A stretch of 64,000 nucleotides of DNA. Origin: Candidatus Omnitrophota bacterium (lineage in GTDB: Bacteria > Omnitrophota > Omnitrophia > Omnitrophales > JACQLI01). Made by a program: the position numbers and the translations under genes. Under the pieces are notes generated by a model, which was given only the letters and a program-made list of their open reading frames with translations, ran no database searches and had not been told where the DNA came from. Shown here piece after piece: positions 1 through 64,000 of the stretch (within the stretch, counting starts at the first letter, position 1; every line of letters begins with the position of its first letter). Where the stretch lies: contig JACPCP010000015.1 in NCBI GenBank assembly GCA_016179745.1, forward strand, positions 45,608 to 109,607, given 5' to 3'.

Positions 1-372
1 GGGAGCGACAGTATTGCGGACGGGAGCGTTATGCCGCACCCTCGGGCCTACGGCGCTTTTCCCAAGCGCCTGGCTTCATGCTCCAAAGCGGGGCCCGTCG
101 GTCAAAGCCCCTGCTGGGGGAGAACGATCCACCAGATGACCGGACTTCCCGCAAAGATGATGGGGCTTCGTGAAAGGGGAAGGCTCGGGACCGGACTTTT
201 CGCCGATCTTGTTCTGTTTGACCCTGCCCTGATCCGGGACGGGGCGGATTACAAAAATCCCAAAGTTCCCCCTGAAGGGATCGAATGGGTCTTTGTGAAT
301 GGAAAACCGGTTGTCCAAAAAGGGCGGTATCAGCCCGTCCACTCCGGCCTTTTCCTGACCCCCCAGCGGTGA
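1..372 (+). CDS. Amidohydrolase-family protein, C-terminal fragment (N-acyl-D-amino-acid deacylase-like). The 5' end lies outside the window.
   Basis: Frame 1 is open from base 1. The string HPRAYGAFP...MTGLPAKMMGL..GLFADLVLFDP...GIEWVFVNGK matches the C-terminal pattern of D-aminoacylases. Confidence 0.5.
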   Translation, partial: GSDSIADGSVMPHPRAYGAFPKRLASCSKAGPVGQSPCWGRTIHQMTGLPAKMMGLRERGRLGTGLFADLVLFDPALIRDGADYKNPKVPPEGIEWVFVNGKPVVQKGRYQPVHSGLFLTPQR

Positions 373-388
373 TATACTCCGCATACCC

Positions 389-916
389 ATGGCAGACTTA
401 GAACGAAAAGGGGCCGCTACGTTTAAAGGAAATCCTTTGACCCTGGTCGGCCCGGAACTCAAAAAGGGGGACAAGGCCCCCAGCTTCCAGCTTCTCGGAA
501 ACGATTTATCAGCCGTCACTCTGGAGAATTTCAAGGGAAAGACAAAGCTGATCAGCGTCGTTCCGTCACTGGATACGCCGGTTTGTGACCTTCAGACCAA
601 GCGTTTCAATGAGGAGGCATCGAGGCTCCCGGGCAATGTGGCGGTTTTAACGGTGAGCGCAGACCTTCCGTTTGCCCAGGCCCGCTGGTGCGGCGCCGCC
701 CATGCTGACAAAATCAAGTGTCTCTCAGACCACCGGGAAACCTCTTTCGGAAAGGCCTACGGCGTTCTCATCAGGGAGCTTCGCCTCCTTTCCCGCTCGA
801 TTTTCGTGATCGGCCCCGATGACCGCTTGAAATACGTCGAATACGTGAAGGAAATCACCGAGCACCCCAAATACGATCAGGCGCTTGAGAGTCTTCGGGA
901 GAAAGCCCGAGCCTAA
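389..916 (+). CDS. tpx: Thiol peroxidase (Tpx, atypical 2-Cys peroxiredoxin)
   Basis: 175 aa. Contains SVVPSLDTPVCDLQTKRFNEEA with the peroxidatic Cys, and has the typical Tpx length and N-terminus (KGNPLTLVGPELKKGDKAP). Confidence 0.9.
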   Translation: MADLERKGAATFKGNPLTLVGPELKKGDKAPSFQLLGNDLSAVTLENFKGKTKLISVVPSLDTPVCDLQTKRFNEEASRLPGNVAVLTVSADLPFAQARWCGAAHADKIKCLSDHRETSFGKAYGVLIRELRLLSRSIFVIGPDDRLKYVEYVKEITEHPKYDQALESLREKARA

Positions 917-922
917 TTCCCC

Positions 923-1846
923 GTGGGAAGCTCGAGTGTCAAGCGAGCTTTAATTTCTCTCGCTGTGGTCTTGACCCTCTCCGTCCAACTGGCTTGGGCG
1001 GAGAAGGTCAAGATGATCGATGGCCGCATCCAAGGCGTCAACCCCAGCCGGCAGGAGGTCACCCTCTCCTTTCAAGATCCCGTGAGCGGAAAGACGGAGG
1101 AGCTTGTGCTTCGGGTGGACGCCCATACCGGATTCGGCGAAGGCGTTCGCTTTGAGGACCTCAAGGCCGGAGAACCCGTGGCCGTCGATTACCGGGAAGA
1201 GACGGGAGAACCTCTGCTTGCTCTTCAAATCCGACGGGTCCCCCTGACCGGTGTCCCTTTCGATAAAATCCCGTTCCGAGATTCCGCCGACGTCAGTTTC
1301 CGGCACGGATTAAAATCTAAAGAAGAAGGGAACCTTCTTGCCGCAGAAAGCCATTTTCGAAAAGCCCTTGAGATGGATCCGGACAATCCGGACCCCCATT
1401 TCGAGCTTGGGAACCTTCTCGTGGAGCGGGACGAGCTGGAAGGGGCCCGCCGTGAATTTGAGCAGGCCCTGATGATTGACGCCGCCCACGTCCCCTCTCA
1501 TTACAATTTGGGATTGGTCTATTGGGCGCAGGGTCTTTTGGCCGAGGCCCGGGAGGAATTTCGAAAGGCGCTGGAATATGATCCTTCCAATGTCAAGGCC
1601 CAGCTCCAAATCGGCTACACGTATCAAGCCGGGGGTTTCTGGGAGGACGCCCGGCAGGCCTTTGAGAAGGCCGGAGAGATGAATTATTCCGATCCCGAAC
1701 CCCGGCGGGCCTTGGAGACCCTTCAGGAAGGCGCAAGGACCCGGTCTGAAAGCGACGAGGCCCGGGCCCGGAAATTACAGAGCGGATCTCATTTGATTGG
1801 AGAATTGTTCGCCGAGCGATACCGGGATGAATCCCAGAGAAGCTAG
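923..1846 (+). CDS. Secreted TPR-repeat protein
   Basis: GTG start and an N-terminal hydrophobic signal (LISLAVVLTLSVQLAWA). It carries 3-4 TPR-like 34-aa units (AESHFRKALEMDPDNPDPHFELGNLL..., HYNLGLVYWAQGLLAEAREEFRKALEYDPSN). Confidence 0.7.
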   Translation: MGSSSVKRALISLAVVLTLSVQLAWAEKVKMIDGRIQGVNPSRQEVTLSFQDPVSGKTEELVLRVDAHTGFGEGVRFEDLKAGEPVAVDYREETGEPLLALQIRRVPLTGVPFDKIPFRDSADVSFRHGLKSKEEGNLLAAESHFRKALEMDPDNPDPHFELGNLLVERDELEGARREFEQALMIDAAHVPSHYNLGLVYWAQGLLAEAREEFRKALEYDPSNVKAQLQIGYTYQAGGFWEDARQAFEKAGEMNYSDPEPRRALETLQEGARTRSESDEARARKLQSGSHLIGELFAERYRDESQRS

Positions 1847-2549
1847 GACTGATTTTTCCGGGATCAAGGCCGTCTTCTTCGACGCCGGCGGCACGCTCTT
1901 CGAGCCTTATCCTTCTGTCGGAGAGATTTATGCCGAGGTGGCGGCACGGCACGGTCTTCGGGCGGACCCCAAGGATTTGGAGGAGACGTTCCATTCTCTT
2001 TGGGAGGAGAGGGACGGGCTCCGGAGTCTTGCCGGATCTTCCAGCGAGAAGAAGGAAAGGGAATGGTGGCACGGCCTGGTTTGGGATGTTTTTTCCAAGC
2101 TTGGAAAAATCCGGGATTTTGAGACCTTTTTTGAGGAGCTCTATGACCGGTTTGCCGGGGCCGGTGCGTGGCGCCTCTTTCCCGACGCCCTGCCGGCGCT
2201 TCAGGATCTGAAAAGGCGTGGGAAAATTCTGGGAATCGTCTCCAACTGGGATTCCCGGCTGTTCGGAATCGTGGAGGGTCTGGGGCTCGGCGGCCATCTT
2301 GATTTTGTCCTCGCTTCGGCCACAACGGGCGCTGCCAAGCCGAGTCCGAAGATCTTCCAAGAGGCGCTCAAACGGGCCCGAGTGTCCGGCCCCGAGGCCT
2401 TTCATGTGGGTGACAGCCTGGAGGATGACATCCAGGGGGCCGAAGGGGCCGGGATCCGGGCCGCCCTTCTGGACCGGAAGGGCCGCCGGCGGGGGCATAC
2501 CCTCATTATTTCTTCGCTACAGTTTTTGTGTAGAATGTTCGAAAATTAA
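1827..2549 (+). CDS. HAD-superfamily hydrolase (subfamily IA, REG-2-like)
   Basis: Motif I is FFDAGGTLF; later motifs are VSNWDSR, AAKPSP and HVGDSLEDDIQGA. I chose the ATG at 1827; the TTG at 1797 is an alternative start. Confidence 0.75.
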   Translation: MNPREARTDFSGIKAVFFDAGGTLFEPYPSVGEIYAEVAARHGLRADPKDLEETFHSLWEERDGLRSLAGSSSEKKEREWWHGLVWDVFSKLGKIRDFETFFEELYDRFAGAGAWRLFPDALPALQDLKRRGKILGIVSNWDSRLFGIVEGLGLGGHLDFVLASATTGAAKPSPKIFQEALKRARVSGPEAFHVGDSLEDDIQGAEGAGIRAALLDRKGRRRGHTLIISSLQFLCRMFEN

Positions 2550-2598
2550 GTGGCAATATACTTTGCGTGCTTTTAACCATGAAAAGGGAGGGAAGCAG

Positions 2599-2985
2599 AT
2601 GAAAAAGATAGGGGTTCTGGTGGCCCTGTTTTTAGTGATCGGAGCAATCCCCGGCTGGTGTGTTTGCGGGGCGGACGCTTGGTTGAATGACCAGGCCAAT
2701 TCAGAGAATTACGCAATCAAGACGGGAGGCATGCTCCTGAGAGGACTCCACGGGATTGTCGAAGCGCCCGTTGAGATCGGCTATCACACCTATGACGGCG
2801 CCGTCAACAAGACCGAGTATGGAGTGGGTGTTCTTAAGGGATTAGGGACCGGTCTTCTCTGGACCTTTGACGGTGTCATTCGGGGGGCGTGGGACATCGT
2901 GACCTTTGCCTTTCCGGACTATCACGGCGAGCCGGGCACACACGACCTTGCGGCCGAAATCCGTGGCGGAGGCGCAGCCGAATAA
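2599..2985 (+). CDS. Small secreted protein resembling the exosortase-system-associated TIGR04073 family
   Basis: A GGGAGGG RBS precedes the ATG at 2599, followed by signal peptide MKKIGVLVALFLVIGAIPGWC. The pattern LLRGLHGIVEAPVEI...RGAWDIVTFAFPDYHGEP matches my recollection of TIGR04073. Confidence 0.55.
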   Translation: MKKIGVLVALFLVIGAIPGWCVCGADAWLNDQANSENYAIKTGGMLLRGLHGIVEAPVEIGYHTYDGAVNKTEYGVGVLKGLGTGLLWTFDGVIRGAWDIVTFAFPDYHGEPGTHDLAAEIRGGGAAE

Positions 2986-3035
2986 AAAGGCCGAATTTTT
3001 AGCAGCCGATTCATCAGCAAAAATTCATAGATAAA

Positions 3036-3084
3036 AAAGGACAGGTTTCCCCACGACGAGGGGCACCTGTCCTTTTTTATTTTT
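3036..3084 (+). terminator. Rho-independent terminator
   Basis: AAAAAAGGACAGGT...ACCTGTCCTTTTTTATTTTT: a 9-14 bp stem followed by a T-run, 50 nt after the stop at 2985. Confidence 0.8.
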
Positions 3085-3192
3085 AGCTCTGCAACGATCG
3101 TTATAAACTGTTATGCCTTGCTAGCGTTTCTTAGAATGAAGTCCCTCCAACTCCAGGAAATTTTAAGACTTTTTTGAACCCGTTCCCGGATT

Positions 3193-6100
3193 GTGATAAG
3201 ATTCCTCCCAACTTTCCTTACGAAGGCGAACAACTCCTTGTTTCGTAAAATCATCAGCCTAACTATCATTTTGACTCTGATCGTCAATCCGGCTTCTTTC
3301 GCCGGTTTTTCTCCCCCTCCTTCTGTTCGGGCAGTTACTGCCGGCGAGAGTCTGGATTCTTTTGTGACGGTCAGCGATTTCTTTATTCCCGGAACGGGAA
3401 AAACCAGTTTTGAAACAGCCCTTTTGGACCCCCGCCAGCCGCTCCTCCTTTATCTCGAAGACGCTCACGGGAACCTCTCCGCCCAGAGGCATATCACCCA
3501 GGCCCTGGATTGGATTTCAAAACAGGCGAAGCTCCGGGAGCCGTGGATCGCCCTGGAAGGGACCGGGCCGGGTGAAATCGACCACCGGGTCTTATCGGCG
3601 TTTCCTCACCGGCCGGCGAGAATGGACGTGGCAGAAAAATTCCTCCGGCAAGGCCGGCTCAATGGGGCCGAATATTTTGCTGCCTTGAACCCAAACGTCC
3701 GGCTCTTCGGCGTCGACTCCGAGGTGCTGGCTGAGCGGAACCGCCGGAAATACCGGGGCCTCGCACGGCTTCAGCCGGAAACCGGCGGCCCTCTCTTGAG
3801 GCTGATTCGGGCGAGTCAGTTTCTCAAGAAAAAAATCTACTACGGCGATTTGGTGCGGCTTGATCAAAGCGCCGTTCAGTTTGAACAAGATTCCAGGAAT
3901 TTATTGAAGCACCTCGCTCTTCTTCGAAATCTTGCCAAAAGGAAAGGTGTTTCATTAGACAAATACCCGCATCTTTCAAGCGCCCTGAGGGGCCCTGCCC
4001 CTTCTTTGTCGGGCTCCCTCAATGCGGCCGAGACCCTCCTGGAGATTCGCCGCCTCACAGAGGACTTGTGGAAAAAGCTTCTTGATTATCGTGAGGCACG
4101 GGACGCCTTTTTTATGGACAGGCAAGTAAAGTTTTATCAAAAGCTTTTGAGTTGTTCTCTCCTGCCGGAGGATTATTCAAAATACGTTAAAGACCCCAGG
4201 GGTTATTCGCTGGATTCGCTGAAGAGACGGACCCAGCTTTACCATTTTTTGCTGCGCCCCGAATCGCTCCGTCCCCGAAAGGGCGACTTTGAAGCATTGG
4301 AAATCGCTTCCCAACCGGCCCTGGAATTTTATGAACTGGCCCGCAAGCGGGATCAGTTTCTCATTGCCAACCTCGAGGCCCTGGTTCCCAAGGGCCCGAG
4401 CCGAAAAACTTTCTTCATCTCCGGCGGCTTTCACCGTCAGGGTGTTAGCTCCCTTCTGAGATCGAAAGAAATCCCTTTTGCAGTCCTCACTCCGAAGATT
4501 ACCCAGTCGGGAGGAGAGGAAAATTATCGGCGTCTCCTGGCTCAGACGTCCGCCGTTAATCTAAAGTCGAGTTTCCGTATCCCTGAGTTTAGGAATAAGT
4601 TTCGGCGGGCCCTCTTGACTTCATTGCGGGCAGATCCTTTTCTTCCTGACGGGACGAAGATAAGAATTCTAGAACGGTATAGGAAGTCCTTTCCTCCCGA
4701 ACTCATCTCCATCTCCAGGAGCGAAGTGCGCAATCCGGAAATAAGCCCTCTTGTTCTTACAAACGATAAGAGCCGGGATGCCGCAGTCAACCTGATTCAA
4801 TTTGGTGAAGCGCTGATTGACCGGGTGGGGCAATCAGCGGGCTCTGGAGAAGCCCCGGTTCCTTTGAATGGAGCTCTTCTTAAAGGGTTTTTCAAGTCCG
4901 CCTTTCACTACATGACAAACGACCCGAAAAATCCTGAGAGGATCCTTAATCTGGCCGAGACCTTCATGGGGGCCTGGGAGGGATGGGAATGGGAGGTTCG
5001 TTTCGGGAAATATGAAAGGCCTTACCGGGTCACCCGGCCTTTTGACCCGGGGGAGGGGAAGCCGGTCTGGAGAGAGAAGAGTCTCCTCATCGAGATCGAT
5101 CGGGAAACGCTCCGAAGATTTCAGTCGAACCAACTGGCCGAGTTCTACCTGGCAACCACATTTTTCGGCCGCCTCCTTTTTGGGGCCCTGTCGAGCGACA
5201 GGAACAAGATTGATCTCCGGAGGGCCGAAGCGGAGGTAGCGGCCGCCCTCCTTCGGAGTTTTAAAAATTCCGAAGAGGAAAAACGCAGCTTTGCGGGAAA
5301 CTTTCTTCAGGCCTTAATGCAAACTCAACAGACGGCCCTCGCCACAGAGATCCGTTCGAGGCTCACCCGTCAGTCCAGGGGGAAAGTGAAGCTGCAGAAC
5401 GGACGGATTGAGCTCGGTGAACAGCTTGGGAAGGGCGGGTTTGGCACGGCTTACGAGGCGGTCTTGGGAAGGCTCAAGGTTGTCGTCAAAAAGGCGGAGG
5501 GGGCATCGCTTGCGACCTCCGAAGGGAAGGCTCGATACGATCGGGAGGCCCAGATTATTGCCGCCTTTGCTCAAAGAGGGTTTACCAATCTCGTGGGCTG
5601 GCGGGAGGATTTTAAAGAAAATGGGGAACAATACACCGTGATGGATTTTGCCGAGGGAAAACCGCTTTCTGATCTTCTTCCACTGCTGACCGAGAAGGAG
5701 GCCATCGAGGTATTAATTGAAACCGCAAGGGCGCTTGAGCAGATGAACAGCATCGGCGTTTTTCATCGGGACGTGAAGCCGGACAACATTATCGTTCACT
5801 GGGACTCCAGGACTCGAAAGGTCCTGCAGGTCAAACTGATTGATTACGGCCTCGCCAAGATTTTTAACTGGGAACTCGCCAGGCAAGCCGGTATCCAACC
5901 AAGCCGTTTTGTCGATGAAGAAACCGGCGAAGAGAGGTCGCAGACCCAATCCGGAACCGGCATGGGGACCCCCGGCTACATGTCTCCCGAACAGGCGCAG
6001 GGCGAGCAATCCAAGCTGGGTCCCCAGACCGACTACTATGCGCTCGGTGCCATGGCCTATGAAATGAAGGCAGGCTACAAGGCGGGCGATCCGCCGTCCA

Positions 6101-7266
6101 AGCGGGCCACCTCCGCTTTCGATTTGATCACGAGGCAGATCAACGGTCAGTATGAAGATCCAAGCCGCCTTGCTGGGATGCCTCCGGAGCTGGCCCGTCT
6201 CATTAAAAAGGCCATGGCCCCGGAATTGTCGGAGCGTTTTCAAACTGCCAAAGAACTCCGTGAGGCCCTGGAGCATTACTTAAGAATTTCTTCTGAAGCA
6301 AGCCCGCCGCCCAGCCAGATTCAAAAGCCCAAAGAACTGTCCGGGTCCACCCCTCAAACCCCCCAGACCCCAAAAGTCAGCCGGTTAAAACGGGACCGTT
6401 TTCAAAAACGGGGCCCCCCAACGGTAAAGCTTTTGATCGGAGCTGTTGCGGCCTTGGTCCTGGGGGTGATTGGCGTTATATTCCTCCATTCCGGTGAAAA
6501 GTCCCCTCCCATCCCCACAACCCCAACCACCGTAGCTCCAACCATTCCAAAACAGGCCGCACCTCCTTCTACTGTTGCCACAACCGTGCCTCCTGAGATT
6601 CCCGCAGTTTCTCCCAAGCCTCCCAAACCCGAAGTGAAAACGCCTGAAAAGAAGACTTCATCCCAAGGCCCTGATCCTGAAACCTTGTCTCAAGCCCAGA
6701 GAGCCTTAGAAGCCCTTAAAGAGGCTTCCCAAAAGCTTCCGCCGGACTTACAGGCTTTCGAAGGAGAGCTCACCGGGCTTCTTACCGCTCTCGATCAATC
6801 CGGGAAAGATCTCCTGGCTGCTCGCAAGGCCCTGCTTTCTTCCTTTCAGAATTTAACCGAGGGCCTTCAAGTTCTTGAAAGGCACCTCTCAAAACCCGAA
6901 GACCGGCGGGGCGATCCTTCCAAGGCCTTGATCGATCGCCTCAAACAAGCCGGCCCCCGAATCCTTAACGAAATGCTGATTTCTCCACGGAAGAAGCAGA
7001 ACTTCAAAAGTTCGCCGAAGCCGCAAAGACCTTGGAGAACCTCCTCAAACTCAAAGAGGAGTCCCTCACCCAACTCAATGCCGCCAGCCTTGAATACCAA
7101 CTCGACTTCGATCTTCAAACCGCCCAGCTCGCCCTCCAATGGTTTGAAGTCCTTTGGCTCACCCACCGCTCCGATATCGAACGGGATGCGGAAGAGGGGA
7201 ACGAAGCCGCCAAGACCGCTGCCAAGGAAATTCCAAAAGAAATCGAAAAATTCAAGCTTTCCTTGA
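3193..7266 (+). CDS. Large multidomain Hanks-type Ser/Thr protein kinase. The ORF as printed probably reads out of frame after about 6970.
   Basis: Kinase motifs are present: GKGGFGTAYEAV, VVVKKA, HRDVKPDNIIV, DYGLAKI, GTPGYMSPEQ (about 5400-6275). A TM helix LLIGAVAALVLGVIGVIFL (about 6427-6490) is followed by a Pro/Thr-rich linker and a coiled coil. An N-terminal domain of ~500 aa carries LLYLEDAHGN...FFISGGFH. The frame-1 tail after 6970 is low-complexity S/P/K. Confidence 0.8.
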   Translation: MIRFLPTFLTKANNSLFRKIISLTIILTLIVNPASFAGFSPPPSVRAVTAGESLDSFVTVSDFFIPGTGKTSFETALLDPRQPLLLYLEDAHGNLSAQRHITQALDWISKQAKLREPWIALEGTGPGEIDHRVLSAFPHRPARMDVAEKFLRQGRLNGAEYFAALNPNVRLFGVDSEVLAERNRRKYRGLARLQPETGGPLLRLIRASQFLKKKIYYGDLVRLDQSAVQFEQDSRNLLKHLALLRNLAKRKGVSLDKYPHLSSALRGPAPSLSGSLNAAETLLEIRRLTEDLWKKLLDYREARDAFFMDRQVKFYQKLLSCSLLPEDYSKYVKDPRGYSLDSLKRRTQLYHFLLRPESLRPRKGDFEALEIASQPALEFYELARKRDQFLIANLEALVPKGPSRKTFFISGGFHRQGVSSLLRSKEIPFAVLTPKITQSGGEENYRRLLAQTSAVNLKSSFRIPEFRNKFRRALLTSLRADPFLPDGTKIRILERYRKSFPPELISISRSEVRNPEISPLVLTNDKSRDAAVNLIQFGEALIDRVGQSAGSGEAPVPLNGALLKGFFKSAFHYMTNDPKNPERILNLAETFMGAWEGWEWEVRFGKYERPYRVTRPFDPGEGKPVWREKSLLIEIDRETLRRFQSNQLAEFYLATTFFGRLLFGALSSDRNKIDLRRAEAEVAAALLRSFKNSEEEKRSFAGNFLQALMQTQQTALATEIRSRLTRQSRGKVKLQNGRIELGEQLGKGGFGTAYEAVLGRLKVVVKKAEGASLATSEGKARYDREAQIIAAFAQRGFTNLVGWREDFKENGEQYTVMDFAEGKPLSDLLPLLTEKEAIEVLIETARALEQMNSIGVFHRDVKPDNIIVHWDSRTRKVLQVKLIDYGLAKIFNWELARQAGIQPSRFVDEETGEERSQTQSGTGMGTPGYMSPEQAQGEQSKLGPQTDYYALGAMAYEMKAGYKAGDPPSKRATSAFDLITRQINGQYEDPSRLAGMPPELARLIKKAMAPELSERFQTAKELREALEHYLRISSEASPPPSQIQKPKELSGSTPQTPQTPKVSRLKRDRFQKRGPPTVKLLIGAVAALVLGVIGVIFLHSGEKSPPIPTTPTTVAPTIPKQAAPPSTVATTVPPEIPAVSPKPPKPEVKTPEKKTSSQGPDPETLSQAQRALEALKEASQKLPPDLQAFEGELTGLLTALDQSGKDLLAARKALLSSFQNLTEGLQVLERHLSKPEDRRGDPSKALIDRLKQAGPRILNEMLISPRKKQNFKSSPKPQRPWRTSSNSKRSPSPNSMPPALNTNSTSIFKPPSSPSNGLKSFGSPTAPISNGMRKRGTKPPRPLPRKFQKKSKNSSFP

Positions 7267-8726
7267 AAGAGCTTCAGACCCAGAAAGACGGAAATAAAAC
7301 CCAAACGCAAACCTCAACCTTTAAACAGATCCTATCCGGTCTTTTCAAGGCTGCCGATACCTCTACGGACATTGTTACCCTCCAACGAGCCCTTTGGAAA
7401 TCGGACAAGGACTTCAAGAATGTGTTGAAGAATGCGAAGTTTGAAGTGCCCAATGCCGCTCCAAAGCAGCCCACTTACGACGTCAAGACAACCACGGTTA
7501 AAATCGGTGGGAAGACCCACAAGAATCTTTCGGTCTTGACTGCACGTAAAGGATGGATTTCTAATGCAGTGGAACTTCCGGTCACGCTCGAAGGTTCAGA
7601 GAATACGCATTTTCGGTTTGATACGACGGTGATCATTCGTAAGACCGAAACTTCAGTCGGGGCCCTGTGGTTCCTGGTGAAAATAAATAAACCAGGGTTG
7701 ATTTCGCTGAGGTGGGAAAGCGGTTTCCAGGAGCAGACACAAAATATATCTTTTGGCATTAGAAACAAGGACAGGGAAGAAGATTTTTTTGGCGACGGCG
7801 ACCCTATCCCTGCTCCTGCATTTCCGTTCAATCAACCCATCGTTATCTCTGTAAGGAAAACAGGCCGAGAGATTGTATTTTATTTAAAAAGAGATGAACA
7901 AGCCGGCTACGAACGCCTTCATACTTTTAGTCAAAAGGCCGATGACGGAAAGTTCGGTTTTCTGATCAACATATACAGCTCCGACCCCTCCGGCAACCCC
8001 AACGACTCCGAAATCCTCTTCCTGTCCGTCGAAGGAAAAACCGTTGAGAAGGTGCTCGGTTCGGAAGTCCTGGAGACGGGCCCTCCCCGGTCCGAGGTAA
8101 GAGGGACAACGTCCATGGACCCGGCGGGTCGGGGGCTGATTGCGATTCCGTTTCGAGGGGACGGAGGGCGGTTATTGAGGAGTTTGGCTTCCCCCGCCTC
8201 TCCTTTAAAGGGTCTCTTGATGAGTCAGAGAATTGGGGTTGTGCTGGTAGAGGAGGGGGGCGGAGAAACGGCGCAGGCAGAGCGATGGGGGCCACTGGCA
8301 AGGATTTACGGGATCAAAATCATGAAGCTTCGGGGTCAAGTCAGGGGATTTCGAGCAGGGGGTGCGGAGCTCGAGAATTTTGAAAAGCGAGCGGCGGGCC
8401 TCTTTGGGATCCCCAGGGATGGGATCCGGAGAATCGTTTTCTTGGGCGGAGAAAATTCTCCGGAAGGAACCGCCATGACATTTCATCGTTTGGCTGAATC
8501 CCGTCTCATTCCCATGCGGGTCGATTATGACCGATTGCTAGAGAACCCCGGTTACCGTTATCGAAATCTCGTGGCGGCGGCGTGGCTGGCCAGGTTGCCG
8601 AAGGACCCGAATGTATTTCAAAATTTTCCATGGGATCAATTTTTCCAGCTGAATACGGACGGGAGCATTGCGTTAAGGCTCAAGCAGGAATTTGAAACGG
8701 ACCGGCTCCAAAGGCGTTCCGCCTAG
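7032..8726 (+). CDS. Probable continuation of the kinase protein: coiled coil, a lectin/LamG-like beta-sandwich and a C-terminal domain of unknown function
   Basis: Frame 3 is open from 6969 and reads as coiled coil (EEAELQKFAEAAKTLENLLKLKEE) upstream of the annotated TTG. It overlaps the frame-1 ORF by 235 nt. Confidence 0.6.
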   Translation: MENLLKLKEESLTQLNAASLEYQLDFDLQTAQLALQWFEVLWLTHRSDIERDAEEGNEAAKTAAKEIPKEIEKFKLSLKELQTQKDGNKTQTQTSTFKQILSGLFKAADTSTDIVTLQRALWKSDKDFKNVLKNAKFEVPNAAPKQPTYDVKTTTVKIGGKTHKNLSVLTARKGWISNAVELPVTLEGSENTHFRFDTTVIIRKTETSVGALWFLVKINKPGLISLRWESGFQEQTQNISFGIRNKDREEDFFGDGDPIPAPAFPFNQPIVISVRKTGREIVFYLKRDEQAGYERLHTFSQKADDGKFGFLINIYSSDPSGNPNDSEILFLSVEGKTVEKVLGSEVLETGPPRSEVRGTTSMDPAGRGLIAIPFRGDGGRLLRSLASPASPLKGLLMSQRIGVVLVEEGGGETAQAERWGPLARIYGIKIMKLRGQVRGFRAGGAELENFEKRAAGLFGIPRDGIRRIVFLGGENSPEGTAMTFHRLAESRLIPMRVDYDRLLENPGYRYRNLVAAAWLARLPKDPNVFQNFPWDQFFQLNTDGSIALRLKQEFETDRLQRRSA

Positions 8727-8727
8727 C

Positions 8728-8755
8728 TTGACTTAATCTCGATGTTTGAGATAAT
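8728..8755 (+). promoter_or_regulatory. Sigma70-type promoter of fabI (TTGACT, 16-nt spacer, GATAAT with an upstream TG)
   Basis: TTGACT lies at 8728-8733 and TGAGATAAT at 8747-8755. The ATG is at 8765, and there is no SD in the 9-nt gap. Confidence 0.6.
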
Positions 8756-8764
8756 CATGCCCCT

Positions 8765-9580
8765 ATGTCAGAACTCCAAACCGCCGCTGAGAAGACCCCC
8801 TTCAAATCCGATCTCTTAAAAGGAAAAAAGGGATTGGTGGTCGGCGTGGCCAACAAGCGCTCCATCGCCTGGGCCGTTGCCAGGGCCCTGTCGAACCACG
8901 GCGCCCAGCTTGCCTTTACCTATCAGGGAGACCGCCTCAAGGAAAGCGTGGCGGAACTGGCGGCGACCCTTCCCGGGAAATCACCGCTTTACCCTTGTGA
9001 TGTGACCCAGGATGAGGAAATCAAAAAAGTTTTCGCCGGGCTCGGCGAGGAATTCGGCTCCCTTCAATTTCTGGTCCATGCCGTGGCCTTTGCCAAAAAA
9101 GAGGATTTGGACGGCCGCACGGTGGACACCTCCCGGGATGGTTTTCAATTGGCGCTCAATGTCAGTTCTTATTCCCTCATCGCCCTGACCAAGGCCGCCG
9201 AGCCGCTTCTTGAAAAAGAGGGCGGCAGCGTTGCGGCGCTCACGTATCTGGGTTCCGAAAAGGTGATTCCCAATTACAATGTCATGGGCGTGGCCAAGGC
9301 AGCGCTTGAGTCCGCCGTCCGGTATCTGGCCTACGACCTCGGGAAAAAGAGAATCCGGGTGAACGGGGTTTCAGCAGGTCCGGTGAACACACTGGCCGCC
9401 CGTGGCATCTCGGGGTTTACCTCGATGCTCGAGGGGCACCGCCACCGGGCGCCGCTCGGCCGCAATGTGGAAGTGGAAGAAGTGGCCAATACCGCTTTCT
9501 TTCTTTTGAGTCCGCTTTCAAGCGGTATCACCGGTGAAGTGATTTACTGCGATGCGGGCTACCGCATCATGGGCGCCTAG
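8765..9580 (+). CDS. fabI: Enoyl-[acyl-carrier-protein] reductase (NADH)
   Basis: GLVVGVANKRSIAW, the catalytic region YNVMGVAKAALESAVRYLAYDLG, and RVNGVSAGPVNTLAA. 271 aa. Confidence 0.92.
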   Translation: MSELQTAAEKTPFKSDLLKGKKGLVVGVANKRSIAWAVARALSNHGAQLAFTYQGDRLKESVAELAATLPGKSPLYPCDVTQDEEIKKVFAGLGEEFGSLQFLVHAVAFAKKEDLDGRTVDTSRDGFQLALNVSSYSLIALTKAAEPLLEKEGGSVAALTYLGSEKVIPNYNVMGVAKAALESAVRYLAYDLGKKRIRVNGVSAGPVNTLAARGISGFTSMLEGHRHRAPLGRNVEVEEVANTAFFLLSPLSSGITGEVIYCDAGYRIMGA

Positions 9581-9591
9581 CCGCAATTTTC

Positions 9592-10197
9592 GTGTCTTCC
9601 AATATCCTCGTCTTCGACCTCGAAACCCAGCGGTCCTTCAAAGAAGTCGGCAAGCAGAATCTTCACAAGCTCCGTGTCTCGGTCGTCTGTGTTTTTGATT
9701 ACCTCACGGGAAGCTATGAAAGTTACGAGGAAAAGGATCTCATCCGGCTCGACAAGAGGATCCGGGAGGCGGACCTTTTGATTGGTTTCAATATCCGGCG
9801 TTTCGACCTTCCGGTCCTGGCGCCCTACCTCTTTGTTCCCGTGGAGAGTTTTCAGGTGCTGGATTTGATGGAGGCGGTGGAAAAGGAGCGGGGACACCGG
9901 GCGAGCCTGGAGTCCCTTGCCCAGCCGACCCTGAGGCTCCGTAAAAGCGGGACCGGGATTGATGCCCTGGCGCTTTTTCAGGAAGGAAAGATGGAAGAGT
10001 TGAAGAGTTACTGCTTGAACGACGTCCGCCTCACCAAAGAGGTCTATGACTACGGCGTGGCGAACGGCAAGGTTTACTTCACCTCCTCCTGGGACTACAA
10101 AACCTACGAAATCCCCGTCCATTGGAAGGAAGAGACCGAGCAAGCTTTGAAGGCTGTCAAACCCACAGCTCCTGAGTTTCCCACCAGTTTGTTTTAA
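9592..10197 (+). CDS. RNase H-like / DEDD-type 3'-5' exonuclease domain protein
   Basis: GTG start. ILVFDLETQ (DxE motif), IGFNIRRFDLPVL and YCLNDVRLT are typical of exonuclease-fold proteins. Confidence 0.6.
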   Translation: MSSNILVFDLETQRSFKEVGKQNLHKLRVSVVCVFDYLTGSYESYEEKDLIRLDKRIREADLLIGFNIRRFDLPVLAPYLFVPVESFQVLDLMEAVEKERGHRASLESLAQPTLRLRKSGTGIDALALFQEGKMEELKSYCLNDVRLTKEVYDYGVANGKVYFTSSWDYKTYEIPVHWKEETEQALKAVKPTAPEFPTSLF

Positions 10198-10269
10198 ATA
10201 AGCTGCCCCCTTTTTATTTCTTAACCTATTTATATATAACCTGTTATGTCTAAATAAGGCCCTTCATTT

Positions 10270-10303
10270 GAAGTTTGACAAAATTAGTCAGGTATCCTAT
10301 CAT
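10270..10303 (+). promoter_or_regulatory. Promoter of the Fe-S operon (TTGACA-17-TATCAT), overlapped by a candidate Rrf2/IscR-type operator (TGAC-AAAATTA-GTCA)
   Basis: TTGACA lies at 10275-10280 and TATCAT at 10298-10303. The inverted repeat TGAC N7 GTCA at 10276-10290 resembles the GACT-N-AGTC core of IscR type-1 sites. Confidence 0.45.
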
Positions 10304-10312
10304 TTCATTGCC

Positions 10313-11545
10313 ATGTTGAAGCTTCCCATCTATATGGATAATCATGCGACGACCCCCATCGACCCCCGTGTTCTGGAGGCCATGGGGAGTTGTTTGCGTG
10401 AGCATTTTGGAAACGCCTCGAGCCTGAACCACCCTTTCGGCTGGCAGGCCCAGAAGTTGGTGGAGCGGGCCCGGGCCCAGATCGCCCGCCTCCTTCACGC
10501 CGACTCAAAGGAAATTGTTTTCACAAGCGGCGCCACGGAATCGAACAATCTGGCCCTCAAGGGGATTGCCGAAATCTACGGGGAAAAGGGCCGTCACCTC
10601 ATTATGCAGGTCACGGAGCACAAGTCCGTCCTTGACCCTGCCCGCCATTTGGAGAGGCACGGGTTCCAAGTGACTTATCTTCCCGTTGATTCCTACGGCC
10701 AGATTCGTTTGGACGAGCTAGAGCGGGCTATCACCGGCAAAACCATTTTGATTTCGATCATGGCCGCCAATAACGAGATTGGGACCCTCGAACCGATTGA
10801 AGAGATTGGAAGAATTGCAAAGGAGAAAGGGGTCCTTTTTCACGCTGACGCCGCCCAGGCGGTCGGAAGAATTCCCGTGGACGTGGAGAAAATGGGGATC
10901 GATCTCCTTTCCTTTTCGGCGCACAAGATGTATGGCCCGAAGGGGATCGGGGCGCTTTATGTGAGGAGAAAAAATCCACGGGTCAGACTGGCGCCCCAAA
11001 TTCACGGGGGCGGCCAGGAGGGGGGGCTCCGGTCCGGGACGCTCAATGTGCCTGCGATCGTGGGATTTGGCGAGGCCTGTGAAATTGCGGCAAGGGAACT
11101 TGAGACGGAGACCGAACGGATCCTGAGACTCCGGACGAGGCTCTACGAGGCCGTCACCCGGGGCCTTGACGAAGTCACCTTGAATGGGCATCCCCGGAAC
11201 CGTCTGGCCGGGAATTTGAACCTTAGTTTTTCCGGGGTCGAGGGCGAGTCTTTATTGATGAGTTTGAGTGAAGAGATTGCCGTGTCTTCGGGTTCCGCCT
11301 GCACGCAGGCGAGGGTCGAACCTTCCTACGTTTTAAAGGCGCTCGGCCTGGCCGAGGATCTTGTCCATTCGTCGATCCGGTTTGGATTGGGCCGTTTCAA
11401 TACTGAAGAGGAGGTGGATTATACGGCCCGGCGGGTGGTCCAAACGGTCCGCCGGTTGCGTGAAATCTCTCCTCTTTACGAAAAAACCGGGTCCGGAAAA
11501 AAATCGGAAAGAAAACCGACCCTTCAGGAGGGCCTCCCAAAATGA
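10313..11545 (+). CDS. iscS: Class I cysteine desulfurase (IscS/NifS type)
   Basis: YMDNHATTPIDPRVLEAM, a PLP-Lys region SFSAHKMYGPKGIGALYV, and the active-site loop SSGSACTQ. The ATG at 10313 is in frame with the longer ORF from 10268. Confidence 0.9.
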   Translation: MLKLPIYMDNHATTPIDPRVLEAMGSCLREHFGNASSLNHPFGWQAQKLVERARAQIARLLHADSKEIVFTSGATESNNLALKGIAEIYGEKGRHLIMQVTEHKSVLDPARHLERHGFQVTYLPVDSYGQIRLDELERAITGKTILISIMAANNEIGTLEPIEEIGRIAKEKGVLFHADAAQAVGRIPVDVEKMGIDLLSFSAHKMYGPKGIGALYVRRKNPRVRLAPQIHGGGQEGGLRSGTLNVPAIVGFGEACEIAARELETETERILRLRTRLYEAVTRGLDEVTLNGHPRNRLAGNLNLSFSGVEGESLLMSLSEEIAVSSGSACTQARVEPSYVLKALGLAEDLVHSSIRFGLGRFNTEEEVDYTARRVVQTVRRLREISPLYEKTGSGKKSERKPTLQEGLPK

Positions 11546-11865
11546 TTTCAGTCACTTCTCAGGCCATCAAGGAAGTCAAAAGGCTCCTGACGGAACAAAC
11601 GCCCCGGGAGGGGCTGGGGCTTCGGGTCGGCGTCCGGGGCGGCGGCTGCTCCGGCCTTTCCTATTCCCTTAATTTTGATGTGAAACACGAGGGAGACAAT
11701 GTCTTCCGGGAAGAGGGGACACTGATTTACGTGGATCCCAAAAGTCTCCTTTATCTGGAAGGGATGACCCTGGATTTTTCGGACAGTTTGCAGGGCAGAG
11801 GATTTAAATTCATCAACCCCAATGCCAGCAAAACCTGCGGCTGCGGGGAATCTTTCTCGGTCTGA
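11542..11865 (+). CDS. iscA: IscA/HesB-family Fe-S cluster insertion protein
   Basis: 107 aa. GLRVGVRGGGCSGLSY... with C-terminal CGCGESF. The start overlaps the iscS stop by 4 nt. Confidence 0.9.
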   Translation: MISVTSQAIKEVKRLLTEQTPREGLGLRVGVRGGGCSGLSYSLNFDVKHEGDNVFREEGTLIYVDPKSLLYLEGMTLDFSDSLQGRGFKFINPNASKTCGCGESFSV

Positions 11866-11883
11866 TAAAGGAGGCAAGAGCCC

Positions 11884-12330
11884 ATGCGATACACGACGAA
11901 GACCGAATACGGAGTGGTTTGTCTGGCCCACATGGCCCGCCGGTCCACCAACGGCGCCGTGACCGTGAAGGAGATAGCGGAAAAGGAGAGTTTTTCTCCC
12001 GATTACGTTGAGAAAATTCTGCACACGCTGCGTTCCGCCAATATCGTCCGTTCCCATCAGGGAAAACAGGGGGGATTTTCCCTCGCCCGCCATCCTTCCG
12101 AGATCACCTTAAAAGAGGTCATCGAGGCGCTGGAGGGGGCGACCTTTGATGTCTTCTGCGAGCCCGAGGTGAGGGAAAACATTGTCTGCACACATTACGG
12201 GATGTGCGGCATCCGTCCGGTGTGGGACCGGACCAAGGAAGTCCTGGACCATCTCTACGGAGGCATTACGCTGGAAATGATGGCCGGGGGAGAAAGGGAA
12301 TCCAGGGGTTTGATCGCTGTCGAAAGGTGA
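11884..12330 (+). CDS. Rrf2-family transcriptional regulator (IscR/SufR-like, with Cys ligands)
   Basis: MRYTTKTEYGVVCLAHMA is a typical Rrf2 N-terminal wHTH. A cysteine cluster follows: C..EVRENIVCTHYGMCGIRPVW. Confidence 0.85.
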   Translation: MRYTTKTEYGVVCLAHMARRSTNGAVTVKEIAEKESFSPDYVEKILHTLRSANIVRSHQGKQGGFSLARHPSEITLKEVIEALEGATFDVFCEPEVRENIVCTHYGMCGIRPVWDRTKEVLDHLYGGITLEMMAGGERESRGLIAVER

Positions 12331-12333
12331 GGA

Positions 12334-13767
12334 ATGAAAAAGGCTGAAGAGCTGATCAATCAGGAATACAAATACGGCTTTGTGACCGAGATCGAGGCCG
12401 ATACGGTCCCGCCCGGCCTGAATCAGGACGTCATCCGTTTGATTTCTTCCAAAAAGAAAGAGCCGCCTTTCATGCTGGAGTGGCGCCTCAAGGCCTACGA
12501 GCGATGGCTCACGATGAAAGAGCCCACGTGGCCGAAGGTCCACCACCCGCCCATCGATTATCAAAAGATCATTTATTACTCGGCGCCCAAACAGAAGAAA
12601 TCGCTTTCGAGCCTGGAGGAGGTCGACACGGAACTCCTGAAGACCTTCGAGAAACTCGGCATTCCCCTCGAGGAGCAAAAGCGCCTCTCGGGTGTTGCGG
12701 TTGACGCCGTCTTTGACAGCGTTTCCGTGGCCACGACTTTTAAGGAGAAGCTGAAGGAGCTCGGCATTATTTTCTGCTCCTTCTCCGAGGCCGTCCAGGA
12801 GCATCCGGACCTTATCCGGAAGTATCTGGGTTCGGTCGTGCCCGCCAACGACAATTACTACGCCGCCCTGAATTCGGCGGTTTTCAGCGACGGCTCCTTC
12901 TGCTTTGTCCCGAAGGGGGTGCGGTGCCCCATGGAGCTTTCGACTTATTTCCGGATCAATTCGGCCGACACCGGCCAATTTGAGCGGACCCTGATCGTGG
13001 CGGAGGAGGGAAGCTCGGTGAGTTACCTTGAAGGTTGTACGGCCCCGATCCGGGACAAGAACCAGCTTCATGCGGCCGTGGTGGAGCTCGTGGCGCTCGA
13101 GGGCGCCCGGATCAAATATTCCACGATCCAGAACTGGTATGCCGGCGACAAGGAAGGGAAGGGCGGAATTTTCAATTTCGTCACCAAGCGGGGCAAGTGC
13201 GCCGGAAGAAATTCAAAAATTTCCTGGACCCAGGTCGAGACCGGGGCTGCCATCACCTGGAAGTATCCGAGCGTGATCCTTCAGGGCGACAACTCGGTTG
13301 GGGAGTTTTATTCCGTGGCCCTCACTCACAATTACCAGCAGGCCGACACGGGCACGAAGATGATCCACATCGGAAAAAACACAAAGAGCACAATCCTCTC
13401 CAAGGGGATTGCCGCCGGGCACGGATCGAATTCCTACCGGGGCCTGGTGAAGGTGCTCCAAAAGGCGGCCCAGGCCCGCAATTACACCCAATGCGATTCA
13501 CTCCTTTTGGGCGACCGCTCGAGCGCCAACACCTTTCCTTACATTGAGGTCCGGAACCGTTCCGCCCGGGTCGAGCACGAGGCCACCACCTCCAAGATCA
13601 GCGAAGACCAGCTTTTCTACTGCCGGAGCCGTGGGATCACAGGCGAAAACGCCGTCTCGATGATCGTGAACGGTTTTTGCAAGGAAGTGTTCAAAAATCT
13701 TCCCATGGAATTCGCCGTTGAGGCGACGAAATTGATGAACGTCAGCCTGGAAGGGGCCATCGCTTAG
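12334..13767 (+). CDS. sufB: Fe-S cluster assembly protein SufB
   Basis: 477 aa. Contains [23 protein letters not shown] and FYCRSRGI...FCKEV, all typical of SufB. Confidence 0.95.
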
Positions 13768-13781
13768 GAGGGAATCGGGAA

Positions 13782-14540
13782 ATGTTGGAAATTCGAAACT
13801 TGCACGTGACGGTGGGTGAGGCCGGGATCGAGATCCTGAAGGGAATCAATCTCAAGGTCGGCCGGGGAGAAGTGCACGCCATCATGGGCCCCAATGGCTC
13901 CGGGAAAAGCACACTCGCCCGGACCCTCGCCGGACATCCCGATTCCAATGTGACTCAGGGTGAGATCCTCTACGAGGGTAAAAATCTGATTGGAATGGAG
14001 CCGGACCAAAGGGCCCGGGAGGGAGTTTTTATGGCCTTCCAGTATCCCGTCGAAATTCCGGGGATCAGCACGGCCTATTTTTTGAGGGCCGCCCTGAATG
14101 CGGTCCGGACCCAACGGGGGCTGGAAGAGCTGGATGCCGTTGAGTTTCTCGGCCTTCTCAAGGAGAAGATGAAAATTGTGGAGATGGACCCGGGCCTCCT
14201 CAACCGTCCTGTGAATGAAGGTTTCTCGGGTGGCGAGAAGAAGCGGAACGAGATCCTTCAGATGGCGGTCCTGGAGCCCAAACTCGCCATCCTGGATGAG
14301 ACGGATTCCGGCCTTGATATTGACGCCTTGAAGGTGGTTGCTGCCGGGGTCAACCGGCTGAAGAGTCCCGACCGTTCCATCGTCCTTGTCACACACTACC
14401 AGCGGCTTTTGAATTACATCACGCCCGATTTCGTTCATATCCTCCTTGAAGGAAGAATCGTAAAGTCCGGGAAAAAGGAATTGGCGCTCGAGCTCGAGGC
14501 CAAAGGATACGACTGGCTCAAGGGGGAGGTCCATGTTTGA
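13782..14540 (+). CDS. sufC: Fe-S cluster assembly ATPase SufC
   Basis: Walker [10 protein letters not shown], signature [13 protein letters not shown], and Walker [13 protein letters not shown]. Confidence 0.95.
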
Positions 14541-15870
14541 GATCGACCCCTGCCGGGAGGCCTTCCGGACTTTAGAGAAAAGGGAAGCTTCAAAGGTTCC
14601 CCCCGAACTCGTGTCTCTGCGCCGCACGGCCTTTTCACGTTTCACCGAGCTCGGTTTTCCGACTCCCCGTGAGGAAGAGTGGAAATACACGAACGTTTCG
14701 CCCCTCCTGAAGCATCAATTTAAATTTTCGATTGAACAGCCGGCCAACGGGTTGACGGCTGAGGAAATCCACTCTTTCAGGCTCTCCGGCCTGGCCGGCG
14801 CCCAGCTCGTGTTTGTCAACGGCCTCTTTTCCCCGAAACTTTCCCACACCGGCGAACTTCCCTCCGGGGTGAAGGCGGCGAGCCTTTCAGAAGCCCTCAT
14901 TCACGATCCCGGCCTTGTCCGCCCCGAGCTGGCCCGGACCGCCCCCTACGGCCGGAACGGATTCACAGCTCTCAACACAGCCTTCATTCACGACGGCGCC
15001 TTCATTCATCTTTCAAGGGGGAGCGGTTGTGAGAAACCGATCCACCTGGTCTTCATCACCCAAACGCCCTCAGGCCCGCTCATTTCCCAGCCGAGAAACC
15101 TGATCGTGCTCGAGGCCGGGAGCCGTGCAGCCGTCATTGAAAGCTACTATTTTCTGGACGGGAAGGCCTACCTGACGAATGCCGTGACGGAAATCGTCCT
15201 CAAGGAAGATGCCTCGCTGGATTATTACAAGGTCCAGCGGGAAGATGCTCGAAACGGTTTTCATGTCGCCACGACCGGCGTGCGCCAGGACCGAAACAGC
15301 CGGTTTTTCTCCTTCTCGATTTCTCTCGGCGCAAAGCTGGAGAGGGAAGACCTCAACGTCCTGCTGGGGGCAGAGGGTTCGGAATGCACCCTGAACGGTC
15401 TTTATCTGGTCTCCGACGGCCAGCACATCGACCATCACACGGTGATTGACCATTTGAAACCGCAGGGCACAAGCCATCAGCTTTACAAGGGCATTCTGAA
15501 GGGAAAGTCCCACGCTGTTTTCAACGGAAAGGTTTTTGTGCGGGAGGACGCCCGGAAGTCCGATGCGGAGCAGGTGAATAAAAATCTTCTTTTGTCCGAC
15601 GAGGCGGGTGTCGACACCAAACCCCAGCTTGAGATCTCCAATGACGATGTCAAATGCACGCACGGGGCGGCCGTCGGGCAACTGGACGAAGACGCCCTTT
15701 TCTATCTGAAGTCCCGGGGCCTTGACGACGAAAACTCCAGAGACCTCCTGACCCACGGGTTTGCGGCCGATGTGATCAACCGGGCCCGGATCGACGCCGT
15801 CCGGATGGAGCTCGACCGGGAACTTTGGGCCTGGCTTCAGAACGATCATTTGGCGGGGGAAACGAAATGA
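14533..15870 (+). CDS. sufD: Fe-S cluster assembly protein SufD
   Basis: 445 aa. Shows SufB/D beta-helix family similarity ([26 protein letters not shown]) and overlaps sufC by 8 nt. Confidence 0.9.
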
Positions 15871-17096
15871 TCCGGGATGCCTTCGACGCCGTCAGGGTCC
15901 GGAAAAACTTCCCGGCCTTAAACCAGAAAATTTACGGGAAACCCTTGGTTTATCTCGACAATGCAGCCACCACCCAGAAGCCAAAGTCAGTGATTGACGC
16001 CCTCGAGCAGTATTACTCTTCAGAGAATGCGAACATCCACCGGGGGATTTACTATTTGAGCCAGCAGGCGACGAACGCCTATGAAGGGGTCCGTGCCAGG
16101 GTCCGGCAATTCCTCAATGCCCGGTCCAGCGAGGAAATCATTTTTGTCCGGGGCGCCACTGAGGGCATCAACCTGGTGGCCCAGTCCTACGGCCGAACCT
16201 ATGTCAAAGAGGGCGATGAAATTGTCGTCTCCGTCATGGAACATCATTCCAATATCGTCCCGTGGCAGATGCTTTGTGACGAAGCGGGCGCCAGGCTTCG
16301 AGTCATTCCAATCAATGACGAAGGCGAGATTTTGACGGGAGAGTATGAAAACCTTCTGAACGAGAGGACCAAACTTGTTTCAATTGCCCACGTTTCGAAT
16401 GTCATCGGCACCCTCAATCCCGTCAAGGAGATGGTCGAAAAGGCCCACGGGCGGGGTATCCCTGTTTTGGTGGACGGGGCCCAGGCCGTGCCGCATCTGA
16501 AAGTGGATGTTCAGGATCTGGACTGCGATTTTCTTGTTTTCTCCGGCCACAAGATGTTCGGGCCGACCGGGGTCGGGGTCCTTTACGGAAAATCGGAGCT
16601 GCTTGAGAAAATGCCGCCCTACCAGGGCGGGGGCGACATGATCAGCTCGGTCACGTTTGAGAAGACGGTTTACAATAAAATTCCCTACAAGTTTGAGGCC
16701 GGCACCCCGCACATTGCGGGAGTGATCGGACTGGGCCGGGCGATCGATTACCTGAATGAAATCGGGATGGAGGAGATCGCCGCTTACGAGGAGGAACTTT
16801 TAAGGGTTGCTACCGAGGCGCTCGGCCGAGTCCCGGGGCTCCGGCTCATCGGCACGGCAAGGAAGAAATCAGCCATCGTGTCATTTGTCCTGAAGGAGGT
16901 GCACCCGCATGACATCGGCACCATTTTGGACCGCCAGGGCGTGGCGATCCGGGCGGGCCATCACTGCGCCATGCCTTTGATGCAGCGCTTCGGCGTGCCG
17001 GCCACGGCCCGGGCGTCTTTTGCCTTCTACAATACGAAAGAGGATGTCGACGCCCTTTGCCGGGCGCTTGGCAAAGTCCGTGAGGTGTTTAAATAA
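15867..17096 (+). CDS. sufS: Class II cysteine desulfurase SufS
   Basis: ATGA overlap with sufD. Contains YLDNAATTQKP, FSGHKMFGPTGVGVLYG and RAGHHCAMPL. Confidence 0.92.
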   Translation: MIRDAFDAVRVRKNFPALNQKIYGKPLVYLDNAATTQKPKSVIDALEQYYSSENANIHRGIYYLSQQATNAYEGVRARVRQFLNARSSEEIIFVRGATEGINLVAQSYGRTYVKEGDEIVVSVMEHHSNIVPWQMLCDEAGARLRVIPINDEGEILTGEYENLLNERTKLVSIAHVSNVIGTLNPVKEMVEKAHGRGIPVLVDGAQAVPHLKVDVQDLDCDFLVFSGHKMFGPTGVGVLYGKSELLEKMPPYQGGGDMISSVTFEKTVYNKIPYKFEAGTPHIAGVIGLGRAIDYLNEIGMEEIAAYEEELLRVATEALGRVPGLRLIGTARKKSAIVSFVLKEVHPHDIGTILDRQGVAIRAGHHCAMPLMQRFGVPATARASFAFYNTKEDVDALCRALGKVREVFK

Positions 17097-17575
17097 TGTC
17101 TGAACTTGAGGAACTTTATCAGGAAGTCATTATTGATCACAGCAAGAGCCCGAGGAATTTTCATGCGCTTAAAGAAGCCAATCGTCACGCTGAGGGATAC
17201 AATCCGCTTTGCGGGGACCATTTTAAGGTGGCTCTCCGGGTGGAGGGCGATGTGATCCAGGAGATCGGGTTTGAAGGCACGGGCTGCGCCATCTCCAAGG
17301 CCTCGGCCTCGATGATGACGGGGAGCGTCAAGGGAAAGACCGTGACGGAGGCGAAGGCCCTCTTTGAGGAATTTAGAAATTTATTCGCTGGCGAATCAAT
17401 TCAAAAAGCGAACGTAGAACGGCTTGGAAAACTGGCGGCGTTTGCCGGCGTTCGGGAGTATCCGGTGCGGGTGAAGTGCGCCACCCTGGCCTGGCATACG
17501 CTCAAGGCCGGGCTCGAAGGGGAAGGACAAACGGTTTCGACCGAGCTGCCGTCCACCGAGTGGGAAGCAGGGTGA
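17096..17575 (+). CDS. sufU: SufU-type (IscU-like) sulfur-transfer/scaffold protein
   Basis: NPLCGD, GTGCAISKASASMM and VKCATLAW motifs. TAATG overlap with sufS. Confidence 0.88.
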   Translation: MSELEELYQEVIIDHSKSPRNFHALKEANRHAEGYNPLCGDHFKVALRVEGDVIQEIGFEGTGCAISKASASMMTGSVKGKTVTEAKALFEEFRNLFAGESIQKANVERLGKLAAFAGVREYPVRVKCATLAWHTLKAGLEGEGQTVSTELPSTEWEAG

Positions 17576-17582
17576 GGAAGAA

Positions 17583-18140
17583 ATGGAAATTACAGAGTCT
17601 TTGAAACTTTTGCGTGACTGCGTGGCCACCCAGATTCCGAGCGGAATTCCGGTGAAGCTCCCGGCCGGGAGCCAAGTGAAGGTGACTCAGTCTTTGGGGG
17701 GAAATTTTACGGTCCTGACCGAAACAGGCCTGATGGTCCGCATTGCGGCCGCAGAGGGCGACGCCCTCGGCAAAAAATCCGAGGCCGGCCCGGCGGAAGC
17801 GGCCCTCTCCGTGGAAGTTTCACCGGAGGCGCTCGAGAAATTGGTCTGGGGCGAGCTCCGGACCTGTTACGACCCCGAGATCCCCGTCAATATCGTGGAT
17901 CTGGGCCTGATTTATCTTTGCCGGGTCACCCCCGTTCCGGAAGGCGGAAATCAAGTCCTTGTCAAAATGACGCTGACGGCCCCCGGCTGCGGAATGGGCG
18001 GGGTCCTCAAGGCCGATGCCGAGGCGAAGATCGGAAGGCTCGCCGGGGTCCGGTCGGTCCAGGTCGAACTCGTCGTGGACCCGCCCTGGAATCAGGGCAT
18101 GATGTCCGAGGCCGCCAAACTTCAGCTCGGTTTACTGTAA
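17583..18140 (+). CDS. sufT: SufT-like Fe-S assembly protein (DUF59/MIP18 domain with N-terminal extension)
   Basis: C-terminal YDPEIPVNIVDLGLIY...MTLTAPGCGMG...VELVVDPPW is a DUF59 signature. At 185 aa the length fits long SufT. Confidence 0.75.
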   Translation: MEITESLKLLRDCVATQIPSGIPVKLPAGSQVKVTQSLGGNFTVLTETGLMVRIAAAEGDALGKKSEAGPAEAALSVEVSPEALEKLVWGELRTCYDPEIPVNIVDLGLIYLCRVTPVPEGGNQVLVKMTLTAPGCGMGGVLKADAEAKIGRLAGVRSVQVELVVDPPWNQGMMSEAAKLQLGLL

Positions 18141-18142
18141 CC

Positions 18143-20911
18143 TTGGACGAAGACAAAAAGCTCCAGCAGGAAAAACTCAAGCCGCTTCGGGACGAGGTCC
18201 GTTTCCTCGGCGACTGCCTGGGCCGTGTCTTGATTGCCCAGGAGGGCCGGAAGTTTTTTGATCGGGTCGAGTGGGTTCGTAAAACTGCCATCGCCCTTCG
18301 CCGGGAACCGAGCGCCTCGCTCGAAGCCAAGCTCCTCCGGAAAATCCGTTCCCTCCCCCTCGAGACCCTCACAAAGCTCATCCGGGCCTTTACTGTTTAT
18401 TTCCAGCTCGTGAACCTCGCCGAGGAAAAACACCGCATCCGGAGAAAGCGCCATTACGAGTCGCTTCCCCAATCCAGGCCGCAGCCCGCCTCGGTCGAGG
18501 AAATGGCGCTCAAGCTGAAGGAGTCCGGCATGAGTCCCGGGAAGGTTAAGAAAATTCTTTCCGAGATTTCCATTGAGCTTGTTCTCACCGCCCATCCAAC
18601 GGAGGCCCAGCGCCGTTCCATCTTGGAAAGGCTCTTTGCCGTCAACGGCCTTTTGATCGACCGGGAAATCCGTTACCTCACAAGCCGGGAGCTCCGGGAG
18701 AATAACAGCAAAATCCTTCGTGAGATTGCGATTCTTTGGCAGACCGACGAACTCCGGCGCCGCCGCCAGACACCGATGGATGAAGTGGAGAATATCCTTT
18801 TCTACCTGGACGCCACCCTTTTTGAGACGCTCCCCGCCACGCTGCTCCATTTTGAAAAAGAGCTCCAGAAGCGGTTTCATCAGCCCATTCCGGTGGGGCC
18901 GTTGGTGCGCTTCGGTTCGTGGGTGGGAGGGGACCGGGACGGTAACCCCCACGTGACGCACGAAGTGACCTTTGAGGCCCTCCGCCGGCAAAAGGAGGCC
19001 GTCTTAAAAAAATACATTCAGGCGCTGGACCGGCTCATTTTGGAATCCAGCCAGTCCCTTGAACTGGCCGGCGCCACCGACGAGCTTCTCAAATCAATGG
19101 AGAAAGACAACCGTTCCCTTCCCCGTTTTGCCGAGGCGATGAAAGAGAAGAGCCGGAAAGAGCCTTACCGGAAAAAGCTGACCTTGATTCAGCGAAAACT
19201 CGTCAACACCCTTCGCTTCAATGCCCCTCCCGAGCTGAGGCAGAGCTCCACGGATGAAACCCTGGAGGCCGGTTACCGGAATGCCGGGGAGTTTCGTTCG
19301 GACCTGGCCGTGGTTCGTCGTTCCCTTGAGAAGCAAAAAGGGGGAAACCTTCAGGCGGCCGAATACCGGGCGCTTGAACTTGCCATTGAGCTTTTCGGGT
19401 TCCGGTTTGTCAGACTGGACATTCGGGAAGACCGCCTGCCCCTTGAAAGGGCTGTTTCCGAGATTGTCAGGAGCGAGGGCTGGGTCAAAGAAAAATTTTC
19501 CGATCTTCCGGAGGAAGAAAAATGTTCCTGTCTCCGTCAGTGGATCCGAACAGCCCCCCGTTCGATTCAACGGGGCCCCCTCTCGGACGAGACCCGGGAA
19601 GTGCTGGCCACCTTCGAAACCATCCGCCGGGCCCATGAGGAGATCGACTCCCGGGCGATTGACTCTTACATCCTCAGCATGACCCATTCGAGAAGCGATG
19701 TCTTGATGCTCCTTTGGCTGGCCCGGGAGACGGGCAATCCCGGGCTTCATCTGGTCCCTCTTTTTGAGACGATCCGTGATTTGGAAGAGGCCCCCCGGGT
19801 GATGGAAGCGCTTTACCGGGATCCGGTTTATGCGGAACACCTCCGGGGACTTGGAAAAAATCAGGAAATCATGCTGGGCTATTCCGACAGCAATAAAGAC
19901 GGCGGGTTCCTCACCTCCAATTGGGCCCTTTACGAGGCGCAGAAACGGCTGACCCGGGCGGCCCGGCGGTTTGGGGTCCGCCAAAAGCTTTTTCACGGCC
20001 GTGGCGGGACGATTGGCCGGGGAGGAGGCCCCGCCAACCAGGCGATTTTGGCCCAGCCGGCCGGGACGCTCGAGGGGCGGATCAAGATCACCGAGCAGGG
20101 GGAGGTCATTTCCTCCAAATATTCCAATCCCTACATTGCGGAGAGAAATATCGAGCTCGTGCTCTCGGCGGTCCTCGAGGCCTCCTGGCTCCGGCAGCGG
20201 CCCGCCCGGGAGGAGGAAAAATGGGAGAAGACGATCGAGGCCCTTTCCCGGGAGTCTTACCGGGCCTACCGGAGTCTTGTCTATGAGGACCCGGGATTCC
20301 CGGAATATTTTCGGAGCGCCACCCCGATTGAGGAAATTTCAGCCCACCACATCGGCTCCCGTCCGGCCCGGAGGGTGGAAAGTTCCCGGATTGAGGACTT
20401 GAGGGCCATCCCCTGGGTCTTTAGCTGGATGCAGTCCCGGACCATCCTTCCGAGCTGGTTCGGATTGGCCTCCGCTCTGGGCCGCACGGAGAAAGTCTCC
20501 CTTCAAGACTTGAGGGAGATGTATCGCCGCTGGCCCTTTTTCCGGACCTTGATTGATTTTATGCAGATGAGCATGCAGAAGGCCGACTTTCGGATTGCCT
20601 CGCTCTACGCCGGCCTGGTCCCCGACGCCAAGATCCGGGAAAAGATATTTTCCCGCCTCGAGGAGGAATACGCACGCACCCTCAAGATCCTTTTGGAAGT
20701 TACGGGGCAAAAGGAGATTCTAGACAACTACTACGCCCTTCAAAATTCCATCCGGCTCCGGAATCCCTACGTCGACCCGATGAGTTACGCCCAGGTGATT
20801 TTGCTGGACCGGCTGCGCCGCTCGCCGGACGAGAAGGAGAAAGACGCCTTGTGGCGGGCCGTCCTTTTTTCAATCAACGGGGTCGCCCAGGGCCTGCGCA
20901 ACACCGGCTAA
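18143..20911 (+). CDS. ppc: Phosphoenolpyruvate carboxylase
   Basis: LTAHPTE, GYSDSNKDGGFLTSNW, FHGRGGTIGRGGGP and C-terminal GLRNTG. The start is uncertain: TTG at 18143 just after the sufT stop. The ORF extension back to 17918 overlaps sufT. Confidence 0.9.
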   Translation: MDEDKKLQQEKLKPLRDEVRFLGDCLGRVLIAQEGRKFFDRVEWVRKTAIALRREPSASLEAKLLRKIRSLPLETLTKLIRAFTVYFQLVNLAEEKHRIRRKRHYESLPQSRPQPASVEEMALKLKESGMSPGKVKKILSEISIELVLTAHPTEAQRRSILERLFAVNGLLIDREIRYLTSRELRENNSKILREIAILWQTDELRRRRQTPMDEVENILFYLDATLFETLPATLLHFEKELQKRFHQPIPVGPLVRFGSWVGGDRDGNPHVTHEVTFEALRRQKEAVLKKYIQALDRLILESSQSLELAGATDELLKSMEKDNRSLPRFAEAMKEKSRKEPYRKKLTLIQRKLVNTLRFNAPPELRQSSTDETLEAGYRNAGEFRSDLAVVRRSLEKQKGGNLQAAEYRALELAIELFGFRFVRLDIREDRLPLERAVSEIVRSEGWVKEKFSDLPEEEKCSCLRQWIRTAPRSIQRGPLSDETREVLATFETIRRAHEEIDSRAIDSYILSMTHSRSDVLMLLWLARETGNPGLHLVPLFETIRDLEEAPRVMEALYRDPVYAEHLRGLGKNQEIMLGYSDSNKDGGFLTSNWALYEAQKRLTRAARRFGVRQKLFHGRGGTIGRGGGPANQAILAQPAGTLEGRIKITEQGEVISSKYSNPYIAERNIELVLSAVLEASWLRQRPAREEEKWEKTIEALSRESYRAYRSLVYEDPGFPEYFRSATPIEEISAHHIGSRPARRVESSRIEDLRAIPWVFSWMQSRTILPSWFGLASALGRTEKVSLQDLREMYRRWPFFRTLIDFMQMSMQKADFRIASLYAGLVPDAKIREKIFSRLEEEYARTLKILLEVTGQKEILDNYYALQNSIRLRNPYVDPMSYAQVILLDRLRRSPDEKEKDALWRAVLFSINGVAQGLRNTG

Positions 20912-21786
20912 CTCAGAAGCCTTAAAAGGCCCTGCGGATTTTTGAGGAGGTAATCGGGCTTGATCTTTCGAAGCTCTTCCCTGACGGCCCGGGGGTCCCG
21001 GGTGAATTTTGGAAAAGCGGCGGTCCGGAGGGAAATAAATTTTTTGGCTCGCTTTCCGGCCAGGACATCGTCGGGCAAATCGCCGACGTAAAGGAAACGA
21101 AGACGTGTGCGGGACGGTGTCCGGTAACGGTAACTTTTTTTAAATTTTCTTGCGGCTTCAAGGATCGGCCAGGGGTCCGGTTTCCGGAGCCGTTTTCCCT
21201 GCCGCCTTTCCTCCCGGCGGACCTGGTCAATCGTGACCAGGACATCAAAGAGACTCAAAATTCCCAATCGCTTCAGTGCATATTCCGCCTCGTAACGGTC
21301 CCGCCCCGTGACGATCCCCAGCCGGACGCCCCGACCGTGGATTTTTTCCAAGAGGGACTTTGGAAAGATCAGTTTTTCCTTCCGGATGAGACCCGAACCC
21401 TTCTTTGAACCCAGGTAGATTCCTTGAAATATTCCGGCGATCTTCCGGTAGCTGGGCGTTTCCACCCGCCCGTAAAGGACCTTGAGTCCCTTGAGGAGTC
21501 CTTCGATTCCAAGCGGCCGCCCGGGGAAGGTGCCTCTCAATTCGGAAATGGAGAGGCGATGAAGGGCCGTCTCGAGAAACGTGATGATGCCGTAGCAGGC
21601 GTCCCAGTCATCATTGAAGCCGCCGAGGAGTTTAAATTGGTCGATCTCCTTCGGTGTGACGACGCCGGGGCGGTTCAGGTAGATCTCAACCGTTTTTTGG
21701 ATGGCGGCAAGGTAAGAAGCCCGGGTGTCGACCAGGACGTTATCGATGTCAAAGAGGACGACATCGAATCGGTTTCGTCGAGACAC
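20908..21786 (-). CDS. HAD-superfamily phosphatase-like hydrolase with a large cap insertion
   Basis: Motif I is VVLFDIDNVLVDT, motif II IVTGRDR, motif III KPDPWP, and motif IV YVGDLPDDV. I chose the GTG at 21786, because the longer ORF would overlap ilvD. Confidence 0.7.
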   Translation of the reverse strand: MSRRNRFDVVLFDIDNVLVDTRASYLAAIQKTVEIYLNRPGVVTPKEIDQFKLLGGFNDDWDACYGIITFLETALHRLSISELRGTFPGRPLGIEGLLKGLKVLYGRVETPSYRKIAGIFQGIYLGSKKGSGLIRKEKLIFPKSLLEKIHGRGVRLGIVTGRDRYEAEYALKRLGILSLFDVLVTIDQVRREERRQGKRLRKPDPWPILEAARKFKKSYRYRTPSRTRLRFLYVGDLPDDVLAGKRAKKFISLRTAAFPKFTRDPRAVREELRKIKPDYLLKNPQGLLRLLS

Positions 21787-21797
21787 CGGCGAGCGCC

Positions 21798-23480
21798 TCA
21801 AGCCGTGGTGACGGCTCCCTGGGAGGCCGACGTGAAAAGGCGGGCGTATTTGGCGAAGATGCCGGTGGTGTAACGGGGGACCGGACGAATCCACGCCCGG
21901 AGCCTTTGACTTAATTCTTTTTCGGAAATTTCGAGCGTGAGTTTCCGGCCGGGAAGATCCAGGGTGATCCGGTCTCCTTCGTTGACGACCGCAATCGGCC
22001 CGCCTTCCTCGGCTTCCGGCGAGACGTGACCGACCATGGCCCCCCGGGTGGCGCCGGAAAACCGGCCGTCTGTGAGAAGGACCACCTTTTCCCCGAAGCC
22101 TTGTCCTGCAATGGCGGCGGTGACAGCGAGCATCTCCCGCATCCCCGGGCCTCCCCGTGGGCCTTCGTAACGGATCACCACCACGTCACCGGGTTTAATT
22201 TTTTTATCCTGGACCGCCTTGAAGGCCGCCTCTTCGGAATCAAAGACCCGGGCCGTTCCGTTAAAGACAAGATCCTTCGAGCCCGTCAATTTAAGGACGG
22301 CGCCGTCCGGGGCAAGATTTCCGTGGAGCACGACGAGTGCCCCTTCCGGGTGAATGGGATTTTTCGTTGAGCGGACCAGGTCCCGCCCGGCCTCAAGGTC
22401 AAGCCGGATGGCTTTCAAATTTTCTTCAAGAGTTTTTCCCGTGACGGTTAAAGCGTCTCCGTGAAGGAGGCCGGCTTCGAGCAGTGTTTTGAGAAGAAGG
22501 GGGACCCCGCCCTTGGCGTCCAGATCGGACATCACAAACCGGCCGGCCGGTTTCATGTCTCCGAGGTGCGGTGTCTTTCGGCTGATTCGTTCAAAATCAT
22601 CGAGTGAAAGTTTGATGCCCGCTTCTTTGGCAAGGGCGAGAAGGTGAAGCACGGCATTGGTGGAGCCGCCGATGGCGACATCCGCCGTGATCGCATTCTC
22701 AAACGCTTTTTTCGTCAGGATGTCCCGGGGGCGGATCCCCTTTTCGAGGAGAAAGAGAACCTGTTTTCCGGCCTGTCGGGATGTTGAAAGGTGACGAGGA
22801 TCTTCCGCCGGGATCGAGGCCGACCCCGGGAGCGACATTCCGAGCGTCTCAATCACGGTGGCCATCGTATTGGCCGTGAACATCCCGGCGCAGCTTCCGG
22901 CGCCGGGGCAGGCTGAACATTCCAGGGCCCGGAGTTCGGCCAGGGTCATCTTTCCCCGGGCAAACTTTCCGACCGCCTCAAAGACATCCTGGATATTGAC
23001 GTCGTGACCTTCAAATTTTCCGGGATAAATCGTTCCGCCGTAGATAAAAACCGTCGGGATATTGAGGCGGATTGCCGCCATCACGGAGCCCGGCAGGTTT
23101 TTGTCACAGCCTGCGATCGTGACCAGGCCGTCGAAACGTTCCCCGATCGAGGCGCATTCAATGGAGTCGGCGATGATTTCCCGGGAAATGAGCGAGGCCT
23201 TCATCCCCTCGGTCCCCATCGAAATCCCGTCAGAAACGGTGATGGTCCCGAATTCGAAGGGGACTCCGCCCGCTTCCCGCACGCCTTTTTTGACTTCAGC
23301 CGCCACCTTGTCAAGGTGGACATTGCAGGGGGTGATGTCAGAGGCCGTGTTGGCGACACCGATGAAGGGTTTTTCGAGGTCCTCGTCGGTGAGTCCCATG
23401 GCCCGGAGCATGGCCCGGGCGGGCGCCCGTTCGGGGCCCTCGGTGATTTCTCTGGAACGGTGTTTAAGTTTTGAATTCAT
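21798..23480 (-). CDS. ilvD: Dihydroxy-acid dehydratase
   Basis: 560 aa. Contains [35 protein letters not shown] and TDGRFSGAT. Confidence 0.95.
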
Positions 23481-23536
23481 GGGCCGGGTATTTTAACACA
23501 ACCAACGAAAAACGTGCACCGGACGGCGTCCGGAAA

Positions 23537-24547
23537 CTAAACCAGGTAAGAGGCGAGGGCGCTTGAAAGATTTGAGGTCGGCTTTCCGGAGGGGTCCTGG
23601 GTCGGGAGTGTGACCGGCGTGTATTGATTCAGGATGGGTGCGTTGACGGCAATGCGGTCGTAGTAAGTCGGAAGGTCGATCTGGTAGAAAACGCCGATCG
23701 GGACCTGCTCGCCCCGGTAATAGGCCATTTCAAAGGCCTGTTTTTTCTTCGAAAGGACTTCCTCTTCATTCGAGGCGTCTTTCACCCGGCTGTCGTAGCC
23801 CTCTTTTTCAATATCAAAGCAGCGGGGTTTTTGCTGGCCGTGGCTTTCCACCATTTGGGCAAACCACTCCTTGGTGTGGAGGTCGTTATAAGTCGGGCAG
23901 GGCTGGAGCACATCGACCAGGGCCATGCCCCGGTGGAGGATGGCCCGTTTGATGGTTTCCTTCAGGTGGGCCCCGGCAAAGGCGTAGCTTCGTGCGATGA
24001 AGGTGTAACCGGAACTCAAGGCGAGGGCAAGCGGATTCACCCCGTCCATCACGTTCGGGAGGGGAAGCGATTTCGGTTTCTCACCCCGTTTCAAGGTCGG
24101 CGAGGCCTGACCTTTTGTGAGTCCGTAGACTTCGTTATTGTAAACAATGTAAGCAAGATCCACATTGCGGCGGCCTGCGTGGACAAAGTGAGCGGCGCCG
24201 ATTCCGTAACCGTCGCCGTCTCCGCCGACGGCCACCACTTCAATTTCAGGGTTGGCCATCTTGGCGCCCAGGGCGAAGGCGAGGGTGCGGCCGTGAAGGG
24301 AATGAATTCCGTAGGTCTTGATAAAGTGGGGGGTCTTTGAAGAACAGCCGACGCCCGAGACCATCGTCACCCGCCACGGGGCGAATTTGAGCTCGGCCAG
24401 CGCCTGCTGCACCGAGGCCGTGATCCCAAAATCGCCGCAGCCCGGGCACCAGTCGATATGGACGTCCGTCTTGAAGTCCTTCATCGTCAGCGGCTTTTCC
24501 GAAAGATTCTTGGGATTGATCTTCGTGGTCTCCATACCGATGGGCAC
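23537..24547 (-). CDS. korB: 2-oxoacid:ferredoxin oxidoreductase, beta (TPP-binding) subunit
   Basis: WCPGCGDFGI, GVGCSS, GGDGDGYGIG and NNEVYGLTKGQ. The 2-oxoacid substrate is not determinable from sequence. Confidence 0.85.
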   Translation of the reverse strand: MPIGMETTKINPKNLSEKPLTMKDFKTDVHIDWCPGCGDFGITASVQQALAELKFAPWRVTMVSGVGCSSKTPHFIKTYGIHSLHGRTLAFALGAKMANPEIEVVAVGGDGDGYGIGAAHFVHAGRRNVDLAYIVYNNEVYGLTKGQASPTLKRGEKPKSLPLPNVMDGVNPLALALSSGYTFIARSYAFAGAHLKETIKRAILHRGMALVDVLQPCPTYNDLHTKEWFAQMVESHGQQKPRCFDIEKEGYDSRVKDASNEEEVLSKKKQAFEMAYYRGEQVPIGVFYQIDLPTYYDRIAVNAPILNQYTPVTLPTQDPSGKPTSNLSSALASYLV

Positions 24548-24555
24548 TCTCTCCT

Positions 24556-26379
24556 TTACATTCCCGCCGTTAAGACGACTTTGGCTTCGTTCTTTTTGGC
24601 CACTTGGAGGACGCCTTCGACAATCTCAGTCTCGGAAATCGGCCGCCCGTTCCATTTTAGAATTTTGTGATGAACCTGAATGCCGGTTTCCCTCCGGACG
24701 AGGCTGGCCAGCTGGCCGGAATAGTTCATTTCGATATCCACGATTTTCTTCGCCTTCTTTAGAATCCGGGTGACGGCCTCGGCCGGAAAAGGCCAGAGAA
24801 GATGGACTAGAAGGAAATTGGCGTTAATGCCCGCTTTCTTCAGCTTCGGGAGCGCATCCAAAATAGCGCCTTTGGGAGAGCCCCAGCTCATGAGGGTGAG
24901 GTCGGCCGAGGCGTCGCCGTAAAACCGGATTTGGTCTTTTTCGGGAATCTCCCGGGCCGCAATCTCAAGCTTCTTCATTCTCTTTTCGTGCATCGGGACC
25001 CGGTTCGCCGCACTTTCGTCGATGTTGCCAAGCTCATTGTGCTCGTCCCCTGTCATCCAGAAGATCCCGTCCTGCATTCCCGGAAACGTCCGGGGCGAAA
25101 TTCCGGCCTCAGTGAAGGCGAACCGTTTATACATTCCGTCAATGGAGTAACGGCTCATGTCTTCTTTTGTAGCGACCCTGCCCCGGTCAATCCGGAGTTT
25201 GGATTCATCGAAGGGGAGAAAGCTTTGGGTATTATTTCCGATATTTTTGTCGGTCAGGACAACGACCGGAGTTTGATAACGGTCGGCGTAGTTGAAGGCC
25301 TCAAAGGAATCGTAGAAGTATTCCTCGTGGTCGGCCGGGGCAATGACAATCCGGGGAAATTCGCCGTGGGCAAAGTGGATGGCAAAGAAAAGCTCTCCCT
25401 GCTCGTGCCGGGTGGGGAGCCCGGTGGCGGGTCCGCCCCGCTGGTAATTGAAAACTACAAGGGGCACCTCGTTCATCCCTGCCCAGCCGATCCCCTCTGC
25501 CATCAGCGAGAATCCCGGGCCGGAGGTCGAAGTCGAGGCCCGGACCCCCATAATGGAGGCGGCAATGGCCTGTTCTACGGATGAAATCTCATCCTCACAT
25601 TGCATGACGAGCATCCCATGCTCCGGGAGCCCTTCCAGATAGACTGATTCGTCACTGGCCGGGGTGATGGGGTAATAAGTTTGGAACCGGCAGCCGGCCT
25701 TGAGTTTTCCCACGGCCACGGCGGTGGTCCCGGTCATGACGAGGCGTTGGGGCACTCCGTGGATTTGTTCGAGCCTGTAGGGGAACTTATCGATGGAATC
25801 CCTTTTAACGAAGGAGTAGGCCTTCTTGGCCACGGCCATGTTCATCGGGACCAGTTTTGCCTTCCGGCCGGTGAAAATCCCAGCCAATCCTTTTTCAAGG
25901 ACAGAGATGTCAAAATCAAGGAGGGCGAAGGAGGCAGCGACCGAAATGGTATTCTTCATAATGACGAGTTTGGAGAAAGATTCTCCCGTTTCAGCGGCGA
26001 CTTGCCTCAAGACTTCAGCGTAATCCAGGGGGACGAGGAGGACCCCTTTGGGGAGATTCAGGTTTTCGGGGTGGGTGACGGTCGGGTCGTAGAGGAGGGC
26101 CCCGTCGGGCACGACCTCGTGGGCGTGGATCCGGGCCGTTGAATCCTCAAAGGTGGCGAGGAGGTGAACGGGGTCGAGATGGGACCCCACCTGCTTCGAG
26201 GAGACCCGGATCTGGAAATAGCTGTGTTCTCCGATGATATTGGAGTGGTATTCCCGTTTGCCGAAGACCCAGAGGCCTCCGGTGACACAGGCCCGGGCGA
26301 AAAGGGTGGCTGAGGAGTCAACCCCGGTGCCTTGCGGCCCTCCAATCATCCACGAAAGGTCATTCACCGTTTTCTTCAT
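24556..26379 (-). CDS. korA: 2-oxoacid:ferredoxin oxidoreductase, alpha subunit (fused gamma-alpha, 607 aa)
   Basis: The N-terminal gamma-like part reads GGPQGTGVDS..., followed by YPITPASD and GGPATGLPT motifs. It sits immediately upstream of the beta subunit. Confidence 0.85.
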   Translation of the reverse strand: MKKTVNDLSWMIGGPQGTGVDSSATLFARACVTGGLWVFGKREYHSNIIGEHSYFQIRVSSKQVGSHLDPVHLLATFEDSTARIHAHEVVPDGALLYDPTVTHPENLNLPKGVLLVPLDYAEVLRQVAAETGESFSKLVIMKNTISVAASFALLDFDISVLEKGLAGIFTGRKAKLVPMNMAVAKKAYSFVKRDSIDKFPYRLEQIHGVPQRLVMTGTTAVAVGKLKAGCRFQTYYPITPASDESVYLEGLPEHGMLVMQCEDEISSVEQAIAASIMGVRASTSTSGPGFSLMAEGIGWAGMNEVPLVVFNYQRGGPATGLPTRHEQGELFFAIHFAHGEFPRIVIAPADHEEYFYDSFEAFNYADRYQTPVVVLTDKNIGNNTQSFLPFDESKLRIDRGRVATKEDMSRYSIDGMYKRFAFTEAGISPRTFPGMQDGIFWMTGDEHNELGNIDESAANRVPMHEKRMKKLEIAAREIPEKDQIRFYGDASADLTLMSWGSPKGAILDALPKLKKAGINANFLLVHLLWPFPAEAVTRILKKAKKIVDIEMNYSGQLASLVRRETGIQVHHKILKWNGRPISETEIVEGVLQVAKKNEAKVVLTAGM

Positions 26380-26561
26380 GAGGCTCCTTTAAACTATAGT
26401 AATGCCGATTTTTTTATCAAGATTAGGGTATTTGGGTTAGCAAATGAAGGCAGCTTGCCTCGTCCCTCACTATTCCTTATGATGAAGCCCTTTATGAATC
26501 AAGAATGCGTCACTATACCAATTCTCAAGGAAAACTCAACAGAAAAAAGGGGGTCTTCACG

Positions 26562-26786
26562 ATGACGCTGGCGGAACGGATTCAGGCCTCAGTATTGGGG
26601 GCCCTTCCCGGGGCGGAGGTGACGGTTCAGGATATGACCGGGGGAGGGGACCACTTTCAAGTGATTGTCCTTTCCCCGGCCTTCAAGGGAAAAACCTTGA
26701 TTGAGCAGCACCAGATGGTGCACGCCTCCCTCGGGCCCTTGAAGGACGAAATTCACGCCCTGGCCATCAAAACCCGTGCCGTCTAG
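26562..26786 (+). CDS. bolA: BolA-family protein
   Basis: 75 aa from the ATG at 26562. GGGDHFQVIVLSPAFKGKTLIEQHQMVH...IHALAIKT is a typical BolA core. Confidence 0.8.
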   Translation: MTLAERIQASVLGALPGAEVTVQDMTGGGDHFQVIVLSPAFKGKTLIEQHQMVHASLGPLKDEIHALAIKTRAV

Positions 26787-26833
26787 GGGACGGTTTGTGA
26801 TAGAATTGGGCCCCCTCAAAGGGAGAAAGACCT

Positions 26834-27160
26834 ATGACCAACACGACTGAAAAGATTCAATCAGAGATCCGGGCCGATAAAATCGTCATCTTCATGAAAG
26901 GGACGCCCGATTTTCCCCAATGCGGTTTCTCGGCGAAGACGGTCGAGATTTTTAAAAGCCTCGGGTTTCCGTTTCATACCGTGGATATCCTGGCCCATCC
27001 GGACATCCGGGCCCTCCTCCCTCAGATTTCCAACTGGCCGACCTTCCCGCAGGTCTTCGTGAAGGGAAAATTGATCGGCGGGTGCGATATCGTGAGTGAG
27101 ATGCACAGCGAAGGCCAGCTCAAGCCGCTCCTCGAATCCGCCTTTAAAGACTCAAAGTAA
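26834..27160 (+). CDS. grxD: Monothiol glutaredoxin (Grx4 family)
   Basis: CGFS active site (PQCGFS), WPTFPQVFVKGKLIGGCDI. 108 aa, adjacent to bolA. Confidence 0.9.
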   Translation: MTNTTEKIQSEIRADKIVIFMKGTPDFPQCGFSAKTVEIFKSLGFPFHTVDILAHPDIRALLPQISNWPTFPQVFVKGKLIGGCDIVSEMHSEGQLKPLLESAFKDSK

Positions 27161-27191
27161 CGTTGAACCCTTGTTGATAAAGGAGAAAAAT

Positions 27192-27713
27192 TTGCCTCAG
27201 AACACTCTCAGTAAAATTTTAACTTTCATTCTCGTGACGGCCGTCTTGGGGACCGGCGCCGGGAGTCTTTGGGCGGCGGAAGGCGTCCGGATCGAGGCCG
27301 GAAAAAAAGTCACATTGACCTACAAACTTCTGGTGAAGGGAACCCTTCTCGAAGAGGCCGATGTCAAAAATCCCTTCACCTATCTTCACGGGAAAAATCA
27401 GATTGTGCCGGGGCTTGAGAAAGGCCTGACGGGTCTTCGGGCCGGCGAAAAAAAGACGGTTCAGGTTCCCACCCGGGAGGCTTACGGCCCCCCCAACCCC
27501 CAGGCGTTACAAGAAATCCCCAGGGAGAATCTACCGAAGGATGTCAGTGCCACGAAGGGGACTCTTCTGGAAGCCACTTCCCCGGAAGGGATGACTCAAG
27601 TGGTCAAGATCGTTGAGGTGAAACCGAAATCCGTGGTGATTGATTTCAACCACCCGCTGGCCGGCAAGGACCTCGAGTTTCAGGTTGTGGTTTTGAGGGT
27701 GGAAACGCCCTGA
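27192..27713 (+). CDS. Secreted FKBP-type peptidyl-prolyl isomerase (SlyD-like)
   Basis: AAGGAG RBS and a TTG at 27192, then a signal/TM segment ILTFILVTAVLGTGAGSLWA. YLHGKNQIVPGLEKGLTGLRAGEKK and DFNHPLAGKDLEF are also present. Confidence 0.75.
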   Translation: MPQNTLSKILTFILVTAVLGTGAGSLWAAEGVRIEAGKKVTLTYKLLVKGTLLEEADVKNPFTYLHGKNQIVPGLEKGLTGLRAGEKKTVQVPTREAYGPPNPQALQEIPRENLPKDVSATKGTLLEATSPEGMTQVVKIVEVKPKSVVIDFNHPLAGKDLEFQVVVLRVETP

Positions 27714-27720
27714 GTCCGGA

Positions 27721-28245
27721 CTATTTCCCGAGTGTTTTCTGGCCCGGCTTCCAATCGCAGGCGGTGAGACCCCCGGTCTGAAAGGCCTGCAGGGTCCTCA
27801 AGGTTTCATCCACGCTTCGTCCCACCGAAAGGTCGTTGACGACGGCGCTACGGCAGACGCCCTGAGGGTCGATGATGAAAGTGCCTCGAAGGGCCACGCC
27901 CTTGTCTTCCACGAGAACTCCAAACGTCTTGCTGACTTCGTGGCTGGTGTCGCCGATCATCGGGAATTTGACCTTCCCGAGGCCGCCTTCGCACCACGCC
28001 TTGTGCGAATAAACACTGTCCGTGCTGGCGGTGAGGACCTCCGCCCCGACCTTTCTAAACTCGTCATACTTGGCATTAAAGCCCTGGATCTCGGTCGGGC
28101 AGACGAAGGTAAAGTCGAGAGGATAGAAGAAGATCACGACCCACTTTCCCTTGTAATCGGAGAGTTTGACTTCCTTGAAGGAGCTGTCAGGCAAGAGGGC
28201 CTGTGCTTTGATGTCCGGAACCGGTTTTCCTACTTTTAATTCCAC
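27721..28245 (-). CDS. Typical 2-Cys peroxiredoxin (AhpC/Prx family)
   Basis: FFYPLDFTFVCPTEI carries the peroxidatic Cys, and the C-terminal ..ACDWKPG carries the resolving Cys. Confidence 0.9.
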   Translation of the reverse strand: MELKVGKPVPDIKAQALLPDSSFKEVKLSDYKGKWVVIFFYPLDFTFVCPTEIQGFNAKYDEFRKVGAEVLTASTDSVYSHKAWCEGGLGKVKFPMIGDTSHEVSKTFGVLVEDKGVALRGTFIIDPQGVCRSAVVNDLSVGRSVDETLRTLQAFQTGGLTACDWKPGQKTLGK

Positions 28246-28356
28246 AATTTCCTCCCTTTGTTTTCTGGTGTTTTAAGCGGGTAGGGATTATGTCCCATCC
28301 ATACTTTTTGTCAACTGCCTTGATTCGGGGTGGGGGATTCGATAGACTTGCCGCCC

Positions 28357-29214
28357 ATGCAAGCGCCTGCCACGAGGAAAATCCGGGTGGGGCACAGCCC
28401 CGATGCTGATGACGCCTTCATGTTTTATGCCCTCGCCAAGGAGAAGATCCCAACCGATGGTTTCGAGATTGAGCATGTCATTGAGGACATCGAGAGCTTG
28501 AACTGCCGGGCCTTTCAAGCCGATCTCGAGGTCACGGCCCTTTCCTGCCACGCCTTTGCCCATCTGACAGACCGCTATCAATTGCTTCCCTACGGGGCAA
28601 GCGTGGGCGAGAATTACGGACCGGTGCTCGTTTCAAAAAGAGATCCATCCAGACCGGTCGATCTGAAAGGATCACGGATCGCCGTGCCGGGCCGATACAC
28701 CACTGCCTTTCTGGTCCTTCAAATTTATGAGCCGGGCTTCACGCCGGTTTTTGTCCCCTTTGATGAAATTTTTTCAGCCCTCGAGAAGGGAGCGGCGGAT
28801 TTTGGCCTTTTGATTCACGAGGGCCAGCTGACTTACTCAGAGAAGGGGTTCCGGAAAATTCTTGATTTGGGCGAGTGGTGGTTTAAAGAATTCAAGCTTC
28901 CGCTCCCGCTTGGAATCAATGCGATTCGCCGGGATTTGGGAGAGGAGACGATCCTGGGTTTCAGCCGGCTCTTTAAACGGAGCCTTGATTACGCCCTGGC
29001 CCACCGCCGGGAGGCGATGGGTTACGCTTTGGAATTCGGGAGGGGGATGGGCCCCGGACGGGGAGACCGTTTCGTGGGGATGTATGTGAACGATTACTCG
29101 CTCGACCTCGGCAAAAAAGGGAGAGAAGCCCTTCGCCTTCTCCTGAATCTAGGTTCGGAGAAGGGTCTTCTCCCTCGCTCGTTGGAAGTTGAGCGGCTTG
29201 AATTGATTCTTTAA
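28357..29214 (+). CDS. MqnA/MqnD-family (PF02621-like) menaquinone-via-futalosine biosynthesis protein
   Basis: IRVGHSPDADDAFMFYAL... and a periplasmic-binding-protein-like fold pattern. MqnA and MqnD cannot be separated by eye. Confidence 0.6.
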   Translation: MQAPATRKIRVGHSPDADDAFMFYALAKEKIPTDGFEIEHVIEDIESLNCRAFQADLEVTALSCHAFAHLTDRYQLLPYGASVGENYGPVLVSKRDPSRPVDLKGSRIAVPGRYTTAFLVLQIYEPGFTPVFVPFDEIFSALEKGAADFGLLIHEGQLTYSEKGFRKILDLGEWWFKEFKLPLPLGINAIRRDLGEETILGFSRLFKRSLDYALAHRREAMGYALEFGRGMGPGRGDRFVGMYVNDYSLDLGKKGREALRLLLNLGSEKGLLPRSLEVERLELIL

Positions 29215-29220
29215 GGCAGA

Positions 29221-29252
29221 AACAAAAAGGCCCCCGGAATTATGGGACCTTT
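29221..29252. terminator. Bidirectional hairpin terminator between convergent genes
   Basis: AAAAAGGCCCC-CGGAATTAT-GGGACCTTTTT: an imperfect stem flanked by an A-run and a T-run. Confidence 0.5.
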
Positions 29253-29416
29253 TTGATGATGAAGTAGAGGGCCAGAATCACCGAGAGAACCCCAAGCACG
29301 AGTTGAATTGTGACCTGCGCCACCCCGATCGCCAGAATCGGCGCCAGAACATTCGGAACCACCAAGGCCAATCCGTCGACCAGAAGCACCAGCCGAGCAA
29401 TGAGTTTTAACCCCAT
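29240..29416 (-). CDS. Small hydrophobic membrane protein (58 aa, two predicted TM helices)
   Basis: Not in the ORF track because it is under 60 aa. An AAGGGGGG RBS lies 7 nt upstream of the ATG at 29416. Sequence: MGLKLIARLVLLVDGLALVVPNVLAPILAIGVAQVTIQLVLGVLSVILALYFIIKKVP. It is a better candidate than the overlapping 71-aa ORF 29211-29426. Confidence 0.45.
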   Translation of the reverse strand: MGLKLIARLVLLVDGLALVVPNVLAPILAIGVAQVTIQLVLGVLSVILALYFIIKKVP

Positions 29417-29565
29417 TCTGATTCACCCCCCTTCTTTTTCCTAACCATACTAAACGGCAAGTCCCGGGTTCTTCTCAAGATAAATTTTTCCTGCCGGTTT
29501 TCCGGGGCGGGGAAGGAATCGCTTAACTTCTTTTAAAGCTGAGGGTTACAAGATGGAGGGTCAGG

Positions 29566-30690
29566 CTACAGCTCTAAAATTTTAGGGAGCCGGTTTAAGA
29601 CTCGGCATCCCTGCCGGGTGACGAGGACCATGTCTTCCAGGCGGACCCCGCCGGCATCTTCATAATAAAGGCCGGGTTCCACGGTGACGACCTGCCCGGC
29701 CTTGAGGATGTCCTTGCCGGCGCTGATCCGGGGCGGCTCGTGGATTTCAAGCCCGACGCCGTGTCCTGTGCCATGGAAGAACCCTTGCATTCGGCCGTTC
29801 ATCTCCCCGGTCTTGAAGCCCAACTGCTCGAAACGGCGCTGGATGGCCTCGTGAATCCGGCTGCCGTCGGCGCCGTGCCGGATCGTTCGAAAGGCGATCT
29901 CCTGTCCTTCCCACACGGCGGCAAACATCCTTTTCAGTTTCGGCGAAGCCTTGCCCCGGACCACCGTGCGTGAAAGGTCCGCATAGTAGCGGGTTCTGAT
30001 CGACTGGGGAAAGATGTCCATCACGATCGGCTCGTTCGCCTTCAGCGGTCCCGAGCCTTCGTTGTGAGGATCGACCCCGTCGATTCCCGAGGCCACGATC
30101 GTGTGCTGGGCCACGCAGCCCCGTTCCATCAAACTGAGGTGGATGACCTTTTTGATGTCTTCACTTGTGAGGGGCTTTCCCCGGCGGTAAAGTTTCCCCC
30201 GGCGAATCGTGGAGCGGGCGATGATTTCACAAGCGGCCCGGCAGGCGGCCTCCGTGTGACGGAGCGTAGTTTCAAGGGCCCGCACCTCGGCCGGCGACTT
30301 GACGGTCCTCTTTTCAAAAAAGGGGTCCGGCTTCGGCGTGAGATGAAATCCCCTCTTTCGGAGGGAATCGGCGTAGGCGATCGGGAAGTCGGACGGGACC
30401 CGCAAATTTCGAATCCGTTTTAATTTTAAAAAGTCCTCGATTAAACCGATGAGAGAAGGACGTTCCTTCTTTCGCTTTCGGTAATCGGCGGCGAGTTTGG
30501 AGGTTGAGAGGACCCGGTCTGCCGAGGACTGGGAGCGGGCCCGGTCGACTTCAAGGTCGCTCATGAGAAGGACCTTCTCACCGCCCATCTGGAGAAAGAC
30601 AAAGGGGTCCGGGGCGATGAAACGGGTCGCATAATAAAGATTGGCGTCGCGCTCGCTGGCGGCGATAATCAGGGCGGCCGTCTTTTTCAT
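29566..30690 (-). CDS. M24-family metallopeptidase (Xaa-Pro aminopeptidase / prolidase-like)
   Basis: HGTGHGVGLEIHEPP, EPGLYY and VRLEDMVLVT are pita-bread fold metal-ligand motifs. Confidence 0.85.
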   Translation of the reverse strand: MKKTAALIIAASERDANLYYATRFIAPDPFVFLQMGGEKVLLMSDLEVDRARSQSSADRVLSTSKLAADYRKRKKERPSLIGLIEDFLKLKRIRNLRVPSDFPIAYADSLRKRGFHLTPKPDPFFEKRTVKSPAEVRALETTLRHTEAACRAACEIIARSTIRRGKLYRRGKPLTSEDIKKVIHLSLMERGCVAQHTIVASGIDGVDPHNEGSGPLKANEPIVMDIFPQSIRTRYYADLSRTVVRGKASPKLKRMFAAVWEGQEIAFRTIRHGADGSRIHEAIQRRFEQLGFKTGEMNGRMQGFFHGTGHGVGLEIHEPPRISAGKDILKAGQVVTVEPGLYYEDAGGVRLEDMVLVTRQGCRVLNRLPKILEL

Positions 30691-30750
30691 ATCGGCCCCC
30701 ATTATATGAAAAAACGCTTAACAAGGAACGTTTGTTAAAAGGAGGGTTCC

Positions 30751-31056
30751 ATGGGAGAGTTTGTCAAGGTTGCGAAAAGAGGTGAGATCCCTCAGGACAC
30801 GGGCAAGTGTGTCGAGGTCCAGGGAAAGGAAATCGCACTTTTTAATGTTGGGGGAAAGGTTTGTGCGCTCAAACACGTTTGTCCGCATCAGGGAGGGCCT
30901 TTGGCCGAGGGCGGACTCGATGGAAGTGTAGTGACCTGCCCCTGGCACGGCTGGCAGTTTGATGTGACGACCGGAGTTTGCACTTTCAATGATTCCATCA
31001 GACAAGAAACTTTTAAAGTTAAAGAAGAAGGGGAGGATATTTTTGTCGAAGTTTAA
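30751..31056 (+). CDS. Small Rieske [2Fe-2S] protein (NirD-like)
   Basis: CPHQGGPL ... CPWHGWQF, the Rieske ligand boxes. 101 aa. Confidence 0.85.
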   Translation: MGEFVKVAKRGEIPQDTGKCVEVQGKEIALFNVGGKVCALKHVCPHQGGPLAEGGLDGSVVTCPWHGWQFDVTTGVCTFNDSIRQETFKVKEEGEDIFVEV

Positions 31057-31867
31057 TTCCTGGCCGAGGCGGGTCATCTGCCTGACGGCGGAGACGACCG
31101 AAATCATCTTTGCTCTGGGAGTGGGGGAGCGAATTGTGGGCGTCTCGGGCTACACCGTCCGGCCGCCCGAGGCCCGGCTCAAGGAAAAAGTCGCCGCCTT
31201 CACCTCCGCCCGAATGGACAAAATCCGGGCCCTCGAGCCTGATTTGATCTTTGCCTTCTCGGACCTTCAAAAAGACATTGTCCGGGATCTCACCGAAGAG
31301 GGCTACAACGTCTTCGTGACGAATCAAAGGAGCCTCGAAGAGATCGGCGAAGTCATCATTTCCGTGGGGCGGCTTCTGGGGCTTGAAGGAAAGGCCGAAG
31401 CGCTCTGCGACAAATTTTACGGGGAACTCGACAAACTCGAGAAGAAAGCTTCAGAATTTCCCAAACGGCTTCGGGTCTATTTTGAAGAGTGGGACGACCC
31501 CTTGATTTCTGGGATCGGGTGGGTGGGGGAATTGATCCGGATGCTCGGCGGGGAGGATATTTTTGAAGAACTGGAATCCGGAAAAGTCGCCCGCCAAAGG
31601 CAAGTCGAATCCGCAGAGGTGATCCGCCGAAACCCCGAAGTCATTCTGGCCTCCTGGTGCGGCAAAAAAGTTCAGGTCGAGAAGATCCGGTCCCGGCCCG
31701 GTTGGGACAAAATCGAAGCGGTCAAGCGTCACCAGATTTACGAAATCAAGTCTGTCGACATCCTCCAGCCCGGTCTCTCCCTTTTGGAAGGCGCCCGCCA
31801 AATCTTCGAAATCTTCCAAAACCTCCACCGCCCCCAATCCAAATTTCCCCTTCCCATTCGGGTGTAA
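31043..31867 (+). CDS. Periplasmic-binding-protein type 2 family protein (BtuF/cobalamin- or siderophore-binding-like)
   Basis: RVICLTAETTEIIFALGVGERIVGVSGY ... PDLIFAFS. I chose the TTG at 31043 after a GGGGAGGA RBS. No obvious signal peptide. Confidence 0.65.
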   Translation: MSKFNSWPRRVICLTAETTEIIFALGVGERIVGVSGYTVRPPEARLKEKVAAFTSARMDKIRALEPDLIFAFSDLQKDIVRDLTEEGYNVFVTNQRSLEEIGEVIISVGRLLGLEGKAEALCDKFYGELDKLEKKASEFPKRLRVYFEEWDDPLISGIGWVGELIRMLGGEDIFEELESGKVARQRQVESAEVIRRNPEVILASWCGKKVQVEKIRSRPGWDKIEAVKRHQIYEIKSVDILQPGLSLLEGARQIFEIFQNLHRPQSKFPLPIRV

Positions 31868-31950
31868 CCTCCCCAGCTGGCTCCCCCCGTTAGAGATAAT
31901 TTTTCTCTAGCGGGGTTTACTTGTCCGTTTCCGGTGGGTATACTTCGATT

Positions 31951-32166
31951 ATGGAAATCAACCGAAAACTTATCTGGGACTACGAGTTTGACGAAAAGGA
32001 CCGTGAAAAGGAATCCTTCCGCCGCTGGTATGTGACCCGTGTGCTGACCCAGGGCGGAATTCAAGACATTAGAGATGTCGGAATGAGGACCATTTACGAT
32101 GACCTTCCCCGTCTTTTTCTTCCGAAGCAAATCCGGGGAAGTGAGATACGTTCTTCCCTGGGCTGA
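31951..32166 (+). CDS. Small domain protein of the kind found with, or fused to, AbiEii-type nucleotidyltransferase genes
   Basis: LIWDYEFDEKDREKESFRRWYVTRVLTQGGIQDIRDV matches the pattern LxWDxxxxxxDxxKxxxxxIxRVLxxG as I recall it. A TATACT box lies 6 nt upstream of the ATG. Confidence 0.4.
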   Translation: MEINRKLIWDYEFDEKDREKESFRRWYVTRVLTQGGIQDIRDVGMRTIYDDLPRLFLPKQIRGSEIRSSLG

Positions 32167-32626
32167 GGAGTGTGCGAAACAGCTCGGCTTGAAACTTGAA
32201 GTCCGGAGACAGTCAGTCAGCTTTGCCAACTGCTTTTTCGAATCCGATCGAGGCGAGATCCTCCGGGTTGATTTTGCCCAGGACGCCCCCTTTCGTCTGG
32301 AAAAGACGGCGCTTCAACCGGAACTTCATATTTACATCGACAACCTGACGGACATCGCCTGCAACAAACTTTCCGCCTTGTTTGACAGGGCAGAGGCAAA
32401 AGATTTTGTGGACCTTTATTTTCTTGATCGGGAGTTTCTTCCGTTTAGAGGAATCCTTGAGAAGACGAGGACAAAACATGTGGGTCTTGACGATTATTGG
32501 CTGGCCCAGGCCCTGTTTCGTGTCCGAGAAGTGGAAAAGCTGCCTCGAATGCTGAAGGAAGTGCCCTTGGAAGAGCTCAAGCGATTTTTCCTCGGGCTTG
32601 CGAAAGAAATGATTCGGAAGAATTAG
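32099..32626 (+). CDS. AbiEii/AbiGii (DUF1814) toxin-family C-terminal region lacking the N-terminal nucleotidyltransferase motif. Possibly one frameshifted gene together with 31951-32166.
   Basis: NKLSALFDRAEAKDFVDLYFL is characteristic of AbiEii. No GGTAL...S.D.D motif is present. It overlaps the upstream ORF in the +1 frame at a G4 run (32135-32138). Confidence 0.45.
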   Translation: MTFPVFFFRSKSGEVRYVLPWAEECAKQLGLKLEVRRQSVSFANCFFESDRGEILRVDFAQDAPFRLEKTALQPELHIYIDNLTDIACNKLSALFDRAEAKDFVDLYFLDREFLPFRGILEKTRTKHVGLDDYWLAQALFRVREVEKLPRMLKEVPLEELKRFFLGLAKEMIRKN

Positions 32627-32723
32627 AATTTCTTACCGGCACAATCACAAATTTCCCCTTCCCTTGCAGGCGCAAATCACGTAACCTAGGGGCCGTTTTG
32701 AGTCCCCTCACAAGGAAATCCCG

Positions 32724-33542
32724 GTGAAAAAACTGACACTTGAGGAATTGCCGTCTAAAGCGAAGGAGATCCGGCGAGACATTATCCGGATGCTGGCCGA
32801 GGCCGGTTCCGGACACCCGGGCGGTTCCCTTTCGGCGGCCGATATTTTGACCGTCCTCTATTTTCACCTCATGAATCACGACCCGGCGAACCCCAAATGG
32901 CCCGACCGGGATCGGCTCATTTTAAGCAAGGGACACGGCGCTCCGGTCCTTTATGCCGCTCTCGCCCACGCCGGTTATTTTCCGGCGGAAAAGCTTTTGA
33001 CGCTCCGCAAACTGGGGAGCCCGCTGCAGGGGCACCCGGACATGCGCCGCCTGCCGGGCCTCGAGGCCTCGACCGGTTCCTTGGGGCAGGGACTTTCGAT
33101 CGGGATCGGATACGCCCTGGCCCGGCGCCTCGACAAAAAATCTTATTTTACTTACGTGATTTTAAGCGACGGCGAAACCAACGAAGGGCAGACCTGGGAA
33201 GCGGCTGCGGCGGCGGCCCATCACAAGGTGGACCACCTCATTGCGGTCCTCGATTACAACAAATTCCAGTTGGATGACTCGGTGAAAAAAATCTGTGACA
33301 TGGAACCGATGGCGGAGAAATGGCGGAGCTTCAACTGGCACGTCGAGGAGATTGACGGGCACAACCTTCATCAGATTGCGGCCGCCCTGAGGGAGGCGCA
33401 GGAGGTCCAGGGGAAACCCTGCATGATTATCGCCCACACCGTCAAAGGGAAGGGCGTCTCTTTTATGGAGAACAACAATCACTTTCACGGCGTCGCCCCC
33501 ACAAAAGAAGAAGCGGAGCGGGCCCTTCGGGAGCTGGTGTAA
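32724..33542 (+). CDS. Transketolase, N-terminal (TPP-binding) subunit
   Basis: GSGHPGGSLS, SKGHGAP, LGQGLSIGIG and SDGETNEGQTWEA. GTG start. Confidence 0.9.
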   Translation: MKKLTLEELPSKAKEIRRDIIRMLAEAGSGHPGGSLSAADILTVLYFHLMNHDPANPKWPDRDRLILSKGHGAPVLYAALAHAGYFPAEKLLTLRKLGSPLQGHPDMRRLPGLEASTGSLGQGLSIGIGYALARRLDKKSYFTYVILSDGETNEGQTWEAAAAAAHHKVDHLIAVLDYNKFQLDDSVKKICDMEPMAEKWRSFNWHVEEIDGHNLHQIAAALREAQEVQGKPCMIIAHTVKGKGVSFMENNNHFHGVAPTKEEAERALRELV

Positions 33543-33546
33543 TTCA

Positions 33547-34506
33547 ATGGAAAAAAAATTAGGACCCGCCACCCGGGACGCCTACGGGCAGACATTGGTG
33601 GAGCTTGGCAAAGACAATCCCAATGTCGTCGTTCTCGACGCCGACCTTTCCAAATCGACCAAGACGGCGGCCTTTGGTGAAAAATATCCTGAGCGCTTCT
33701 TTAATATGGGGATCCAGGAGGCAGACATGGTCGGGGTCGCCGCCGGCCTCGCCGCTGCCGGAAAAATCCCGTTTGTTTCGAGCTTTGCCTGCTTCCTGGT
33801 TTGCAAATCCTACGATCAATTGCGAATGGCGGTCGCCTTTCCGGAGCTCAATGTCAAAATCGTGACCTCCCACGGCGGAATCAGCGTGGGGGAGGACGGC
33901 GCTTCGCAGCAATCGATCGAAGACGTCGCCTTGATGACCTCGCTCCCCGGCTTTGCCGTGATGGTCCCCTCCGACGCTGTTCAGACCCGGGCGCTGGTCC
34001 ACGAAGCGGCCCGGCACGTGGGACCGGTTTACATCCGGACCGGACGGCCCAAGACGCCCGTGATTTATCCGGAGAAAACTTCTTTTCAGATCGGGAAGGG
34101 GGTCCGGCTGCGGGAGGGAAAAGACGTGACCTTGATCGCCAACGGGCTCCTTGTCTTTGAGGCGCTGGCCGCTTCGGAACAATTGAAGGCGGAGGGAATC
34201 GAGGCAAGCGTGGTGGATCTTCACACGGTGAAGCCCCTGGACCGGAAGCTTCTCCTCGAAGAAGCGGCCCGCACGCATGCCTTCGTCGTTTCGGAAGAGC
34301 ACCAAATTTGGGGCGGGCTCGGGAGCGCCGTGGCGAGGCTCATTTCCGAAGAGCAGCCGGTCGTGATGGAATTTGTGGCGATCCAGGACACCTATTCCGA
34401 ATCAGGGGCCCCGGACCAGCTCATGGAAAAATACGGCCTCACGGCGCCTTACATTGTGAAGCGGGCGAAGCGGGCCGTGGCGAGAAAAGGCCGGGTTTCC
34501 GTCTAA
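33547..34506 (+). CDS. Transketolase, C-terminal (pyrimidine-binding) subunit
   Basis: FFNMGIQEADMVGVAAGLA and SHGGISVGEDGASQQ. Adjacent to the N-terminal subunit. Confidence 0.9.
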   Translation: MEKKLGPATRDAYGQTLVELGKDNPNVVVLDADLSKSTKTAAFGEKYPERFFNMGIQEADMVGVAAGLAAAGKIPFVSSFACFLVCKSYDQLRMAVAFPELNVKIVTSHGGISVGEDGASQQSIEDVALMTSLPGFAVMVPSDAVQTRALVHEAARHVGPVYIRTGRPKTPVIYPEKTSFQIGKGVRLREGKDVTLIANGLLVFEALAASEQLKAEGIEASVVDLHTVKPLDRKLLLEEAARTHAFVVSEEHQIWGGLGSAVARLISEEQPVVMEFVAIQDTYSESGAPDQLMEKYGLTAPYIVKRAKRAVARKGRVSV

Positions 34507-34529
34507 GCCTGGACCCCGGCAGCGTTAGA

Positions 34530-36302
34530 ATGACATTTCCTTTTAGAAAAATATTCTTCGCTTCCTCTCTTTTAGTTTTCACTCTCCCGGCGCTTGTCTC
34601 CTCCGAAGTGGAACTCGTCGACCCTGTTTCCATCGACCGTGCGGCGAATGCGATGGTGGTCACGGCCGATCCCTATGCGACCGAGGCGGCCCTTGAAATT
34701 CTTGAGGCCGGCGGCAATGCGGTCGATGCAGCCATTGCGGCCCAGTGGGTCCTGAATGTTGTGGAGCCCGAGTCTTCCGGGATCGGAGGCGGCGGATTTT
34801 TCGTTTATTACGATTCCAAATCAAAAGCCATTGTCACCTTTGACGGCCGTGAAAAGGCGCCCGCCCGGGCCGCCCCCAAAATGTTTCTGGACGAAGAAGG
34901 CAACCCCCTTCCCTTTTATCCGGACCGGATTACGGGGGGGCTTCCGGTCGGCGTGCCGGGCACGCTCAAGCTTTTAAAGCGGGTCCACGAGCGTTTCGGA
35001 AGCGGGAATCTCCGATTCGAAAAACTTTTTGCACCGGCGATCGAGTTGGCCGAGGAAGGGGTGCCGGTTTCAAAACGGCTCGCCGAGGCGATTCAGGAAG
35101 AAGAGGGGCGGCTCCGGCAATTCGAGGCCTCACGGAAAATCTTTTTTCATCCGGACGGGAGTCCTCTCCGGAAAGACGACATTCTTGTCCAAAAGGATTT
35201 GGCCCGGACCTTCACGAAAATTGCCGGGGAGGGGATCGGCGCTTTCTACGAGGGGGAAATCGCCCGGGCCCTTGTGAACACCGTGAAATACGCCCCGGTC
35301 CGGCCCGGGTTCCTGGAACGGACGGACCTTGCGTTTTATGAAGCCGTGGAGCGGGACGCCCTTCACGGCACCTACCGGGGCCATGACATTTTCACGATGG
35401 GCCCGCCTTCCTCGGGGGGCGTGGCCCTGATCGAGATCCTGAATATCCTCGAAAACTTCAGCCTGATTTTTTACGGGCCCACGCCGGATTCCTTTCATCT
35501 GGCCATCGAGGCGCAGAAGATGGCCTTTGACGACCGGGCGAGACACCTGGGGGACCCGGATTTCAATAAAATCCCGCTCAAGAAACTTCTCTCGAAAGAT
35601 TACGCCAGGAAAAAGGCGCAGTCGATCAAGTTCGAGGAAGTGAAGGAAATGGATTCTCCGGCGGAGGAGGCCTCCCTTTCGGCCCTCGGCAATACGTCCC
35701 ACATTTCCATTCGGGACAGCGCCGGCAATCTTGTCTCCTACACGACGACGATCGAGCATGTCTTCGGCTCTGCGATGGTGGTCGACGGCTGGGGTTTTGT
35801 TCTCAATAACGAACTCACGGATTTTGACGCCGAGCCCGGCTTCGAGGGATTGTCCGGGGTGATGCCCAAGGGCCACGTCCTTGCCTCGGCCGTGCCGAAG
35901 ACCTTGAAGCCCAATGCCCCCGGCCCCGAGAAGCGGCCCCGGAGCAGTATGTGCCCTGTGATTATTTTCAAGAACGGCCAGCCCTTCCTCATTGCCGGCT
36001 CGCCCGGCGGCTCGCTCATCATCCCCGTCGTCCAGGAAATCGTGACCAATTTAATCGACTTCCGCCTGCCGCTCGAGGCCGCCCTTTCAGTGCCCCGCTT
36101 TGCGGCCCGGGGGAGTGCGGTCGAGGTGGAGTCGGATTTTCTGAAGGATTCCGGGGCGATTGATAATTTGAAGCGGCGGGGACACCGTTTTGTCCTTCGG
36201 AAGCCCTTCGGCAATGCCCAGGCCATCGCCTACGAAAAAAACGGCGGGACCTTTGTGGGCGTGAGCGACCCCCGGGGCGACGGCTCGGCCAAGGGCACTT
36301 GA
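34530..36302 (+). CDS. ggt: Gamma-glutamyltransferase, secreted
   Basis: The ATG at 34530 is followed by signal peptide FFASSLLVFTLPALVSS. GNTSHISIRD carries the autoprocessing Thr, and GSPGGSLII is present. Confidence 0.9.
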   Translation: MTFPFRKIFFASSLLVFTLPALVSSEVELVDPVSIDRAANAMVVTADPYATEAALEILEAGGNAVDAAIAAQWVLNVVEPESSGIGGGGFFVYYDSKSKAIVTFDGREKAPARAAPKMFLDEEGNPLPFYPDRITGGLPVGVPGTLKLLKRVHERFGSGNLRFEKLFAPAIELAEEGVPVSKRLAEAIQEEEGRLRQFEASRKIFFHPDGSPLRKDDILVQKDLARTFTKIAGEGIGAFYEGEIARALVNTVKYAPVRPGFLERTDLAFYEAVERDALHGTYRGHDIFTMGPPSSGGVALIEILNILENFSLIFYGPTPDSFHLAIEAQKMAFDDRARHLGDPDFNKIPLKKLLSKDYARKKAQSIKFEEVKEMDSPAEEASLSALGNTSHISIRDSAGNLVSYTTTIEHVFGSAMVVDGWGFVLNNELTDFDAEPGFEGLSGVMPKGHVLASAVPKTLKPNAPGPEKRPRSSMCPVIIFKNGQPFLIAGSPGGSLIIPVVQEIVTNLIDFRLPLEAALSVPRFAARGSAVEVESDFLKDSGAIDNLKRRGHRFVLRKPFGNAQAIAYEKNGGTFVGVSDPRGDGSAKGT

Positions 36303-36321
36303 GAGGTGATAGAATAGGCCC

Positions 36322-37116
36322 GTGAAACCATACCTCGATTTGTTAAAACACATTCTTGCCGCCGGAACGGAGAAAAAAGACCGCACCGGCGTCGGGACGA
36401 TCAGCACCTTCGGCTATCAAATGCGTTTTGATCTCACTCGGGGATTTCCGCTTCTCACGACCAAGAAGATTCATCTGAAATCGGTGATCTACGAACTTTT
36501 GTGGTTTTTGGCCGGCGACACGAACGTGAAATATTTGAAAGATCACGGGGTCACCATTTGGGACGAGTGGGCGGACGAGGACGGCCAGCTCGGGCCGGTC
36601 TACGGAAAGCAATGGCGTTCCTGGGCCGATGCCAAAGGAGGAACGATCGATCAAATCGCCAATGTGGTCGAGAGGATCAAAACAAATCCCGACGACCGGC
36701 GGCTCCTTGTGAGCGCCTGGAACGTGGCCGAGATCGACCAAATGGCGCTCCCGCCCTGCCACTGCCTCTTTCAATTCTACGTTCGGGACGGGGAACTTTC
36801 CTGCCAGCTTTATCAAAGGTCGGCGGACGCCTTCCTCGGCGTCCCCTTCAACATCGCTTCTTATGCCCTTCTCACGCTGATGGTAGCCGGGGTGACGGGG
36901 CTCAAACCGGGAGAATTCATCCACACGTTTGGGGACCTTCACATCTATTTGAATCACCTGGAGGCGGTGCGCCTTCAACTCACCCGTGAGCCCCGTCCGT
37001 TGCCGGGAATGGTCCTCAACCCCGAAGTCAAAGACATCTTCAGTTTTCATTATGAAGATTTCCGGCTCGAAAATTACGATCCCCACCCGGCGATCAAGGC
37101 CCCGGTGGCGGTGTAG
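36322..37116 (+). CDS. thyA: Thymidylate synthase (ThyA)
   Basis: [19 protein letters not shown] and GDLHIY. 264 aa, GTG start. Confidence 0.95.
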
Positions 37117-37153
37117 TCCCCGCAGGGGACAGGCACCTTTAGGGGGACAGGCA
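37116..37153 (+). repeat. Intergenic copy of the GGGGACAGGCA element (hairpin GTCCCC-GCA-GGGGAC plus two direct GGGGACAGGCA units)
   Basis: Read directly: GTCCCCGCAGGGGACAGGCACCTTTAGGGGGACAGGCA. Confidence 0.8.
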
Positions 37154-37158
37154 AAATT

Positions 37159-37665
37159 ATGGAAGCTAAACTTTTCCATGTCGTGGCAATAGCAAAGAAC
37201 CGTGTCATTGGCAAAGACGGCAAGCTGCCCTGGCATTTTTCATCCGACCTCAAACATTTCAAAGAGCTGACGTGGGGGAGCACGGTGGTGATGGGCCGAA
37301 AGACCTTTGAGAGCCTCGGGAAACCGCTTCCCGGCCGGCAAAATTTCGTCCTGACCCACGCAAAAGGGGACAGTCCCCTTTGGGGGGACAGGCAGATGGG
37401 GTTGGGAGGTCCGGGCCCGGTGCGTTTCTTTAGATCCTTGGAAGAGGCCCTGGGTGCCGTCGAAACACCCCATTGCTACATCATCGGCGGCGCGGAAATT
37501 TTTAAGCAAACGATTTCCGGGGTCGACGGGATTTACCTCACCTGCATTGATCAAGAATATAAAGGAGACGCTTCTTACCCGGAGATCCCAGATTGTTTTA
37601 AGGAGATGAAACGGGAAATGCTTCAGGAGAATCCAAAACTCGAAGTGATTTATTATGAGAAGTAA
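37159..37665 (+). CDS. folA: Dihydrofolate reductase, carrying an 11-codon in-frame palindromic-element insertion
   Basis: VIGKDGKLPW, VVMGRKTFESLGKPLPGR and YIIGGAEIF. The loop after NFVLTH is about 13 aa longer than in E. coli DHFR. Confidence 0.9.
   Translation: MEAKLFHVVAIAKNRVIGKDGKLPWHFSSDLKHFKELTWGSTVVMGRKTFESLGKPLPGRQNFVLTHAKGDSPLWGDRQMGLGGPGPVRFFRSLEEALGAVETPHCYIIGGAEIFKQTISGVDGIYLTCIDQEYKGDASYPEIPDCFKEMKREMLQENPKLEVIYYEK
37362..37394 (+). repeat. Palindromic element copy inside folA (AAAAGGGGAC-A-GTCCCCTTT followed by GGGGGGACAGGCA)
   Basis: Read directly. It translates in frame as KGDSPLWGDRQ. Confidence 0.85.
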
Positions 37666-38305
37666 AGCAGCAAACCTCTACCTCCGGCAGCTTGAAGTGG
37701 GGCCGATGCAGAACTTCGTTTATCTGGTCGGCGACCGGGCGAAACGGGAATGCGTGATGATCGACCCGGCGTGGGACGTTGCCACGGTCTTTGAGGCGGC
37801 GGCGAAAGACGGGATGAAAGTCACCGGGGCGCTTGTGACCCACGCTCATTATGATCACGTGAACGGCCTCGATGATTTTCTCAAGGGGGTGAAGGGAAAA
37901 ATTTACTGCCAGCGGAGCGAGGCCGAATTCCTCAAGAATTGGCGTTCGGATTTAAAACCGGTTGAAAGCGGTGAAAAGCTCACCGTTGGGAAAATCGAAA
38001 TCACCTTTCTTCACACCCCGGGCCACACCCCGGGCTCCCAGTGTTTTTTGGTCGAAGACAATCTCGTCTCAGGCGACACCCTTTTCATTCAGGCCTGCGG
38101 CCGCTGCGACCTTCCGGGCGGCGACGCTGAAGAGATGTATTACAGCTTGAAGCGCCTGAGCAAACTTGACGACAAGATCGTGCTTTATCCCGGCCACAAT
38201 TATTCCGACGACCCCACCTCCACAATCGGCCAGGAAAAGCGCTGGAACCCTTATCTCCAAAGCCCCTCCCTCAAGGATTTTTTGGCGTTCCGCATGGGCC
38301 GATAA
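37655..38305 (+). CDS. MBL-fold metallo-hydrolase (glyoxalase II-like)
   Basis: LVTHAHYDHVNG (HxHxDH), HTPGHTPGS and a downstream GD..F... Overlaps the folA end by 11 nt. Confidence 0.85.
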   Translation: MRSKAANLYLRQLEVGPMQNFVYLVGDRAKRECVMIDPAWDVATVFEAAAKDGMKVTGALVTHAHYDHVNGLDDFLKGVKGKIYCQRSEAEFLKNWRSDLKPVESGEKLTVGKIEITFLHTPGHTPGSQCFLVEDNLVSGDTLFIQACGRCDLPGGDAEEMYYSLKRLSKLDDKIVLYPGHNYSDDPTSTIGQEKRWNPYLQSPSLKDFLAFRMGR

Positions 38306-38320
38306 GCCGGTATGAAAGGG

Positions 38321-38353
38321 AAAAGGGACAGGCACCTTTTGAGGGGGGCAAAC
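38321..38353 (+). repeat. Intergenic copy of the GGGACAGGCACCTTT element
   Basis: AAAAGGGACAGGCACCTTTTGAGGGGGGCAAAC shares GGGACAGGCACCTTT exactly with 37126-37140. Confidence 0.75.
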
Positions 38354-38518
38354 GGATTTACGCCGACCCGGGAGAGTAATTCCAAACCCAGAAGCCCTTT
38401 TCTTGAGCCACCTCGTGCGTTATAATCTGCCGTAAACCAACAGGGTTATGGGCGTAAAACGTCCCCGGTAAAAGTCGGCCACCCCGCCTCTCCCTCCAAA
38501 CTAAAGGAGGGTATTTTT

Positions 38519-39067
38519 ATGTCCAGAAAAGTCAATCAACACATCGCAAGTCAACTTGCCCTTCGGGAAGATATTGAAGAAATGATCTTCCACATCCGAG
38601 GCCAGAGGGTCATGATTGACCGGGATCTCGCCAGGCTGTACGGGGTTGAGACGAAGCACTTAAACCGGCAGGTCAGACGCAACCGGGAGAGGTTTCCAGA
38701 GGAATTTATGTTCCAGCTGACGGAGGAAGAGCGGGATGAACTGGTGACAAATTGGCACCGGTTGAACCCCTTGAAGCATTCCCCTTCTCTTCCTCATGCT
38801 TTTACGGAAAACGGTGTGGCAATGTTGGCGAGCGTTCTCAATAGTGAGAGGGCCGTGAAAATCAGCATCCACATCGTCAAGACCTTCGTAAAGTTGCGCC
38901 GGTGGGTCGTTACCTATAAGGAACTCGCCTCGAAGCTGAATGAGCTGGAAGCAAGGGTTGAAGACCACGATGAAGAAATTCGCTCTATTTTCGAAGCGCT
39001 TCAAAAGCTGATTAACCCGAGCCGGCCTGAAAAACCCAAGCGTCGGATTGGGTTTCATAAGGAGTAA
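38519..39067 (+). CDS. ORF6N-domain (KilA-N-related) DNA-binding protein, typical of phage or mobile-element cargo
   Basis: IRGQRVMIDRDLARLYGVETKHLNRQVRRNRERFPEEFMFQLT...PHAFTENGVAMLASVLNS. AAGGAGGG RBS, and a TATAAT box at 38421-38426. Confidence 0.75.
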   Translation: MSRKVNQHIASQLALREDIEEMIFHIRGQRVMIDRDLARLYGVETKHLNRQVRRNRERFPEEFMFQLTEEERDELVTNWHRLNPLKHSPSLPHAFTENGVAMLASVLNSERAVKISIHIVKTFVKLRRWVVTYKELASKLNELEARVEDHDEEIRSIFEALQKLINPSRPEKPKRRIGFHKE

Positions 39068-39097
39068 ATCCAGGGTGACAGCTACCCGAAATGAAAC

Positions 39098-39126
39098 GTG
39101 ACGTTTTTGGGATGAATCGATATAAT
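39098..39126 (+). promoter_or_regulatory. Promoter (GTGACG-17-TATAAT) 10 nt upstream of the chlorite-dismutase-family start codon
   Basis: TATAAT lies at 39121-39126 and the ATG at 39137. No SD in between. Confidence 0.5.
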
Positions 39127-39136
39127 CCCTCACCTG

Positions 39137-39832
39137 ATGGCTGAAGAACCCGAGAGACAATACGTCAACTTCCGGTTTTACAAGCTCCAATCCGAGTGGC
39201 GGAGACTCCCTGAGAGCGAAAAAGAAAAGGGGAGAAGAGAGCTTCTGGAGGTGTGTGAATCGTTCCAGAAAAAAGGGGTCATTTTTGTCAGTTATTCGCT
39301 CGTGGGGATTCGGGGCGATTCGGAATTTATGTTGTGGCGGATTGCCGAGGACCTGGAACTTTTTGAGAAGATGTCCCTCGCCATGCTTCAGACCGGCCTC
39401 GGCAAATATATCACGATTCCTTATTCCTACCTGGCGATGACCAAGCGCTCCCTTTACGTGGACAAACACGTCCACCCGGGCCAGGAAGGACGGCGGGGGA
39501 GAATCGTCCCCGGCGAATCGAAATATCTTTTCGTCTACCCCTTTGTCAAAACCCGGGACTGGTATCGCCTGCCCAAGGAGAAGCGTCAGGAGATGATGGA
39601 TGAACATATCCGGGTGGGCCACAAGTATCCCACGGTGAAACTCAACACGACCTATTCTTTCGGGCTCGACGATCAGGAGTTTGTCGTGGCGTTTGAGACC
39701 GACAAGCCGGCGGACTTTCTCGACCTGGTGATGGAGCTCCGGGAAGGCGAGGCGAGCCGCTACACCCTCCGGGACACCCCCACCTTCACCTGCCTCAAGA
39801 GGCCCCTTCAGGCGCTTTTGGCCGAGCTTTAA
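39137..39832 (+). CDS. Chlorite dismutase-family protein (Cld-like / coproheme decarboxylase ChdC-HemQ-like)
   Basis: FVYPFVKTRDWYRLPKEKRQEMMDEHIRVGHKYP...SFGLDDQEFVVAFETD...F.DLVMELR are family hallmarks. 231 aa. Confidence 0.8.
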   Translation: MAEEPERQYVNFRFYKLQSEWRRLPESEKEKGRRELLEVCESFQKKGVIFVSYSLVGIRGDSEFMLWRIAEDLELFEKMSLAMLQTGLGKYITIPYSYLAMTKRSLYVDKHVHPGQEGRRGRIVPGESKYLFVYPFVKTRDWYRLPKEKRQEMMDEHIRVGHKYPTVKLNTTYSFGLDDQEFVVAFETDKPADFLDLVMELREGEASRYTLRDTPTFTCLKRPLQALLAEL

Positions 39833-39837
39833 ATTTT

Positions 39838-39890
39838 AGGGAACAGGCAAACCCTGCTCGTGTAACTGGTTTGCCTGTCCCCTGGATTTT
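39838..39890 (+). terminator. Rho-independent terminator built from the GGGGACAGGCAAACC motif. Its 3' arm also supplies the nuoA -35 box.
   Basis: AGGGAACAGGCAAACC-14 nt-GGTTTGCCTGTCCCCT: a 16-bp stem with 1 mismatch, followed by GGATTTTT. Confidence 0.75.
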
Positions 39891-39900
39891 TAGCTATAAT
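39871..39900 (+). promoter_or_regulatory. nuo promoter (TTGCCT-18-TATAAT)
   Basis: TATAAT lies at 39895-39900 and the first ATG at 39909, with no SD between them. Confidence 0.5.
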
Positions 39901-40253
39901 TGTCTCCCATGTTTGGAATCCTGATTACCTTTGTCCTATCTCTCGCTCTGGCCGGGACTTTCATTGCCTTGGCCGTCGTCCTGGGCCCCAGGCGTCCGGA
40001 CCCGGTGAAGGCCGAGCCGTTCGAATGCGGTGAGGCGCCCTTTTCCCTCCCCGAGGCGAGGCGCCCGGTCCGGTTTTACCTCACGGCCATGCTCTTTGTC
40101 CTGTTTGATGTGGAACTGGTTTTTTTCTTTCCCTGGGCCGTGGTCTATCGCCAGCTCGGGCTCCCCGGTTTTTTTGAAATGCTGGCCTTCCTTTTTTTTC
40201 TCACCCTCGGATTCGCTTACGCCTGGAAAAAGGGAGCCCTCGAATTCAAATGA
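39900..40253 (+). CDS. nuoA: NADH-quinone oxidoreductase subunit A
   Basis: PFECGE motif and three TM helices. The start is either TTG at 39900 or, more likely, ATG at 39909. Confidence 0.9.
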   Translation: MSPMFGILITFVLSLALAGTFIALAVVLGPRRPDPVKAEPFECGEAPFSLPEARRPVRFYLTAMLFVLFDVELVFFFPWAVVYRQLGLPGFFEMLAFLFFLTLGFAYAWKKGALEFK

Positions 40254-40735
40254 ATTCTTTCCAAGAGGACACGCCGAGTTCGCCTGCGGGATTTTTTACC
40301 TCCAAGATCGAAGAAATGGTCGGCTGGGCCCGCAAGTTTTCGATCTTTCAATACCCCTTTGTTACGGCCTGCTGCGGAATGGAATATATGTCCGTGGCCT
40401 GCTCTCACTACGATATCGACCGCTTCGGAGCAGGCCTGCCCCGTTTCTCGCCCCGCCAGTCCGACGTCTTGATGGTGGTCGGGACCATCTCCCACAAGAT
40501 GGCCCCGGTCCTCAAAAAAATTTACGACCAGATGACCGAACCCAAGTGGGTCGTGGCCTTCGGGGTCTGCACTTGCACAGGCGGCTTCTACGACAATTAC
40601 GCCACGGTGATGGGGATCGACACGATCCTTCCCGTGGACGTTTATATCCCCGGCTGTCCGCCGAGGCCCGAGAACGTTTTGGACGGTCTGATGAAATTGC
40701 AGGAAAAAATCCAGAAGCAAAAACAGTTCACTTGA
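40250..40735 (+). CDS. nuoB: NADH-quinone oxidoreductase subunit B
   Basis: ACCGMEYM and GCPPRPE (N2 cluster ligands). ATGA overlap with nuoA. Confidence 0.95.
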   Translation: MNSFQEDTPSSPAGFFTSKIEEMVGWARKFSIFQYPFVTACCGMEYMSVACSHYDIDRFGAGLPRFSPRQSDVLMVVGTISHKMAPVLKKIYDQMTEPKWVVAFGVCTCTGGFYDNYATVMGIDTILPVDVYIPGCPPRPENVLDGLMKLQEKIQKQKQFT

Positions 40736-41220
40736 TGGGAAAGATACTCGACCGGTTAAAAGAGAAGTTGGGCGAGAGCCTTCTCGCCTCGCACGAATTC
40801 CGGGGCGACGAGACCGTGGTCGTCGGGCGGGAGGCATTGCTTGAAGTGACGCGTTTCCTCAAGACCGATTCGGGGCTTGATTTCAATATTCTGATGGACC
40901 TCACGGCCGTTGATTATCTTACCTGGGGCGAAGCCCGGCCCCGCTTCGAAGTCGTTTATCACCTCTACTCTCTTAGCAAGAATCATCGCGTCCGGATTAA
41001 GGTGCCGGTTGAAGAAAAAGATCCCGTCGTTCCGTCGCTGACCACAATTTGGCCCGCCGCCGATTGGTATGAGCGGGAGGTTTGGGACATGTTTGGAATC
41101 CGCTTTCCGGGCCACCCGAACCTCAAACGGATTTTGATGTATGAAGAATTCGCCGGGCATCCGCTTCGGAAAGATTACCCCGTCACGAAACGTCAGCCTC
41201 TGATCGGCCCCAAAAATTAA
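40735..41220 (+). CDS. nuoC: NADH-quinone oxidoreductase subunit C
   Basis: DLTAVDY, WYEREVWDMFGIRFPGHP and PLRKDYP. The start overlaps the nuoB stop. Confidence 0.9.
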   Translation: MGKILDRLKEKLGESLLASHEFRGDETVVVGREALLEVTRFLKTDSGLDFNILMDLTAVDYLTWGEARPRFEVVYHLYSLSKNHRVRIKVPVEEKDPVVPSLTTIWPAADWYEREVWDMFGIRFPGHPNLKRILMYEEFAGHPLRKDYPVTKRQPLIGPKN

Positions 41221-41223
41221 ACT

Positions 41224-42500
41224 GTGGAAACTCGAAACATGATGCTCAACATGGGACCGGCGCACCCGGCCATGCACGGCATTATTCGTCTGATCCTTGA
41301 GCTTGATGGCGAGAATGTCGTCAACACGGAGGTCGAGATCGGCTACCTCCACCGGGCCTTCGAGAAAATGTCTGAGCAGTCGGGCTATCTTCAGGTGATC
41401 CCCTACACCGACCGGCTGAATTATGTTTCTCCCGTTATCAACAATGTCGGTTACTCGATGGCCGTGGAAAAACTGTTTGGGATCGAAGCGCCGGAGCGGT
41501 CCCAATACATCCGTGTCATCCTGAGCGAGCTCTCCCGGATCTCGGACCACCTGACCTGCATTGGGGCATCGGCGATGGAGCTTGGGGCCTTCACAGTCTT
41601 TCTCTACCTGATGAAGGCCCGTGAATTTCTCTATGAACTGACCGAATCTGTGACGGGCGCCCGGGTGACTGTTTCTTATGTCCGGTTCGGCGGCGTGAAG
41701 GCCGATTTGCCGGAGGGTTTTGAAGAGAAGGCAAAAACGGCGGTCGCCGAAACCCGGAAGGTTTTAAAGGAATGCGACCGGCTCCTCACCCGCAACCGGA
41801 TCTTTGTGGACCGGATGAAAGGCGTGGGCGTCATTTCAAAGGAAGACGCCCTGGCCTACGGCATCACCGGGCCCTTCCTCCGCTCGACCGGTGTCGATTA
41901 CGATGTCCGGCGAACCTGGACCGCTACCTTTGCCGAATGGAGGAGATGGAACAGAGCTTGAGAATTGTCGAGCAGGCCTTGAAACAAATTCCCGGGGGGG
42001 CGATCCAAGTCGATCTCGAGGGGAAAGTGATTCCGGCGGCGGCCGCTTGTGACGAGGCAAAAATGGGACGGGTGGAGGCTTTGGCCGGGGCCCGTGTCGA
42101 GCCCGACGTCACGCTGGAAGGCGCCCACAAAGACCAATACCCCGGCCTGCAAGCGCCGGAAAAACGGGCGGTCCTCCCGGCCAAGGAAGATACCTACGGC
42201 AATATTGAGGGTCTGATGAACCACTTCAAGATGATCATGATGGGCCCCGGATTTGGGATGGGGAGTCACGGAATTTGTCCGCCGAAAGGGGAAGTTTATC
42301 AAGCTGTTGAGGGTGGAAATGGAGAGTTGGGATTTTATGTCGTGAGCGACGGCACGGGCCGGCCCGTCCGGGTGCGTGTCCGGCCTCCCTGCTTTCCGAT
42401 TATGGCGGCGCTTCCGATCTGCCTTCGGGGCGGCCTGGTTGCGGATGTGGTCGCCACGTTCGGCTCTGTCAATATGATCGGAGGAGAGCTCGACCGATGA
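41224..42500 (+). pseudogene. nuoD: NADH-quinone oxidoreductase subunit D, split into two overlapping ORFs by a frame-breaking internal deletion
   Basis: ORF 41224-41961 ends its homology at ...GVDYDVR. ORF 41772-42500 resumes at ANLDRYLCRMEEMEQS in another frame. About 22 conserved residues (PY..Y...F.VP....GD) are missing at around 41908-41913. Confidence 0.75.
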
Positions 42501-44296
42501 ACGTGGCGGAAGGAGTGTTGACCGTGGAGATTCGGAAAAAAGCGGAGCCCGTCCTCCGTCGTTACGCCACGAAACGGGCGGCGATCCTTCCCGTCTTAAG
42601 ACTGCTTCAGGAGCGCTACGGTTACATTCCCGAGGAGGCGGAAGGGGAGGTGGCCGATTACCTTGAAATTCCTGTGATCGACGTGCGGGAAGTCCTCAGT
42701 TTTTACACCCTCTTTCACCGGAAACCCGCCGGAAAGATTTGCCTCAATGTCTGCCGGACACTTTCCTGCCGATTGGCGGGAAGTCAGGAAATTTTGAAGG
42801 GCCTTGAAGACCGGCTTGGGATCCAGGCCGGCCAGACCACGCTGGACGGCCGGTTCACGCTGGAATCCGTCGAATGCCTCGGCGCCTGCGAGCTGGCTCC
42901 GATGATGGAGGCGAACGGTGTCTATGCCGGCCCCTTGACCGAAAAGGGGCTTGAGCAATGCCTGGCCGGACAACCGGAGAAAGGGGAGCAGAGGATCGAA
43001 GGGTCTGCCCCCGCCGGGACCGATTCGCCGGTGAGATTAATTTCCAAATTCTTCGAACGGGGCCGGACTTATTTCCTTGACGATTACGTGAAGGAAGGCG
43101 GCTACGAAGCGCTCCGGCAAGTCCTCGAAAAATTCAAGCCGAACGACTTCATCGAAGAAGTCAAAAAATCCAACCTCCGGGGCCTGGGCGGCGCCGGCTT
43201 CCCGGCCGGGATGAAGTGGAGCTTCGTCCCGAAGAATACCGGCAAGCCCGTCTATCTCGTGGTCAATGCCGATGAAGGCGAGCCCGGCACCTTCAAGGAC
43301 CGATACATCCTGGTCAACGCCCCGCACCTTCTTCTCGAGGGGATGGCCCTTGCGGCCTACGCCAATTCGGTTGAGAAGGCCTTTATTTATGTGAGGGGCG
43401 AATATGAAGAGCCCTGCCGGATTCTTTCGAAGGCCGTCGAGGAGGCGGAGGCCGGGGGGTTCCTCGGGAAAAATATTTTGGGAAAAAATTTTAATCTCGA
43501 GATTGTCCTTCACCGGGGCGCCGGCGCTTACATTGCGGGCGAAGAAACGGGGCTCCTGGAATCCCTTGAAGGAAAAAAGGCCTTTCCGAGATTGAAGCCG
43601 CCCTACCCGGCGGTGGTGGGGCTCTTCGGCTCGCCGACCGTGATTAATAATGTCGAAACGCTTTCTTACCTTCCTTTTGTCGCAAAGATGGGCGCCGAAG
43701 CCTTTGCCGGGCTGGGTTCACCGAGAAACGGCGGCCTCCGGCTTTTCAGTGTCTCGGGCCACGTGGCCCGGCCCGGGGTTTACGAGCGGCCGCTCGGCTA
43801 CCCCTTGAGGAGATTAATCGACGAGGCCGGCGGGGTCCGGGCGGGACATCAGATCAAAGCCGTGGTGCCGGGCGGGCTTTCGGCGGCGGTCTTGAAGGCG
43901 GATGAAATTGAGGTGGGCCTTGATTTTGACCAGTTGAAGGCGGCCGGAACGATGGCAGGCTCGGCCGGAATTATCGTGATGGATGAGACGACCTGCATGG
44001 TGGAGGCCTTGACGGTCACGATGAGTTTCTTCGGCCATGAGTCGTGCGGCCAGTGTTCGCCCTGCCGGGAGGGGACGGGCTGGGTCGCAAAGATTCTGAA
44101 ACGAATCTGCGAAGGCCGGGGCCGGGCGGGCGATATCGATACCCTTCTCGATTTGGGGGCCTCGATGAGCGGGACCACGATCTGTGCCCTGGCCGACGGC
44201 GCTGCCATGCCTCTCGGGAGCTACCTCAAAAAATTCCGCTCCGAATTCGAATTCCACCTCCGTGAAAAACATTGCGACGTCAGGGAGAATAAATAA
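42497..44296 (+). CDS. nuoF: Fused NuoE-NuoF subunit (2Fe-2S thioredoxin-like domain plus the FMN/NADH-binding 51-kDa subunit)
   Basis: The N-terminal NuoE part has CRTLSC...CLGACELAP. The NuoF part has GLGGAGFPAGMKW, VNADEGEPGTFKDR and ESCGQCSPCREG. 599 aa. Confidence 0.9.
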   Translation: MNVAEGVLTVEIRKKAEPVLRRYATKRAAILPVLRLLQERYGYIPEEAEGEVADYLEIPVIDVREVLSFYTLFHRKPAGKICLNVCRTLSCRLAGSQEILKGLEDRLGIQAGQTTLDGRFTLESVECLGACELAPMMEANGVYAGPLTEKGLEQCLAGQPEKGEQRIEGSAPAGTDSPVRLISKFFERGRTYFLDDYVKEGGYEALRQVLEKFKPNDFIEEVKKSNLRGLGGAGFPAGMKWSFVPKNTGKPVYLVVNADEGEPGTFKDRYILVNAPHLLLEGMALAAYANSVEKAFIYVRGEYEEPCRILSKAVEEAEAGGFLGKNILGKNFNLEIVLHRGAGAYIAGEETGLLESLEGKKAFPRLKPPYPAVVGLFGSPTVINNVETLSYLPFVAKMGAEAFAGLGSPRNGGLRLFSVSGHVARPGVYERPLGYPLRRLIDEAGGVRAGHQIKAVVPGGLSAAVLKADEIEVGLDFDQLKAAGTMAGSAGIIVMDETTCMVEALTVTMSFFGHESCGQCSPCREGTGWVAKILKRICEGRGRAGDIDTLLDLGASMSGTTICALADGAAMPLGSYLKKFRSEFEFHLREKHCDVRENK

Positions 44297-44684
44297 TGCT
44301 TAAGGAGAAATTCTCCCTTCCCCTCCGCCCGGGCCTCACTTCAAGAAATCTAGGGGATTCCGGGGACGGGGCCAGCCTGGACAGGCGGCCAGTCGCCGCT
44401 CGATCAAGCAGGCCCGAGCGGATGGCTCGGGCCCACCCGGTCCTATGCTTCAGCCCTTCGGCCGGGTTTTCCCATCCCCGGAATCCCAAGATTTCTAGGA
44501 CTGAACCGGCCCTGATGGGCGTCGGGGAAGGAGAATTTCTCCTTGGCAATGTTTCCACAGCAGAATCTCCCCAGCCTGGAGGCGCGAATCGCGTAGGATT
44601 CGAGAAAGTCTTGGACTGAGCGCCGAGAGGACTGGGGAGATTCTGCTGCGGATGAAACCGTTGAAAAGGCCCCGCCAATAATCC
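44297..44684 (+). repeat. Non-coding, highly self-complementary insert between nuoF and nuoG (nested long inverted repeats): a candidate structured RNA or MITE
   Basis: 44302-44323 pairs with 44524-44544 (21 bp, 1 bulge). 44344-44366 pairs with 44475-44496 (13+8 bp). There is a hairpin at 44411-44433 (9 bp). 44558-44574 pairs with 44632-44648 (17/17). Confidence 0.7.
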
Positions 44685-46169
44685 ATGGCTAAACTGACGA
44701 TTGACGGAAGAGAGATTACGGTGGAGGCGGGGACGAAGGTGATCGAGGCCGCCGAACGGCTCGGGATTTTTGTCCCCCGCTACTGCTACCACCCCGGACT
44801 TTCCATCGCCGGAAACTGCCGGATTTGCATGGTGGAGATTGAAAAATTTCCGAAGACCCAGATTGCTTGCAACACCGATTGCCTGGACGGCATGGTGGTG
44901 CGCACAGATTCGGACAAAGCGAAGGAGACCCGCCGCCACATTCTCGAATTCCTCCTTGCCAATCATCCGCTCGACTGCCCGGTCTGCGACCAGGCCGGCG
45001 AGTGCTGGCTTCAGGATTACTATATGAAGTTCGGCCTCTACGACGGCCGCTTCTATGAGGAGAAGGTCAAGAAACAGAAGGCTGTTTCGATCGGCCCCAC
45101 GGTGATGCTGGATGCCGAACGCTGCATCCTTTGCTCCCGCTGCGTCCGGTTCTCGGATGAAATTACGAAGACCTCCGAACTCGGGATTGTGAGCCGGGGC
45201 GACCACTCCGAGATTGCCGTTCACCCCGACAGGGAACTCGATAATAAATATTCCGGGAACGTCGTCGATATCTGCCCGGTCGGGGCGCTCACGGACAAAG
45301 ATTTCCGCTTCAAATGCCGGGTGTGGTATCTGAAGTCGGCCGACTCGATTTGCCCCGGCTGCGCCCGGGGCTGCAATATCCAAATCCATTACAACACGGA
45401 CCGCCCCCAGCACGGTTCAGGCGAGCGGGTGATGCGCTTGAAGCCCCGTGAAAATCCCGAGGTGAACCAGTGGTGGATCTGCGACGCCGGCCGCTACGGC
45501 TACAAATCGATCGACCACAACCGGATCGAAAGGCCCGTGGTCCGGAAACCGGACGCCGTTCAGGAAATGGACTGGCCCCAAATTCTCGACGAGGCGGCCC
45601 GGAAAATCCGGGAGGCAAAAGGAAAGATCGGCGTTTTTGTCTCCCCGCAGCTTTCGAATGAGGAACTGTCTTTGACCCGGAAACTGTTTTCCGGGGACCG
45701 GTTTCAGACTTTTCTTTTTTCGCCGAATCCCGAAGGGGACCAGGATGATTTCCTCATTCGCTCGGACAAGAATCCCAACACGAAAGGCGCCGAATTGATG
45801 GGGTTCAAAAGCACCGGTGTTGAGGCATTGTTCAAGGAGTGCGAGGAGGGAAAAATCGAAGGCCTCCTGATTTTCGGCCAGGACCTCCTCTCGCTGCTCG
45901 ATCCCCGGCGGGTCGAGCCGGCGTTGAACGATTTGTTATGGACGGTCTTCATCGGTCCCCATCACAACCTGATGTCCGAGGCGGCCTCTTACGTTTTGCC
46001 CTCGGCCGTCTACGCCGAGAAAAACGGCACCTTCACCAACTTTCAAGGAAAGGTCCAAAAGTTCAACCAGGCCCTCGAACCTCTCGGCCAGTCCCGTCCT
46101 GAAGGGGAAATCCTCAAGGACCTTGCAGACCGCCTCGGCGTAAAATTGAGTTTGGCGGCCACAGGATGA
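44685..46169 (+). CDS. nuoG: NADH-quinone oxidoreductase subunit G (short form, 494 aa)
   Basis: N-terminal 2Fe-2S (CYHPGLSIAGNCRIC), HPLDCPVCDQAGEC and CILCSRCVRF. Confidence 0.88.
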   Translation: MAKLTIDGREITVEAGTKVIEAAERLGIFVPRYCYHPGLSIAGNCRICMVEIEKFPKTQIACNTDCLDGMVVRTDSDKAKETRRHILEFLLANHPLDCPVCDQAGECWLQDYYMKFGLYDGRFYEEKVKKQKAVSIGPTVMLDAERCILCSRCVRFSDEITKTSELGIVSRGDHSEIAVHPDRELDNKYSGNVVDICPVGALTDKDFRFKCRVWYLKSADSICPGCARGCNIQIHYNTDRPQHGSGERVMRLKPRENPEVNQWWICDAGRYGYKSIDHNRIERPVVRKPDAVQEMDWPQILDEAARKIREAKGKIGVFVSPQLSNEELSLTRKLFSGDRFQTFLFSPNPEGDQDDFLIRSDKNPNTKGAELMGFKSTGVEALFKECEEGKIEGLLIFGQDLLSLLDPRRVEPALNDLLWTVFIGPHHNLMSEAASYVLPSAVYAEKNGTFTNFQGKVQKFNQALEPLGQSRPEGEILKDLADRLGVKLSLAATG

Positions 46170-47212
46170 TCACAATGGTTTTGATCCAAATCGTTCTGGC
46201 GGCGGGGGTGGTTCTTGCCGTCATCAGTTTTGCGGCGTTTCACACGTGGCTTGAGCGAAAACAGTCGGCCCTGATGCAGGACCGGATCGGGGCCAACCGG
46301 GCCACGATCTTCGGCTTTCGGGCCCTCGGCCTTTTCCATCCCCTGGCCGACGCCATCAAGATGTTTATGAAAGAGGATTTTATCCCGGCGAAGGCCGACA
46401 AATTCCTCCACACGCTGGCCCCCCTGCTTTCCTTGACCTTTGCCCTGGTGGCTTTTGCCGCCATTCCCTTTGGCGATGTTCTCAGGATCGGGAGCCTTGA
46501 AATCACGCTCCAGGCGGCCCCGATCAATGTCGGCCTTCTTTATGTCTTTGCGATGCTCTCGATGGGGGTCTACGGGGTGATCCTGGCCGGCCTTTCCTCC
46601 AACAGCAATTACGCCTTTCTCGGGGGCCTCCGGGCCTCAAGCCAGATGCTGGCCTATGAGATCACGCTTGGCGCCACGATCGTGGGCATTGTGATGATCT
46701 ATGGTTCATTGGATCTTCAGGAAATTGTCCGGAGGCAGGGCCATCTTCTTTGGGGTTGGCTTCCGATGTGGGGTTTCCTTGTCCAGCCGCTCGGGCTCCT
46801 CTTGTTTCTCACGGCCGGGATCGCCGAGACGAAGCGCATCCCCTACGACGTGCCCGAAGGGGAGTCGGAGATTGTGGGCTATTTTGTGGAATATAGCGGC
46901 ATGAAATTTGGGATGTTTTACTTCACCGACTTTATCGAGACGATCCTCATCGCCTCGCTTACGACGACCCTCTTTTTCGGCGGCTGGCAGGTGCCCTTTC
47001 TCCACCTCCTTCGCCTGCCTGGCCTGGCCGTAACGCTCGCCCAAGTCCTGGCCTTTATTTTAAAGGTTTGTTTCTTCTGCTGGCTTTTTATGACCGTCCG
47101 ATGGACGCTCCCCCGTTTCCGCTACGACCAATTGATGAATCTGGGCTGGAAAATCGTCTTCCCACTTTCACTGGCCAACCTGGTGGTGACGGCCCTGGTC
47201 CTTCTCTTTTAG
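46166..47212 (+). CDS. nuoH: NADH-quinone oxidoreductase subunit H
   Basis: ERK..A.MQDRIGANR, GVYGVILAGLSSNSNYAFLGGLRA and EGESEIVGYFVEYSGMKF. A polytopic membrane protein. Confidence 0.95.
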   Translation: MITMVLIQIVLAAGVVLAVISFAAFHTWLERKQSALMQDRIGANRATIFGFRALGLFHPLADAIKMFMKEDFIPAKADKFLHTLAPLLSLTFALVAFAAIPFGDVLRIGSLEITLQAAPINVGLLYVFAMLSMGVYGVILAGLSSNSNYAFLGGLRASSQMLAYEITLGATIVGIVMIYGSLDLQEIVRRQGHLLWGWLPMWGFLVQPLGLLLFLTAGIAETKRIPYDVPEGESEIVGYFVEYSGMKFGMFYFTDFIETILIASLTTTLFFGGWQVPFLHLLRLPGLAVTLAQVLAFILKVCFFCWLFMTVRWTLPRFRYDQLMNLGWKIVFPLSLANLVVTALVLLF

Positions 47213-47344
47213 CCGGTAAACTTACGCCGTCCGTGAGCCGTAACACAAATAGGCCATTCAAAGCTCGCAAGATCAAGGTTGAATCGGAGGCCGAAAACGG
47301 GTATAGTGCCATTTACAAGACACAACGTTCGAATCTGAAAGTTG

Positions 47345-47381
47345 CCCCAGGCAGTAAATAATTGCTTGGGTTTTTTGCTAA
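47345..47381 (+). terminator. Rho-independent terminator about 135 nt downstream of nuoH
   Basis: CCCAGGCA-GTAAATAAT-TGCTTGGG (8 bp including one G-U) followed by TTTTTTG. Confidence 0.65.
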
Positions 47382-47397
47382 AAAGGGGGCATAACTG

Positions 47398-48315
47398 TTG
47401 GAAACAATTCAAGATAGAGAAAGCGTGATAGCGAAAAAGAGATACAACCTTTGGGTGATTGTCTGGATCGTTGGGATGCATCTGGGGGCCCTCGCCGCCC
47501 CGTTTACCTTTACCTGGCCGGCCTTTTTCCTCTTTGCCTTCCTTGCCTGGCTCACCGGAGGCATCGGAATCACCCTTTGTTACCACCGCCTGCTCACCCA
47601 CGGCTCCTTTAAAGTCCCAAAATTCCTGGAATACCTCGTCACCTTTTGCGGCCTCCTGGCCTCCGAAGGAGGCCCTATCAACTGGGTGGCCCGTCACCGG
47701 ATCCACCACGCCTTTCCGGATACCGATAAAGACCCCCACAGCCCCCGCCACGGCTTTTGGTGGTCTCACGTCCTTTGGCTTTTTGTCCACAAACCGATTT
47801 TTGATAACTATGAGCTTTACTGCTCGTATGCCCCGGATTTGGCGAAGGATCCCGTTCACCAGTTTTTTAACCGCACGCACGGCCTCTATCAGATTCTCTT
47901 GGGGATTGCTCTTTATCTGTGGGGAGGATTCCCCTTTTTAGTTTGGGGGCTCTTTCTCCGGACCGTTTTTGTTTATCACGTGACCTGGTTCGTGAATTCC
48001 GCGACGCACAAGTGGGGTTACAAGACCTATGCCCTGAAGGATGACTCCAGCAATCTCTGGTGGGTCGCGCTTTTGTCGTTCGGAGAGGGGTGGCATAATA
48101 ATCACCACGCCTTCCAAACTTCAGCCCGGCACGGCCTGAAATTCTGGGAGTTTGACCAGACCTACCTCACCATTAAATTTCTCGAGCTCCTCCGCCTGGC
48201 GCGTGATATCCACGTTCCGAAGTTTCCGAAGCTGCCCCGCCCTCACCTCCCCTCTGTGAATTTGCCGAAGATCGAGAAAATTCCAGGCGTTCCTTCCTTC
48301 GAATCGATCGCTTGA
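47398..48315 (+). CDS. Membrane fatty-acid (acyl-CoA/acyl-lipid delta-9-type) desaturase
   Basis: Three His boxes: HRLLTH, HRIHHAFPDTDKDPHSP and HNNHHAF. TTG start after a GGGGG RBS. Confidence 0.88.
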   Translation: METIQDRESVIAKKRYNLWVIVWIVGMHLGALAAPFTFTWPAFFLFAFLAWLTGGIGITLCYHRLLTHGSFKVPKFLEYLVTFCGLLASEGGPINWVARHRIHHAFPDTDKDPHSPRHGFWWSHVLWLFVHKPIFDNYELYCSYAPDLAKDPVHQFFNRTHGLYQILLGIALYLWGGFPFLVWGLFLRTVFVYHVTWFVNSATHKWGYKTYALKDDSSNLWWVALLSFGEGWHNNHHAFQTSARHGLKFWEFDQTYLTIKFLELLRLARDIHVPKFPKLPRPHLPSVNLPKIEKIPGVPSFESIA

Positions 48316-48349
48316 TTCGTTAGCCTTCCTACTGTAATTTGTCCCTGCT

Positions 48350-48892
48350 GTGAGCATTCCAACCAAGGTCGTCCGCCGTCCTGAGCTGACGTTTTGGGAT
48401 CGGCTTTACCTTCCCCAGGTGCTGGCCGGGCTTTGGGTCACGTCCCGGCATTTCTTTTTCAATCTCTTCTTTCATATCCTTCATCGGTTCGGACTCTTTA
48501 AATGGATCCGGGCCGCTGTCACGTTTCAATACCCCGAGGAGCAAAGGCCCTTGGTGCCCCGTTCCCGGACGCGCCACCGGCTTACAAAGCGTGACGACGG
48601 TTCCCCCCGCTGCGTGGCCTGCATGATGTGCGAGACGGTTTGTCCGGCAACCTGCATCACGATCACGGCCGAGGAGCACCCCGACCCGAATGTCGAGAAG
48701 CGGCCCAAGAGTTTCGTGATCGATCTCGGCAAGTGCGTCTACTGCGGCTTCTGCGTGGAGGCCTGCCCCGAGGATGCGATCCGGATGGACACGCAAATCC
48801 TCGACATTGCGGCCTACTCCCGGGAGGCCATGGTCCTCGACATGCCCGAGCTTTTGAACCCCCGCTCCGCCCGCATCGTTTCTTCGAAGTAA
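48350..48892 (+). CDS. nuoI: NADH-quinone oxidoreductase subunit I (2x[4Fe-4S])
   Basis: FQYPEE, CVACMMCETVCPATCI and CVYCGFCVEACPEDAI. GTG start. Confidence 0.88.
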   Translation: MSIPTKVVRRPELTFWDRLYLPQVLAGLWVTSRHFFFNLFFHILHRFGLFKWIRAAVTFQYPEEQRPLVPRSRTRHRLTKRDDGSPRCVACMMCETVCPATCITITAEEHPDPNVEKRPKSFVIDLGKCVYCGFCVEACPEDAIRMDTQILDIAAYSREAMVLDMPELLNPRSARIVSSK

Positions 48893-49199
48893 GCCCTAGT
48901 TTCCTCATCTCCCCGCCATTTCAGACGAGCGGCTCGCCGGCTGAGCCAGGCACGGGCCGGGCGGGGCTGGTATCTCCGGGGGGCCAAGCCGGTCTAGATT
49001 AAGAACCATCCCCAAAATCTTTTCATCCCTCACCCTTCTCAGCCGGGACCTTCACCGGGTATTGTGTGAGAGGTTGAGTGAGGTGAAGAAAACATGGGAC
49101 AAAGATTAGACTATTTCCTGATTTTTCAAAATGTCGGCACGGGGGGGACAAGCGCATTCGATCAATCGCTAACATCTGCCAACGGGCGTGCTCATTTTT

Positions 49200-49228
49200 T
49201 TGACAGGGAGAATTATGTCGGAGATAAT
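49200..49228 (+). promoter_or_regulatory. Strong sigma70-type promoter upstream of the giant gene (TTGACA-17-GATAAT)
   Basis: TTGACA lies at 49200-49205 and GATAAT at 49223-49228, preceded by a T-rich tract. Confidence 0.55.
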
Positions 49229-49296
49229 TACTTTACTCGTTGTCTCAAAGCTCTTATGAATCAAGCTATCCTGGTCAGGAGTTCCGTCTCCCGGTA

Positions 49297-52200
49297 ATGG
49301 AAGTAAAACCCCGGCGGAGTCAGAAGGGCTTTTACTTTAGACTCACCACCTGGGCTGTTCTCATCACCTTCTCAACCCTCCAGATCGCCTGGGCCCAGGG
49401 GCCCGAAGCCCTCAAGCCGGCTGAAACGATCCGCCAAGCCCCCATCGATCCAAAATCCATTTCTCAGGAAGACTGGAAATCATCTTCCCAGACCGCAAAA
49501 CCGGTGGATCAAAAAACTTCGACCGACTACCTCATGGATGATTTCCCCCTGACTCGGGCGGACAAACAAGAGACCGAAGGCGAAGCGGCCGAGAAACGTG
49601 CCTTGACCCGCCAGACGATCCAATGGGAGAAACCCAGGATCACCTATTATTCCAACGGCAGGAAGAAGTCCTGGCAAAGACGGGGCACTGAGAATGGAAA
49701 GCTGAAGAGGCGTGAACTGAAGACCTATGACCCCCAGGGCAAAATCACCCGGGACCTCGACGAGACCTACCACCCGAATGGAAGGGTCGCAATCTCAGAT
49801 GACCGCCGTTACCTTGCAGGCGTCCTTGACAAACGCACCTACAAGACCTTTAACACACAAGGCCGGTTGACCCGCACTCTTTTCCGGGACTATGACCCCC
49901 ATGAAAAGCTCAGGATCTTGGACGACACCTCTTACACCAATGGCCACAAGACCGGGCGCCACCGGAATGAATACGACAGTTCCGGGATTCGCCTGAGTTA
50001 CCTTCGGGAAACCTTTTTCTCCGGAGAGAGCCTTAAAACTTCGGATAGTTACCGCTATTCGAGTGGCCGGCTCACCCAGAGGACCTACCAGGAACGAGAT
50101 GCTTCAGGAAATCAAATCGTCTCTCAATCCCGCGATTACACCGCCCCCCTCTACACGAATCTTCGGGATTTCGTATTCGAATACGCTGTAGACGGTTCCC
50201 CCTACACAGAGTCTTTCTCATTTACCGCCGAGGGCTCCACCCGGTTCCAGACGACAAAGGCCGGATACCTTGGGGCCGAAGTCAAGCTCGATATTGAAAT
50301 CATCTTTGATGAGACCCCGCCCGGAGCGGGTTCGGTGGCCCTCAGTGGCAATGCCGTTTACTCTCGGTCGGCTTCCGTAAGCCTTACTCTTGAGGTTGAT
50401 GACAACTGGACCACCGATGCCAATATCCAAATGGCCTTCTCCCAGAATGGAGGACAGACCTTTGGCGCCTTCGAAGCCTTCAACACCCAGAAGACACTCG
50501 CTCTTGAAGGCAGTGACGGCACCAAAGAAGTCATCGTCCGTTTCAAAGACGAAGCCGGCAACACCCTCGATGCCACAGACACGATTCACCTCGACCGCGC
50601 AATTCCTACCGGCAGCATCAATATCAATTCGGGGTCTTCTTACACAACCTCCACGGCCGTCACCCTAAATCTGGCTGCCCAGGACTCGGGCTCTGGCATT
50701 GATAAGATGAGTTTCTCCCAGGACAATACGGCTTGGACCGCCCCCGAGGCCTACAACGCCACGAAGAATTTCACTCTTCCTTCAGGAGACGGAACCAAGA
50801 CCCTTCGTGTGAAGTTTTACGATAAAGCCGGAAACGAGAGTCAGGTTTATTCCAAGTCCATCACTTTGGATTCAACCCTTCCTGACGGCTCCATCACAAT
50901 CAATAACAGTAATCTCTACACTTCCTCTCCTACGGTGACTCTTGCCTTGAGCGCCAACGATCCCACTTCAGGGGTTGCCGATATGCGTTTCTCAAACAAT
51001 TTCGGTTTCCAGTGGTCCGACTGGGAGCCTTTTGGCACAAGAAAGGATTGGACCCTTTCCTCTACCAATGGAGAAAGATGGGTTGCTTACGAGGTTCGCG
51101 ATTGGGCCGGCAATATCGCCAGGCTCTATGACTCCATCATCCTAGATACCCTTGCTCCCACTGGCTCCCTCAATATCAATTCAGGGGCCGTTTACACTGG
51201 TACTCCCACCGTGACCTTAAATCTTTCAGCCCAAGACTCGGGTTCCGGGATCGATAAGGTAAGTTTCTCTCAAGACAATACAACCTGGACTGCTCCCGAG
51301 GTCTACAACTCCACAAAGACCTTTACCCTTCCCTCAGGAGACGGGAATAAAACCGTCTACCTCAAGTATTACGACAAGGCAGGGAATGTAAGTGCGGTCT
51401 ATTCCAAATCCATTATTCTGGATACCCTTCCGCCCTCAGGCACGGTGCGGGTCAAGAATAGCGTTCAGTTTGTCAATCAGCGTTTCATTGATCTGGAATT
51501 CTCTGCCAGTGATGCAGGGTCAGGACTTGATTGGGTGAGGGTGTCGAATGACAACTCCACCCTGACCGAGATCCCCTACACGACCCTGGTGCCCGGCTGG
51601 GCTCTCTTGGAACCCGATGGCGTCAAAACCATCTACGTGCAATTTAAGGACAAATTCGGCCGCTGGTCGAGCCTTGTGACGACGACCGTCACATTGGACC
51701 GGGTGAAACCAGGGGTTTCCGCTGCGATCAGCTCAGGAAAGACTTACTCCAATTCGAGCCCGGTCATCGTAAATTTGCTAGCCACAGATGACCGAAGCGC
51801 CGGGACCAAACTACAGATGAGATTTGCAGTCGATGGCACAGCGGAAGGAAGTTTCAATGCCTGGGAGTCTTTGGGATCCCAGAAATCAATCAAGCTTCCA
51901 GAGGTTGACGGCAGCCACACGGTTTTCGCGGAGGTGAGGGATGAAGCCGGGAACATCAACCAAGCCTCAGTTTCCATCACTCTGGACCGGACGGCTCCGA
52001 CCGGTGGAGTCAAAATCAACAACGGGGCAGACCGAACGGGATTGAGAAAGGTCACGCTGACCCTGGATGCCCAGGATGCCTCGACCCAGGTGGAGAAGAT
52101 GCGGATTTCAGAAGACGGCGGGGCGAGCTGGACCCCCTGGCAGGATTTTTCAAACCAGATTGACTGGACTTTCGGGGGGCTTGAAGGGACGAGGGAAATC

Positions 52201-55200
52201 AGGGTCGAAGTAGGGGATTCGGCCGGGAATACCGCAACCTTCTCGGACACCATCGAACTCAACACTTCCATACCCCAGATCGCATTCACCTCCCCCTCCT
52301 CGACGGGTGATTCTCTTTACACCCTCCGCTACAAAGTGGATGGGGTGGAGCGAAGCGAAACCTGGCGTCTCGCCCCGGGGGCGAATCCACTTTTGGTGCG
52401 TGTCTCAGAGGATGGAAGACCACCGGCCTTTGCGAAGTTCACCGTGACACTCAATCAGTCGGAGCCCGCCCGTCCTTTGATGCCGAATGCTCCAACGCTG
52501 GCGGAAGACCTCATTTCAGTGACGACGGAGGGGGGGTTGGTTCTTAAATATGATAATAGCGTCCTCGTGGCCATGGAGAAACCCGGGGAGTATCAACTTT
52601 ATCTGCCGGAAGTGGATGGCAGCGGGAATCTCACAGGCGGATTAGTCCGATTTTCCGAAGGAGGTGAAATCTACTATGGGGACGGAAAAGTCGTTTGGCG
52701 CAAGGACCCTCAACAAAACACCTACTATTACAATCCCGACGGTTCTGTGCGGGAAGTGGCCGGACCGGAGGGACAAAGAAGTGTTTTCTCCTATCGCTTG
52801 GATTCCGAAAATGGCAAGGTCATGGAGACCCTTGTCTCCTCTTCAAAAGACACGAGCCTTTACGATGCCACGGGCCGCCTTCTACTAACCTTGAAAATCA
52901 ATGGGGACGTGGTTCATTACGACGGAGGAATCCTGGATTCAGTTGAGCGAAAAGGTACGGGCGAGGTCCTTCATTACGGCCGCACTGATGACCCCAAGAC
53001 GGGCGAAGTGACCGTGAGTGTTACGGGCTCCGCGACCCCCTTTCAAGAATACCCCTCGAGAGTCCGCTACGACCGCGAGGGCCAAATTCTCGAGGTGGTC
53101 GAGCCGGACGGGACTCAGATAAATTTTAAAGACGGCCTTCCAACCGAAAAAATCGAATTCATTGAAGGCGAAGTCCGTAAAACAAGCTATCAATATAAGA
53201 CGAATCCCCTTGAGGATCTTATCGGTCTCCAGATCTCAGGGACTCAATTGAAGCGGAGCTTCGACGCCCAAGGCAGACTCGGTGCGCTTGAAACCGACGG
53301 CGTTGAATTAAAAATTTCGGGGAACCTGGTGGAATCTCTGACCCTTCTTGAGGGAAGTGAAGGAGGATTTCCCTCGGGCACCACTGTTCGCTACGAAGAG
53401 CGGAATTCGCTCAAGCGGGCCCTTGTCAGTTATCCCGAGCCGGATGCAAGAAAATTAACCTACGAGGTAGAGGAAGGCGGGGATCGGTACACACTTCGTG
53501 AAATCCAGTTGCCAGATGGGACGATTCAGCGGTTTCGTCCGAACGGCAGCCTGGGATCCCTCGAGACTTCGGACGGAAGAATTTATGAATACGAGGCGGC
53601 GCCCGGCGGCGGGCGGTCCTTTTTGAAGGAATGGCGGCTTGCGGACGGCCGCAGGCTTTACTTCAAAAAGAAAAACCCGGATGCCCCGCTTCAATTATTC
53701 CTTGTCGAATTCCCGGATGGGCGGAGGATCGAAAATATCACATTCGACCCGGAGGGGCGCCTCAACCAGGCCGACGAGCGGGTCCCTGAGCGAGGGGCCG
53801 TTTCCTCACATGTGGACCACTATGAATCCGGCCGGCTTGTGAAGCGAAGTTTCCCCGATACGTCCGAGCTCCTTTTTAATGAGGACGGTATTTTTTATTC
53901 CTATCGTGATCCCCGAGGCGAAACCTACCAGGTTCGTGAGGAGAAAGGGCCCCAAAACGAGACGACCGGGTTCCGATTTGAAGGGTCCCGGGAGACGGTT
54001 GTCTATTCCCGGGAAGGCGTTCTGACCCGTTACCTCTCAAACGGGGTTTCATTTGAATTTGACCGGGAAGGAAAGGTTGCTTGGGCCAAGACTGTTTTCG
54101 GAGAAATCCAAAACCCCCTTTGGAATGAGGCCCAGGAACTCATTAGCGGCAGGGTCAGCCTGGCCGATGGATCTCGATATTTCCTGGAGGGTGGAAAGAT
54201 TGCCCGAATTCTTCGGTCCGACGGCTTGGAGATTACTTATACGGGGGACCGTGCCGCCCGGCTTGTCAAAGAGGATACGACACTTTTGCTGGAATATATC
54301 ACTGAGAACACGGGCTTGCTTAAGGGGGCTTTTGTCAGATACGAGACAGAAGGGGGACTTACGAGCGACGGCCTGATTAATTTTCTCATCCGCCCCGAAC
54401 GTGCCGGCGAGGCCGGAGAGGTTTTTGACGCACCGCTTGAAAATCTACTGACCTCCGGGAAAAGCCGGACAAGTGTGGCTGCCGTCCACCGGGTCCCTCT
54501 TGCCCTGGGAGTGGTCGAGCGAGGCAGTGCTTCAAACGGAGGTTGGTGGTTCGAAGTGATATTTGATTCTGCCGAAGTTTCGGAGGGACTTACACCGACC
54601 CTGAGTTTGGCGCCCAACCCTTTTCTCAATCACATGAATCTGGGCTACCAGATTTCGGAATCCGCCTCCGAGCCCCTCAATGATTTGATAAACTTTGGCA
54701 TTGCGGGCAACTTTGTGCTCAATGGCGGCCGGGTTCCGCTTGGGGCCGCCAGCATCGGGTCGAGAAAGGGTTTTCCGCTTAATTATGACGTCTCCCCTCC
54801 AGGAAGCTCAGTGGGTTTTTATGTGTCTTACGATGCGGATTGGATTGAAGGAATCGAAACACGGGATTTCTCAGGTTTGGGAGAGGTTGTTTTAAAAACG
54901 AAGGGGGAACTTGGGACGGTTTTGACGCTTGAGCTGACAGACCGTGAAAACCGACGAAGCCGGATCTTTTTGCGTGGGATTGACAACAGCGAGCGCTTTT
55001 TTAATCTGGATTTTTCCCTTTTTCAAGGTGTTGACATCACTCACATCAAATCGGTCAGCTATATCCTGGAAGGCGACCGGCAGCTTGTAAAGACCGGAAC
55101 GCTGGATATCCAATGGGGCAGCCCTTTCGTTGCTTTATCTCCGCAACCAGAATTGGATTCGACAAGCGGAGTCGAATTGCCGCAATTTCAATGGCTTCAC

Positions 55201-58200
55201 GTAGTGCCCCAAAAGTATCCTGCCTATCCCCAGGGTGTCTCGGATAAATTCGTAACCACTCGATCGTCCGATTCCGAGATGGAATTTCATTTCGAAGGGG
55301 CATCGGATTATTACACGGCTTCCGCCGTCTTTGATTACGATCTTGCGAATACGAAAGACGTGGTGGAATACAAGGACCTTTCAGCCTTTGCGGGTCTTCT
55401 GCTGGGAAGCGAGAGAGCGGTCGAAGGGATCAACTTTTTTTCGATTCAGGATGCACATGGGAACCGGGCCCGTGTGAGGTTGTTCGGCAACGCCGGGACC
55501 CCCAATTTTTATTTCTTGGATCTGGATAAGATGGGCATCGATCTCAGGCGGGTCCGTTCCCTGGCGTTTGTCTACAATGATCCAAAGGTGGAAGACGGAC
55601 GGGTATGGCTCCGTGGGATTCCCCGTGAGGGCCCCGTCCCCTTCCCAGCCGTAAATCCCGATACGGATGAGCTTGCCATTCTCGCCGACGAGACCGTGAC
55701 GGTGGCTGTGAACCCGGGCGAACTTGTCCGATCCGATTATCTTAGCGTGAGCATTCGGCCTCCTCCGGGCGTGGTTGATTCAAAGGCCGTGCTAACTCTC
55801 GGTGAGGCCGTCTATCGAACAGAAACCCTATCAGACGATTGGAGCCACCTGGTAATTCCCCTCGCCAAATTTTCCGGGGCGCAGGCCGATTCTCTTCAGA
55901 TTTCCTTTGAAGGAAGCACAAGAGAGGGAAGCTACTTGATCGACAATCTCGTTTTAATGCGTTTCCAGGATAATTCGGCATCAACCCTTTTGCCCAAACT
56001 CAGGGTGACAGCCGAATCCCTTTCGCAAGGGGAGAGAACTCACCTTCCGGATCTGGCGAAACTCTCAGCCTCTTTCGTCTCCGAGTTTTCCGGGCGCAAT
56101 GAAACACCGGCTCGGATCCATTCCGAACTCGGAGCCTTGACGAGTGTCGTGACCGACATTTTTTATGATTCCAATGGCCAGATCAAAGAGGTAAAGACCG
56201 GTGATGGAAAAACTCTCGTGATGGCCGAGGAAGGGCTCCAGCAGGCTTTGTTCAGTCAGGGAGTGACCGTTGATTACGGATCCGGCCCAGGAAACGAACC
56301 TCAATCCTTGACGGTTGCGGGCCCCGGAGGAAATCAAGCCCCTCTTTCGGCGAGCTATCAATACGGACGTATCCGGGAAGTGAGGCGTTCGGACGGCTCC
56401 CGCCTTCAATATGGATACGAATTCATAGACGGGGCCGAAATCACGGTCGTCAAGACACCGCTTGGGACGGAGCCTGAGACCTATGAGATCAAGCGCTATC
56501 ACCGAGATCCCGGGAACCCTTATCAGATCGGCCAGCTCTTGTCGGTCGAAGAACCCACCGGCCTTCTGACGGTCTATGAGTATGGAGCCGGGTCCGGAGG
56601 TCCCGAGGCGCCGCTTAAGCTAAGCCGGACTTATTACAAGGGGCGGTTGCGTTCGGAATTTAGTTACGAGTATCGGGAAGGCCGGACGTTTGTGACCGAT
56701 CAAGAGGGCACGGTCACGGAGTATGATTCTGATGGCCGACTTCGTTCCCACACGACGCCGGATGGTTTCCGCTACGAGCATCTCTTCGAAGATGAAAACT
56801 TTCGGGTGATTGACGGCCGAAGTTACCTTAACGGGAAACTCATCCGCCTTGAAACGGAGGGTTTCACCATTGAAGAAGCAGTGACCGACTCAGAAGGTTT
56901 CCTCACAGAGGCCCTGCTTCTTTACCAGGATGGTCACCGGACATTTTTCGTGAAGGGAGCCCCCTACCTGACCACCCGGGATGTTGGAGAAGCCACCTTC
57001 TTTGATCCGGCTAAGGACGGCGAAAACCCAGGCTTTCAAAACGAAATGTCCAATTTTCGGCTCGCTCAAACGCTCTGGAAGGGTGCCCCCAAGAGTCCAG
57101 CGGCAGAGATCCTGCCGGAAAAAGTTGAGGTGGTTCGGCTTGTTTCGAGGGAGTCGGACGAGATAAGCGCGGAATACCGCGAAGGGAGACTCGAGGACCT
57201 TCGGTTTAAGGAAGATGGAATGGAGGTGACGGGCCTTTCCTATGACCGAGACGGGGAGCTCGATGGAGCCCGGATCAAACTGGACGACGGAACCGGATTT
57301 CTGTTCCAAGAAGGGCTTCATGTTATCCGGAGCCGCTCAAATGAGGTCGTCGAGCGCCTCACCCCGTGGGATCCCCCCCTGGCCTACCGAAATGAATCCG
57401 AACGCTGGGAACGTTTAAAGATGCAGTCTGCGACTTTTGTCCGGAGCCCCGATGAGACCGGCCGCTCCAAGAAAACGGATCTCGGAATGGCCCTTTACGA
57501 TGAAACAGGCCGTATCCTTGAAATCCATTTGAGGGCGGAAGGAGTCATTCTAAGGGATTTCGAATTTAACGACCGGGGAAAACTGGTGCGGGCCAAAGTT
57601 TTTTCCGGAGGAGAGGAAACGACTGAATACCGCGAGGGTTTATCCCTTTCCTACCAGGGGGGCGACGGAAGGCCTGGGAAAGTCTTTTCCCTGTTTGACG
57701 AGGGCAACTTCCATTATGAATCGGCGAGGAGCCGTTGGAAAGTTTGGAAGGAAAAGATATCAGAGTATCTCCTGGACCCGGCTTTTGTGTTTGAGACCGA
57801 GCTCGATAGCGAGGGCATGATCCTCACCCTCACCAAAGCGAACCAATCCGTTTCAGTCTATGAAAAAGGAAAAGTTGACCAGGTTTTCGATCAGGAAGGA
57901 AGGCTCCTGATTACAAACCGGTACGACCCCCTCGAGGGAATGCTCATTTCCATCACGATGGTGGATGCCCGCAGGCGGCTTGAGGAAGACACCTTTGAGG
58001 CCCGGCGCGACCTCCGGAGGCAAAAGGTCCTGGCGCTTGAGAAATTGGCCCGCGATACGGATCTGGCCACGCAGGCGCTCCGGGACCAATTTGAGGGACC
58101 ACGGAAAATTCTTCTGGCTCAGCGCGCCAATGTGGAGTCACTTTTGGCGAACCTTGAGGCAACCAAAGTGCGCGGCAAGCAGGGGAAACGGGAGAAATCG

Positions 58201-61194
58201 GGCGCCTTGGATCAGATCCGGGGAGCGCTTCACCAGATCGAGAGCGCCCTTTCCGAACTCGACCGTAAGTATGCAGAAGCGATTGAATCCCTCTCCCAAA
58301 AAGCCGCAGAGGTTGCGAGCCAGATTGAGTCCGAGACTGGGCGGGCGCTCCAAAAGCTTGAAAAAACAAGGGCGGATTATCTGGCCGAAATCTTAAGGCA
58401 GGAGATCGCTCCGGTCCTGCATGACCTTTACCGGAATGCCCTGGGCCGTGACCCGGGCGAAGAAGAGACCCGCGAAGCCATCCGTGAAAAGGAGACCGGA
58501 ACCTTTGATTCCCACACCCTCCGGGCGAAACTCCTTAGAAGCGCGGAATACCAAGCCCGTCTTGACGAGGTGAATCGGATTCGAGAGGGAGTCCGAGAAA
58601 CACTCGCGCTCTACCTCGCGGGCCGTTATTCTGCGACGGACGAGCTTGGTCTCACTGAGAAGGAAGTGGTTTCACTCACTTCCGAGGAAGCTGACCAAAT
58701 TCTTCAGTGGCTGGATGGCCACGATCTTCATTTTGGACATTCGGCCTTTCTAGCGATGGAGAGTCTGCTCCGGGATGAGGGGAGAAATGTCTCCCTTCGG
58801 GAACTCGCTGCCCGGGCGATTTTAATCGACATCTTTTCCGGTGTGATCGGTCCTTTTGAGGAAGGGGAGCTTAAACTGAGCCTCTTTGCCTTGGAACGGA
58901 CCGCCCGATTTTACGGGGTAACGTTCTATCCCGCTGAAGTCAGTTATGAGGAACTGAGACAAATGGTTCTGGGCGGCAAGAAAGTAATGGTCCATCTGAA
59001 AGGGGATCACTACACGGTGATTACCGGCTTTGAGACGGTCTCGGAAACCCAAGTTCTTTGTCAGGACGGCCGGCCGGTCGAGATTCAGGTTCCGGTGGAA
59101 AAGGTGAAGACCCTGGAGCGGAATAAGGGGGCGGCGGGAGAAGAAGTGGTGCTCACGAAGGAGCAATTCCTCGATGCCTGGCTTCAGGGTGAAGGAGAAA
59201 AGGGATTTGTCCTCTCGGCCGTCGCGGCCGATCCCCGAGGGACCGGGACGGTTCTGACCCAGGAAAAGGCCCAATCCGTCCGGGGCGCCTTCTTTTTCTT
59301 TATTCCTTTTATCATCTCAGTCCTTGTTTCGGTCATTCAGGCGGTGATTGCGGTGGTGATTGCTGTGGTGGCCGCTGTGGTGGCTGCCGTGAGTGCCGTG
59401 ATCTCAGCCGTGGTCGGGGCCATCTCCAATTTGGTGACGACTCTGGGGCGGGGCCTGAGCTATTTGGCCCGGGGTTTCCAAGCGGTGGGGAAATTCCTTT
59501 TCGAAGGGGTTCGGGACGTAGGGAAACTTCTCTTAAAGGGCCTCCAGTTTGTCGGCTCCAGGCTTTACCAGGGATTTCAGGCGGTGGGCCATTTCCTGAA
59601 AGAAGCAGCTCTCAACTTGGGAGGAAAGCTCTGGCAGGGGATGGAGAAGATCGCTACGAAGCTCGCCCAGGGATTCACCAAGCTCTTCTCAAAGCAGGAC
59701 CTGACCAAACTTTTTTCAGTCAAGGGCGGGGCCACCAGCTTCAAGACAAGCCTCCTTAAGAATGCCCTGGGCTACGGCCTTAATTTCTCCCTTTCCAAGG
59801 GATTGGATTCGTTAGGGATTGATTTCCCAGGTCTCAATCTTCTTACCTCCTTTGTGACCGGAGGGATTGCCGGATTAACCGACAATGCCTCTTCCACGAG
59901 CTTCTTTACAAGTGCCCTCAAGAAGCTCACCCTCACGGGTCTTTCCACCCTGGCTCTCCACCTCGATCTCCCGCCTCCCATCGCCAACGCGATTTCTCTT
60001 GTTGGTGCCACCCTCGTAGGTGCCACGCTTGACCCTTCCGTTACTGTCCCCGAAGCCCTGAAAGACCTTGCCCCCACCCTTACCCGTGACTTGACCTTCC
60101 AGGGAATTCTTTCTGTCGGAGAAGCCATTGGTCTTGATCCCCGCTTATCAGCATTGATCGGCATTCCGATTAGGGCAACTGTTGGCAGTATCACAGGGAA
60201 TGCCTTGGGGGTGAAGGGGTACGAGGACCTCTTCGGAGAAATTACGAGTCAAACTATCGGTGGCCTTGTTTCTGTCGGCTCAAGCATTGGTTTGAATGCT
60301 GTTGGTGCCTCGCCCATTCTCCAAAGCTTCCTTCCAAGTTTCTTGGGTAACTTTGTTGCGGGTTTTGGTGGTACACCCGGTGGGTCTGATGCTATCCAAC
60401 GAGAAGGCGAAAACATCTTTAAGAAAATTACAGATGGCATTATTAAGTTTGGAAAGGGCCTTGCCTCCGCAGTCGGAAATGTCACATCCTTCGGCACAAA
60501 GGTTATTGAAGGTGGAGTTAACCTAGTGAAGCAGGGATTCGCTAAGGCGGTGGATTTCTTCAGCGGCGTATTTGACCGGCGGACGCAAGAAGCTTTGATC
60601 CAGGCTGGGGGCGGTAACATCGAGCAGGCCATCCTCAATAATGCAACGATTGTTAATGGAACCGCCAGAGCGTCCATCGATGGCGTTGAAATCGTTTGGG
60701 ATTCTGCGTTAGATAAGCTGACCTATACTGGTCCGGCGGGTGTAAGCGCGGCATTTTCCAAATTGGTTATGGACACAACTGGGAATTTCGGGATGGGGGA
60801 TTTTGCCTATGCTGAAACTACGCAAAACAGTGCAGTCATCAACTTAACTTCTAAAAAGTCTTACATTGAAGCTTCGGTTACGATGGACGATAAGCGCATT
60901 GTGGTTGAGTCCTTGGGCGGACGAGACCTTGTGAGCCGAACGTTGGGTCCATTTGTAAGGCCTACAGTTGTATTTGAGAGCACAGCGGCAGAGAATAATT
61001 ATCAAATTAAAGTAGATATGGAAAAAGGTGGTTTGACAGAAGTAAAAGCACCTTGGGAATATGTGACAGCAATTAAAGATTTCTTCACGCAGGGGGCTTT
61101 TAAGAGTATCGTTCAAGAGTATTTGAAAGACCAAATCGAGGATTTATTAACACCAATTTTTGAAAAGTTAGACGAAATTTTGAGAAGAAAATGA
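49297..61194 (+). CDS. Giant secreted/membrane-anchored multidomain protein (~3,965 aa)
   Basis: Single uninterrupted 11.9-kb ORF. The ATG at 49297 gives a signal peptide (KPRRSQK, then LTTWAVLITFSTLQIAWA|QG). Domain order:
- YD/MORN-like hairpin repeats (about 49640-50130, 52560-54400, 56150-57700)
- seven Ig-like repeats
- three CBM-like modules
- a coiled coil (about 57960-58400)
- a DUF4214-like motif (LYRNALGRDPGEEE)
- a C39/papain-like domain
- a TM hairpin
- 11-mer repeats
- a Gly/Leu/Ser-rich tail. Confidence 0.85.
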   Translation: MEVKPRRSQKGFYFRLTTWAVLITFSTLQIAWAQGPEALKPAETIRQAPIDPKSISQEDWKSSSQTAKPVDQKTSTDYLMDDFPLTRADKQETEGEAAEKRALTRQTIQWEKPRITYYSNGRKKSWQRRGTENGKLKRRELKTYDPQGKITRDLDETYHPNGRVAISDDRRYLAGVLDKRTYKTFNTQGRLTRTLFRDYDPHEKLRILDDTSYTNGHKTGRHRNEYDSSGIRLSYLRETFFSGESLKTSDSYRYSSGRLTQRTYQERDASGNQIVSQSRDYTAPLYTNLRDFVFEYAVDGSPYTESFSFTAEGSTRFQTTKAGYLGAEVKLDIEIIFDETPPGAGSVALSGNAVYSRSASVSLTLEVDDNWTTDANIQMAFSQNGGQTFGAFEAFNTQKTLALEGSDGTKEVIVRFKDEAGNTLDATDTIHLDRAIPTGSININSGSSYTTSTAVTLNLAAQDSGSGIDKMSFSQDNTAWTAPEAYNATKNFTLPSGDGTKTLRVKFYDKAGNESQVYSKSITLDSTLPDGSITINNSNLYTSSPTVTLALSANDPTSGVADMRFSNNFGFQWSDWEPFGTRKDWTLSSTNGERWVAYEVRDWAGNIARLYDSIILDTLAPTGSLNINSGAVYTGTPTVTLNLSAQDSGSGIDKVSFSQDNTTWTAPEVYNSTKTFTLPSGDGNKTVYLKYYDKAGNVSAVYSKSIILDTLPPSGTVRVKNSVQFVNQRFIDLEFSASDAGSGLDWVRVSNDNSTLTEIPYTTLVPGWALLEPDGVKTIYVQFKDKFGRWSSLVTTTVTLDRVKPGVSAAISSGKTYSNSSPVIVNLLATDDRSAGTKLQMRFAVDGTAEGSFNAWESLGSQKSIKLPEVDGSHTVFAEVRDEAGNINQASVSITLDRTAPTGGVKINNGADRTGLRKVTLTLDAQDASTQVEKMRISEDGGASWTPWQDFSNQIDWTFGGLEGTREIRVEVGDSAGNTATFSDTIELNTSIPQIAFTSPSSTGDSLYTLRYKVDGVERSETWRLAPGANPLLVRVSEDGRPPAFAKFTVTLNQSEPARPLMPNAPTLAEDLISVTTEGGLVLKYDNSVLVAMEKPGEYQLYLPEVDGSGNLTGGLVRFSEGGEIYYGDGKVVWRKDPQQNTYYYNPDGSVREVAGPEGQRSVFSYRLDSENGKVMETLVSSSKDTSLYDATGRLLLTLKINGDVVHYDGGILDSVERKGTGEVLHYGRTDDPKTGEVTVSVTGSATPFQEYPSRVRYDREGQILEVVEPDGTQINFKDGLPTEKIEFIEGEVRKTSYQYKTNPLEDLIGLQISGTQLKRSFDAQGRLGALETDGVELKISGNLVESLTLLEGSEGGFPSGTTVRYEERNSLKRALVSYPEPDARKLTYEVEEGGDRYTLREIQLPDGTIQRFRPNGSLGSLETSDGRIYEYEAAPGGGRSFLKEWRLADGRRLYFKKKNPDAPLQLFLVEFPDGRRIENITFDPEGRLNQADERVPERGAVSSHVDHYESGRLVKRSFPDTSELLFNEDGIFYSYRDPRGETYQVREEKGPQNETTGFRFEGSRETVVYSREGVLTRYLSNGVSFEFDREGKVAWAKTVFGEIQNPLWNEAQELISGRVSLADGSRYFLEGGKIARILRSDGLEITYTGDRAARLVKEDTTLLLEYITENTGLLKGAFVRYETEGGLTSDGLINFLIRPERAGEAGEVFDAPLENLLTSGKSRTSVAAVHRVPLALGVVERGSASNGGWWFEVIFDSAEVSEGLTPTLSLAPNPFLNHMNLGYQISESASEPLNDLINFGIAGNFVLNGGRVPLGAASIGSRKGFPLNYDVSPPGSSVGFYVSYDADWIEGIETRDFSGLGEVVLKTKGELGTVLTLELTDRENRRSRIFLRGIDNSERFFNLDFSLFQGVDITHIKSVSYILEGDRQLVKTGTLDIQWGSPFVALSPQPELDSTSGVELPQFQWLHVVPQKYPAYPQGVSDKFVTTRSSDSEMEFHFEGASDYYTASAVFDYDLANTKDVVEYKDLSAFAGLLLGSERAVEGINFFSIQDAHGNRARVRLFGNAGTPNFYFLDLDKMGIDLRRVRSLAFVYNDPKVEDGRVWLRGIPREGPVPFPAVNPDTDELAILADETVTVAVNPGELVRSDYLSVSIRPPPGVVDSKAVLTLGEAVYRTETLSDDWSHLVIPLAKFSGAQADSLQISFEGSTREGSYLIDNLVLMRFQDNSASTLLPKLRVTAESLSQGERTHLPDLAKLSASFVSEFSGRNETPARIHSELGALTSVVTDIFYDSNGQIKEVKTGDGKTLVMAEEGLQQALFSQGVTVDYGSGPGNEPQSLTVAGPGGNQAPLSASYQYGRIREVRRSDGSRLQYGYEFIDGAEITVVKTPLGTEPETYEIKRYHRDPGNPYQIGQLLSVEEPTGLLTVYEYGAGSGGPEAPLKLSRTYYKGRLRSEFSYEYREGRTFVTDQEGTVTEYDSDGRLRSHTTPDGFRYEHLFEDENFRVIDGRSYLNGKLIRLETEGFTIEEAVTDSEGFLTEALLLYQDGHRTFFVKGAPYLTTRDVGEATFFDPAKDGENPGFQNEMSNFRLAQTLWKGAPKSPAAEILPEKVEVVRLVSRESDEISAEYREGRLEDLRFKEDGMEVTGLSYDRDGELDGARIKLDDGTGFLFQEGLHVIRSRSNEVVERLTPWDPPLAYRNESERWERLKMQSATFVRSPDETGRSKKTDLGMALYDETGRILEIHLRAEGVILRDFEFNDRGKLVRAKVFSGGEETTEYREGLSLSYQGGDGRPGKVFSLFDEGNFHYESARSRWKVWKEKISEYLLDPAFVFETELDSEGMILTLTKANQSVSVYEKGKVDQVFDQEGRLLITNRYDPLEGMLISITMVDARRRLEEDTFEARRDLRRQKVLALEKLARDTDLATQALRDQFEGPRKILLAQRANVESLLANLEATKVRGKQGKREKSGALDQIRGALHQIESALSELDRKYAEAIESLSQKAAEVASQIESETGRALQKLEKTRADYLAEILRQEIAPVLHDLYRNALGRDPGEEETREAIREKETGTFDSHTLRAKLLRSAEYQARLDEVNRIREGVRETLALYLAGRYSATDELGLTEKEVVSLTSEEADQILQWLDGHDLHFGHSAFLAMESLLRDEGRNVSLRELAARAILIDIFSGVIGPFEEGELKLSLFALERTARFYGVTFYPAEVSYEELRQMVLGGKKVMVHLKGDHYTVITGFETVSETQVLCQDGRPVEIQVPVEKVKTLERNKGAAGEEVVLTKEQFLDAWLQGEGEKGFVLSAVAADPRGTGTVLTQEKAQSVRGAFFFFIPFIISVLVSVIQAVIAVVIAVVAAVVAAVSAVISAVVGAISNLVTTLGRGLSYLARGFQAVGKFLFEGVRDVGKLLLKGLQFVGSRLYQGFQAVGHFLKEAALNLGGKLWQGMEKIATKLAQGFTKLFSKQDLTKLFSVKGGATSFKTSLLKNALGYGLNFSLSKGLDSLGIDFPGLNLLTSFVTGGIAGLTDNASSTSFFTSALKKLTLTGLSTLALHLDLPPPIANAISLVGATLVGATLDPSVTVPEALKDLAPTLTRDLTFQGILSVGEAIGLDPRLSALIGIPIRATVGSITGNALGVKGYEDLFGEITSQTIGGLVSVGSSIGLNAVGASPILQSFLPSFLGNFVAGFGGTPGGSDAIQREGENIFKKITDGIIKFGKGLASAVGNVTSFGTKVIEGGVNLVKQGFAKAVDFFSGVFDRRTQEALIQAGGGNIEQAILNNATIVNGTARASIDGVEIVWDSALDKLTYTGPAGVSAAFSKLVMDTTGNFGMGDFAYAETTQNSAVINLTSKKSYIEASVTMDDKRIVVESLGGRDLVSRTLGPFVRPTVVFESTAAENNYQIKVDMEKGGLTEVKAPWEYVTAIKDFFTQGAFKSIVQEYLKDQIEDLLTPIFEKLDEILRRK
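50311..52263 (+). repeat. Seven tandem ~92-aa Ig-like domain repeats within the giant ORF
   Basis: Recurring pattern P(T/D/S)G.I.IN.G..YT....V.L.L.A.D..SG...M.FS......W...E.....K.W.L....G.K.V.V...D.AGN. Units 2 (50599-50874) and 4 (51151-51426) are about 75% identical at the aa level. Confidence 0.8.
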
Positions 61195-61736
61195 AAAAGA
61201 TTTTCAGTTTTCTTGCTATTGTATTTCTCCTTGTCATTACAGCTGTATTTGTATTTTCTGATTATCTCTCTGGTAATTTCACAAGTTATAAGATCCCTCT
61301 TGATTCTATGGCACCAACGATAAGCACCAACGACTTAATAGCAGTTGCTACTGGAGCATATGAAAAGACCCTACCAATGAGAGGTGATATTATCGTTTTT
61401 ATAACACCGTTTGATGAAAAAAAGAAATTCGCTAAAAGAATAGTTGGTTTGCCCGGTGATAAAGTTGAGATTAAAGAAGGTAAGGTTTACGTAAATGGGA
61501 AACGAATTCAATCTGATAGATTTCCAGATAATCGATATTATTTAACTCATGGAGATTGGGACTATGGGAATGAAGGCCAAATCATAGATGTGCCGGACAA
61601 TATGTATTATGTGTTGGGCGATAAGAGTGCGCATTCCAGTGATAGCAGGCAATGGGGATTTGTTCCCGCTAAAAACGTAATTGGTAAAGCAACAGTTGTT
61701 TATTGGCCGCCTTGGCGATGGAAATTTATAAAATAA
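61191..61736 (+). CDS. lepB: Type I signal peptidase (S26 family, short Gram-positive-like form)
   Basis: N-terminal TM, SMAPTI (Ser nucleophile box), GDIIVF, KRIVGLPGD (Lys box) and GDKSAHSSDSRQWGFV. ATGA overlap with the giant ORF stop. Confidence 0.88.
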   Translation: MKKIFSFLAIVFLLVITAVFVFSDYLSGNFTSYKIPLDSMAPTISTNDLIAVATGAYEKTLPMRGDIIVFITPFDEKKKFAKRIVGLPGDKVEIKEGKVYVNGKRIQSDRFPDNRYYLTHGDWDYGNEGQIIDVPDNMYYVLGDKSAHSSDSRQWGFVPAKNVIGKATVVYWPPWRWKFIK

Positions 61737-61759
61737 CGTCAAAAGTCGGAAAAAGAAAA

Positions 61760-61784
61760 AATGGCGTCACTTCCAAACGCCATT
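61760..61784 (-). terminator. Hairpin terminator oriented for the minus-strand small ORF
   Basis: AATGGCGT-9 nt-ACGCCATT. On the minus strand it is followed by TTTTTTCTTTTT. Confidence 0.55.
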
Positions 61785-62034
61785 ACGGGTACCACATTAC
61801 CGCCTCTCCAATGATCCGGGTCTTGTAAGGGTGAGCGAGTTTGACTTCCACTTCCCATCTTTGAAGTAAACCCACGATCCGATACCCGCTGCAGATCACC
61901 TCCAGAGTGGCTTTAATTTTCCCTTCCCAGTGCTTGAGGTAAAGCGTAAAATGCCCCGGCTCGCTGGAAAGGTTCCATTGCTTCCACGCTTGACCCGTTT
62001 CATCTAGGAATATCCCTGCGAGAAAGATCAACAA
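61783..62034 (-). CDS. Hypothetical small protein (~83 aa)
   Basis: This is the C-terminal part of ORF 61783-62223. I chose the TTG at 62034 because the upstream part would overlap dapF antisense. It has its own terminator. No family was recognised. Confidence 0.3.
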   Translation of the reverse strand: MLIFLAGIFLDETGQAWKQWNLSSEPGHFTLYLKHWEGKIKATLEVICSGYRIVGLLQRWEVEVKLAHPYKTRIIGEAVMWYP

Positions 62035-62444
62035 TGAAAGAAATTTCCTTTTATAAAATGGCGGCGTCGGGGAACGATTTTGTGGTGATCGACAACCGTG
62101 CCCGGAAAGTTTCAAATTTGCCGGCCCTGACCCGGGCCGTTTGCGACCGGCACCGGGGCGTGGGGGCTGACGGGGTCCTCTTGCTCGAACCCTTAGCGAA
62201 GGAAAAAGGGGACGGCCCCCCAAAAAGGGGACAGTCCCCTTTTTCTTCGAAGAAGGCCGATTTCCGGGTCCGGATTTTTAATTCGGACGGTTCGGAAGCG
62301 GAAGCCTGCGGCAACGGATTTCGCTGTGCGGCCTTGTTTGCGAAGGAAAAATTGGGGCTTCCCAACCGGCAGCAATTTGAGTCTCTCTCCGGAATGATTC
62401 ATAGTAAAAACGGTAGCATTTCCAAAAGTGCCGGGTTGAGGTAA
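62034..62444 (+). pseudogene. dapF: Diaminopimelate epimerase, 5' ~45% only. It is truncated at a RAYT element and carries an in-frame palindromic-element insertion.
   Basis: SGNDFVVID, RHRGVGADGVLLLEP and DFRVRIFNSDGSEAEACGNG (first catalytic Cys). Homology ends at about FESLSGMIH. The frame then runs into the left inverted repeat and stops. Confidence 0.8.
62203..62244 (+). repeat. Palindromic element copy inside dapF (AAAAAGGGGACGGCCCCCC, then the perfect palindrome AAAAAGGGGAC-A-GTCCCCTTTTT)
   Basis: Read directly. It translates in frame as EKGDGPPKRGQSPFS. Confidence 0.85.
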
Positions 62445-63179
62445 AATCTCCCCGTAGTTTTTTAACTCTCAATCTCACAGGGTTGTGGCGGACACGTAAA
62501 AATCAGGCACAGCCGATTCACCCTCCTTTGAAATATAAAAAGGAGGACCCCATGCCCCGCAAACCAAGGGAACTTGTCAATGAAGGAATCTACCACCTCT
62601 TCAACCGTGGTAATGACCGAAGGAACCTTTTTCAGGAGGCCCCGGATTTTCACCATTTTCTCAGCCTGCTTTTGCAAGCGGCAAAGAAATACCCTTCGGA
62701 GATCTTCCATTACTGTCTGATGACCAACCACTTTCACCTCCTGGTCCGGATTGCCCGGGGAGAAGATCTGCCTCCCTTCATGCATCTGGTCCAGCTCGGC
62801 TATGCCCGTTACTTCAAGAAGAAATACGGCTTCGTCGGTCATGTCTTCCAGGAAAGATTCCGCAGCCCACGTATCCCCGAAGAAAGCTACTACCTCCAGT
62901 GCGGCCGTTACATTGAGAGAAACCCCGTCTCAGCCCGCCTGGTCAAGGATCCCTGGGACTACCCCTATTCCAGCGCCCCTTTTTATGCCTCCGGAGAAAC
63001 CGATCCTTTAGTTACCCCGAATCTTTATTACGAGGGGATGGCGACCGACAGTGAAGAGCGGAGGCGGCGCTATCGGGAATTTCTCTCAGCCGAGGAGCCT
63101 TACGCCGGGATGATTGACAAGGCACTGGTTAAGGTCTGAACGTGGAAACTGTTGAACCCGGCACTTTTGGAAATGCTAC
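62413..63179 (+). mobile_element. RAYT/IS200-like unit: a Y1 transposase gene bracketed by perfect 25-bp inverted repeats (REP-like)
   Basis: The left repeat GTAGCATTTCCAAAAGTGCCGGGTT (62413-62437) is the exact reverse complement of 63155-63179. Each 25-mer can itself form a 6-bp hairpin. Confidence 0.8.
62552..63139 (+). CDS. REP-associated tyrosine transposase (Y1 HUH, IS200/IS605 TnpA-like)
   Basis: AGGAGG RBS 5 nt before the ATG at 62552. YHLFNRGNDRRNLF, CLMTNHFHLLV (the HUH motif is HFH), and GYARYFKKKYGFVGHVFQERFRS. Confidence 0.85.
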   Translation: MPRKPRELVNEGIYHLFNRGNDRRNLFQEAPDFHHFLSLLLQAAKKYPSEIFHYCLMTNHFHLLVRIARGEDLPPFMHLVQLGYARYFKKKYGFVGHVFQERFRSPRIPEESYYLQCGRYIERNPVSARLVKDPWDYPYSSAPFYASGETDPLVTPNLYYEGMATDSEERRRRYREFLSAEEPYAGMIDKALVKV

Positions 63180-63193
63180 GCTAAATCTAGGCG

Positions 63194-63373
63194 TTGAAAA
63201 ACAAGCCAACACAAATATCTGATTTTATTCCTCCTGAAGATAAGCTGTTGAGTGTTCGCCGTTCCACGGTCAATCCTGTTTCACCAAACGATCCGGAAGT
63301 TAATCAGTATGAACTTCTGACGGAGGGAGAGGAATTGTTAGAAGCGTGGTTCAAAAACAGGAGAAATCTATGA
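63194..63373 (+). CDS. Hypothetical 59-aa protein (low-GC)
   Basis: TTG start, below the ORF-track cutoff. Reads MKNKPTQISDFIPPEDKLLSVRRSTVNPVSPNDPEVNQYELLTEGEELLEAWFKNRRNL. Its stop overlaps the next ATG (ATGA). Confidence 0.3.
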   Translation: MKNKPTQISDFIPPEDKLLSVRRSTVNPVSPNDPEVNQYELLTEGEELLEAWFKNRRNL

Positions 63374-63723
63374 TTAAGGATGTGAAGAACGAAGAAGACT
63401 TAGTAATTATTATCTCGGAAAAGGGACAAGCTTCTTTGCGACTCGGCGTAAAGGTTGCAGAGATTTTGAAATTTGAAGATTCGATAATCGTCAGAACGGC
63501 CGCTATCAGCAAGGAGAGGGCCCGCAACATCCACCGATACTCAGAAGACGGCACCAAAATCTGGACGGTGGAGGAGCCGGAAGGTGTCAAAGATCAGGCG
63601 AATGCTTTTACGGGATTAAGGCTGAATGAGAAAGACGGAATCATCGGATACACATGGGTGGGAACGAAGCATAGAATTGATTTTGCTACCGGCAAACTCC
63701 TCAGCAGCGAATTCACCAAATGA
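63370..63723 (+). CDS. Hypothetical 117-aa protein (low-GC)
   Basis: I preferred the ATG at 63370 (MIKDVKNEEDL...) over the GTG at 63346. No family was recognised. Confidence 0.45.
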   Translation: MIKDVKNEEDLVIIISEKGQASLRLGVKVAEILKFEDSIIVRTAAISKERARNIHRYSEDGTKIWTVEEPEGVKDQANAFTGLRLNEKDGIIGYTWVGTKHRIDFATGKLLSSEFTK

Positions 63724-63890
63724 AACTCTGGCATCTCGGGCTCCTCCTTACGATTGGAGCCAGCCTTGTGAATGGCCTCCTCATCCGCTTCGATATCACC
63801 GGCCTTCCCCGTGAATTCATGCGCCTCCTCATTCTTCTAGGTCTCGGAATCCTTGCCTTCAGCCTGATCCAAAAATTCAAGCGAAATTAA
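63720..63890 (+). CDS. Hypothetical 56-aa membrane protein (two hydrophobic helices)
   Basis: ATGA overlap with the previous gene. Sequence: MKLWHLGLLLTIGASLVNGLLIRFDITGLPREFMRLLILLGLGILAFSLIQKFKRN. Confidence 0.35.
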   Translation: MKLWHLGLLLTIGASLVNGLLIRFDITGLPREFMRLLILLGLGILAFSLIQKFKRN

Positions 63891-64000
63891 TGCCCCAAAA
63901 GCTCATTGCCCTTCACCTTCTCTTTATGTTTTCCTTCCAACAAGTTACCTTTGTTTCCTGAACCGATTATCTTTCTCGGGGTGCCGATTCATCTCTTTGG

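Follow-up and report, generated by a model that had tools for sequence, protein, structure and literature searches.

A probable TIRtron in an Omnitrophota contig: a short-tailed TIRYT gene between conserved terminal inverted repeats

Y1 transposases and the repeats that accompany them

Within the Y1/HUH transposase superfamily, TIRYTs are the branch that ranks second in size, and their repeats were previously thought to be heterogeneous. To our knowledge, none of these enzymes has been studied biochemically. TIRYTs, and the TIRtrons in which they reside, were defined by Di Nocera, De Gregorio and Rocco (2013, BMC Genomics 14:522; PMC3733652), and they constitute a RAYT-like branch of the HUH/Y1 proteins that corresponds to TnpAY1 subclass 2.1 (Quentin 2018, PMC6006769) and to RAYT group 1 of Bertels. 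Their repeats may make up moderately abundant families in the host genome, as single, dimeric or grouped copies, and many, though not all, TIRtron repeats share the motif GGGGWSAS, which is optional in the description (PMC3733652). Proteins of subclass 2.1 are recognized by NH[YF]H or NHVH, by FQ or W[EQ] and by YIELNP or Y[IV]HLNP, and they carry a long C-terminal extension with a helix-turn-helix (HTH)-like distal domain, at a median length of 238 aa (PMC6006769). By comparison, the REPs on either side of a REPtron gene fold as short hairpins of palindromic sequence that carry a 5' GT[AG]G, and the flanking 16-mers are highly over-represented across the genome, numbering from tens to hundreds (Nunvar 2010; Bertels and Rainey 2011). 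Elements of the IS200/IS605 family have a Y...Q motif, distinct subterminal hairpins, no terminal inverted repeats, often a tnpB gene and multiple copies. A further group, the IS110-family elements, is known to target REP sequences (Tobes and Pareja 2006; ISPpu9, PMC8450116).

The unit in the window and its transposase

The window, that is, the whole 64-kb stretch of DNA analysed here, probably contains a TIRtron of about 770 bp, in which one TIRYT gene lies between conserved terminal inverted repeats of about 30 bp. The TIRYT/TIRtron class is already known and little studied, and the window element belongs to it. It comprises the following features.

62413..62437, + strand: left terminal inverted repeat (TIR-L), the exact 25-mer GTAGCATTTCCAAAAGTGCCGGGTT; family motif at 62410-62439, position weight matrix (PWM) score 43.0
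62552..63139, + strand: TIRYT-type Y1/HUH tyrosine transposase gene, 195 aa; NCBI MBI2167363.1; Pfam Y1_Tnp, 44 bits
63155..63179, - strand: right terminal inverted repeat (TIR-R), the exact reverse complement of TIR-L; family motif at 63153-63182, PWM score 42.5

The PWM was made from related repeats, and its best score in shuffled windows was 14.5. An earlier note had reported an exact 25-bp inverted pair bracketing a HUH/Y1 gene of 195 aa; an exact search and a repeat search confirmed both the coordinates and the complementarity of the pair, which is longer than any other inverted repeat reported there (100% complementary, arms separated by 717 nt). With up to three mismatches allowed, no further copies of the 25-mer occurred in the 64-kb window, nor did any occur in 100 dinucleotide-preserving shuffles, and the ~4 kb downstream of the window likewise held no additional repeat copy. 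The gene is intact and starts at an ATG preceded by an AGGAGG ribosome-binding site. It begins 114 nt after TIR-L and its stop codon precedes TIR-R by 15 nt, where the note had given 115 and 16 nt. The junction running from the truncated dapF gene (dapF') through repeat, gene and repeat was recovered free of mismatches in three independent Logan assemblies and is therefore not an assembly artefact. TIR-L is overlapped by a promoter-like pair, a -35 TTTCCA at 62419 and a -10 TAAAAT at 62442-62447, which match the sigma-70 consensus at 9 of 12 positions, a consensus match only. The -10-like hexamer is poorly kept among relatives and the sigma-70 consensus may not be that of Omnitrophota, so this promoter is not relied on here. 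An Rfam scan of 61700-64000 returned only sub-threshold matches, all to a palindrome within dapF, and thus no known RNA in that interval.

The 195-aa protein carries the HUH motif N59-H60-F61-H62 and the tyrosine motif Y120-IERNP; H60, H62, Y120, N124 and P125 are invariant in an alignment of 39 homologues. The Pfam family matched is named "Transposase IS200 like", whereas no NCBIfam IS200 model matches, and the sole NCBIfam model to respond, NF047646 (REP_Tyr_transpos), scores 67.4 bits, below its cut-off of 80. A profile of the 39 homologues matched E. coli TnpA_REP (Messing 2012, PDB 4ER8) at E 1e-4 compared with 1.1 for ISDra2 TnpA, and a Foldseek search with the AF2 model (pLDDT 88.5) likewise placed 4ER8 first (E 1.4e-9), with IS608 and ISDra2 at about 5e-6. 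TnpA_REP is the closest match both among solved structures and among curated family models. These results, together with the Y...NP motif, bear out the earlier separation of the protein from canonical IS200/IS605 TnpA. With HUH motif and catalytic tyrosine intact and a predicted TnpA_REP-like fold, the window copy looks functional.

Similarity scores guided the choice between TIRYT and RAYT. Against the sequences of Di Nocera 2013, Additional file 5, phmmer gave 62-114 bits for nine published TIRYTs (gbm 2474, sml 1152, dau 2153, pfs 148A, rba 2408, sml 4509, pca 3049, gsu 2396 and aba 2776) and lower values for two more (aba 1552, 48 bits; aba 3477, 26 bits). The classical RAYTs eco b228 (E. 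coli b0228), sml 2816 (S. maltophilia) and pfs 4255 (P. fluorescens) reached only 10-15 bits, and the labels TIRYT and TIRtron are therefore used here rather than REPtron. Judged by these sequence comparisons, the protein is RAYT-like and groups with published TIRYTs, not with REP-associated RAYTs. At the level of motifs it carries the subclass 2.1 signature (NHFH, (HV)FQ(ERF) and YIERNP, conserved in alignment A1), and it shares with TIRYTs the Y...NP motif, the N-terminal MPRxxR...YH(V/L)xNRGN and the overall RAYT-like Y1/HUH make-up. It differs from typical members in being a short-tailed variant of 195 aa, without the distal HTH-like, RGRPRK-ending tail. The alignment to S. maltophilia 1152 spans residues 2-186. 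Alignments to TIRYTs of 216-238 aa stop between residues 142 and 186, with no counterpart of the distal tail. We found 811 homologues, mostly of exactly 195 aa and 55-72% identical. The clade of the window protein is hosted by Omnitrophota and Elusimicrobia, which sets it apart from TIRYTs as described. A family-alignment scan of a viral collection yielded a single relative, 28% identical (L024), and hence no phage link.

The repeats in homologous loci

Related flanking repeats were present in all 10 independent homologous loci, often in several copies per side, with a consensus close to CGGTACCATTTCCAAAAGTGCCGGGTTCA. Alignment of 30 distinct copies gave AAAnGGTACCATTTCCAAAAGTGCCGGGTTCA, and the core kept throughout the clade reads …TTCCAAAAGTGCCGGGTTCA. 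Sequence and layout of the repeat are kept across the 195-aa clade in both host phyla: the repeat-gene-repeat unit measures 660-860 bp and holds the Y1 gene alone in 10/10 loci, and the inner end of the right repeat, TGAACCCGG, adjoins or supplies the stop codon in most relatives. The arms within one element are identical or nearly so, while different elements differ from each other; perfect arms of 25-27 nt were seen in the window, L009, L011 and L014, and both arms of L015 have one 20-nt insert in common. Distinct Y1 subfamilies within the same loci carry their own, different repeats. As in TIRtrons, the gene is placed between long terminal inverted repeats and not between GTAG REPs, although the consensus, GGTACCATTTCCAAAAGTGCCGGGTTCA, departs from the GGGGWSAS of many TIRtrons.

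The earlier note had interpreted the repeats as REP-like units in a RAYT configuration, each able to form a small hairpin. The layout of a gene between inverted repeats was upheld, but the repeats are not palindromic REPs and the enzyme is a TIRYT rather than a classical RAYT. A hairpin, GCATTT-CCAA-AAGTGC, can indeed be drawn; its minimum free energy as ssDNA is -1.8 kcal/mol (z = +0.39), however, a stability matched or surpassed by 127 of 200 shuffled sequences. In pair counts across the 30 distinct repeats, compensatory changes were absent and a slid control paired to the same extent. The GTAG start is confined to the window copy and L005, other repeats reading GGTACC or GGAAC. The REP palindrome model was rejected on the folding against shuffles and the lack of covariation. 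An alternative outer stem, GGTAC/GTGCC, was discarded by eye in alignment A2, its pairing being interrupted in the window copies and in those of the GGAAC type. The repeats are instead terminal inverted repeats of conserved sequence.

A cognate REP/REPIN population had also been predicted. Relatives do carry REPIN- or MITE-like doublets and dispersed copies, whereas the window and its downstream ~4 kb contain the flanking pair only. The extra copies in relatives occur as tandem sets beside the gene, as gene-less inverted doublets and as solo copies. L025 has two gene-less doublets, at 17484-17561 and 18310-18391 (dG -34 and -32 kcal/mol), with related spacers, and L014 has one at 16590-16650; when the inverted copies pair, doublet stems reach 29 bp. 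Solo copies were found in L022, L025 and L019 and a gene-less cluster in L005. Repeat families, whether single, dimeric or grouped, were thus seen in L005, L014, L019, L021, L022 and L025, against two copies in the 64-kb window. In this mix of solo copies, dimers and clusters, the small repeat families of the relatives resemble those described for TIRYTs. A scan for exact 20-mers in GTDB representative genomes, a set without the source MAG, gave one chance match in a Rickettsiales coding sequence (L004), and an exact 22-mer scan of metagenomes gave one related contig (L005).

Evidence for movement of the whole unit comes from L006, where two complete units are 99.7% identical, with 2 internal differences in ~690 nt, and the flanks diverge about 10 nt outside the repeats. 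Since these ~10 nt are shared beyond each repeat, a precise local duplication could also account for the pair. Neither a target-site duplication nor a conserved flanking motif was found in nine units. Two identical IS110 copies in the same locus have each entered a repeat of the window's family, at one and the same position. They resemble the REP-targeting IS110 elements, the difference being that their target is a TIRYT repeat, of which they are parasites, and not a REP. Other transposases besides IS110 also lie near in L006.

Neighbouring genes, rearrangements and rival readings

The surroundings of the unit include three further features.

49240..61194, + strand: giant gene, 3984 aa, with Ig-like domains and an RHS repeat; upstream and co-oriented, context and not part of the element
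62034..62399, + strand: displaced 5' dapF fragment, codons 1-122, adjoining the outer side of TIR-L
62194..62250, no strand assigned: palindromic insert within the dapF fragment, carrying GGGGACAG; inverted repeat 62202-62220 / 62227-62245

The giant gene matches Pfam Big_3_2, Big_13, Big_7 and RHS_repeat (29.7 bits). A co-oriented giant YD/RHS-type gene lies upstream in 9 of 11 loci (the window and 8 of the 10 homologous loci), within ~2 kb in 8 of those 9 and usually with one small immunity-sized ORF between, whereas the genes downstream of the element are not conserved and two loci lie in housekeeping contexts. In the Rhs array of L019/L020, same-orientation repeat copies directly precede each of three orphan rhs fragments, one of which is cut by the element exactly after the Rhs core motif NLYTY, and up to three different TIRtron families share such arrays. 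The consulted papers on TIRYTs, TnpAY1 and giant genes do not mention that the element often follows a giant YD/RHS gene, and literature searches brought up no such report.

Truncated genes adjoin the outer repeat ends in four loci. In the window this gene is dapF, for which Pfam and TIGR00652 match profile positions 1-106 of 270 only; the called ORF continues through TIR-L to 62444. The earlier note had suggested looking for empty-site alleles of dapF; that gene was, however, not inactivated. The ORF duplicates residues 1-122: it is identical at 120 of 125 positions (96%) to the N-terminus of an intact 289-aa DapF, P0194 (MBI2167742.1), with identity ending at ...SGMI, and the intact gene lies on another contig of the same NCBI accession series, taken as the same MAG. 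No C-terminal dapF part lies downstream of the element, and the missing halves of the L019 rhs orphan and the L025 DUF4143 gene are likewise absent from the element's far side; a simple model of insertion into these genes was rejected on this ground. A search for an empty site through dapF homologues led to L023 as the nearest, which has a lysA-dapF context and whose contig diverges before the junction. The displaced duplicate at the left end may be the scar of a rearrangement caused by the element.

Several other readings of the unit were weighed against a TIRtron. It is unlikely that the gene is a domesticated, immobile host gene whose repeats serve as operator or regulatory sites, or as binding sites used only in trans, its position behind giant genes reflecting vertical inheritance or co-regulation. 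Such a role would suit the single copy in the window, the low copy number reported for group 1 RAYTs, the promoter-like site over TIR-L and the co-orientation with the giant gene in 9/9 cases, as well as the many homologues, whose shared length, identity and invariant catalytic residues indicate purifying selection. It is at odds with the two nearly identical units in L006, with flanking genes that are wholly different between loci, including the two housekeeping contexts, and with a position relative to shared neighbours that differs between the window and L014; further counter-evidence comes from the copied doublets, which lack a gene but keep their spacer, and from genes cut short where they meet a repeat. 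There is an even slimmer chance that the repeats delimit a MITE or a transposon of the DDE type, moved by an enzyme encoded elsewhere, with the Y1 gene as a passenger. Perfect terminal inverted repeats of 25-30 bp are typical of DDE elements, and IS110 and other transposases are near in L006, but the Y1 gene is alone inside every unit over 55-72% divergence between the proteins, the repeat sequence tracks the protein clade, other Y1 subfamilies of the same loci have their own repeats and target-site duplications are lacking. Moreover, IS110 has inserted into the repeat and does not use it as an end.

A classical REPtron, in which a RAYT gene would be flanked by GTAG-tagged palindromic REPs belonging to an abundant REP/REPIN population, is improbable. 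The window 25-mer begins with GTAG and permits a 6-bp hairpin, REP_Tyr_transpos is the only family model matched, TnpA_REP is the nearest structure, and the relatives show REPIN-like doublets; indeed, inverted cognate repeats that bracket the gene and hairpin-capable doublets elsewhere are features shared with REPtrons and REPINs (Nunvar 2010; Bertels and Rainey 2011; Ton-Hoang 2012). However, the window repeats are neither palindromic hairpins of the REP kind nor members of a GT[AG]G family, given that the hairpin folds no better than shuffles and lacks compensatory changes and that GTAG is replaced in other repeats, and the model score stays under its cut-off. Copies are also scarce in the DNA covered, with none beyond the pair in 64 kb and few in ~264 kb of related loci; scores against RAYTs are low, and at least one relative carries a duplicate of its whole gene-bearing unit. 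That the unit is an ordinary IS200/IS605-family insertion sequence with incidental inverted repeats is hardly credible. The Pfam family name and the significant fold matches to the IS608 and ISDra2 TnpA proteins would favour it, but none of the hallmarks of that family applies: IS200 models are silent, YIERNP replaces Y...Q, the window's ORF list includes no tnpB, the inverted repeats are kept in all homologous loci, and the profile prefers TnpA_REP to ISDra2.

Under the TIRtron reading, the enzyme would bind the repeats and cut and rejoin one DNA strand there. It has the HUH/Y1 catalytic core of the IS200/IS605 TnpA proteins (IS608, ISDra2), with which a cut-and-rejoin chemistry on ssDNA is presumed to be common, and by analogy with IS608 TnpA and E. 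coli TnpA_REP it may act through a 5'-phosphotyrosine intermediate. The whole unit would be moved in this way, repeat doublets would be moved in trans, and adjacent rearrangements would occasionally result. Given that no hairpin is conserved within individual repeats, the enzyme would probably recognize either the repeat by its sequence or the extended stem that arises in ssDNA once two inverted copies anneal. The short enzyme of 195 aa, the ~30-bp repeat kept over hundreds of homologues, the natural REPIN-like doublets and the signs of a recent whole-unit duplication offer an unusually clean system, so that what a Y1 enzyme recognizes without a hairpin becomes a directly testable question.

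We regard it as doubtful, yet worth stating, that this TIRYT clade is not a random selfish element but is functionally tied to giant YD/RHS loci of polymorphic-toxin-like type, its repeats delimiting orphan rhs-CT/immunity cassettes at which the Y1 enzyme cuts and joins ssDNA. Toxin cassettes and stray fragments such as the dapF piece would then be shuffled, captured or displaced in an HUH-driven, integron-like manner. Alternatively, these variable regions may simply be permissive sinks for mobile DNA. If the link is functional, it would add a new way in which polymorphic toxins diversify; if not, the outcome is a refinement of annotation, from "transposase" to TIRYT with its repeats, and for the annotated neighbour from "hypothetical protein" to a duplicated dapF fragment.

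The palindrome within that fragment belongs to a second repeat family, separate from the window TIRtron. Its GGGGACAG is the GGGGWSAS motif of other TIRYT repeats. The insert is absent from the related dapF of L023, whereas the intact DapF contains the same peptide insert, and a second copy lies at 37361-37383. L006 and L019 likewise have GGGGWSAS, flanking Y1 genes other than those of this clade.

The transposase and its family

The element occupies the following positions:

62413-62437, + strand: left terminal inverted repeat (TIR-L), GTAGCATTTCCAAAAGTGCCGGGTT
62552-63139: Y1/HUH transposase gene, ATG to stop, 195 aa (MBI2167363.1, from a Candidatus Omnitrophica metagenome-assembled genome (MAG), 121-kb contig)
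63155-63179, - strand: right terminal inverted repeat (TIR-R), the exact reverse complement of TIR-L

The perfect 25-bp inverted pair described in the earlier note was confirmed and is the longest inverted repeat of the region. A pattern search for GTAGCATTTCCAAAAGTGCCGGGTT allowing up to three mismatches returned these two sites only in the window and 0 matches in 100 dinucleotide-preserving shuffles, and shorter cores of the 25-mer led to the same two sites. One credible gene lies inside the arms, with AGGAGG ahead of its start, at a distance of 114 nt from the left repeat and 15 nt from the right. Because three independent Logan assemblies (L001-L003) match the window from 62342 onward, both repeats included, without a mismatch, the junctions are real.

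The encoded protein matches Pfam Y1_Tnp (44 bits); its sole NCBIfam match is REP_Tyr_transpos at 67.4 bits, which does not reach the cut-off of 80, and none of the NCBIfam IS200 models match. Homologues number 811 at E <= 1e-3, mostly of exactly 195 aa and 55-72% identity, and all named ones are from Omnitrophota or Elusimicrobia. The catalytic residues are intact: H60 and H62 (NHFH), Y120, N124 and P125 (YIERNP) do not vary among 39 aligned homologues. The profile of this alignment retrieves E. coli TnpA_REP (4ER8) at E 1e-4, compared with 1.1 for ISDra2 TnpA. The AlphaFold2 model (mean pLDDT 88.5) has a TnpA_REP-like fold, its best Foldseek match being 4ER8 (E 1.4e-9, TM-score 0.71 normalised to the target), with ISDra2, IS608 and IS200 TnpA ranking lower at ~5e-6 and weaker. 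Family models, profile search and structural match thus uphold the earlier view that the protein resembles a REP-associated tyrosine transposase (RAYT) and not IS200 TnpA.

RAYT-like genes within long TIRs unrelated to GTAG REPs, the same arrangement as here, were described by Di Nocera et al. 2013 (PMC3733652), who coined TIRYT for the proteins and TIRtron for the units; some of these TIRs form modest families whose copies are single, dimeric or clustered. Most TIRYTs fall into TnpAY1 subclass 2.1 (Bertels group 1), with the signature NH[YF]H / FQ / YIELNP (Quentin et al. 2018, PMC6006769); the window protein carries NHFH, FQ and YIERNP. Reference sequences were rebuilt from Additional file 5 of the Di Nocera 2013 paper and then scored. 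The window protein scored 62-114 bits against nine TIRYTs, with the entry labelled gbm 2474 the best at 114 bits and S. maltophilia 1152 at 100 bits over residues 2-186; the RAYTs E. coli b0228, S. maltophilia 2816 and P. fluorescens 4255 reached only 10-15 bits. The family profile gave the same ranking (91-161 bits for the nine TIRYTs versus 26-35 bits for the three RAYTs). The element is therefore a TIRtron and belongs to a known class that is still uncharacterised biochemically, although its protein is short and lacks the distal HTH-like tail of typical TIRYTs and subclass 2.1 members, and its TIRs lack the GGGGWSAS motif common in typical TIRtrons. Its TIR is conserved across the clade, and relatives carry REPIN-like derivatives (REPINs being inverted REP doublets).

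Conservation, copying and concerted evolution of the repeats

Ten independent loci encoding homologues were fetched, and in all ten, inverted copies of a related sequence bracket the Y1 gene. Thirty distinct repeat copies give a gap-free alignment whose consensus is AAAnGGTACCATTTCCAAAAGTGCCGGGTTCA (outer to inner end), with A8, C10, T13, T14, G21 and T22 invariant. A position weight matrix built from them scores the window copies at 43.0 and 42.5, against a best score of 14.5 in 20 shuffled windows, and no other site in the window reaches 16.

The earlier note had considered the repeats REP-like and capable of forming a small hairpin, a reading that the comparison does not support. The hairpin has little stability (-1.8 kcal/mol, z = +0.39), and folding was as good or better in 127 of 200 shuffles. 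Over the 30 repeats 70% of cells are paired, values that 500 of 500 shuffles reach, and a control with the partner shifted by -2 columns gives just as much pairing (71.7%); no compensatory change occurs at any hairpin pair. The 5' GTAG is confined to the window and to L005, a 1.4-kb metagenome contig, with GGTACC or GGAAC elsewhere. Given the weak hairpin, the lack of covariation and the restricted GTAG, the repeats are conserved terminal inverted repeats and not repetitive extragenic palindromes. We also observed a sigma-70-like promoter match at 62419-62447, with the -35 TTTCCA within TIR-L and the -10 TAAAAT just inside the element, and that the inner end of TIR-R (TGAACCCGG) provides or adjoins the Y1 stop codon in most relatives.

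In relatives, the repeat is also found in further, dispersed copies. Two inverted doublets in L025 (17484-17561 and 18310-18391, in opposite orientations) fold into 29-bp stems (-34 and -32 kcal/mol). The spacer of one is a diverged reverse complement of the other's, which shows that the whole doublet was copied in one piece, in REPIN-like fashion. Another lies in L014 (16590-16650), 6 kb away from the Y1 gene. These gene-less doublets, whose 29-bp hairpins are perfect or near-perfect, are REPIN/MITE-like derivatives. Solo copies occur in L022 and L025, six copies upstream of the Y1 gene in L021, and one-sided tandem sets of 2-4 copies in L011, L015 and L017. L005 holds the exact window 25-mer plus another three copies, all variants, and its 1.4 kb lack any Y1 gene of the window clade; a tandem 42-nt duplication there includes a variant repeat. 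One whole unit has been copied in L006, where two units show 2 internal differences in ~690 nt and flanks that part ~10 nt beyond the TIRs.

Within one element the two arms match completely or almost completely (a perfect 25-27 nt in the window, L009, L011 and L014), whereas TIRs of different elements vary in sequence. In L015, a ~20-nt insertion able to form a hairpin (CCCCCTGACGGGGG...) is shared by both gene-proximal arms (9901-9953 and 10590-10642), where it lies mid-repeat, a sign that the two ends evolve together or are copied from one another. From this shared insertion and the likeness within elements, it follows that the arms evolve in concert.

IS110-family elements are known to target REPs. 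L006 contains two 100%-identical IS110-family copies (6078-7420 and 10602-11944), each splitting a repeat between ATCGGAA and CACTTCC; one TIRtron is hit in its left repeat, the other in its right. Given this common insertion point, the IS110 element targets the TIRYT repeat.

Breakpoints at TIR ends and a proposed mechanism

Truncated genes adjoin the outer TIR end in four loci:

Window: dapF 5' fragment, adjoining the outer end of TIR-L
L019: rhs orphan, ending immediately behind ...GLNLYTY; at this point the main gene reads on VQNNPLSFRDPSGL
L005, 1080-1256, - strand: first 58 residues of a canonical IS200 TnpA (YHVVWIPKYRR...), ending at the outer end of the exact 25-mer copy
L025: DUF4143 gene without ~200 N-terminal codons

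Simple insertion would leave the missing half across the element, yet it is absent there in all three cases examined (dapF, the L019 orphan and the L025 gene), and these breakpoints are therefore rearrangement scars. No target-site duplication was seen at the units examined, nor is one expected from HUH chemistry.

The ORF at 62034-62444 (annotated 'hypothetical protein', HYU34_03830) matches the DapF model over positions 1-106 of 270 only. A sequence-cluster look-up located an intact DapF of 289 aa (MBI2167742.1, P0194) on a separate 78-kb contig of the same NCBI accession series, which was taken as the same MAG. The window ORF is identical to its N-terminus at 120 of 125 positions, the fragment duplicating residues 1-122 at 96% identity; identity ends at ...ESLSGMI (~nt 62399), 13 nt ahead of the 25-mer. 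In L023, a close relative with 95% nucleotide identity across the first 160 nt of dapF, the gene lies behind lysA, and the 64-kb window has no lysA. With an intact copy on the other contig and no lysA here, the working dapF was not disrupted by the element; what adjoins TIR-L is a second, displaced copy of the dapF 5' end.

A second repeat family was also observed in the window, palindromes with GGGGACAGTCCCC (the GGGGWSAS motif of other TIRYT repeats) at 62194-62250 and 37361-37383. They lie in-frame within the dapF fragment and folA (37159-37665; DHFR_1, 152 bits), lengthening the products by ~15-20 residues. The intact DapF, presumably functional, also contains this peptide insert, which is therefore tolerated. 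Similar repeats surround other Y1 genes (L006, 8554-8581 / 9224-9251; L019, 17451-17490 / 18081-18120).

By analogy with the established biochemistry of IS608/ISDra2 TnpA and E. coli TnpA_REP (PMC3479197, PMC6006769), the window enzyme would cut one DNA strand via Y120 with an HUH-bound metal and then rejoin it. Such a reaction would move the DNA lying between recognition sites, with the replication fork as the probable place. The TIRs would serve as binding and cleavage sites, recognised as sequence or as a stem paired between two copies; two inverted copies may pair in single-stranded DNA into a duplex-like substrate not available from a single copy. Dispersed copies, the L006 duplicate units, concerted arms and truncated genes at TIR ends argue that the TIRtron system is, or recently was, active; the window copy may be active.

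Giant YD/RHS neighbours

Upstream of the TIRtron, and co-oriented with it, nine of 11 independent loci (the window, at 49240-61194, and L006, L009, L011, L014, L015, L017, L019 and L021) have a gene for a giant protein of 2100 to over 4150 aa, lying within ~2 kb in eight; the typical order is giant gene, one small ORF (93-181 aa) and TIRtron. These giants are of the YD/RHS/FG-GAP type, several with SpvB, TcdB_toxin_midN, RHS_repeat or TEN_YD-shell domains. Those of L015 and L019 have the canonical Rhs core-end motif and C-terminal domains of 155 and 337 aa, and the window giant (3984 aa) has Ig-like domains and one RHS_repeat match. Since genes downstream of the TIRtron are unrelated among loci, the association is not simple synteny. 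Two loci, L022 and L025, depart from this pattern and sit in housekeeping contexts.

The Rhs array of L019 (8900-16300; same layout in L020) comprises a main rhs gene and three orphan fragments sharing a 300-nt core repeat, with a TIR directly ahead of each in the same orientation. Orphan 1 in L019 is cut by the TIRtron exactly after NLYTY of the core-end motif. Three TIRtron families are interspersed, their three Y1 genes each with its own repeats. The giant-gene literature examined makes no mention of Y1 genes, and no TIRYT-giant/Rhs link was found in the literature on TIRYT or Rhs/orphan/IS200. The link to giant YD/RHS loci is suggestive but unproven. That TIRtrons function in cassette shuffling at these loci seems rather improbable; alternatively, the element may prefer permissive variable regions.

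Separately, 61191-61736 encodes signal peptidase I (Peptidase_S26, 144 bits). This gene shares 4 nt (ATGA) with the end of the 3984-aa giant gene, across that gene's stop codon, an arrangement suggestive of translational coupling between the two.
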